64,000 nt of DNA from Ylistrum balloti (GCF_031769215.1 NW_026782003.1:2790001-2854000), one strand, 5' to 3'; shown: positions 1 through 64,000, counted from the first letter of the stretch. Program-made: numbers and translations. The notes: generated from the sequence alone by a model not told the origin.

Positions 1-1366
1 ATACACAAACAAAGGACCAAATACATGACAATTGAAAAAGATCCCTCCATTTCCTCTCAAGACATTTTCATGATAAAATTTCCTTTAATTTTCCAAGATG
101 TCTGCCAAGTGGCCACTTTTTTCAGATTTACACACCTATGGAACAAGGAATTTACTTACAAAAAAGAAAGATTCTTGCAGTACTTTTTGAAGAAGTAGCT
201 ATTTCACACAAATTTTACTTACAGAAATATAAGCAAATGCAATTATATGCATATGGTTGTATTTGAACCTATGTTTTGAGTAGTGTTAAAACCTAATTCA
301 TCGCACAAAAAAACTCCAGGGGAAACATGAATATGAAAAAAGTTTAAAATTTGAGGAACAAGGATGAAAAAAATAGCATAAAGAGTTGTAAGACAGAAAA
401 TGGACCATCTGAAGACTTCAACAATTTGACCACAAATATATATGAAAATAAAATATAAATAAATGGTTTCCCTAAAAAATAAGGGAAAAACTTTAAAAAG
501 TAGAAGGCAATACATGGCTTTGGTATGATATATAGAGTAACAACTGTCTTAAGCTACTTTGATCTCTGTTAAATGATTTAATATCAAAACAATGATTACC
601 TGTCATTCAAACTACACCAACAGGAATATGAAGAAAAAACATACTACATTAAACAGATTATGTGTAAATTAAATAAAACAAACCAAAAATATCAAGGAAT
701 TTTCTGTCACACAACATTTCTGTGGGAGTTATCTCCCTTTGGTCACACTCCTATCGGATCTTCAGTGACAACAAAAGAGTTCCAAGTCATGGCATTTTCA
801 AAGCCATTTCTCTGCATTTGATAATCCCGCATGGCTTGACCTATTTCTTCCTGTGTGTTCATGACGAATGGCCCTGTTCAACGAAACAAAGCGTGTTATT
901 ACCCCTGGAGGTGGATTTCAGAATTTTTCATTTCCTTTGTTTTTTTGTCATTTTTTTTTTTTACTATTTCTGTCTTCTTTTTTTATACAACGTGTAAAAT
1001 TTCAATAGAGCCCATGGTGCAATATTCCTCAGCAGGTCCAGAAACTGATATGGACTGGTACATACTTACAGGCTCACTAACTCATCCAATACAAAAACAT
1101 TGTTGCCAGTAGAAGATACAGAATCAATAATTAGATAAAAACTTGATCATCACTGCTGTGTTGATGTAAGATCACTACAGTGGTATAAAATCTTGTATCA
1201 TTACTAACCACTTTCCCAGTAAGGTATAACATCAATTAGTTTTCATCAACCGCGTAAAAGAAACTTTTTCAATATTCTGTCATATTTGTAAAATACAATG
1301 ATTGATAATCAACAAGAAAATTGAAAAAAGAAATCAGACAAACACATTAATCACACCTTTGTGTAT

Positions 1367-4300
1367 CTAATGCCGACGCCCTTGTTGTTCCTTTACATAT
1401 TCTGACTGCCAAGATCTGACCCCCTCAAATCCATTTTTACCCTGGTGGTAGTCTACCATGGCTTGCTGTATTTCTTGGTTCGTATTCATCACAAATGGAC
1501 CTAGAAAACAGTCAATGGTTCGGTCAAAAGACAGCAAGTCTTGCAAAATTTTATTTATTATAGATTAAGAGCAGCTGAATGGTAAAAACCACTTAGATCC
1601 ACCTATATACAGACCAAGAACGTTGACTCTACTCTCCACATGCTTGAATTAAGTATTGATTCTGTACCAAATCTAAACATTTATTTGAGTCAGGTCTTGT
1701 CGGAAATTTGAAAATATTAGTCCACATTCCATTTCCTAAATACTATTCCTCATAAAAGTAGAGACAGCAGATACAGATGAAATTAGAGTTCTACAAAAAG
1801 ACCTCATCTCTGTTCATCAGGGCTCAATGGTGACTATTTCTGTGTTGGATTTGAGGGGACAGATATAATGCCACTGCAAGTTACAAAATTACTTTCCTAA
1901 ACCATAAGGTCCTCTATACCTCAAAATCACTTCATAACTGGTCTGCAGTGTATTGCTTGACCACTATAGAGAAATAGCTTCATATCCGAGTTTTACTATA
2001 TCTTTTCATGTCCAACAGAGAATTACTCCCTGATCCCCTGAGTGACAGATAAAAGTAACTCTTACATCACATGTTAAAGGACGAAACAAACTTTCAAAAT
2101 GTACAGTCTATATAGACAACAAAAAGCCTCACCGTGTTGGACGATAGGTTCATTCAAAGGTTTGCCTCCTATTAGAACAAAGCGAAGCATTTCTGTACCC
2201 TGAAAGTCATAAAGGGTCAAGTAAAATCTCAGATATGTTAAACAAGTAAATATTTTTCACCTTAGCAAGCATGGCAAAATAGCTTTGTTTTTATTGAAAT
2301 CAGATTGATTTTAACATTTCAGGTTGTCTTTCAGTGAAAAACTCATTACACTTTTGAATATATTGTCCCAAAGATTGACAACAGATTTGGTGGAAAAACA
2401 CTATAACATCTCCCCATGTAAGACCTTAAAATAGTTCATAATACATTTCTGCAGTAATACAGAGGACATTCATACAGCATATCAAAATCAACAAAACGTT
2501 TTTAGATATACTGAACTTTAACTATTGAAGTTTATTTTTGAAGAATAAAATTACAAATGAAACACAATCGAAGAGCTTGGTAGTGCCTCTGTAATGACTG
2601 GATAGACTATTTTATAAATAAACAAATCAATATACCTTATTCTGTACTTCTAGTTGATTCCCTTCTTTGCTGAGGACTACAGTATGATGGGCACTGATTT
2701 CCATCTGCTGTGTGCTGCCCCCTACAGGGTCAAAATGGAGACAACATTAAAAATCTGTCAGTTTTTAGGCTTTTATTTCTATTTCAAAATACTCTTCCAT
2801 ATTTGACATCAATCAGCTAATAAATTCTTCAGAAACCTGTGAGATAAAATTGAAGCTTACAAGTAAATAACAAAATACATTTATACTCAATTATAAAAGC
2901 ATTCAGGTACAGTGTACATGATGGGACAACACAATAAGATATCACACTCACCAAAATGTCCTTTCCCATCAATGGTGTATACAAATGATGTGTACTCGTT
3001 TGGTATTGGCTGGACTAATTTTGAGCCTGGATCCATTTTGAAATCCAGATACATGGTCGAGGTACGTGTGTACACTGGAGACTAAAATAAAAAATAGTTG
3101 TAATTTAAACACCACAAACAAAATTATCTATAACACTATGTTTAGTTTTCATGTAGATATTATTATAAAACATATATACATTATATTTAACACCTTGTCT
3201 TGTTTAAAAATCACAGTGTTATAGAATACGACTTATCACATCAAGTAACACCATGTCTTTTTGAGTCCGCCCTATTAAATCTGATGTCAAGTATGGTATG
3301 GCAACAAGCTGACCAATATCCCATTATATGTACAATATTTATTATACCTTTATGCCAAATGCCTCTCCAGCAATCACCTTCACTGTCACTCCATCCTTGG
3401 TGGTCCGAGGAATGTCCTTGTCCAGAAGTTCCTGATAGGCCGGCTTCATCATCTTATTTTCGGCAGCAAGATTGACCCACAATTGAAGGCCATGGGTCAC
3501 TCCGTCTCCCCATGGCATCTCACAGTGGACAATACCTCGCCCTGCGGTCATCCACTGAAACAAAACCAGTCCATATAAGTCTTCATTATAAATATATGAC
3601 CGGATTAAAGCTATGACTTACAAATAAAGTTATTTTGATATAAACGTAGTGGAGAAAAATATTCACTGCTTTTTAATTATGATGAACATCAGTCAAGTTG
3701 TATGAGTATTTGCAGTATAACAAATATTTATGTACTGTATTGATGTAGTGAATGAATTACAGTTATAACAGAAAGTCATTGGGATGAAAAATGTGGCAAG
3801 TTTATGACCATTCAGCTGTGGTTGACCTCAAAACAAATTCAAGGTGAAGGTCATGGCACATCTCTGTTACAAGTGTAAAGTCAAAAACTCTTCCTCAGTC
3901 AACAACTAGGTTTGTCAAATCATTAGAAACGAAACTGTCCTCTGACCTGAATTGTACGGAAAATAATTTGAGTAGAATGTTTCTGTAAAATTACCCTGAA
4001 ATCATGCTGTTTGACTTTATTTTCATGTGAACTAACGATATAGATGACATTAGTGTCAAATCTGAAAGTATGACTTCATGTCCTTACCTGGAGGTCTCCT
4101 TCATTAATAATACCAGCGTGACCACAGAAGTCCTCATGTCTAACTGCGCCCTTCAGGATGTAGGTCACCTGTAAAGTATGTAAGTATCATACATAACAGT
4201 ACCCTAAGAAAGTAGGTCACCTGTAAAGTATGTGAGTATTATATCTAACTGCGCCCTTCAGGAAGTAGGTCACCTGTAAAGTATGTAAGTATCATATATA

Positions 4301-5664
4301 ACAGTACCCCTAAGAAGATAGGTCACATGTAAAGTATGTGTTTTGTAACAGACTTTCCTGATCACCTGTCCTCACCTGCTACCTTTGTATCACACAATCC
4401 ATGTCACAAAGGACTGGATGGGTATGAGAATTACCTCCAGTCTCTGCCTTATGAATATATCCCTGTTTGTTTAATTTAAAAGTGGAGAAATTAACAGTTT
4501 CAACATAACCTTTTTACAGAAGTCAGAAGACTTGGAATAATATTACCAAGGAACAACATGTATTACAAGGATGTCTAAGACTTTGATACTGGAGCCAGGC
4601 CATTAACCAAGCAACAGTTTAAGGAAAAATCTTACAGTTTCAAACCCTCTGTGGGGATGGTCTGGGAAACCACCTGGCTGTTGTCCTTTAAACTCGTCAA
4701 GCATCAGGAAGGGATCAAGATTCCGCAACTGTCAAGCAACGAATCATTTAAAGTTACAGATCGAAGCATAAATGCATCTTTCTTGTATCAATATTGATAA
4801 TGATTGGGATAATAGGATGCAATACATCAATAACAACAAAGAAAATACCAACATGTCAACAGAATCCTAATCCAAACTCAAATTCAGTAAAACTAGGGCA
4901 AAATAGGAGCAAAGGAAATGTTTACAAGGAGACTCCTGAAAAACAACAAAGAAAATACTAACACATCAACAGAATCATAATCCAAACTTTACAATCCATT
5001 AAACAGTAAAACTAGGGTAAAAAATGACCAAAGGAAAGATTTACTCGCCTACGGAGTCTTAACAATAAAATAGAAAATATAAAACATGTATGTGTAAATG
5101 TTTAGCTGGCATCCTCTTCAGGACCAAATTATTCAGAATGGCCCATACACTAATAAGGTATATCATATACACTATGGGTGGGTTTTTTTCTGAAAGGCTG
5201 GTATTTTGTAACAACAGAATATCAATAATTTTATAATATCTCCTGGGATTCCATATCAGGTAGACTTAAACAAAGTAAAGAGAGAAAGGGATTTTTCTTT
5301 TCAGTGATCCAGATATGTAGATATTGCTGATACCTGTCTAGTACTGTCTATGTAAATTTTGGAGGTTAAAGGTCGATCCTTTGAGTTAATGACATATCTT
5401 GCTTTGTATAAAATAATACTATAACAGTAATACCGTGGTTATTTTCAAAGTAAACTTAGTAGCTTGAATATTTTACCTTTACCTACAATATTAAGTCTCC
5501 TGATTAAACAGGTAACATTTAATATAATCAGTAACTTCTGGCTGAAAAACGGAATTTTCATAATGACTGACCTCTACGCGCCCAACACTCCTGCGCACTC
5601 GAGCCCCAACTCCCTCATCTTGCTCCACACTCAGGACAGTCTTGACCACTGTCTTGGCTGTCAT
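1367..5664 (-). CDS. PIR: Pirin paralog A (iron-binding bicupin, quercetinase-like), 8 coding exons, 296 aa from the conserved ATG (357 aa if ATG 5847 is used)
   Basis: Exons 5572-5664, 4636-4728, 4088-4168, 3348-3554, 2952-3081, 2636-2721, 2133-2199, 1367-1500. All introns are GT-AG with matching phases. Motifs [63 protein letters not shown]. Ends GRRH-TAG. Confidence 0.96.
4163..4340 (-). repeat. About 53-bp tandem repeat (4 units) made of the intron 2/exon 3 junction of PIR-A
   Basis: ggtcac(c/a)tgtaaagtatg recurs at 4163, 4215, 4268 and 4321. On the minus strand this reads catactttacAG|GTGACCTAC, the true acceptor plus the first exon codons. Confidence 0.9.
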
Positions 5665-7734
5665 GCTGGGGATAACTGAACAGTATTGGTTCCTATTAGT
5701 TGATGCTGGAATGAGAGTTCTATACCAAGTGGTCAAGTTACAAGTATTGCCTGGTACATGAGTGTGGGAAGTCTTCAGTACAGCTAACACAGTAGTCAGG
5801 AAAAGTACAGAGTTTTCCTTTTTAATCCTCAGAACACCAGACAACATTCAGTTGATGGCTGTATAAACATGATACAAGTAAACAATTATTGACAAACGTC
5901 ATATACAAACAAAAGGTCCAGAGGGCTGGTATCACTTTCATTTTTCAGCAATACTGGCTAAATACTTCTAATAAATGCAAATTTAAGACAAAAAACTTTT
6001 TTTTTTAATTTTTTTTTTTGTGGTATCAGAGCAAATATCAAACTAGTTATTAAGATGTTAATCAACAAGTTTTAACTGTTTCCAAAAGAAGGCTTTGAAA
6101 TTCTTTCCTTTCACAAGGGGAGTCTTCAATGACCTTAAGACAAAGCCTTTTTGTAAATGTTGGCATTTGCTTCATTTTGAAGTTATGGCAGGGTTATAAC
6201 ACAGCCTGTATTTTCCCTGAGATTAATTTGATCAAAGAGAAAAGGCAGAATGGCACAGATGGCTAATTCTGATCAGATAAACAGTGAAGTCAGCAGGGCT
6301 GACGATCAAATGCCAAAACCAACCTTACATATATGATTATCAAATTAGATCCAAACTGTTGCAATGTAACTCAGGAACTGTTAATGAACCGTGTTCTGGT
6401 ATAATGATCCTAGAAGTGAAGCATGACTGTGTCAGACTTTTTGTCCCAATTATTGTATTAACTACTGCTAAATACAATTGTAGTATATGTTTGCATGTTC
6501 TTACTGATATATGACACCAGGACACATTCTGAATGGTAAGAATGGATTCTTAGAAAATTACTGCAGCCTGAAACAGATTGTATTGTAATGGCAAGCAATT
6601 GCACGTATGTAATATGAAGACATTAAAACATGTTTGTTTGAGATTCATCTGTATAATAAAACACCTAGATTTTTTTCTACATCAATTTTATTTGACAATA
6701 TGAATTTAAAATGCATCAAAACTGCCACTTGTCAGGATATCGAAATGTGAAAACAGCAGTATCATGGTAAAAAAAAAATCTCATTATTATGTAGAGCACG
6801 TTTTGAGGAAGTTGTTAAGTTAATGTCCACTCCACCCCATCCAAATTACTTTCGTGTTCAAATAATTTTAAAAAAAATGTATTGAAATAAGTGAAGAAAA
6901 TGGCAACAGCTGAGGGAAATTGGAAAAAAACAAACAACCAGACACAAGATAATAACTACATAAGTATTTGCATTTTTGTTTTTTTTTGTTTGTTTTTTTT
7001 TTTTTTTTTTGTTTTTTCATTTTATGTTTATGTCCATGTCTGACTATTGCGAGTCTTGATTTCCCATGCATCTAGATTTATCAGATGGTAGTAATTGGGA
7101 TGATATATATCACACAAGTGTATATATACACATCTACATGTATATATATAAACATTCCAGTTTCTCAACTCAGAATTTTTGCCGTGTCATGTTGACCTAC
7201 AAATTCACATCTATATATTTTATTAGTTATATCACGGACTTGTATCTATATTTAAGTCCGTGGTTATATTCCTTGAATGTAAGAAGTTCTAAATGTTAAA
7301 TATTGAAGATTAATCCTAACATCTGGAAAACAGTTCCCACATATATTTATATACACAATTTATACATAAAATGTCACTTTACAGTCCTTACAGGTAGCCC
7401 ATCTAAAAAGGGCGTACCATTCCAAAACGTAATGTGCCAATGTAAAATTTCGTCCGTTTACATTTATATACTGATTATAGTCTTCCTCAGAATAAATCTT
7501 AATATTCTAAGGAATCTATATAATCAGACAAATATAAACACACACACACTTACATGTACATACACATACGGTCGCATTAAAGGTCTACATGTACCTACTG
7601 AACCTGTTACAGTTAATATAAATCTGTATCACACCAAAGCATGATTTTATCATCCTAAACTCTCTATTTCGTTTCCAAAGTATTGCTTGACATCATTATT
7701 ACATGAAATATCATCACACACGTGTTTCACTTAC

Positions 7735-7920
7735 CTGGTTAGCTGTACACAACGATCAGTAAACAAGCAAAACCCACGGCCCGGAAGTGTTCGGCAGAAG
7801 GTCAAAATATATAACAAGGTCACGTTTAATGGTAAGATTACCCTTAAATTAACCGCTTCATTAAGTCTGGATTTTACTTCGAACACATGCACAAAAACGG
7901 TTATGTATATTTGACTCATA
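7735..7920 (-). promoter_or_regulatory. Putative non-coding first exon and promoter of PIR-A
   Basis: Strong donor CCAG|GTAAGT at 7735/7734, also present in copy B at 18862. ETS-type CCGGAAGT at 7781-7788 and AP-1 TGACTCA at 7912-7918. The matching acceptor is tttatacAG| at 5859, so the start-codon exon begins at 5858. Confidence 0.55.
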
Positions 7921-8699
7921 CATTACTACATTTATATCTTTCTTTTCTGCTTTCGTTTTAATTTTTCATTCTTCTTTCGTTTTTGCAATAAAACTTGTGG
8001 CGCGAAATGTTAAAACATTTAAACTTCTTTCATAAACGACCAAGTGAATTAAAATCGCTCATGAATAATAGGCCACGCCTTCTTGCAATTCTTTGGCTGC
8101 TGAAGTCCAAACATCCACGTCTTATATTGGAAACATGACGATGTTTTAAAGTATTACTTTCGATGACTCATTTCTTATTTTTATAAACTATTTAATTAAA
8201 GACCGACCGATGAATAATAAACTTTCATTAAATAGTTTGTTATAAAAAGTTTACAAGGAAACAATAAAAACTTGAATCTGACTCTTTTAAAAAAAGGTGC
8301 ACACATTGTTCCACTGGTTTTTTTTTTTACATAAATATCATAGTATTAACACATTTCATATAATTTATGCACTTGCTTGGTCGCAATTCATCGACTTAAC
8401 GTGCAATGTAGCTAGCGAGAAATGAGTCTACGGGTTCCGAAACCAATGCGCCATGGAGTGTACTGATAGACGACTACGTGTAGTTGTGCCCTTGCTTGTC
8501 CGTATTTCGTCAACAATCATTCGCTGATATCTTTGCCAATCAAACCATCCAAATCACCACATAGTAAAACAATATGAATACAATTTTTTAGTAAAAAGTG
8601 CCATGCCATGTTAGACTATTAAACCCGACCCTGTTGCAGAGACTTGACTTACTGTTCATTAGCCAAAGTACATTATACATGTAGGTCTATATATACCGA

Positions 8700-9600
8700 A
8701 CATACAGTAATTGTCTTGTGTGAAATTGTGAACATGTGCTAATATCGTATATCATTAAGGTATATCAATATCACAATGTGTGAATGTTTTCTTGTATATT
8801 TCGATTATTTTCCCACATCTGAATACTTCAAATACCACCGATAAAGCAGATTGGAGGCGCTGATATATATATATATAAATTCAATCTATCTTATTTCAGA
8901 AATAGTAATACGACGTTTCACAGACAGATACCCTTTCTTTTTTACTTTGCAATTAATATGTTTCTTGTAGTGACAATAATTAAAAAAAACTGCTTTGTTA
9001 AATTTTTGAAGTACAGCAAAAACAAAAATAAGAAATATCGTTTTTACGATAACGCCGTTTTAACTACCAGGTAAGGCCATTTTTACGATTGCACATTCTT
9101 TATAGTAAAATTTGCAATACCAAGTCTACTGGAATCAAAATTAGGCTTTCATGAAAAAAATTAGACAGCAGTTTCAAAATGTTTCGTTTTCATTCTTCAT
9201 TAACCATATATTTTTGTCTGATCGATCCAGGGCTAATAAGTTTGAACACTTTATGTTACTTAATTGAAATAACTTTTTTACATCATGACTGAAATTGCTA
9301 CTTATTATTTTTAAAAGTGGATATCGTCCTGAATACGGATTTTGCTAATCTGTCTTCTTGAATGATAATTGGTGCACTACTGGTATAAGGTTCTAACCTT
9401 AAATAGATCACTTACCACTTTTAAGGTTTCTTTAGTTTAATGTCAATTATTAACATAAGGATCCTGGAAATCATCAACACTTTTTGCATAAGCTTTACAC
9501 GTGAGCACGTGCTTTAGTTAGAATACTGATAGTTTCAAGTACGGCAGGTTGGACGACCTTCGTTCGAGCCTTGTAGTCGAAAACAGCATAAGCCCTTGCA
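8700..9600. repeat. Dispersed duplicated segment homologous to about 31480-33010
   Basis: Collinear shared words: gcagattggaggcgctga, acgacgtttca.agacaga, agtctactgga, ggttctaacctta, tttacacgtgag.acgtg, ccttgtagtcg. Confidence 0.75.
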
Positions 9601-11618
9601 ACGAAAAAGATCCAGTATCAATATCGGACCATACCGTTGATATTACTGATTAGATTATGCATTGAATTCACCGTGTCCGGTGAAATGTATTAAAATGTAA
9701 AACATTTTTTTATAAACAGTTGAATTAAGCATTAGCACTAGACAATTTATTAAGTATCATGAAGTTTCAGAGGTGTAAACAATAATGTCTAATTCAACGT
9801 GTTGTTTGAAATTATTTATACACAAAAAAAGGGTCACAACTCCCATAACAAAATGAAAATATCTAAAATTCAAATATATAGTATAAATATTTATACACAT
9901 GCGCAACAGGTGTCATCATAGCGGTATTAGTGCACAGTTATAGATGGATAGACAAAAGAGTGGAGGCCCTAATCCAGTATAACACATACACATTCTCCCC
10001 ATCAACTTTATCACAGGAGATAAAATATGCTTAACTATCACCATTGTAGACCTACCTGTGTAATTTGAACAGATCTGTCAACTGCCTTTTATATTGAGAA
10101 AATACTGACACACAATCTTCTATTACCTAAAGCTACAATGGTTAGACTAATGACTTATTTCTTCTGGTTCTAATGAGAAAACTGTGAATCAGAAGAAACA
10201 CAAACATTGAGTTGAAACGGTCAAAATTAAAGATGGCTGCCATGTGTATAATATAATACCTGATTAAGATCATCCTGTGCTAGTTTCACTGTTAAATTCG
10301 AAGATGTCATATTTTTTTCAACTTTACATACCTGTGGTTCAAGAATTTACCTGCGAAATATAGGAAAGATCCTTACAATACTTCTCAAATAGTTATTTTA
10401 CACAAACTTAACGTACATAAATATATAAGTACTCTATTATTTGCAATCTAATATAATTGCCTTTATATTTATGCTTGGAGTAGTGTTAAAAATTAATTTA
10501 CGCCACGAAATATGCAGGGGAAACATACATATAGAATAATATACAAGTTAAGGAAGATGCTTGACAAAAATTAGGATATATAGTTTCCAGACAGAAAATA
10601 GGCCATCTGCACCCTTCAACAGTCTCACAGGTACTTGTTTATCTTCAGATATCTTTAATGTGCGTCACAATTGTTTATTAAAGTCAAATATAAAGAAATG
10701 GTTTCCCTTGAAAAATAAGGCGTTAACTTAACAAAGTAAAAGGCAACACGTGGCTTTGTTATGATATATAGGGTAACAACTGTATTAAGCTGCTTTAATC
10801 TCCGTTAAGTAAATTTAATATCAAAACAATGATTAACTGTCGTTCAAACTTAACCAACAGGAATATAAAGAAAAAACATTCTGCATTAAGCATATTTATG
10901 TGAAAATTAAATAAAACAAACAAAAAAAGTAAAAAAAAAAATCCGTCTTTAGCAGACGTTAAATTGTCTGTAGCTGCTCCCAACATTTCTGTGGGAGATC
11001 TTGGAAGTTATCTTCCTTTTGTCACACTCCTATCGGAACATAATGATTCAAGGCATTTTCAAAGCCATTTCACTGCATTTGATAATCCCGCATGGCTAGA
11101 CCTTTTCCCTCCGGTGTGTATATGACGAATGGCCCTGTTCAATGAAACAAAACCTCTGATTAGGCCGGGAGGTGGATTATTTTTCACTTCTGTTTTGACA
11201 CATGGTGTAAAATTTTAATAGAACCGTTGGTGCAATATTTCTAATTAATATCGACAGATACATAATTACAGGCTCACTAACTCATCCAATACAAAAACAT
11301 TGTTGCCAGTAGAAGATACAAAATCAATAATCAGATAAAAACTTGATCATCACTGCTGTGTTGATGTAAGATCACTACAATAATATAAAATCTTATATCA
11401 TTACTAACTACTTTCCCAGTAAGGTATCAATTAGTTTTCATCAACCGCGTCAAAGAAACTTTTTCAATATCCTGTCATATTTGTAAAATAACATGATTGA
11501 TAATCAACAAGAAATTAAAAATATTCTATGTATATTATGGCTCAAAATTTGTAACAAATACCAGTCTAGTTAGTAATCATTGAAATCGGGTAAAGTTATC
11601 AATCACACCTTTGTGTAT

Positions 11619-23200: not shown

Positions 23201-26111
23201 ATTAGTGCACTTTCAAAGCCAGATTTTAACATTTTGATCAATTACTCATTAGCTTGTTTTAAAGTAGTATTCCTCCGCATCATTGAATAGAAGGAGACGA
23301 AGCACTACATGTCACTTTTTAATTATTATTTGACTCTATTGTATCAAATTCTTATCGAAAGATGATATCTACTTGTGTCTTTTGTGCGATCCAACTCAAC
23401 AGGGAAAGAAGTAATCACTTTGTCTATACGACCATAGAGCAAATGTTGTGTACAAAACATCTCAAAATCCTGCTAATTAGATATTCATGGCATATTATCA
23501 CATCATCAAGCTTTACAGCTTTTGATGGTCATAGGTAAAAGAGTCATGTGTCACATCTTACATTTTCTGCAATTAAAACATGCCGTATACCCCATTATCC
23601 TCTCAGACCACGAAGTTTCACTGCAACAAGTTCTATAGCATTTTGGTGGTTTTTCGTGGAAGAGTGAAAAATAACATTTTACCGATATTGAAATGAAAAT
23701 ATACGAGGCCGATGAATTTACCTCCTACCTCCATTCGTTTCATAAGAACTTAATACTTAATTATTCTTTTCTTGTCTGATCACTTATATCTTCGCAATAT
23801 CTAAATAAAGGGTGGTCGGGTGGCGCAGTGTTAACGCACTCGCCTTTCACCTAGCCGACCGGGGTTCGATTCCCGGAACGGACGTGAAAAGGTAAGGGGT
23901 CACCTGCCCGACCGCGTGGGTTTTCCCCGGGTACTCCGGTTTCCTCCCACAATACGGCCCCTCGCGCACTTACATCCGGGCCAACAAGAGTGATTAGTAT
24001 AAGTTTAAATAACTTGTTTCGCAATTGTTGTAAAACAAATAAAGTTTATATATATATCTAAATTCCATAAGGATGACAATGTCAGTAAATGAGACAACTA
24101 AACGTAAAACAGCTGTATGTATTTAGTCTTACTAAAAATGGAACAACATACTTTAACCTGACTCGCCTGATGTATGCATTAGTGATAATATTTCAAACAG
24201 GTGTATTTATTATGCGCTATCATACCCTCCTTTAAATAATATCATGGAAGGCCAAAGCGGGCAAATAGGCTTTAAAATTCCATCATTACCTTACATGATT
24301 AGCTCAAAAGCTTTTTTAGTGTGCTATCTTTCTGTAATGTCGCAACATATTGACAAGAAAGCATCACACTCGATCGGGCCACATTATCTTATGACTTGCC
24401 AAATAAAAAATGTTTTTCGATATTGTGTCAGTTAGTGTTGTCAGTCTGTTTTTAAGTAGTGAAGACATATTCCATGTTCTCCCTATTAAAAAGGATTGTG
24501 CGATGGACACACCACATGTGGCCACTTTTTTCAGAAACCTCCTTTAATTCAAATTTGCAAAACTGCTTGTATTTGACATTCCTGAACAATGTGAATGCCA
24601 ACTTGAAAGAACAAGCATATTAACGCGTCATTTTGAAATTTACTTTATCCAGTTGGCATTCATACTGATCAGGAATGCCATATCAAAGCTGTTCAAAACT
24701 TACAGTGTAAAATCATACGTTTTCGTGGTTTTCTAAAAACATAGCTTTTCGTTAGTCATTGATTTTCATGGAATAAAATTAATCTCAAAATTTATTCGTA
24801 GTTTAATACATATCATCTTTTATCTGTTAGTCATTTCCTCGACATTGAATTCGTGGATTTGGAGTACCAACGAATTCAACCAAAATATTAATAATTTTAC
24901 AGTATTTGCCATTTTCAACATTCATTTTTTAGAGTTCTAAGGAGGAGCACCATCACTCTCAATATTCCTATCTCTTTGGAAGAACTTTAACCGGTATCAC
25001 AAAACTCACTTTGGTATTGCTATTGGTAGAAATATAAAAAAAAAAATACAGACACAAAGCGAAAAAAAAACCACAAAACCTAAAATCAACATAAATCAAC
25101 ATGTTTCAAGCCGTTACCTGAGCACCGGAAAGAAATTTGTAATGGCAGTTTTGGTAAGCAACTTTACATGGTCGTCAATCATCAACATCAGTTCCTTGAA
25201 TGTCTTGTCTTCATGTGCATATCTTTCACCAAACGAAATGCTGCAAATAATGTTAGATACGCTGATCTGTGCGATTGTTCCCAGAGAAAAAGCATCTCCA
25301 CACTGTGGTTACATTATGACAATGATTTGCTACGAATAATTATATCATAACTTGATAACGAGTAATAGCATTGCGTTGATATTAAACAAGATAGTAGAGG
25401 AAGACAACACAACTATGAAATTGACCTAAGTGATACGTGCTCTCGTGGATGAATGTCGCTCATGACTAAACCTTCAGTTTAATTCAAAATGTTTATCACT
25501 TAGAGAAATGAATGTATGCATGAAATCAACGAAACTTAACCCCTACAAAAATGAAAGATTTCATTCATAAGAGTGAACTTTCTAAAGACTTAGATACACA
25601 GGATGGAAATTGGTTCATTAACATTTTGCAGCATTTTCCTTGCTTTTGACTAAGTCGTTTTACCTTGAATATATTAAATACATATAGGCCGCTCAGTCCA
25701 AATGAAATAAGATCTCGGCGTGTAGCATATATACTCTAACACACTGTAAGCTGACTAGTACATACCTTTACCATTGCCGGACCGTTTAGTTAGGGAATCC
25801 TCCACTGGTCGGTCAGAGAAGACATCAGCTCGTTTCACAAACGCTTCCTTCAAGGTCTCGTAGCCATTGATTACCACCATTCGTCTGCTACCTAACTGTA
25901 GACTGAATACGTCACCGTAACTCTGTCGTAACTGTTCAAATAATTTTGTTTTGCTTCCAGACAAAAAGAGTGGGAAATTTCCCACTAGTGGATATCCACG
26001 AGGTCCCGGAGGACCGTTGTTTGGAACATACACAAGCTTCAGAAGAAACAATAAGCCTAATATAACAAAGGCTAACGTGAAGAGATCGAAATTAAATAGA
26101 GCATCCAACAT
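20283..26111 (-). CDS. Cytochrome P450, CYP2 clan; missing about 50 aa around the C-helix, possibly a recent pseudogene or damaged allele
   Basis: Exons 25766-26111 (membrane anchor, PPGP), 25118-25302 ([10 protein letters not shown]), 22127-22308, 20681-21124 (AGTETT, ETLR, PERF) and 20283-20464. The heme motif FSLGRRVCFG spans the last intron. No WxxxR segment was found between 25765 and 25303. Confidence 0.9.
21185..21798. mobile_element. MITE-like element with about 40-bp terminal inverted repeats in a CYP intron
   Basis: aaataccgacatggcaacataatcataaccgaaactca near 21190 is the reverse complement of tgagtttgaattatgattatgttgtcatgttggtattt near 21760-21796. Related pieces lie at 4830-5050, 16590-16625 and 30975-31030. 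Confidence 0.6.
23807..24053 (+). mobile_element. tRNA-derived SINE (V-domain-like core) with a 10-bp target-site duplication
   Basis: A box TGGCGCAGTG at 23821 and B box GGTTCGATTCC at 23863-23873. Core gtgggttttccccgggtactccggtttcctcccac and an AATAAA/(TA)n tail. TSD atatctaaat at 23797-23806 and 24054-24063. Confidence 0.9.
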
Positions 26112-27631
26112 CTTGGACTAGTGATGTTCAGTGAGTGTACCCCACATACATGCCGACATATATGATGTCATTCAGACAAGATACGATTTAACCTTGACCT
26201 AAAAACACATACCCTCCTGGTATATAGAGAATATATAATAGTATCTTTAGTATTGATATGTGTGTCAAATATTTTGTATCGAGTGAAAGATACAAAATAA
26301 ATATTAGACACGCAAGTGAAATGATTTTTGTTATAACTGAAGACTGGTATTTTTTCACAAGCAAAATAGCCAAATTACTGGCATGTTTTGAACAAATATT
26401 AAACGAGGAAGCTGACTAGGCTTTTCGCGAACACTTACTTATCTATTATAAGCGACAAAATATAGTCCGTTTCTTAAAAAGTCATTTAAAGTTTGTAAAT
26501 ACAAAAATAAGATCTAAATATAGATTTATTTTCATCACATAGAAAATGGTACTTATTAATGCCGCTAAGAGACCAAATTTGCTGGAAATCGTTCAAAGAG
26601 AATTTAACATGTGATTGTTTTAACTGAACGTGACATTCTGCAGCTATGAATGTTTTAGTCAGCTTTTAGCATTATTCTTTAATTTTGTATTTTACTGCGA
26701 TTGCGCATCTCACTTACTTCCAAATGCAAAACTGATTTAAACCAGTTAAACATTACGACAGCAATGAATTCTCTGTTGGTGACCATGGTAATGCATTTAC
26801 TACAACGCTATGCTATTTCAAATTAATGTTGTGTCTAATTTCATACAACTAATATGGATATTTTCCCACGAATGAAACATATCCACAGTTTTTTTTAATC
26901 TTCGCTGGCCATTCACAAGTCGTAGCTATATTTTTTGCGAGAGTTTGATTTTCAAGACTTTGAGACATAAATCTAGTCATAGTTTTACTGTTTAACAACA
27001 ATGAAAATACACAGTATTTGGTTTTCATGAAAGGTCTTCTGTATTGAACTTCAGAGTATTCCAAACTTGAATTCAAGATGTAGCATGCCTTCCCAAATTT
27101 TCTACGAAGCTGGTATTTATCTACTTTAGCAGGTCGTCATTTTTTCATATCTGATATATCCAAGTCAGTGGTTAGCATGCAAGTAAATGACTCGATCTTT
27201 ATAGCAAAATGTAATCCTATTTAGGGTTCTGTATCTCCTTGCAATATCAACACTTGGACTTACAAAACAACATGAGAACGTTTTCCTGCATTTCATTCAT
27301 TTTAGCTTTTCTCGTCCTTTTTTCAGTTATCCAATGTGTTCATCCTGCCTGGAACCGTCCTGGCCACGGATGAGCATTCTTATTCTTTGGTAATTAAAAA
27401 AAATACTTCACAATGGAAACAAACTTGTAAAAGTGTTATATCACTGTGACAAGTGAGCTGCTTGGTACCATCCGCATGGCCAAATTTATTAGAAATTCTA
27501 ACTGGATAGCCTGAACGTGTGTATTTTATATTTCTCCGTCATATATATAATAATATGGAGGAAACCCTATCTCATCACAATGCTATGTTGATTATATTTT
27601 AGACACTCTATAATAGGTACATTCTATTATA

Positions 27632-29693
27632 CTATTCCAGTATTCCATACTGATGGAGTTTGAACAAGAGACCCTTATGCCAGACTTTGTCAAATGCCTT
27701 GGACAAATCGCAAAATACAACACAAGAATATTCATTATTATCCAAAGAGCTAACAATACTGTGATACATTTCTATCAACTGATAGACTGTGGAGTGGCCA
27801 GGAAGGAAACCAGATTGATACTTGTAAAAAATATTGTCTCTAGCAAAGTTAAAAATATATTTAAAGACACATCTTTCCATAGTTTTTGACAAGCAACTTA
27901 GCAAAGAAATAGGCCTATAATTTGAAGGAGCATGAGCATCTCCTTTTTTAAATACTGGTAAAACGTGTGTTTTTTTCCATTCCGAAGGGAAAACAGCATC
28001 CCTTTGAGACCTATTAAATAATAATGTAAGAGGTTGTGAAATAGTTCTGGCTGTAGCTTTTAGCATACGGGACTAATCCTGTCTGGAACAACAGCTTTCC
28101 CTATGTCAAGAGTAGATGAAATATCATAAACATCTTTTTCTTCGATCATAAAACTAGAAAGTGAATTACTGCATTTTCTGACGAAGTTTGGCAGATTTGT
28201 ATTAGAATCATCAGTACTGGAGACAGAAGTGAAGTAATTATTGAGGATTTCAACCTTTTCCTGGTCACAAACTGCCATTTTGGTAATACCATTAACATTG
28301 TATTCAAGAGGAGGTATAAAGCGAGGAGAGGAGGAGAAAAAGCTGTTAAGAATTTGCCAAAAGGCACGGGGATTTTCAGTTTTTGCCGTAGAGACACGTG
28401 ATTCCAAATTACAGAAGAAATCGGCCTTGGCCTTCTTTTTCACATTATTTACTCTGTTTCTCATACCCCTGTATGAAGACCAGTCTTCTTGGCGTTTAGA
28501 ACGTAATGCCATTTGTTCGAGTCTGTCCCTTATACGACAGTGTTTACATAAAACCGAATCGAACCAGGGTTTGTCGGAGGGACGGATAGTAACTGTAGAA
28601 TTTGGTATAAAGATTCTCGCCAGATCTAAAAATTGCCTAGTGAAGTTGGAAACAGCATTAGAAATTAAATCGTGCCAATCTACTGATGATAACGAACCAT
28701 TAAGCCCAATGTAGTCTGCCCTATTATAATTCCACACAAATCTCTCGTAAGATGTTTTACAATTATAAGAAAATGATAAATTTATAAAAGTCGCTTTATG
28801 ATCACTAACAGTATTGTCTACACTGAATGTCCCACTATCGAGACATTTAATATCCGAAGAAATAAATATAGGATCTAAAAGTGTAGCTGTGTCAGTGGTT
28901 ACACGAGTAGGCTCGGTAATAACGTTTAAGAGGTGATAGTTGGTTACTAATGTATCTAACTTATTATTTCTGTGTAACAAATCAACATTAAAATCGCCAA
29001 GGATAACTATATCAGAACAATAATCAGAGAGAGTCTCAATGCACCACTCGAAATTTTGATAGTGTTTCTGGAGTTTGGTGGTCTATAAAATAATCCAACC
29101 ATGATACGTCTATTGTGGCACATAACTTCCGCCCAGATGCATTCTAGATTTGCCGGTGTAAACTCGAGTTTACGACAAAATTTAATAGAATCTGAAAAAT
29201 ATATAAGAACACCTCCACCAAAAGCATTTCTATCTTTACGTATAAAAGTGGAATAGTCAGGAATAGAAAGAGAATCACTTACGACTGAATCGTCTATATG
29301 TGTCTCCGAAAAGTACAAAATGTCAAAATCACTGATAAAAGAATCGAGAAAAGAAAATTTATGTCTAATGCTTCTAGTATTTAAGTGGAGTAAACTCAAG
29401 TCAAAGTTGCCATGATTGTCAGGACCAGGGTTTGTTTCAACATCTCCACTTAGAATTAAGATAATATATAGAGAGGGAAAGTCAGCACTATAAAAACCGG
29501 ATATACATATATCTAGACAATGATAAACATGTTGGAAAATCCATATGGAATATATCTTAGTCATGTCTTTAAGTAATGTTAAAAGAAATAAAAGTAAATA
29601 TGCTGGGTTCCAAGATATTTTACATGAGGACGAGTAGATACTACCGTTAAACCTTCCGATTGACGCCCTATAATCCTCTAAGGAATTACCCAT
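27632..29693 (-). mobile_element. Non-LTR retrotransposon (CR1/L2-group LINE) ORF2: 2A-like peptide, APE endonuclease, partial RT; frameshifted and 3'-truncated
   Basis: Three consecutive ORFs carry GDVETNPGP, HLNTRS, FSETH, GGGVLIY, YRPPN, ILGDFN (read across a frameshift), SDH, PWFD, NYRPISLLS, QSGF and DLSKAFDKVWH. It stops before the YADD motif. Confidence 0.93.
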
Positions 29694-31722
29694 TATCTAA
29701 TATACAAACATAGGTAAGTATAACATACAAGTAGAGGACATCAATCGGAATACAGTCGACTCTGAATAAAAAGAATGGTAGAGAAAGAATGTAAAAGGTA
29801 GGCAGAAAGAATAGGGTAAACATGAAAGAGTAGGGTGGATAAACGATAGACTGAAAGAGAGAAACTAGAAAAAATATGTGTCTATAACAAAAAACATTCA
29901 TCGTTGACATATCACTAATGAGAAAGGGGTAAGTAAAAAGTCAAATTATTTCCAGGAAATACCATCAAACATATAAACATATAAGCGATAAACCAAAATA
30001 ACCAGTACGCGCACATACTCCCATACACATCTACTAGTTGTTTAAAAAAAATCTGTCAAGTGCGCACACAGAACCTATGCACATTTATCCCTGCAACTTG
30101 CACACATATCCGTACGAAAAACATCAAACATACATATACTGCATTCTCCATACACACCATATAGCGCACATACTACCTATGGACATATGAGTAAACAAGA
30201 ATAAAGATATTTTTACAATTAAACCTTAGACAGTGAGGGGTCCATGTATATAGGCTGACAAGACAAAATTTTGGATAAAGAATGGACAGCAAGGGAGGAA
30301 AATGTATGAAGCATATACATTGCAGCATAGCATAGTTAGACATCTTAAAAAGTAGAGAAGAAGATATAATATCAAAGACAAGTAATAGTCGTGACATGTA
30401 CAAATATATGTAGGGGGAAAATAACACGTGTTGTCAAAATAAACAGAAAGTAGATTGATAAATACATGTAAGTATCAATATGTGTTGGAACTAAAAAAAA
30501 AAAAATAGTGCATATTAATACGTCAGATTAGCGAAAATCATACAATACTTAATATTAAATCCATATAATTTTGTTACATACTTGGCATTGTACAACAGGG
30601 TAGTCGAAAGGCAACAATGTACGGATAAATACATGAAAAAAATCATGATTATACATTGACTCCGAAAATAACGTAGTACCATCATTTCTGCAGGTAAAAA
30701 CTTAAAAAATACACACAGAAAAAAAAAACAAAAAAAAAACCCCATTTCTTTATCAGTCAAATAGAAACACTGGGTTAAAACAGCACAGGTAAGTGTGCTA
30801 TACAATCGGAAGCTTCAGATAAGTTAGAAGTAATATGCACGAACTATGGAAGAATCGGACTGGGGTCTTGCCCTTTAATCTGTTACACGAGTGAAGCTAA
30901 CACGTGATCTTAAAACATTCGTTTGTTAATGCAAAATAAAACAGTAAAGAATATGTTCACATTGTAAAACTTTTTTTATCATATTTTGAGTTTTAATTGA
31001 GGTTTTGTTGACATGTCGGTATTTTGTACTTGTTTTTAAACAAAAATAAATTATATCAGTGCGGGAAAGCCGTTTTTGTGTTATATTCGTTGTTATCAGT
31101 CGAAAGTTTCTATAACGTGATTTTTGCTAGATTTAGTTACAAAACATTCATTTGCTTTGAATACCACTAGGGTGTTTCGTTGTAACATTTTTTCCTATGG
31201 CCAATGTACATAAATGCGTGAAAAAGTGTATTTTACATATCCAGAATGTTATGCTGTGAGATCTTTTGCATGAAGGGTTCTAACTTTCGGGAGGACCCGT
31301 CCATTAATTGGAATACAAAAATCAAGATAATTATGGATTTCGTTGAAAACTATAACAGAGAATCGGTGAAATAAAAACAAAGGTTTTTTTATTATTATCA
31401 TTAATATACATATAAATACATATGTATAATATATTATCTATATTATATTATATAAATATATGTACACTTAATTATATTGTACAAACATGTGCCGGTATTG
31501 TAAATCTTACATAAATATCAATAACATAATGTATGAATCAATGTTTTACGATTGTTTTAACAAATACTGATTACTCACAGTAATACTTCTAAGGCAGATT
31601 GGAGGCGCTGAAATTTATTCATCATTATTAATCACGACGTTTCATAGACAGAATTTCTTGATTGATATCCTTCTTATAGTGACTGTGAATCAAAAATAAC
31701 TTTAATTTCTGAAATAACTATG

Positions 31723-32110
31723 GCCGTTTTAACGATAGTGCCGTTTTAACTAAGACCGTTTTTACGATAGTCTCGTTTTAACTAAGACCGTTTTTACGAT
31801 AGTGTCATTTTAACTAAGACCGTTTTTACGATAGTGTCGTTTTAACTAAGACCGTTTTTACGATAGTGCCGTTTTAACTAAGACCGTTTTTACGATAGTC
31901 TCGTTTTAACTAAGACCGTTTTTACGATAGTGTCATTTTAACTAAGACCGTTTTTACGATAGTGTCGTTTTAATTAAGACCGTTTTTACGATAGTGTCGT
32001 TTTAACTAAGACCGTTTTTATGATAGGGCCATTTTAACTAAGACCGTTTTTACGATAGGGTCATTTTAACTAAGACCTTACGGCAGGGCCGATTTAACAG
32101 GACCGTTTTT
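31723..32110. repeat. 32-bp minisatellite, about 12 units, with a 4-unit higher-order repeat
   Basis: Unit taagaccgtttttacgatagtgtcgttttaac. Starts at 31751, 31783 and so on to 32071. The variant order gtgcc/gtctc/gtgtca/gtgtcg occurs twice. Confidence 0.95.
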
Positions 32111-33579
32111 GAAGAGAGGTCGTTTTCTTTAAAAGTAAGGCTGAATAATTAAAATGATATTTTTACGAGTGCATGAACATTCTTTTCAGTAAAAGTTTCA
32201 ACACAAAGTCTACTGGAAAATTTGTACAGGATCTAAATCGGATCAGAAAACGTATCAAGTATGTAAATTTAACTTTTATGAATAAATATACGAACATTAA
32301 CTATTTGCAACAATTGTGAAACATGTTATTTCAACTTATACCTATCACTCCTGTTGGCCCGCATGAATAAATTAAGACATTTTGTTTTCATTCTTTATCG
32401 ATCATTTATATTTGTCTGAACGATCTAGGGCTAAGACGATTGGACACTTACTGCTACATGTATAAAATAAGTATCATTACTTAAATTTTGACATTGTGAC
32501 AACAGATTTCATCTTCATTTCACATAATTATCGTTACATAAGGTGCGAAATCGTTGAGATCCGGACATGAGACAGTTTTGGTAACGACCCGCCTCTCTCA
32601 ACAGTTTGATAGCTGAAATACGGAGTTTGATTACGTCTTTTTGAATGGTAGTTGGTGTAATATTGGTGTACGGTTCTAACCTTAGATTGTATTCCAGTTT
32701 GAGACACACCCTGTTAAAAGAAATCTTTTCATCTTTTAAGGTCTCTCAAGCTTGATGTCAATTATCAATATAAATGATGCTTTTAGAAGTCCGACAGGCT
32801 AAACATAGAATAATAATTATCATTTCTGGAATTTTAACAAGGGAAATAACTCTTCCGAGTGTTCGCAGTGACGCCAATACATTTATCATATTCATAATAA
32901 ATCCTAGAAATAATTTTCACTTTTAGCATGACTTTTACACGTGAGAACGTGTCTTGGTTAGTAAAGAGCTAATCTGATCTTCATTTGAACCTTGTAGTCG
33001 GCAGCAGCATACGTCCATGCTACCAAGAAGAAGAAGAAAACAGGACAAATCCAGGTCACGTTGCAGAGGGATGTCTTCGTGCAATCTGCTACAAGCTTGG
33101 ACCTTGTGTCGATTTCATTGTAAAACACATGTCGCCCATACATTCATATAGCGATCGAATTAGAACACAAGTACTGAAGTGTATTTGGTCTCGGTATGAA
33201 TGCAAAATTTTACAAATATGAGGATTTATTATCCTGCCAGTGAATTGCAGTAACATGTAAAATACAAAATTCCACATCATTTTCATTTTCTTATCCTGTG
33301 TACACACTTGTGTTAAGGGTAGTACGGCAGTAAAATATGTACAAAGATAACACCCATTTGATAAAACACATCACGTGACTTTTGGTCTGCATAACCAGAA
33401 AAGTTCAGATCATTTGGCACAATATATAGTGAAATTTTTCATAATTCTGTTTACATGTCGGTATGTTTAGGCTTTGAATGTCTGTATCTCACAATTCATT
33501 ATTTAATTAAGAGGTTCTAGATCACAATATTGAATAATTGTCCTGTATAATACAAAAAAAAACAAAAAAAAAAAAAAAA

Positions 33580-34207
33580 ACAAGAGGCCCATGGGCCTTA
33601 ACGGTCATCTGACAAAAAGCAAGCCAAACCTAGAAAGTGGGTTGAGGTCATTCATTTGAACAAACTTGGTAGCCTCTCCTCCAAGCATCTTACAGGCCCA
33701 ATATCAGCACTCATGGACTTTTGCTTGTTGAGAAGAAGTCGTTTGTATATTTTAACATATTTGACCCCTGTGACCTTGAAAGTGGGTCGAGGTCATTCAT
33801 TTGAATAAACTTGGTAGCCTTTCCTCCCAGCATGCTACAGACCCAATATCGGCACTCAGAGACTTTTGCTTATTGAGATGAAGTCCTTTGTATATTTTAA
33901 CATATTTGACCCCTGTGACCTTGAAAGTGGGCCAAGGTCATTCATTTGAACAAACTTTGTAGGGCTCCATGCCAGCATGCTATGGGCCAAGTATTAGCCC
34001 CCTAGGCCTTCTAGTATTTGAGAAGAAGTTATTTAAAGATTTTAACATATTTGACCCCTGTGACCTTGAAAGTTGTTCAAGGTCATTCATTTGAACAAAC
34101 TTGATAGCCCTTCATCCCAGCATGCCACAGGCACAATATCAGCAATCTGAGCCTTTTGGTTATTGAGGAGAAGTCGTTTGAAGATTTTAACATATTTGGC
34201 CCCTACC
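33580..34207. repeat. 145-bp tandem repeat (about 4 units) inside a bivalve-type non-autonomous element (Helitron/MITE-like)
   Basis: tgaccttgaaagt at 33771, 33916 and 34061 (period 145). Begins acaagaggcccatgggcct, a palindrome, right after a poly-A tract. The family assignment is from recall. Confidence 0.8.
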
Positions 34208-37200
34208 ACTTCCACATGATATGTCTTTACTCGGATTTGAAAACTTATTTTGTTCTCTAATTTGCTGAATAAATCCAGATGTAAATTTCTGTCCTTGGTT
34301 CAATACCTTTGAAATCTCGGATATTAAAATCGCATCTATCTGTTATTGTAAGATAGGAAGACAGTGCAGGAAAATTAACGTATAAAGTTTGGGCCATGCT
34401 ACCTAAAGGATGAAGAAAATCGTTCTCTATTGTCGAAATTTGACACGATTTTTCACCTTTACTGTTGGGAAGTGTACAGTATGCAATGAACTGATCTAGT
34501 TCTAAATTGGTTTAATTCTGGACTTTTTTTAAACGAGTAAACATGTAATAAAGGATTAAACATTGTATTGTAAATGAAGCTTACGAACACGCATCCACAA
34601 ACGACAATACTATACATTTCAACCTATGGCTACAAGGCTTAAAACACTATTCAATAATAAACAGATCACGACAATACGCACGTGCTGTGTTCCTGCCCAA
34701 ATGTACGAAACATTTCTTCTTCCAGTAACGTCCTGGGCGCCTTCTGTGGCATTCATGGACCACGGTATGACGTGAATTTGTCTTAGCCGCCCACGAGACG
34801 AAATATGTCGACATGGATGTGGTATTACATGGACGTACCGTGGACAGCCGTGGACTGTCTTGTCCACGCTTTGTCCATGCGCGTCACGGGCGGGTGTAAA
34901 ATGCAAAATCCGCCTAACCTGCACGGCATGGCACGTTCCGCGTGATCACGTGATGTGAGCAGTATTTCCGTGTCACAATGTCGTGAGCTACGATTACTAG
35001 TGATAACAAATGGTTTTATGTAAGTACCGTAACACATAATCAAAATGAATGAAATAGGATTCTTAATATGGGCATGTCTTCACTGTGACAAATTTTCTCT
35101 TCACAAATAGAAGTGATCCAATTGAAATACTGATCAGTCATGTGGTGTATATTGATGGTCAGTATTTTAACCAGATTGAAAGAGGCAGTAACGAGGTATA
35201 GTGTTCTATGATACCAGTGTACTGAGACAAGATCTGTTGTAACACTTTGACAAAAGTTTAATGTGTTACACACAGTGTTGCATGTACTTTTTATTCGAAT
35301 TATCAACTGTTCGTGTTTCAATAGTATTTCTTACTAAGACAATGACCGATAAAGTACTTCCAGTTAAGCGGTGTATTCGAGTTTTCCGAGAATCAATTTC
35401 GAAGGTACCAACATGTAGTTGTACTGTTTGTATTCTATAACGTATAATTCCAGAACTAAAGGCTCCAAATATCTTCTTTTTTTTTAAATGTTTAAATAGT
35501 AGTTGTAAGAAAATTATGATAGTATGGTATTCCATTGTACCTGGTATCTATATCAGGTTCTGCGTTTCAGATCTAAGGAGGTTCAGTTTAAACTTTCAGA
35601 AGATCTGATGTTTTTTTTTAAATAGAAATGTTTGTTGGATTATTAAAAACAAAAGATAAAAGTTATTGTATATATTTTTTTATTTTGCAACACAACAATT
35701 ATGGTCAATCATATGACTCCTGTTTAAGTCTTCAGAGGCTGCGAGACATAAGTACATATATACTTGCATACAACAAGCCTGTTAGCCAGAAAACCAATAG
35801 GGTGACTGGTATAAAATAAGATTATACCATCAACACCTGTGCAAAACTAAGTTTTGACTTGTGTTCTAGATTTCTTTCCAGAAAAGCTATGTTTAGGTTT
35901 AACTACACAAAACATTTTGAAAAGATTTGGTGGTAAACATTGTTAGATAAATGACTAGAGCCACGAGGTAACATAAATGTATACCACTTAGACTGGTTAG
36001 TGAGCTGAAAGCAGAACAAATATCACATCTAGTAGCTGTAGACAGGCTACCAACATGCTTAAACAGCATCAAGAAGGGGTAAAAGACATAAGGAAAATAA
36101 AGTTTACCTCAGCAGAAATTGTACAACTGGGTCCAACTCCTAAAATGTGTTTGACTCTAGTCTAATGCCACAGAAAACTAGGTTCTTGTACAAATGTGTT
36201 TCACTAATAAGCACATGGTAAATTATGGCTAGCAATTTAATTGATAGTTCTCAACTTCTAACAATCTTCGTTATCATAGGGTCAAACATTTATGATGGCT
36301 GAATATTCCACCAGAGATCAACTGATATCAGTACACACTCTCTTTAATTCCATTATTACTGTTGACTAGACTCCCAGACAAATCTGCACAACGTAAACAA
36401 TAGGAAGTTAGAAATCTGATTTCCATCCTAAATGATACAAGATCACTTAACTGTCGTTGAGGGAGAACATAAATATTACACAACAAAAGGCAAGAACTCT
36501 GTAAACATTTGCAACAAAGGCCAAACTGGGTGTTTGAGATCCAACTACATCACAAATACACAGGGAATAAAGGGCCATAACTCTTGTAAAAAACAAAGGG
36601 ACACATGGCTCAATTTGTGATGTAATCTGTAAGAGACATACGTCATTGTATAAAAATGTCTCATAGTAAGTAAATTCTTCTTTTAATCCCTAATTGTATA
36701 TTCTACATATTGAAAATAATACTTGTTCAAAATAAAATATTATAAGCTTTGAAAAATAAAAATTATAATAACAATAAAAACAAATTAAGCAGTTGCTTAC
36801 ATAGATATCCCCCCTCCCCTCCTCATCTTATAATCTTGTACACAAGCTATTTATTTCAAGTGGTCAACCTTTGATGGTCAACCTTGACCGATGGCCACAT
36901 CAATACCTAATCAGATGTAGATATTAGTGGGATGAGACCACAGTGTGAACAAGACCTATACCTGTCCATGCTTTCATGAGTTATACATACACAATACATG
37001 AACATGGACTCACAGATGCAAGCATGCATAACAAAATGCTTACAGGTATACTATATACCTTATTACATAAGTGAGGACTATAGAAAATAAAATAAATAAA
37101 TAAAGAAGTTAGATTTGTACATTTTGAGAATTGTCATGAAGCATATATATATGAATAATATTAGCATAAAAAATAAACAATAAAAATTGCTCCCATAAAA

Positions 37201-38849
37201 AAGTCCCTTGTATCCAGCTATGGACTAAATCAACAGTTTCCAAAACTACCACTACTAGGCTATAAAATATGTTTTAATACAAAAGTATTATTATGCATTA
37301 CAAACCATGAATTTTTTAGCTAATGGAGGCTTACTGAAGCAACAAGATGAGCCATTTGCTCACAAGAATGAAGTTGAGTGTTTAGCTTGAATAAAGTGTT
37401 AAAGACTATACACAGTATCAATTAAGGCCTAAAGTAAAATATTAATGGTTCATTTAAACCTTAGATCTACAAATACACTGCAAATTATCAAAGATGCAAA
37501 ATTTTGTTAACTGCTTCTTCAATTCCAAACTTGTAGTCTTTTAATTTTTTTTCCTCTGTATCTCTCTCTTCAAAGCAAACTAAAAAATAGTTTCATATCA
37601 TCAGACGATACATCATCGTTTATCAAGATTCTATGTACTATTAAAAATCAAAATTAAAAAAGAAAATAGCTGCTAGAGGATACAAGTCAAAATACATTTC
37701 TTTGTCCATAGCATGTACATGTATGTAAAATGGACAAGAGCTTTAAGACTTTCCTATCAAACTTAACACTTTCTATTGCTTTTCACTTAGATATTTTGTA
37801 CCATATCTTGTAAAAGTAAAACTTTTTGAAAAGAAAAAAGTCATCCGTTAGAAATGATATGAGTTATCTCCCTTCATACTTGAATACCCAATCATTTATC
37901 TCTGTATGACCTGTTAAGTAAAAAAAAGTACAGGTCTTTATGAAGTAAAATTCCCATAAAACATGAGTTAAAGTACAAATGTATACACACATTTCAGTAT
38001 GATATGATAAATATATTAAACTTTAAAACAAAATACGTTGTAGATCTATACATATCCAAAATTACAAATGATATGTTATATGTAACCTCAACTTTATCAT
38101 ACTTGGTCATTTATTCTGTGGCTAATTTTGAATATATTTCCTAATTAAAAAGTCCGACCATATATATTATTAATCTAAAAGAAGTTAACAGCACAATATA
38201 AACATTTGGTTGGTATTGTCTGGCAATGAATTCTATAATCAAGTAATGTTATTATTTCCTTCTTTTACCAGGATACCATTTTGAAAAAAATTACTTTTCG
38301 CTAGATAATACATTTTCTTACAGTACTGTTGAGTCATAGAGCTTAGCGCTATGCATACAATAAAGAAGTGGTGCAGTAAGATGAGCCAGCAACATGACTG
38401 ACCTGAAGGACATTTTACTACCGTAATTATATATGATACTATTTGAAATATCTGTATATCAAATGCTGATATAATATCAAAAATTGTAAAAAGTATTCCA
38501 TAAACAGATTCACACTGAAGATTATTATCAGCACCTAAATGAATAATCTTCTGTTTAAAACATTCAACAGCTTCAAACAGCTGAAGCTTAAAACAAGCAT
38601 TCACAGAAACTGATTTTTTTTCTTGTTTAACAAAACAGTTGCAATATGTATAGCAAAGCTACATTAATATGTAGTCTATAACATCGTCCTTTAGAGCAAT
38701 GACCAATCTGTATGAATGGGTCACATTGCTACCTACATATGTAAACTACATTATAGATTTTTAACACATTTCACAAATATCTACAAAATTATTAGTCATA
38801 TGCTGTTCACGACAGAACTCATTCATAATCCAGCAGAAAAGGGTACCAG

Positions 38850-38932
38850 AGAACCTGAGTACCACAGAACCTGAGTACCACAGACCCCGAGTACCACAGA
38901 ACCTGAGTACCACAGAAACCGAGTACCACAGA
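38850..38932. repeat. 16-bp tandem repeat, 5 units
   Basis: Unit agaacctgagtaccac. Confidence 0.9.
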
Positions 38933-39726
38933 GCTGCATGGGTACCAGAGAACTGGGTTCCTTAGAACGAAGTACAAAAGAACCAGGTACCACAGTACTG
39001 GATAACGTAAAACTGAGTACCACTGAGCTGATTACAACAGAAATAAACAGGTTTAAGTCTCATAATGTATTATATGAAGATGAGTCTGTCAGTTATAACC
39101 TGCAAATCATCATAGTAAAACATTAAGGACCAATCTCCCTTAACTTCATGACAGCACTGTATAGGGGAAAACACCTGTTGCATTTTATTTTCATCATTTT
39201 TGCCATTTTCTCCGATGTGGCAAAAACAAAAAATTAGCTAAGGATTAACGCTAAAGCTGAAACATATCTTAAAATGTCTTTTAGGTCAAAATTATCACTG
39301 GGTGAAAATCAAAAGTTTTATGCGAGGGCGAAAAAAAATCCCTGATTAAATGATTCCCTGTATATGATACAAAGACAACTAAATTCCCAGTACATTCCTA
39401 AACATGTATATATATTACGACTCGCCAATCTATTAGTTTGCATTTTTATAAACACTAATATGAATACAGCTATACATATTTATTTATAGAGCTTACTTCA
39501 TAGAATCTTCTAAAGCGCCAGCAGAGTATCACCAGGACAGATATACCAAAGCTACTTTTACACATCATATGGGTCAAAATCACATGTAGTTCTGATGACA
39601 TCTGATCAATAGAATACCATTACAACCAAATCAAGATGTTGGTTGGTTGCTTAATGTATCAAACATGTTTTCACTGTTATCATCATTTAGCAGACACAAG
39701 GACAGTGGACTTAAATAATATCTCTG

Positions 39727-40717
39727 CCTCCAGTGAGACATGGCCATGTCGGTCAAGTATGTCCTCCAGTGAGACATGGCCATGTTGGTCAAGCATGTCC
39801 TCCAGTGAGACTCTGCCATGTCGGTCAAGTATGTCCTCCAGTGAGACAAAGCGATGTCAGTCAAGTATGTCCTCCAGTGAGACATGGCAATGTTGGTCAA
39901 GCATGTCCTCCAGTGAGACAAAGCGATGTCAGTCAAGTATGTCCTCCAGTGAGACATGGCAATGTCGGTCAAGCATGTCCTTCAGTGAAACATGGCCATG
40001 TCGGTCAAGTATGTCCTCCAGTGAGACAAAGCGATGTCAGTCAAGTATGTCCTCCAGTGAGACATGGCAATGTTGGTCAAGCATGTCCTCCAGTGAGACA
40101 TGGCCATGTCAGTCAAGTATGTCCTCCAGTGAGACATGGCCATGTTGGTCAAGTATGTCCTCCAGTGAGACTCGGCCATGTCAGTCAAGTATGTCCTCCA
40201 GTGAGACATGGCCATGTTGGTCAAGTATGTCCTCCAGTGAGACAAAGCGATGTCAGTCAAGTATGTCCTCCAGTGAGACATGGCAATGTTGGTCAAGCAT
40301 GTCCTCCAGTGAGACATGGCCATGTCAGTCAAGTATGTCCTCCAGTGAGACATGGCCATGTTGGTCAAGTATGTCCTCCAGTGAGACTCGGCCATGTCTG
40401 TCAAGCATGTCCTCCAGTGAGACTCGGCCATGTCTGTCAAGCATGTCCTCCAGTGAGACTCGGCCATGTCTGTCAAGCATGTCCTCCAGTGAGACATGGC
40501 AATGTCAGTCAAGCATGTCCTCCAGTGAGACTCGGCCATGTCGGTCAAGCATGTCCTCCAGTGAGACATGGCAATGTCAGTCAAGCATGTCCTCCAGTGA
40601 GACTCGGCCATGTCTGTCAAGTATGTCCTCCAGTGAGACACGGCCATGTTGATCAAGTATGTCCTCCAGTGAGACATGGCCATGTTGGTCAAGTATGTCC
40701 TCCAGTGAGACATGGCC
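39727..40717. repeat. 36-bp minisatellite, about 27.5 units, with a 216-bp higher-order repeat; three reading frames open
   Basis: Unit cctccagtgagacatggccatgtcggtcaagtatgt. The same variant series starts at 40021 and 40237. Confidence 0.97.
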
Positions 40718-41444
40718 GTATCAGTTAAGTAAGCGCACTGGCAAACACGATAACTCTATAATTATGCTATCACTGTAATGAATGCAGGTGTTGATGTCCC
40801 AGCCTATTTCTATAGAGGTCTAATGAAAAACATATCATAATCATAAACTTCCCTAATATCCCACTATCATCAAACAATAACTTGGAGTCAGGTTCTCCTA
40901 AATTTTATCTGTAAAACATTTCCAGTTAGTTAAATGTGTCATAGAGATAAAATAGATATGTCTTCCATTGCAATTAAGAATCAATTAAGTAATGATCAAA
41001 CATTAAATTTCTGGTTTCCTTCCAAATCACATTTCATATACTTTTAGATCAAGAAAATTCTGAGCTTTAGAAGTCATTTATAATCACTGGTATCAAATGA
41101 AACAACACATTTGTAATAAAACGACATAAGTTTTAGAATAGGGTGTAACCCCACACACATCATATTTATCTAGCTGTAAATCTATGACTGTCAAATAGGT
41201 CTACCTATATCTGATACCGTTATGCTGCTCATTAGCATAACCCACTTCAAACACACCCACAACATCAGGTGTATGTCAGCATAAACAGTACATTATGACT
41301 TTGACCCATACATCATTTATTACAGTACCCTGTAGTGAATTTATACAAGTTAATATCAACATCCAACATAGCATTCAAAAGCACATTCTATAATATATCA
41401 CGGTCAATTCTCAACATTAGACACACTACCTAATTACAAAAACA

Positions 41445-44400
41445 TCACCGATTTGTTAGGTAGTCTGACTTCCAAGTTTTAGCGACTTCAAATCCTTTTT
41501 GTTTCAGCTTGTAGTCCAGAATGGCTTGTTGGATCTCCTCTTCAGTATTCATTACAAACGGACCTAAATTATAGAGGGGAAAAAAACATAAAACAAAAAT
41601 TCTATTATCAGTATTTATCACTGAATTAAGCATACAGTGGTGTTGATCTAGAAAACATCAGTCTGAACTGGTTAATGTTTTATTTGTGTCAGATATAAGT
41701 TGTACCAATTATGTTAATTTTATTTACGTGTTTTCGATTCTTCACTAAAGATAAATCCTCCCTACTTTGTCTCCTCTAACAGATTAAGGTCCTCACATCC
41801 TATCCCAAGTCATCAAACAAACAAAGATTCCTCATTTAATATCCATATGATTTGTGTTGATTGTACATTGAATAAATCTGATCAATCATTTTTTTCTATC
41901 TTCCCTCGTAAAAGTGTAAAATAATGTTATTTGTGAGTTGTTCATTTTACGTAAACACATGTAACTCAAGTCTAAATCAATGTAAATGTTGTCACTTATC
42001 AAATTTCAGATCAATAAAAGATATTGTCACTTATCAAATTTCAGATCAATCAAAGATATTGACTTTTGCCAAATTTCAGATCAATAAAAATACTGACACT
42101 TGCCAAATTTCAGATCAATAAAAATATTGACACTTGCCAAATTTCAGATCAATAAAAATATTGACACTTGCCAAATTTCAGATCAATGTTATTGTTGACA
42201 CTTACCATGGGTAGCAACTGGTTCACCTAAAGGCTGACCACCTATTAACACAAAATGACATTCCTCTGGTCCCTGAAATATCAAATATTACAGTTTCAAC
42301 ACATGTCATTTGAACGAGACACTGTTGTGTGAACATCACTTGTACACACATAGCTATGGGTATTGAGTTTCTTAATGGTTTATTTCACACCTTTGTTACC
42401 TTGAAGGAAGGTCAAGGAAAATTTTGAACTTGAGAAGAAGTCGAAAATGTGTTTTCAAGATGGCAACCATGTTGGATTTCGGACCAACCCGAAATTAACA
42501 CACTTTGGTCAGGATCATGTCATGATCATTTTAGGTAAGTTTCAGTTCAATGAGACATATAGAACTTGAGAAGAAGTTGAATATGTTTACGATGGATGAC
42601 GGACGACGCCGGACAAACGGCAATCGCAATAGGTCATCAGACCCTTCGGTCAGACGATGTAAAAATCCCTTATGAAGTGATTTATGATAATATTCCTCAC
42701 ATAATATACTACTACACACTATAACAGGTTAGCTATGATAATATTCCTCACATAATATACTACTACACACTATAACAGGTTAGCTATGATAATATTCCTC
42801 ACATAGAATACTACTACACACTATAACAGGTTAGCTATGATAAAATTCCTCACATAAAATACTACTACACACTATAACAGGTTAGCTATAATAATATTCC
42901 TCACTTAAAATACTACTACCTACACACTATAACAGGTTAGCTATGATAATATTCTTTACATAATATACTACTACACACTATAACAGGTTAGCTATGATAA
43001 TATTCCTCACATAATATATTACTACACACTATAACAGGTTAGCTATGATAAAATTCCTCACATAATATACTACTACACACTATAACAGGTTAGCTATGAT
43101 AATATTCCTCACTTAAAATACTACTACACACTATAACAGGTTAGCTATGACAATATTCCTCACATAATATACTACTACACACTATAACAGGTTAGCTATG
43201 ATAATATTCCTCACTTAAAATACTACTACACACTATAACAGGTTAGCTATGATAATATTCCTCACATAATATACTACTACACACTATAACAGGTTAGCTA
43301 TGATAAAATTCCTCACATAATATACTACTACACACTATAACAGGTTAGCTATGATAATATTCCTCACTTAAAATACTACTACACACTATAACAGGTTAGC
43401 TATAATAATATTCCTCACATAATATACTACTACATACTATAACAGGTTAGCTATGATAATATTCCTCACATAATATACTACTACACACTATAACAGGTTA
43501 GCTATGATAAAATTCTTCACATAATATACTACTACACACTATAACAGGTTAGCTATGATAATATTCCTCACATAAAATAAATACTACTACACACTATAAC
43601 AGGTTAGCTATGACAATATTCCTCACATAAAATATATACTACTACACACTATAACAGGTTAGCTATGATAATATTCCTCACATAATATACTACTACACAC
43701 TATAACAGGTTAGCTATGACAATATTCCTCACATAAAATATATACTACTACACACTATAACAGGTTAGCTATGATAATATTCCTCACATAATATACTACT
43801 ACACACTATAACAGGTTAGCTATGATAATATTCCTCACATAAAACACCACTACATACTATAACAGGTTAGCTATGATAATATTCCTCACATAAAATACTA
43901 CTACACACTATAACAGGTTAGCTATGATAAAATTCCTCACATAAAATACTACTACACACTATAACAGGTTAGCTATGATAATATTCCTCTCATAAAACAC
44001 CACTACATACTATAACAGGTTAGCTATAATAATATTCCTCACTTAAAATACTACTACCTACACACTATAACAGGTTAGCTATGATAAAATTCCTCACATA
44101 AAATACTACTACACACTATAACAGGTTAGCTATGATAATATTCTTCACATAATATACTACTACACACTATAACAGGTTAGCTATGATAAAATTCCTCACA
44201 TAGAATACTACTACACACTATAACAGGTTAGCTATGATAATATTCTTCACATAAAATACTACTACACACTATAACAGGTTAGCTATGATAAAATTCCTCA
44301 CATAAAATAAATACTACTACACACTATAACAGGTTAGCTATGACAATATTCCTCACATAAAATACTACTACACACTATAACAGGTTAGCTATGATAATAT

Positions 44401-47400
44401 TCCTCACATAAAATACCATTACCTACACAATAAAACAGGCTAGAGATTACCTTGTTTACTGCAACTAAGTTTTCCCCTTCATCATTGAGAATGAGGGCAT
44501 GGTGAGGGCATCCCTCGGTCTGATTCCCTTCTGGTCCTAATCATTGAGAAAAAGAAACCAATCAACAGTAAATATGGGCAGTGACATTGAGTAAAAAATA
44601 TCAGCAACGGTGAGTAAAAGTGAAACAAAACAAGGTACAGATGTGTATACATCTGAAATGTTCAGTTCCTGAAATTCATTGTAAATGGGTAGAAAATGTG
44701 GGATTTAATTGTTCCAATATTAATTTTTGAATATATATGTAGATTGTTGTTTATTACTTACCAAACAAGGCTTTACCACTGAGTACATAGACAAATGAAT
44801 TCCACCCTTTCTTAATAGGCTGAACCAGTTTACCATCTTTCTGCATCTTGAAGTCTAAGTACACTGTTTGTGTTCTTGTCAACATTGGCGACTACAAAAG
44901 TTGTCATTAAAATCTAATCACACACAAATTTATGATTAAAATATATAAGAGGATGAGATTCAACAGATTCACAATCATCATCCAGTTCAATCGTACAACA
45001 CAAAATCATTGTGTTAACAAGATATATAAGCACAAAAATGTACACAGAAATAATCCATTTACCAAAAACAATCCTTTTTTCTCATATTTATATATATATA
45101 TATATAAACCAGGAACACATATTAATGAGAGAAAAAATACAGCCACTACTTACTAATACAGAGATCAAACTGACCTTGACACCTTGAGATTCCCCAGCAA
45201 TGACCTTGACAGTGGTGTTGTCCTTGGTGTTCCGTGGAATATCCTTGTCTTGGAGTTCCTGATAGGCAGGATCAATCATCTTGTCTTTGCTGGCTAAATT
45301 TACCCACAGCTGAAGGCCATGAACCTCCTCTGTACCAGAGGGCATCTCACAATGGACAATCCCTCTACCAGCAGTCATCCACTTCAAAATAATTATATAC
45401 AACTTTCACTTCTCATGATCCTCCTGTTTTGATGGATAAAGACTGAGAGTACAAGAATTTCATAATCAGTGATGTTTTACAGTAAGCATATACTGTAATT
45501 CATATAAATCTTAAGTTGAATCTATTTCTTAAAATCCTTGTGTGTGTACTTTTAAGAATCACTGTTTCCAGATGGTTCTGTTATTGGATAAGTTTTGCAC
45601 TTTAATTGTCTGTCCATCTGTCCATCCATCATTCTCTGTATCACACCGATACCACTATTGCGTAGCTGTGATCATGATCTGGACATGAGCAGGCTCAAAT
45701 TTCAAAATGTCACAGAATCAAAAAGCTGATTTGTTTTATGATAAAAAATTTTACAAGTATGTAAATATTCATCCACACCAGCATTATCAACACCGGTTTA
45801 AACTTTGTCCTTGACCTTGGGACAGAAGACAATATTCTAAAAGTAAATCCACCAGAATATACTTTGTATGTTTCCAATCGATATAAGGTTTATAATGTAC
45901 TATAATGTATAATCCTTAAGCACAGGGAATAGTATGTCAATAGGTCTAGTGAAAACAGTCGTCAGTGATTGGTTCCCTGTTCCCTAATGTACTTCTAGTA
46001 ACTTTAATCATATACTGTACCCTAAACTACTGACACCTGTATAAATCTCACCTGAACATCACCAGCATGAAGGGTTCCCTTGTGACCACAACAGTCCTCA
46101 TGCATCCCAGCACCTTGCAGGACATATGATACCTGTAGATCATAAATCAGCAAATGAGAATTTTTGAAAATTTAACTCATATAACAGAAGGTAAACATTA
46201 TTACCTTGATTTAAACTCATTTGTTTCTAACAATGAATTAACTATGAAATTGTTGTTCAGCTAAAAGATCCAAAGATCAATGAGGCAGGGACACAGACAG
46301 GAAAGAAGAGGTCCACATCAACTACAGTAGGGGAGTTGGGGAAACAGAGTGGATGCTGGAACTGTGAGATGTAACATAACTGGGAACACCTGTCAGAAGA
46401 CAATGAGTCACCTGTTCACACTTCCAACAGTGGGATAAAGGCTAACATTCAGGAGCAACAGCAGGTGATTCAGAAGGAAGTACAGAGAGTAGAAGAGGAT
46501 AGATGTGTGAACTGTGCAATCAGGATATAGGGGCCTGATGGAACATCACAGATAAAAGCTTACATCATCTACATAGGCTGAATTGTGGTAGATAGAACCT
46601 TTCAGGATCTCATTCATGTTATGATCATTATATGACACTCTCGCATTGCCCATTAATCTGCACCTGTAAGGAATGGCCCAATGTTCCACATCTTGTCTGG
46701 GTGCAAGAAAGACAATAACCTGTTGGACAGAGCTCAATCATGGGAGATGAGGGAGGACTTGGACGAAAAGCATGTCTTCCTAGACATTGTTGAAACAACA
46801 CTGATGCCTGATATCAAAACTAATAATTGCAGTTGATCTTAAAGTATTATGTGAAGAAGGCTGTGATGGAGCCCATGATGGGAAGAACACCAACAATGAT
46901 GAGTAGATGGTGGCAAAGCACAGGTTAAACAGAAAGATTGTATAGCTCTTCTCAGTCGAGGTTTTTGCAGACACTAGGAGTCACAGGAGGAGATAGAAGT
47001 GCAGCCATTAGATGTTTGGAGGTAGCTGCCAAGAGAGAATCATGTTCGCTATTGCAATGTCAAGACAAGCCAATGTGGAAGTAGACATAGAAGAGTTGTA
47101 GTTTAGTCACCCCTGTAGAGGATGTTGTGGTTTAGTGGCAAAATATCTGAAAATCTGACATTGACAGCTGCTTCACAACAGAAACATACCAGCGACTTAA
47201 TCTACCCAAGATTTGTCATAGAATGTAGAAGAGCATCATATTATGTAAGTCATCATCAATCAAATGACTGGCAGTATAAAATATATTGATTTAAATCTGT
47301 ACTTACAGTCTCAAAGCCTCGGTGTGGATGGTCAGGAAACCCTGCTGGTGGTGTTATGTAAAATTCATCAAGCATCAAAAAAGGATCCAGGTAGTCAACC

Positions 47401-49704
47401 TAGGAAAGTTAAATAAAAAATATACCATTATTTATTTTCTTTATTTCAACAAATATTTGTTATCTCATGCATGTGTTAGCCCTGAATTGTAAGACTTCCT
47501 AATTCCATTCCAGTTCCAGTGCTACCAGACAAAGTCTTAATTTCTTTCCTCTGGCAACTCTAGGGCCTATGATAATTTGATTATGAATAACTGTTTAACC
47601 GATGCTAGTTTTTCATATAGTATATTACACTGAAGAAATTCTATATTCAAACTAAATTCCAATATCATACCAGGCCATTATGAATTGAACAATACTGGCT
47701 TGAATGTCTAGAATCTAGAATGGTACATAAATCAACTAATTGCTCATTATTACAGACTTCTGAGATTCCAATGCTATTACATATAACTGCTTGTATTACT
47801 AACATAATTATCCTCTTCATTCCACTGCTGTATCATTCAACTGCTTCGTTACATAGCCACTACATTGCACTGCTGCAACATATACCTGCTGTATAACTTA
47901 GCCCTGACATTCCAATATTGTGTTATACTACTGCTATATATACAGTTGTGGTAATGCATAACACACCTAAAACCTTTGTATGCACAACATAATGTGTGCA
48001 CACACTCACTATACAGTATCTAGTGCTCAAACATTTTGTAGTTTTGTAAAAATTGTTGACTATTATTACAGATTGAAAATTAAGTGAAAAAATTTATTAA
48101 TAGCTACAAAGGTATATCAACATTGATCAGTAATTATAGAAAGTCTTTTTTCAATACAACAGTTTTCGCAATAACACTTAACCATGCATTATTTAGTCTT
48201 TCCATCAGATAGTTTTACACTTCGGTGTGCCACGAGCAACAAAAATTACCTGTATACAGGTAATTATCCTGCAACTGGCACTGCCATTGTTGGAATACAC
48301 CTGCCACATATATTTTCGCTGTATTTTGCTGTGACGGAAAACAGCTGTATTATGTTTAACAATAATCATAACTGATAAAATAAGCAATTTTATATTGTAA
48401 TGAACAATTTTATTTTAAAAAATTCATAAAATTGCTGTCACATCTGTTGAAGTTTGGAACTATATTTTGGTGCAAAGCAATTATTTTGCCATACCTCATC
48501 AGGTAAAATTCATGGTAATATCAACATCAGGTAAGTAAAGATTGAACAACAAGAAGTTTTGATTGCTGAATTTAGGTCAATATTGCAAGATAAATAGAAT
48601 ATAAGCTGTATTTTAGCTCTGGACAGAAAGACAAAAGTGGCAAGCTTTTGTCTTCCTTCACCTTCGCCAAAATTCAGGTTATATTTTAACATACTGACCA
48701 TGTATTATCTCTAAGTTAACAAAATAATAGAAAAATGAGAGTAACACAGAGGTAATGAAAAAAAAATATTCCTGAACCACTGTATGAGATTTTAACTATT
48801 TTAAGAATTTATATCCCCTGTGCTGTATAACTGCTCAATAATATATCCTTAGGTAGCAGTTTCTCGGTGTGGCCATGGGTGACATTTTTGTTATTTAGAT
48901 TACCCTATTATAAAGGTTTGAATTAAAATTTTAAAAAATAAATCATTGCTAAAATTGGTCTTGTCATGTTTAATTGGACAATGTGGGGTTTCATTTTTTT
49001 CAGAATAATATTTTAGCTTTGTGTTTGAGATTTCAATTTGGGCAGTCTCGAATCTGTGTCTACGCACAAAAAACTAGCTTTACAGGAAGTCAAATTTTCA
49101 TAGTGTTTAGATGTGGTCATATTGTGAAGGATTTCCATGCTGTGTTGGAATTTGCTGAAATGTAAGTAATTTATTACCATGACAGTGTTGTTGATTTTAA
49201 GACAGGTCTTCAGAAATAAATTTCTTCTATAAAGTTACAGTGTTCGGTTGGAATAAGCAGTATTGTTTTGCATTTTAAGCATTTTTTTTAGTTGGTAACC
49301 ATGGCAATCACATGTCAGAAATCAGAGAAATGTTTTGATTTACACAAATTTTATCTCTCTACTATTAATGTAATGGTTATGTAGTTTGTAAATATATATA
49401 TATATGTAATTATGTGTTTTTCATAATTTCAGGAAAAATGCAAATTAACTGTTTCCTGCTACCTTAACATCCCAATGCTGTATCATGCAACTGCCTTTTA
49501 TAGCATATATACCCTGACATCCCAAAGTTGTACTGTACAAATGCTTAATATCTAAGATGTACTCTTGGCATTCAGATTTCAATGCTGCACCATACAACTA
49601 CTATAACATACCCCTGGCATTCCAATGCTACGCCGCACAACTGCACCAATATCCTCCTTCTGTTCCTCAGCATACACATCCTGTTTTACAGTTTTGACCG
49701 ACAT
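41445..49704 (-). CDS. PIR: Pirin paralog C (divergent), 8 coding exons, 291 aa
   Basis: Exons 49612-49704 (MSVKTVKQDVYAEEQKEDIGAVVRRSIGMPG), 47307-47399, 46052-46132, 45175-45381, 44762-44891, 44451-44536, 42206-42272, 41445-41563. Exon sizes 93/93/81/207/130/86/67 match A and B. All introns are GT-AG; DHPH and HCE are intact. Confidence 0.95.
41985..42200. repeat. 34-bp tandem repeat (about 6 units) abutting the PIR-C exon 7 donor
   Basis: Unit gacacttgccaaatttcagatcaataaaaatatt, with starts at 42061, 42095 and 42129. Confidence 0.9.
42415..42665 (+). mobile_element. Terminal fragment of a Helitron/MITE-like non-autonomous element
   Basis: gagaagaag-containing subunits, a (gacg)-like microsatellite, then a short imperfect hairpin ggtcatcagacccttcggtcagacgatg and aaaaa. 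This resembles ends of common bivalve elements (from recall). Confidence 0.5.
42686..44430. repeat. 51-bp minisatellite, about 34 units, filling PIR-C intron 6
   Basis: Unit gataatattcctcacataatatactactacacactataacaggttagctat, with starts at 42686 and 42737. The array ends about 20 nt from the exon 6 donor. Confidence 0.97.
46270..47100 (+). mobile_element. Decayed 3' fragment of an REL-endonuclease non-LTR retrotransposon (HERO-like) in PIR-C intron 2, antisense to the gene
   Basis: Broken + frames give QVIQKEVQRVEE, EPFRISFML*SLYDTL (46595), HILSGCK (46687-46707), TTLMPDI (46795-46815), VDLKVLCEEGC and GVTGGDRSAAIRCLE. The order matches recalled HERO ORF C-termini. Confidence 0.6.
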
Positions 49705-50804
49705 CTCGGGTAATGTTCTACTCTCACTAATTACTTTTTACTTGATGTACTGTCACAAGCATTCTCTGTCTCACAAACTCAATCTCTCTCGTAAAAGAAT
49801 TCTTACAACTGATGAGGAGTGACAGTGGAACACCTGCAATAAATCAAACAAATATTTAGATAACTTTAGTATAGACTTCAGTTCTTCAGTATACATGTAT
49901 GTAAGTGATGGTATCTTCAAGTTAGTAATGTCAATGGAATAGTAGCTCTTATAACACAACCAGTAGAAGATTTGAATGTGATGAGGACAAGGAAGACCAC
50001 ATACTCTCACACATGTATGAGTAGGTGTTAACAAATATAGTCGAACTGACTACAGTACATTATTATTTTCAGTACAGTCGAAAAAGTTGGTTGATTTCAC
50101 AAGGAATGTCAGTGCTAGTACATTTCACTTTGGTCATTTGTCTGATGAAGGTGACCATGTAGTCATCAAAACACCACACTCAAATCTTCTACTGGTTGCA
50201 TGTGTTATAAAAATCTTCCATTTTTCTACCGTAATATCTAAGAACTGGCGTAATTACATAATTCTATAATATGTTATACCACTGTGTCATTTCCAGAAAA
50301 TATTTGGTGTCAAAAAAAGGCATAAAATAGTATCTCTTATTCATCATTAACATAAAAAATTTCAACTTTTATACTTTCGTTGTATAGAAAACTGTAACTC
50401 TCCAGAACCACAGGCACCTGTGTGTAGCTCTTCAAAGACATTAAAGAGAGTTGCCCCCCTTCCCATGTGTTACAAAAGATAATTATATGGTCCTTAAACC
50501 TGAACCATTACTCCTATTGAGAAACAATCTTCCTCAACCACCCCTTGAAAATTTCATATAGATCAACTTGGGTGAGCAAGATTAAAGTTACCTCCCTTAT
50601 GATTACCCTTATCAAAACACCAATTATCGAAATGAGGACTTGTCATACTGGTAAGCTTACTGTACCATTATGGAGAATAACTGTTGTTATAAACAATTAA
50701 GTGAATTCTTGAATGGTACCTGTAAGTTATACACAATGCGACATGCTCTCGGCCATTACGACATTAGCGTACGTGAAATGAAATCGGCAGCTTCAATTTG
50801 CATT

Positions 50805-50913
50805 TTTTACCCGCGGACATTACATGGAAGGTGAGTTTTTTCCCCAGATTTTTGTGTCAAAAAAGGGGTGCGGACATTACACAGATGCGGACATTACGTG
50901 GGTTTTTACGGTA
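50805..50913 (-). mobile_element. Terminal fragment of a DNA transposon (Tc1/mariner-pogo-like end)
   Basis: Ends in tttacggta (TA-CCGTA terminus on the minus strand) with three subterminal direct repeats gcggacattac. No convincing partner TIR was seen. Confidence 0.45.
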
Positions 50914-53900
50914 TGTCTGTATCACAAATATTGCTTTGGTTAACATAGTATCTCGGTTTTACTTGATTGCAACAAGTTTTCACTTCATTCGTTGATACAA
51001 AAACATATATTATCTATTTATTTATTTTAAAAGAGAGCTCTCATGTATTGCTGTTGCTGTTCTGGAAAATGTTTGCAGTCATTCTGATGCTGCAGAAATT
51101 TGATCACTATAATTTTGATCAAATTGTAGTACAGTATCCTCTATGAGGAATATTATCATAGATAAACTGCTATAGTGTGTTGTAGAATTGATGTGAGGAA
51201 TATTATCATAGATAAATAGTATTAAGTAGTATTTCTAAATTGGAGAAACTAAAAATATGCATATAATACACAAACTGGCCTATTACATGCCACTTGGGTT
51301 GTGGATTTGTTAAAAAAAAAATAGCCAAAATCAATTTAAACTTACCTTTTTCAAATTGTTTGCCTAAGTCACATTTTCTTAATCATAAAACATCATATAG
51401 TACTTTCAGTCTATATGGTCTATGTCACAATAGTACAATCACTATGATGGAAAAAGTTTTTAAATAGCTTGCATTATCAGAATACATATTTTAAACAAAA
51501 TTATTAACCTCATCATAACTACATGTAACTTATTATAATATGTTACAAAAGTTAGTGTTTGAACGATTTCTGCTATTTCAAGTAACAAATTCATACTCAA
51601 ATTGCAGTGTACCTAATGTGTGCCCTGGGAAGAATGAATGTCCTGTAAGTGTCCTGAATCATATTTAGCAACTAGCAGTTCATTAATCAAGATATTTTTA
51701 TGATATTTTTTGTTTTATATACTTTACATGAATGTCTAACAACATGCAAAAGTTCATTCTGGCTCACTGATTGAAAAGTATTGAAATGCACTGTTGAAGT
51801 TAACATGAGCATGTCTAGCAACAAATGAAACATCTTTTTGATTGGCAGATTAAAACATATTGAAATACACTGTTGAAGTTAATGTGTACACATGTCAATG
51901 CAATATACTTACCAGACATGGAGGCGTATAACAGGAAAAAAGACATATTTAACACCCAGCAGTTTGTGTATAAAAGGCCAGCATCATACGCAACTTTGTG
52001 ATTTTCCTCAACCTGATTTTATGTGAGGAATAATATCATTGGTAATTTCCCTCTCACAACGAATTTCAAGTTATGATATTGTAGACTGTGTGTATATAGT
52101 ATTACTCAGTACATAGACCTAACCTTGTCTGTCCATGTGTGTATGTTTACTTCACACCTGAGTGAGAGAGTGGAATGTATGGACATGGAGCACCTGTTAC
52201 TATGCATGCCTCTTGAGCAACCCTCACACACCACAATCCCTCATTCTATCACTTGCAGCGAGGAGAAGTCATACAGCTCCCACTGAGACCTGGTAAGACA
52301 GACTGACCAGTGTGATAGTAATTGTCTATAGTTTAAATCTTTTTATGTGATTCCAATTTTAATTCCATTTGAATGTTTATGTGATAAAATTTGTCACATA
52401 ATATATGTATATCTGTCTCATACATTGTTTATTTATTGCAGTTGTAGGCTTCATGTGAAATAAACCACTAAAGAACCTTCCAGTAAAGTGTCCTTCAATT
52501 AATTTGTTACAATATTTACATCAGAAAAAAATAGTTTTTATGAGAGGAATATTACCGTGGATCACCTATTTGTGTGAGGGATACTATCATGGATAATATA
52601 ACCTGGTTAATATTATACATTACCATGCTCAAGTAGGGGATCACTCTGGAAGCTATCTTGTGTTTCAGCAGTACACAGGTATAAATAACTCCCAATGCTG
52701 TCATTTTATTACAAAAGCTAGAGTCAAAAAGTCGCAACCATTCCCTCTACCGGGCCCCAGCAAAGATGACTAACATACTACAGGCCTTCTTCAGTTGCGT
52801 CTAGAGTAAAATAGGATTGACAGCTAGCTTTAGCTGAATGTGACAAAGCCAAGATGAGTGCACTACATCGCCTACGATACCAATGTAGATAAAAAGACGA
52901 AGGATCTCACAACCAAGATGGACTGTGTAACCTTACGATAGAAATAGCAGCCTACCTTTAGCAGGATATCCCTTGACAGCAAGCACTTACCATTGGGTAT
53001 ATTACGGGTGAAGGTCGCAAGAAGTTTTCTATCTCCGCAAAAAAGAGTTCCAATTTTCCGCTACTTTCGTTTTTACTACGAAGGGACATGGATATATATG
53101 TCTAAGCCTCCAGTTTTGACAGAACTAAATTAATTGACACTTTCAAAAAATGGCATATCAGTGGATAGACGTTTTCTTGCCTTCATGGTGATTAAGGTCG
53201 ATGTTTAACCGGCATGGCAGACGTGGCACGAACATAGCCAGAGACATATGTGTGTTTGAAGTCTCTGGGCATAGCATATACACTGCGTACCACACGGACT
53301 TAACTATCACTTGCCTTTACTATCACAGTGGTTGGATTTACCTACCGTGGTCATTTCATGTATCCAGCACATGTTATTATGGAAGTAAATGAGGACTTGT
53401 TTTTTTTATTTCTATTACTATTAAAAATTGTAAGTTAATATAAAATAAAGCGTTTTCTAGTATCTTGATGCTTTAATTTCCAAAGCAAACAAAATAACTG
53501 CACACTTGCCTTAAAAATATGAAAATCATTAGTCTTTTACTGCACCTTCTGATGTTGTTACTTTTCCTCTATTACAATCAAAGTATCTGGATAAAAGAAA
53601 AATGGGTTGTTCTCCTTTAACTTGCCATACTTAATGAAAATTTAAAAAAATACATTCATGTCCAAAGGTAACTGTAATGTATTGGTGTGCACAACAAATG
53701 AACTTCAGTCTTTTGTAATGTATTGAATGCACAAAAACATAACTCCAATTCACTAGCGTGTGCACTGGAGTTAACCTCACTGCGCAATTAAATTTCAAAA
53801 AATTAAAAGAATTTTTTATGATATCGGTATGTGTAATTTATAGGTATTCTAAATGATATCTAATAAGCACATTGAAGTTCAAATCATGGATCTATACATT

Positions 53901-56566
53901 TATATTGACGATTTATACTCATTAATCTGATACTCCAAATTATATCAGTTAAATGTGAACTATATTCAAAGACAGAAATGTAAATGTAGACAGATTAACA
54001 AATTACTAACTAGCGTGACTCTGAAATATTTAGAGACTTGTATCTTTTATCAAAATGTTGTACATTCTACATATATTAAGCTGAAACCTATCGATATCGA
54101 AATATGACGCTCCCAACCCGTGGCGGTTTGTGTTTCTCAGCAAGCTAAGGAATAGACCGATCTTTGCTGACGTGGTTGTTGTTGCTCTTGAGAACAAGCA
54201 GCGGGCCTTCCGTATACTGTTTAGTGAGGTAACCACTCATTACAACGGGACCCCATTTCAAAACGATCCAGAATTTTCACGGGGCAATAAACTCAGTAAA
54301 ACAAAATTAAGTACATTGTATATTTACTTCATATTTGAAGTGAACATGAGGATGGACTGGAGATAATATCGTAATGTCACGGAGTTCACTACAATAATTC
54401 TCTGAGTGCGATGCCTTGTTCATTACATGTTCACTACTAAGTGAAATTGATGCCAAGTTTAGTTTTCCACCAAATGTACCAAAGTGGACGAATTTTCCCG
54501 TTTTTACCAAGGAAAGAAGGGGGAAAGGTCTTCTATGTTTGTTAACTACATTCTGGTTATGAATTATTTTTAGTAAACGAATATTACGTCATTTGAATTA
54601 ATTTAATTTATCTTTGTTATCAGCTCACCGTTCATATGTTGAATGAATCAAGGACAATTCACTGGGCCATGACCAATTACCATTTATAATGTTCTAAACC
54701 AAAATACTGACAGATCATAAAAAGGATCCGTTGACTATAAATATTAATAAGTCCTAAGTAAGTTCCATTTATCTTTTACTGTGATTTTGAATGTCTGAAG
54801 GAGGATAGGGGGTAACTATATTCCACTCTGAGCTACTTGTTTAAGGGTCGATAGTTGTTCTGTTGAAACACTTATATTTAACGTTTATGTCAAAACGATT
54901 AAGGTCAATCGTTTTAATGACACATATTTAGATTATTCCAAAGAAGTAAGTTTAGTGATTATATCTAGGTTAATTGGTTTTAGTTGAATAATGCAAAAAT
55001 ACCAAACACTTATTATATACACCTAACTTCTGGATTAATATCAATATACAGAGACTGCGATTAAAGAACATTTCATTTACTGGCAAGATAAAAGAAGCTT
55101 ACTGACGAGATACAAACTTAAGATTTCTATACTTATTTCATGAGACACCTTATTGTGTTAAATTCACATTATACTGTACACACATAAAAAGCAGTATTAA
55201 AATCGTGTATAAAAGAGGTGGTTAGCACCAATTTACGTTCATGACGAAAAAAAACCACTTATCTATTTAAATAGAATTGAACCATAAATAAAGACGACAG
55301 TTATGTCGCCACGAGCACAGGGACTTGATATTTCAATTTGGCGAAGGTTATTTTTTAATTCAACATTAACTTGACTAAATCACTTCACCGACATTAAAAA
55401 ACCCTATAAATATAAACAAAGATATAACTTAAACGAATAGATTGATAAACAAATGCATTTTATCGCTGGGCTTCCATCTTCTGATTATCAAATCACGGCC
55501 CTGTGTATGCAATGAAACCGATCCTGGAAACTCTAGTTATTTTACACAATGTTATCGATATCTGCCTGTATCCATTTACTGTTTTAAAAATCGATCACGC
55601 ATACGTAACGCGATACCTAGGCTCGTACCCTGTACATTACTGGTGATTTAAACTTCAGCTTCGACATGAAAGAAAATTATTTCTATACATGTATACAGAA
55701 TGTATACTTAATATAGCCACCACCGTCAAAAGAAAAGAAGCAATGTCTGTTAATAAATAATATTCCTAAATGAATCCCGATCAGAGAAAAAAAAAACCTA
55801 ACCAGTCTTCAGTAAAGTGATATACATGCAAGCTTATGTTTCAAGGTAAAGACTTGTTGATAGATATTAACTACAATCTACCTCACACAGTTTACGTTTA
55901 GATCCATTTAATCAATATATCACAACCCTCTCCGCACAGGCATGCAGGTATGCGCGGGGCATTGTCATCACGATCTGCTATACTGCGAACATACAAACAC
56001 CCCTGAACATAGCAGATCAATACATTTAAAGAGCGGAGCGAGTTGAACCATGACTTCATGGTGACCCGCGTGTATATCGGTGTATGTGCTCCCAAGAGGG
56101 TTGACAATCCGCCAGCTCTAACCAAAGTATTCTCTTTCCCAATACGAATCACGGATGAACCACGCCCTCCAACAGTAGCAAGGCACGGGACAGAGTCCCA
56201 GAGAAGGGATAACGGCACAATTGGTAGGTAACATTTTAAAAACATACTTCAAGTTAAAGTAATTTTTTATGGAATTCATCTGTCGATTAGGATAGATCTA
56301 TGTCTGGCAGTGATCAGGCGAGCAGACTGTAAATCGACGTGTTAACAAATCTCCTTAATTCAATTATACTACTGGTTCAATTATTCACTCGATTACGTTC
56401 GGTAGAGTGCTGTAGATATGCACCTAACTATAATCTGTCTTATTTGTTCGAATTCCTGCAGGTGGTGTCGTATAAAGTATGACACCTGTCTACCCTGGTC
56501 CATATATCACCACAGAACTTTGAAAGGAACTTACTGGCGTGGTGCAGATCGTCTAAAAATTCCAAC

Positions 56567-58546
56567 ATGCCGAAAATGAACGACCCGTTGCAGTGTGGAC
56601 TGTGTTTAAAACGTCACAGAGATCCGCGAATTCTAACCTGTTTCCATAGTTTTTGTCGGGAATGTATAGAAAAGCTTATATCTTCAAAGAAGTACAAAGT
56701 GTCTTTCCCTTGTCCCCTTTGTCAAACGGAAATAGGCATTCCAAAGGCAGGGACCAAGACTTACCCCGAAAACTTCTACATCCGGGCTATTCAGGCCACT
56801 GCAGCATTCTCAACTATCTCTATGTGTGACACTTGTAACAAAACGAAGGAAGAGAGCGCGAGCTCAAGGTGTTTAGAATGCGAATGTAACTACTGTAGCG
56901 CGTGCACAGCCCGCCATTTTGAAACCGAAACAACAAAAGAACACCATCTTATAGAACTGTGCAAACCGGAAACAAAGTCGATAACAAATTTGACTCATAA
57001 AACATTTTGCGAAAAACATAAAAATGAAGAGACGAAATTTTACTGTATGCTCTGCGAGATGCCAGTTTGTAAGGAATGTGTATCAAAAGTGTCTGATCAC
57101 AAAGGGCACCGGTACAAGAGCATCGCAGAAGGCGCCAAGGAAAAGAAAGATCTCATTTCTCCTATTATCAAGAGTATGCACGAGTATTTACCGGTCCTTG
57201 AAGAGTATCTAGAGGACATCAAATCCTCCAAGAAGATGCTTGCTGATTACGCTTCCGACAGCATCAAAGAAATAAAAGCAAGATGCCAGATGCTTCATGA
57301 TGAGATAGAAAAGATTAGTAAATCGTTGGAGGAACAAGTGCAGAAGAATGAAGAGAAGGAGAACCAACGAATGGATAAACACATCCAACTGATAGAAAGA
57401 CTGCTAAAATCTTTGTCGTATACAACAGGATCGTCAGAGGACATCACCAACCTCGCCAGCGACAGCGAATTCGTTCTGATCTGCGCTAAACTGCAGAACA
57501 GGTTCAAGCGGATAAACCAAGAAGTTCCAACTTCCGGTCTTATCAGTTGTGAAAGCAGCAACTTCCACAGTGGGGATATGCAGGGCAAGAATTTGCACGA
57601 AATGATAGGCTATTGTGATGAAACTGATGTAAAGATGCCGTTGTTGCCCATTCCTTGGGGTCTCCGAATGGCTCTATCATTTGAGGTAACTCTTATGTAC
57701 AGTTTTAAGGTTTCCGAATCCATGGACACGATACATGCGATTGCACCCGTATCAGAAAAGGAAGCCTGGATATGTTGTGGATGGGGGACCAACAAGATGG
57801 ATCTGTGGACAAGAGAGGGAGAGAAAAAGAATACGGTAACATTACCTATACAAGTTGATGATATCTGCGTTAAACCTAACGGTGAGATTCTTGTGTCCAG
57901 TTACGACGGTAAGAAGATTGTTAAACTAGACAAAGACCTCAAACCGGCCGATTTCGTAAAGCTGAACTGGTATCCGGGCGGGATGACGTACTCCAAGAAA
58001 AAAGAACTCCTGGTGTGTGCAGTGGACAGCTACGTCACAACACGTTCTAATACGTCACGGCGTATGGTGATACGAATCAAAGATGATGGTACAGTGCTGG
58101 ATCAGATAGAAGATAACGGCTTCAATGAGGTATTCTGCGCCCCCTATCGGCTGTATGAGAACATGATTGGGGACATATGTGTGACAGATCGTGAAGAAAC
58201 TAATGTCAGGGTCACAAGTCTGACGATGGATGGCATCATCAAACAGACATACACCGGTCCGAAAGAGGTAGTCATGAAGAAAGCATTCAATCCGTTTGGC
58301 GTCGTATCGGACAAATATGGTCACGTGATCGTGTCAGACTGGAGTAACCACGCAATTCATTTGTTGGATATAAGTGGTCAGTTCATTGGCTTTCTACTCA
58401 CTGAGAAAAATGGTATCCGAGGACCGAACGCGCTTGCTCTCGACAAAGAAGGTCATCTTTGGGTAGGCGATACAAAGTCAACAGTCTGGGTATTCCAGTA
58501 TCGACGGAAGGCTGATGAGCATGGTTCGTCTAACTCTTCAACCTAG
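56567..58546 (+). CDS. TRIM-NHL E3 ubiquitin ligase-like protein (RING, B-box1, B-box2, coiled coil, NHL-type beta-propeller), 659 aa, single coding exon
   Basis: C3HC4 RING CGLC..CFHSFCREC..CPLC; B-box CDTC..CLEC..CSAC..H..H; B-box CEKH..YCMLCEMPVCKEC..H..H; C-terminal PFGVVSD..IVSDW and GPNALALD..LWVGD repeats. An upstream acceptor cctgcAG| at 56461 is followed by an in-frame TGA before the ATG. Confidence 0.93.
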   Translation: MPKMNDPLQCGLCLKRHRDPRILTCFHSFCRECIEKLISSKKYKVSFPCPLCQTEIGIPKAGTKTYPENFYIRAIQATAAFSTISMCDTCNKTKEESASSRCLECECNYCSACTARHFETETTKEHHLIELCKPETKSITNLTHKTFCEKHKNEETKFYCMLCEMPVCKECVSKVSDHKGHRYKSIAEGAKEKKDLISPIIKSMHEYLPVLEEYLEDIKSSKKMLADYASDSIKEIKARCQMLHDEIEKISKSLEEQVQKNEEKENQRMDKHIQLIERLLKSLSYTTGSSEDITNLASDSEFVLICAKLQNRFKRINQEVPTSGLISCESSNFHSGDMQGKNLHEMIGYCDETDVKMPLLPIPWGLRMALSFEVTLMYSFKVSESMDTIHAIAPVSEKEAWICCGWGTNKMDLWTREGEKKNTVTLPIQVDDICVKPNGEILVSSYDGKKIVKLDKDLKPADFVKLNWYPGGMTYSKKKELLVCAVDSYVTTRSNTSRRMVIRIKDDGTVLDQIEDNGFNEVFCAPYRLYENMIGDICVTDREETNVRVTSLTMDGIIKQTYTGPKEVVMKKAFNPFGVVSDKYGHVIVSDWSNHAIHLLDISGQFIGFLLTEKNGIRGPNALALDKEGHLWVGDTKSTVWVFQYRRKADEHGSSNSST

Positions 58547-59710
58547 TGCAATATCGGAAGTGCCATCTGGCGGTGCTGTACACATGTTTGTTCATTACAT
58601 TAAATGTTGTGTGCAATTTTTCATAGACATTTTGGTATAGCGTGGCTTTTTAACTGAGCGAATAATTGTGTGAATATTGAATGTGATATGTATATATGTT
58701 ATAAGTGTGACATTCCGTCTATGGTTTTTCGAAGCTGTGTCTGCAGTAGAATTAGCAGTACAATATATATCTTCAATGCATTGTAGATCACTATAACTAG
58801 TTCTGGTCTGATTAAACTATGTAGACTATAAGGTATGACGAGGTTGAGGACACAGAGGGCCGTCAAGACGTGTCGAGTGTTACACTTCTGTCACAATACT
58901 AGGTACACATATCACATCGGAATGAAACTAGATTCACGAGCTATGTCACACATAAAAAACAAATCTTGAAAAATTGAGTTTTATATAAAAGAGAGAAAAA
59001 ATAATGAAACACGGAATTTATTTTGCTTTCGGTACTTTCCATATAAATCTATATTTATGTCAGTAAGTTGACATTATGATATCTATATGCTAATCTGATC
59101 TATAATACACACACACAACCTACACTAAGCTGTCTATTGTCTTTATAGCAGTGATAATATCAGAACGTTATACAGGCAGACAATGCTTTCCTACCAAGGT
59201 ATGTGTGTGTACCGACATCGTTATATATGTAATGCAAAATATAAGCTTAAAGAATTAACTGAAAACAGTATAATTCTTTTCAACTTTAAGTAAACTCACA
59301 ATACCGACTTTGGAAAAATGGCGTACGAAATATGTGTTGAAATATATATATATAATATCTTATACACGTGACCTAAACGTTTTGTGATATAAACCGACGG
59401 CAAGTTGACTAAGCGTAGGTAAATGAGTATTGGTTTTTAAACCATTTGTGATTAAAGACGACGGGTGTAGTCGGTAACCGATAGTGCTACTTGAGAACCA
59501 TTGATGATTAGAATAATATAGATGTGAGAATAGACTGGAAACGGATATCAGTGACATACATACACTAAATGAACTATTTATAAATAGTTTTACAAGATTA
59601 CAGGGAACTGGTACGAACAATTACAATAGGCAAAACTCATGCTGGATCACAGGGTCCTGGCACAATGTCTAACCCCATTTCCTGTTTATATATATAATTA
59701 CATATATATT

Positions 59711-59720
<10 letters not shown>

Positions 59721-59772
<52 letters not shown>

Positions 59773-59890
59773 GTTGGGGGAGGGTGGGTGGTGGATGTGT
59801 GTGGTGGTGTGTGGATGTGTGTTGGAGGGTGGGGAGCGGGGGAGGGAGTGTGTGAGGGTGGATGTGTGTGGTGGTGTGTGGATGTGTGTA
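59721..59890. repeat. (TG)24 microsatellite followed by a degenerate G/T-rich tract
   Basis: Perfect TG run 59721-59768, then ggggagggtgggtggtgg... repeats. Confidence 0.95.
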
Positions 59891-59990
59891 CTCATTATGG
59901 CCATGTGGCCAGGGTATATGGTGACACAGCTAGTCTTTGTGTCGAACTGCTGATAATGAGATTTTTAATCAATATCACTTTTGGTTCCAT

Positions 59991-60210
59991 TAAACTATTT
60001 ATTTTACAACAATTGCGAAACAAGTTTTCCTACTTATATTGATAACTCTTGTTGGCCCGGATGGAAGGGGTCTTACTGTGGGAGGATACAGAATTACCCA
60101 GAGGAAACCCACGTAGTCGGACATATATCTTTTCATGTCTGTTCCGAAAATCGAACCCGGACATCTAGGTGAAAGGTGAGTGCGTTACTACTGCTCCATC
60201 CGACCACCCC
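59991..60210 (-). mobile_element. tRNA-derived SINE, same family as 23807, diverged
   Basis: The reverse complement gives gggtggtcggatggagcagtagtaacgcactcacctttcacctag, GGTTCGATTT and the gggccaacaagag...gcaattgttgtaaaa tail. Confidence 0.85.
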
Positions 60211-62939
60211 ATGATTCCAGTTTGATATGTTTCAGTCGAGCTCTTTTGAGAAATAGAATATATGAAGTTTGCATAAAAATTGATGAAATGATTTTTGTAA
60301 TTATTTCCGTTTTTGATGTTCTACAACGAAAACCACTTCCGGCGGACGTTGATACAGATAAACATATGTGTAATTGTGTTAAGATTTGTGTAAATCCATA
60401 GTGTACTTATATTGATTGTAAGGGCGCGATTACTCATCACGGTGGAAGTTGTATGATGTCATACAGCAATCATTGTTCATTAAAGTAGCTTCCGACTAGA
60501 ACTGATTTCCGGTGATTGTATTGTATTGTAATGGGACCGTAGTAGTGAATACAGATGTAGAGCGAAATACAATTCACTAAATACCATTAGATTAATGAAG
60601 AGAGGCGTCAATCGATTTCTGCGTTAAAAATGACCTCTTTCCTTCATCAGAAGACTTACCATTTTTATTTTATTTAAAGAAAATAGCAAAACCATTGCAT
60701 GGGTCAACTTGGCTTGTATTCTCCAAGGTTAGCATTACGAAGTTACAATCAACTATTGAAATTTCTTTCTTTCATTCCTTATAACCCTGTTAAAGCAATT
60801 TCATATAAGCCAGTTACTGAAATTTAAACGACATAATTTTATGTAACGGTCAGAAAATCTACCACAACCATATTATATTTAAGTCCGTGCCTTAACAGAC
60901 ATTTTAAAATTTGTAATCATTGTATGACTATATGTTTTATTTACATTTCCGTGGCATTCTAGTGCTTGGTATATCGACCCAAGGATATGTACCATAATAG
61001 GCTCTTAATGCAGATTATCTCCCTTGATTTCCTATTCTTTTACTTTTCTCGTGGACTCGCATCGAACATTCAACGAGCGTAGTCTAGTGGAGTAATCCAG
61101 ACCACTAGCTAAAGGGAATGATCAGAATATTGTTGTACTTAATAAGCTTAGAACGACTCTATGTTCCCCTGTCTTCCAAATGCACCATGTGAAAATACAC
61201 CGAAGTCCATGATATAACTTGATAGTACGGGTTAAATTATACGTTCCTGGTACGGGTGACGGATTAGAAAACTGATAGAGCGTGTAAGGACATTGACTTT
61301 AAAGTACCAGCTTAGACGTGATTATGTTAAGATTTAGACCAACATTATACATCATTACACGGTAGTATTAACCTCCTTTTTATTCCAGAAGACTTATACA
61401 TATCGTTAACACTGACTAACAGGTTTGTATTTAATTGAAATACACATGTATGCAGAAACATATATTCAGGTCTCAGATGTGCTGTGCACACTTTAATATG
61501 AATTAAATATCCTGACGTCCTACCCATTGGGTATTTTCTAATACATCATGGGATGGGTTTTATACAGGTAAACAGACTGGTCATGTATAACTTACATGCT
61601 ACACGCTCTAGGCAATTTTTTTACAAGAGTTGTTCCCCTTACATCATGAAACTATATTTGCTAATGTACTCTAAACAGGCGAAAGTGGGGGAAAAGGAGA
61701 ACCACTAAAAAGAGACCCGACAGAATATATCGAACTGCATTCGGAGTAATCGTCAGTGTAGTGATCCGTATATATTGTTTGTCGTCTGATGTCCAGACGG
61801 ACATGTTCAGACCGTGAACGATCTGTTCTGAGAATATGTTATTGATTTCCCTTCTGCATGTTACTGTGAGACAAGGCGTGTCTAGATTTAGCAAAGATAC
61901 CGAGGTCTAGAGGCTTTCGTTATATCCCGGAATGGTTCACTGTCCAAGACACATGCTAGCGAACATAACTATATACAAGTCTCGCTTGATTCGGACAGAT
62001 ACAAATGATCAGATGACTGTGGGCGAAAGCACGATAATCTGGACGCATACTGAACGGCAGAATATGCTGGCTCAGCAGATTTCATTACTATTCTCTATCC
62101 CACCAAGCCACTTTTATAAGATTGGGAATAGAACATATATAAGAGTACAATGGAAAATCGAGGACTTATAAAAAAAACCAGCATTTTGTCTCATTATCAA
62201 CGAAACGATAACAAAATATAACGAAAAGGTAAAAATACACGGAAACTTGAAAGATATAAAGTTATATAAGATTTTACCGGAAGGAAAAAGGGTGTGTATT
62301 GCTCCGCCATCGTTACCTTTTATGTTCATGTAGGTGAAACGCGGAATCTAAAAGAAAAGTTACCATAATATTTAAACTATTGCGCACAAGGGAAGATTCA
62401 GAACAAAGGTTTTCAGTTGTCAACTTTTGTCTTTCTAATCAATTGTAACATATTACTAACGTAGGTTGGGGAGTAAGATATGCTACTATCAAAACTTGGA
62501 ACGTTAACAGAGCAAATGTAAGATTTAGAAACATCACACAGCATCTGAGATTCCCGTGTCATATATTCTAGGCGGGGATGGGAGATTCCCTGTTAGGACA
62601 TTGGTATGACGTCATAACCACGATTCATTGGCATTACGTCAACCATGCCAAATATCCAGAAAACAATATTACAAAATGTGAAGAGAAAATAATTCTTCTC
62701 CTCGAGGACGATCCACTTCTCTGGAAAGATTATTCAGTTTGCATGCATGTGAAAATGGCGATTTCTCTCCAGAATCATCTTTTATATGCCGACCCAGGCA
62801 TGGTCATTTCTTTCTTTCTTTTTTAAGGCCAGGGTGTTTGGTTTTAATCGACTCCAGATCGATATAAAGAAAGTTGACAGAATGTCTCAATAATTATGAT
62901 TATCACTAGGATAACACGATCAGGGACACAACAATAGGA

Positions 62940-63900
62940 TCAAACCACCAGGATCAACCTTCAGGTTCACCACCAGGGTTAAACCACCAGGATCAAGTTC
63001 CAGAATCATACCTAAAAGTTCACCACCTGGGTCAACTACCAGCGTCATACCTCCAGGTTCACCATAGGATCACACCACCAGGTCAGCTACCAGGGTGACA
63101 CATCCAGGTTCACCACCAGGGTCATTCTATCATGGTCATTCTACCATGGTCACACCCACCACGATCATACCACCAAGGTCACACCATCGGGAAAAGTTAC
63201 CAATTGAGTCACACCACCAGGTTCAGACCACCAGGGTCACACCATCAGGAAAAGTTACCAATTGAGTCACACCACCAGAGTCATACCTCGGGAAAAGTTA
63301 CCAATTGAGTCACACCACCAGTGTCACACCTCGGGAAAAGTTACCAATTGAGTCACACCACCAGGTTCAGACCGCCAGGGTCACACCTCGGGAAAAGTTA
63401 CCAATTGAGTCACACCACCAGTGTCACACCTCGGGAAAAGTTACCAATTGAGTCACAACACCAGGGTCACACCTCGGGAAAAGTTACCAATTGAGTCACA
63501 CCACCAGAGTCACACCTCGGGAAAAGTTACCAATTGAGTCACACCACCAGGTTCAGACCACCAGGGTCACATCATCAGGAAAAGTTAACAATTGAGTCAC
63601 ACCACCAGGTTCAGACCACCAGGGTCACACCATCAGGAAAAGTTACCAATTGAGTCACACCACCAGGTTCAGACCGCCAGGGTCACACCTCGGGAAAAGT
63701 TACCAATTGAGTCACAACACCAGGGTCACACCTCGGGAAAAGTTACCAATTGAGTCACACCACCAGAGTCACACCTCAGGAAAAGTTACCAACTGAGTCA
63801 CACCACCAGAGTCACACCTCAGGAAAAGTTACCAATTGAGTCACACTACCAGAGTCACACCTCAGGAAAAGTTAACAATTGAGTCACACCACCAGGGTCA
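62940..63900. repeat. Minisatellite: degenerate 14-bp monomers grading into 43/57-bp higher-order units
   Basis: accagggtcacacc-like monomers at 62940-63180. gaaaagttaccaattgagtcacacc at 63249, 63292 and 63335 (period 43); some units carry an extra 14-bp ggttcagaccacca. Confidence 0.92.
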
Positions 63901-64000
63901 CACATCCAGTGTTGTCTCTTTAACCTTCACAGACATGTATCTTGGCTTACGCCTGCACTGACCGTGTTATCTTCGGACTGAATATGTCTTTAGCTGATAT

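Follow-up and report, generated by a model that had tools for sequence, protein, structure and literature searches.

The pirin gene PIR-A of the scallop Ylistrum balloti contains a 61-codon open frame upstream of, and in phase with, the canonical pirin start, and this N-terminal extension is very probably a genuine conserved coding sequence. Its layout of charged, hydrophobic and small residues suggests that it is probably a secretory signal peptide. The gene lies in a stretch of 64,000 nucleotides (GCF_031769215.1, NW_026782003.1:2790001-2854000; here called the window) that also contains copies B and C. The long open reading frame is known at the annotation level in RefSeq; a conserved targeting extension with an internal start nested behind it was not found in the literature searched.

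The PIR-A start exon and the layout of the extension

The upstream ATG at 5847 (minus strand) precedes the conserved pirin ATG at 5664 by 61 codons (183 nt) in the same frame, as the initial annotation stated and a check of the sequence bears out, and its account of the composition is exact (6 K/R, 1 acidic residue and 15 S/T, with VLFLTTVLAVL at residues 14–24). An in-frame TGA (5850–5848) adjoins the upstream ATG (5847–5845) on its 5′ side, and the frame then runs without a stop into the canonical ATG (5664–5662); the exon ends at 5572 and is followed by a GT donor. The contexts of the two starts are also as described there, with T at −3 for ATG 5847 and A at −3 for ATG 5664; the former has T at +4 as well and is weak. 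The upstream ATG had been placed 11 nt into the exon, in agreement with an AG at 5860–5859 that puts the start of the exon at 5858 and with the junction in an oyster mRNA (see below). The candidate AG implies a separate non-coding 5′ exon further upstream of PIR-A (Table 1).

Table 1. Features of the PIR-A start exon, its extension and related elements in the window.
Feature	Coordinates	Strand	Basis or remarks
PIR-A N-terminal extension, 61 codons	5665..5847	-	ORF; residues 1–61 of XP_060065270.1 and XP_060065272.1 at 100% identity; frame kept in three other pectinid genera
Upstream start codon, weak context aactgaATGt	5845..5847	-	TGAATG arrangement kept in Mizuhopecten and Argopecten
In-frame TGA directly 5′ of the upstream ATG; fixes the N-terminus	5848..5850	-	Sequence
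Candidate 3′ splice-site AG, exon from 5858	5859..5860	-	Mizuhopecten and Argopecten have an AG at the matching position; C. gigas mRNA contig L006
Putative n-region, residues 1–13 (R7, K9, K10, E11; net +2)	5809..5847	-	Inferred from the classical n/h/c layout
Hydrophobic core, residues 14–24, VLFLTTVLAVL	5776..5808	-	10-residue mean Kyte-Doolittle 2.72; kept in all pectinid and oyster orthologues
Putative c-region/cleavage zone, residues 25–30	5758..5775	-	T26 nearly invariant; position 29 small in four pectinids (T/A/A/G); site inferred from alignment
Linker, residues 31–61, with C36, C56 and sequon N37-L-T39	5665..5757	-	C56 invariant, C36 nearly invariant; predicted disordered
Out-of-frame AUG between both starts, 8-codon uORF, weak context	5757..5759	-	Kept in Mizuhopecten
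Canonical pirin start, Met62 of the long form, A at −3	5662..5664	-	Met kept in 36/36 long pirins
Canonical coding part of the start exon, 31 codons; donor GT 5571–5570	5572..5664	-	Sequence
Other PIR-A coding exons (blocks 4728–4636, 4168–4091, 3557–3348, 3081–2950, 2719–2636, 2199–2134, 1501–1367)	1367..4728	-	All residues placed at identity; Pfam Pirin and Pirin_C matches
Alternative last coding exon, isoform X2 (356 aa)	746..874	-	Residues 314–356 at 100% identity
Degenerate extension remnant in PIR-B	17213..17395	-	5-nt and 14-nt deletions; in-frame TAA 17251–17249 and TGA 17230–17228

The PIR-A exons in the window account for every residue of two Y. balloti RefSeq models, XP_060065270.1 (X1, 357 aa) and XP_060065272.1 (X2, 356 aa); the 357-aa form to which the initial annotation referred is the first of these, modelled from ATG 5847. 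The body of the protein is an ordinary pirin of the bicupin type. The long form matches the Pfam domains Pirin (PF02678; 105.9 bits, cut-off 26.1, residues 82–177) and Pirin_C (PF05726; 113.8 bits, cut-off 27, residues 230–337), and the metal ligands H116, H118, H160 and E162 (long-form numbering) do not vary across 44 aligned sequences, among them pirins of fish, Xenopus and invertebrates. Residues 60–357 are modelled by AlphaFold2 as a bicupin with two beta-barrels and a C-terminal helix (pLDDT mostly >90). Human PIR is a 290-aa nuclear and cytosolic protein without a targeting peptide; the PIR-A body is the same bicupin as in human PIR and its orthologues, with both Pfam domains and the four metal ligands, whereas PIR-A adds 61 N-terminal residues with signal-peptide architecture.

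Ahead of the hydrophobic core Ylistrum carries a net charge of +2 and the other pectinids +1 to +3. The uncharged run spans residues 13–24 (12 residues) in Ylistrum and 12–13 residues in the other three, within the length of about 7–15 residues expected of a Sec h-region. There are two candidate cleavage sites. The one after position 29 has T/A/A/G at −1 and S/F/Y/T at −3 in the pectinids, the −3 residue being aromatic in two; cleavage after T26, the alternative, would put L at −3 and leave little c-region. Argopecten lacks both C36 and the N37 sequon, and Pecten lacks the sequon alone. Pfam gave no match on the extension. AlphaFold2 assigned residues 1–58 a pLDDT <50 (pirin body >90) and gave no structure for the extension, hence no C36–C56 disulfide was modelled.

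Translation from AUG 5847 would yield a pre-protein of 357 or 356 aa in which residues 1 to about 26–30 would act as a cleavable Sec-type signal peptide, with a basic n-region, a core of 11–12 residues and, around the cleavage site, small residues. Next would come a disordered linker of ~30 residues with two conserved cysteines and an N-glycosylation sequon, and then the iron-binding bicupin body. This long form would enter the ER and be secreted or go to an endomembrane compartment. We infer signal-peptide function, the cleavage site, glycosylation and the dual-start mechanism from sequence.

Conservation in scallops and loss in PIR-B

An extension of 61–63 residues is present in the same frame in Mizuhopecten yessoensis, Pecten maximus and Argopecten irradians. 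The DNA of Mizuhopecten and Argopecten has the TGAATG start in common, with an AG 11–18 nt upstream. Substitution rates were compared among Ylistrum, Mizuhopecten and Argopecten DNA, and Pecten was compared as protein. The dN/dS of the extension is 0.35 for Ylistrum–Mizuhopecten (p = 0.002), 0.53 for Ylistrum–Argopecten (p = 0.03) and 0.25 for Mizuhopecten–Argopecten (p = 4e-5; Fisher tests of synonymous versus non-synonymous changes), at a dS of 0.7–1.0 between pectinids; that of the pirin body is 0.06–0.11. Second codon positions have the fewest differences in the pectinid extensions, and all four indels of the Argopecten extension are multiples of three. Amino-acid identity between pectinid genera is 41–59% over the extension and 79–85% over the body. 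The extension is under purifying but relaxed constraint, which is usual in signal peptides and linkers; neutral sequence at pectinid divergence would not remain open in four genera. Frame conservation and dN/dS in orthologs had been named in the initial annotation as a check on the extension, and both speak for it: the frame is kept in scallops and oysters, dN/dS is below 1, and indels come only in triplets. Frame-breaking indels, named there as counter-evidence, are absent among the pectinid orthologs and present in the paralogue B, which carries two.

The only public run with the window's stretch is a DNA-like contig set from another haplotype or individual, ~2% different. Within the extension it differs by four SNPs (P47L, N51K, Y55H and a synonymous change), with neither indel nor stop, and small indels occur in the upstream flank. 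The nearly invariant P47 is among the three non-synonymous changes. A coding region that is intact though under relaxed constraint could look like this, and the second individual is weak evidence either way.

PIR-B corresponds to XP_060065188.1 (296 aa), with every residue placed at identity, and its body differs from that of PIR-A at a dS of 0.14 with dN/dS 0.125; the two are recent tandem duplicates, both under selection. The initial annotation correctly described the PIR-B ATG at 17376 as lying 164 nt upstream of the start at 17212, out of frame and opening a 17-codon uORF, and the region upstream of the copy C start at 49704 as holding three in-frame stops. Its statement that PIR-A alone has the extension is true inside the window and not beyond it, since the extension occurs in the same frame in other pectinids and in oysters; it is ancestral, and B has lost it through deletions and stops of its own. 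Polarised against Mizuhopecten and Argopecten, the two gaps and the two stops all arose on the B lineage; the hydrophobic core is lost to the 14-nt deletion, and 14 of the 20 polarisable substitutions in the extension fall on B and 6 on A. The absence in B is by this polarity a loss, and not a gain in A. After the duplication copy B lost the extension and now codes for the short form only. It would be reasonable to see in this a partition of two ancestral products between the duplicates. The A/B pair would be a natural example of a duplicate losing its targeting peptide.

That the region is a non-coding leader, free of stops by luck and annotated through the longest-ORF habit, is extremely improbable, and this reading is largely refuted. 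Open frames come easily in the AT-rich window: at least 61 stop-free codons lie upstream of 2–4% of positions, the frame stayed open in 3% of shuffles of the 183-nt region, and about 5–10% of random ATG-ORFs of at least 60 aa are equally hydrophobic or signal-peptide-like by a simple hydropathy heuristic. The PIR-A sequence is not significant by itself, and the weight lies on conservation in other species. PIR-A and PIR-B also diverge over the extension as a chance-open leader would have it, by 14.6% with 5-nt and 14-nt indels; the figure matches the dS of the body (0.14), and the changes show no preference for a codon position (7/8/9). Most of this divergence, however, arose on the B lineage. 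Against a chance-open leader stand the frame, start codon and preceding stop, kept in four pectinid genera at dS 0.7–1.0, together with a dN/dS significantly below 1, the triplet-only indels, and the colinear extension with the same cysteines in oysters. A version of the open-leader reading based on the non-triplet A/B indels was dropped, as the outgroups place both indels as losses in B.

The evidence relied on consists of spliced gene models, one mRNA contig and codon-level tests. An exhaustive profile search with 92 residues (the extension plus the canonical exon part) matched many exon-sized ORFs on genomic contigs of other organisms that likewise run on upstream of the pirin start; these were left out as evidence because such ORFs are called only if the upstream frame is open. 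Annotated long forms are likewise not independent proof of translation, since gene predictors take the longest ORF. The RefSeq long pirin-like models (XP_060065270.1, XP_021356648.1, XP_033742731.1 and XP_011422049.1) are the same protein or orthologues and are automated predictions; no functional comment on them was found.

Long pirins in oysters and other phyla

Four oysters, Crassostrea virginica, C. gigas, Ostrea edulis and Saccostrea cucullata, have extensions of 53–59 residues that are colinear with the scallop one. In alignment the scallop and oyster extensions share the hydrophobic core, a K/R-T and a Pro between two cysteines, the second of which sits a little ahead of the canonical Met. 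The match between the scallop and oyster extensions alone is weak in hhalign (E = 0.003, HH probability 10%), with both cysteines aligned. At the DNA level the extension is too diverged between scallops and oysters for alignment.

The C. gigas long protein (348 aa) is found on 223 assembled contigs. One C. gigas mRNA contig (L006) has a 163-nt non-coding first exon spliced to an exon that starts 1 nt before the extension ATG; this spliced contig places the extension in mature oyster mRNA, and its junction supports the PIR-A acceptor at 5858. The oyster 5′ UTR exon contains four AUGs upstream of the extension ATG, so the AUG of the extension is not necessarily the first one of its mRNA. A 298-aa short isoform (X3) of the same gene is annotated in C. 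virginica.

Annotated long pirins of 327–370 aa occur in venerid clams, Mya, Haliotis, Littorina, Lingula, amphioxus and echinoderms (sea urchins, sea stars, a brittle star, a crinoid and a sea cucumber); the Tegillarca model is truncated (282 aa), the extension being nonetheless present. An N-terminal uncharged hydrophobic run of 10–21 residues is present in all 25 tabulated long pirins (bivalves, gastropods, Lingula, echinoderms and amphioxus), and the best 10-residue mean hydropathy exceeds 2.2 in 22 of them. An N-x-S/T sequon lies within the extension in 17 of the 25, often immediately before the canonical Met. By inspection, isoforms with classical-looking signal sequences are found in the tunicate Phallusia and the frogs Pyxicephalus and Mixophyes. 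Pirins with classical-looking signal sequences are also found in some zygomycete fungi.

All 36 long pirins examined, which are related sequences and not 36 independent events, have Met at the canonical start. Retention of this Met across phyla would be hard to explain unless the codon is still a start.

Probable destination of the long form and possible use of two starts

The initial annotation had offered a signal peptide or a mitochondrial presequence. A targeting-type translated sequence stands, and its features favour the secretory over the mitochondrial alternative (the uncharged core of 11–12 residues, the paired cysteines and the sequons). Import of the long form into mitochondria or another organelle, and not into the ER, is very unlikely. 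Among the first 30 residues four are indeed basic, one is acidic and many are S/T, but the core is uninterrupted and uncharged over 11–12 residues with a mean hydropathy of 2.7, and is not an amphipathic Arg-rich helix; by composition the sequence departs from an amphipathic, Arg-rich, acid-free presequence, since its first 25 residues include a single Arg and a Glu and its hydrophobic run is 11 long. The cysteine pair and the N-x-S/T sequons of the linker matter only in the secretory pathway, and the long forms of sea urchin, frog, tunicate and clam open with typical short hydrophobic signals, some with acidic residues near the N-terminus.

An uncleaved signal anchor, the core tethering pirin to the ER or another membrane, is unlikely. 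The conserved small −1 residues at two candidate sites speak for cleavage, although the candidates are imperfect (two species have an aromatic residue at −3, and the site after T26 leaves little c-region). The hydrophobic run does begin 20–30 residues in for some taxa (Amphiura, Holothuria), but the uncharged run, at 12 residues in Ylistrum, 12–13 in three pectinids and 10–21 over the 25 tabulated pirins, is mostly below the usual span of ~20 residues. There is also little probability that the upstream start and its peptide serve mainly to tune the output of short pirin, as an overlapping uORF or an N-terminal extension can, with no localisation role for the long product. The weak upstream context and the intervening out-of-frame AUG are conserved in pectinids and the oyster leader has several uORFs, all of which would suit translational control; however, the amino-acid sequence is under purifying selection, and the hydrophobic-core architecture recurs across phyla in unrelated sequences, which is unexpected of a purely regulatory ORF.

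Every species with DNA examined combines a weak upstream start with A at −3 at the downstream start, the upstream context being weak in three pectinids. A dual-start design for PIR-A is plausible on sequence grounds, and we suggest, tentatively, that both starts may be used from one mRNA. Ribosomes scanning past the weak AUG 5847 would start at AUG 5664 (Met62) and produce the classical cytosolic/nuclear protein of 296 aa; the short form could also come from alternative transcripts of the kind annotated in oysters. PIR-A resembles proteins that are dual-localised by leaky scanning in having two in-frame AUGs in one exon, weak and then good in context, with a targeting-type peptide between them. 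Use of both starts is a prediction for PIR-A, and alternative transcripts such as the short-isoform ones of oysters may do part or all of the work.

It is quite possible, if somewhat short of probable, that pirin was ancestrally a dual-destination protein in bilaterians, with the signal-peptide form and the cytosolic/nuclear form nested in one exon. This arrangement would persist in molluscs, brachiopods, echinoderms, amphioxus, tunicates and frogs and would have been lost in amniotes, and the Ylistrum duplication would now be splitting the two functions between PIR-A and PIR-B. Under such an ancestry the signal-peptide form would be a secreted or lumenal, glycosylated and possibly flavonol-degrading dioxygenase outside the cytosol, and its loss in amniotes would explain why the dual-destination design went unnoticed. 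A signal-peptide isoform under selection appears to persist in most lineages of marine invertebrates and even in frogs. If this is true, part of the ancestral job of pirin lies in the secretory pathway or outside the cell, which would point to catalysis, for instance on flavonols from the diet or the environment, rather than to a role in transcription.

Pirin has been studied almost entirely as a nuclear/cytosolic iron protein, as a proposed NF-kB co-regulator, a quercetinase and a drug target, and its main role is disputed. A full-text literature search found no description of a secreted, signal-peptide-bearing or mitochondrial animal pirin and no paper on the extension; it also yielded neither proteomic nor cell-biological work that reports an animal pirin as secreted. 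Aspergillus quercetinase is a secreted, extracellular and glycosylated fungal bicupin, a quercetin 2,3-dioxygenase of a different cupin family; its likeness to PIR-A is a functional analogy only.

In a recent preprint, pirin is reported to have quercetinase activity and to modulate cellular quercetin, and its robust activity is argued to be the control of cellular quercetin and not NF-kB co-activation (10.1101/2024.12.03.626411). Localisation is not addressed in a paper on an oyster 'cupin-like polypeptide' (PMC13129452), nor in a Biomphalaria snail diet study in which pirin is among the induced detoxification genes (PMC13276955). As a matter of speculation, the quercetin preprint and the snail diet study would both fit an enzymatic role of a secreted form.

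Pirin copies and alternative C-termini

The last coding exon of PIR-A exists in two alternative versions, such that isoforms X1 (XP_060065270.1) and X2 (XP_060065272.1) differ in their C-termini, and the scallop Mizuhopecten has three candidate last exons. The X2-type ending (W-N-S-F-V...E-D) is also present in long pirins, those annotated with an N-terminal extension, of Haliotis cracherodii and amphioxus, and the alternative tail may therefore be old.

The second copy, PIR-B, is a tandem duplicate of PIR-A of recent origin; comparison of the two bodies gives a dS of 0.14 and a dN/dS of 0.125. It encodes a 296-residue protein with an intact reading frame and only in the short form. PIR-C, the third copy, is far more diverged, with identity down to 54% across its first coding exon; here too the start exon seems to open at an AG acceptor, ~130 nt upstream of the ATG.

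Features of the pirin region and of related pirins
Feature	Location	Strand	Identification
PIR-A alternative last coding exons	window 746–874 and 1367–1501	minus	
PIR-B	window 11025–17212	minus	XP_060065188.1
Cytochrome P450 gene	window 20283–26111	minus	Pfam p450, two exon ORFs
Retrotransposon fragment	window 27632–29693	minus	RVT_1 match
Tandem short repeats, ~1.1 kb	window 39631–40728	both	
PIR-C, third pirin copy	window 41445–49704	minus	
TRIM-NHL-like protein ORF	window 56567–58546	plus	RING, B-box and NHL repeat matches
Mizuhopecten last-exon candidates (n=3)	L004 12248–12364, 13269–13397, 16225–16323		
Oyster pirin 5′ UTR exon	L006 1–164		Crassostrea gigas mRNA contig
Pirin isoforms with signal-peptide-like N-termini	P0152, P0154 (frogs); P0206 (Phallusia); P0134 (Linnemannia)		annotated models

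Long pirin forms in other organisms

Among annotated models inspected by eye, anuran amphibians, zygomycete fungi and a tunicate also have pirin isoforms whose N-termini resemble signal peptides. The 5′ UTR exon of the spliced oyster mRNA contains four upstream AUGs with short uORFs preceding the AUG of the putative signal peptide, which suggests that the long form is under translational control in oyster.

Neighbouring genes and repeats

The cytochrome P450 gene, for which two of the ORFs called on exons match the Pfam p450 family at E = 5e-47 and E = 4e-15, is flanked by pirin copies, and this adjacency could hint at a xenobiotic-metabolism neighbourhood. The single-exon 659-residue ORF on the plus strand matches RING, B-box and NHL repeat domains and encodes a TRIM-NHL-like protein. 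Within the retrotransposon fragment one ORF matches reverse transcriptase (E = 7e-17), and the two long ORFs adjoining it have no match in Pfam. The tandem repeats generate long open frames, built of repeated 8-residue units, in several frames of either strand.
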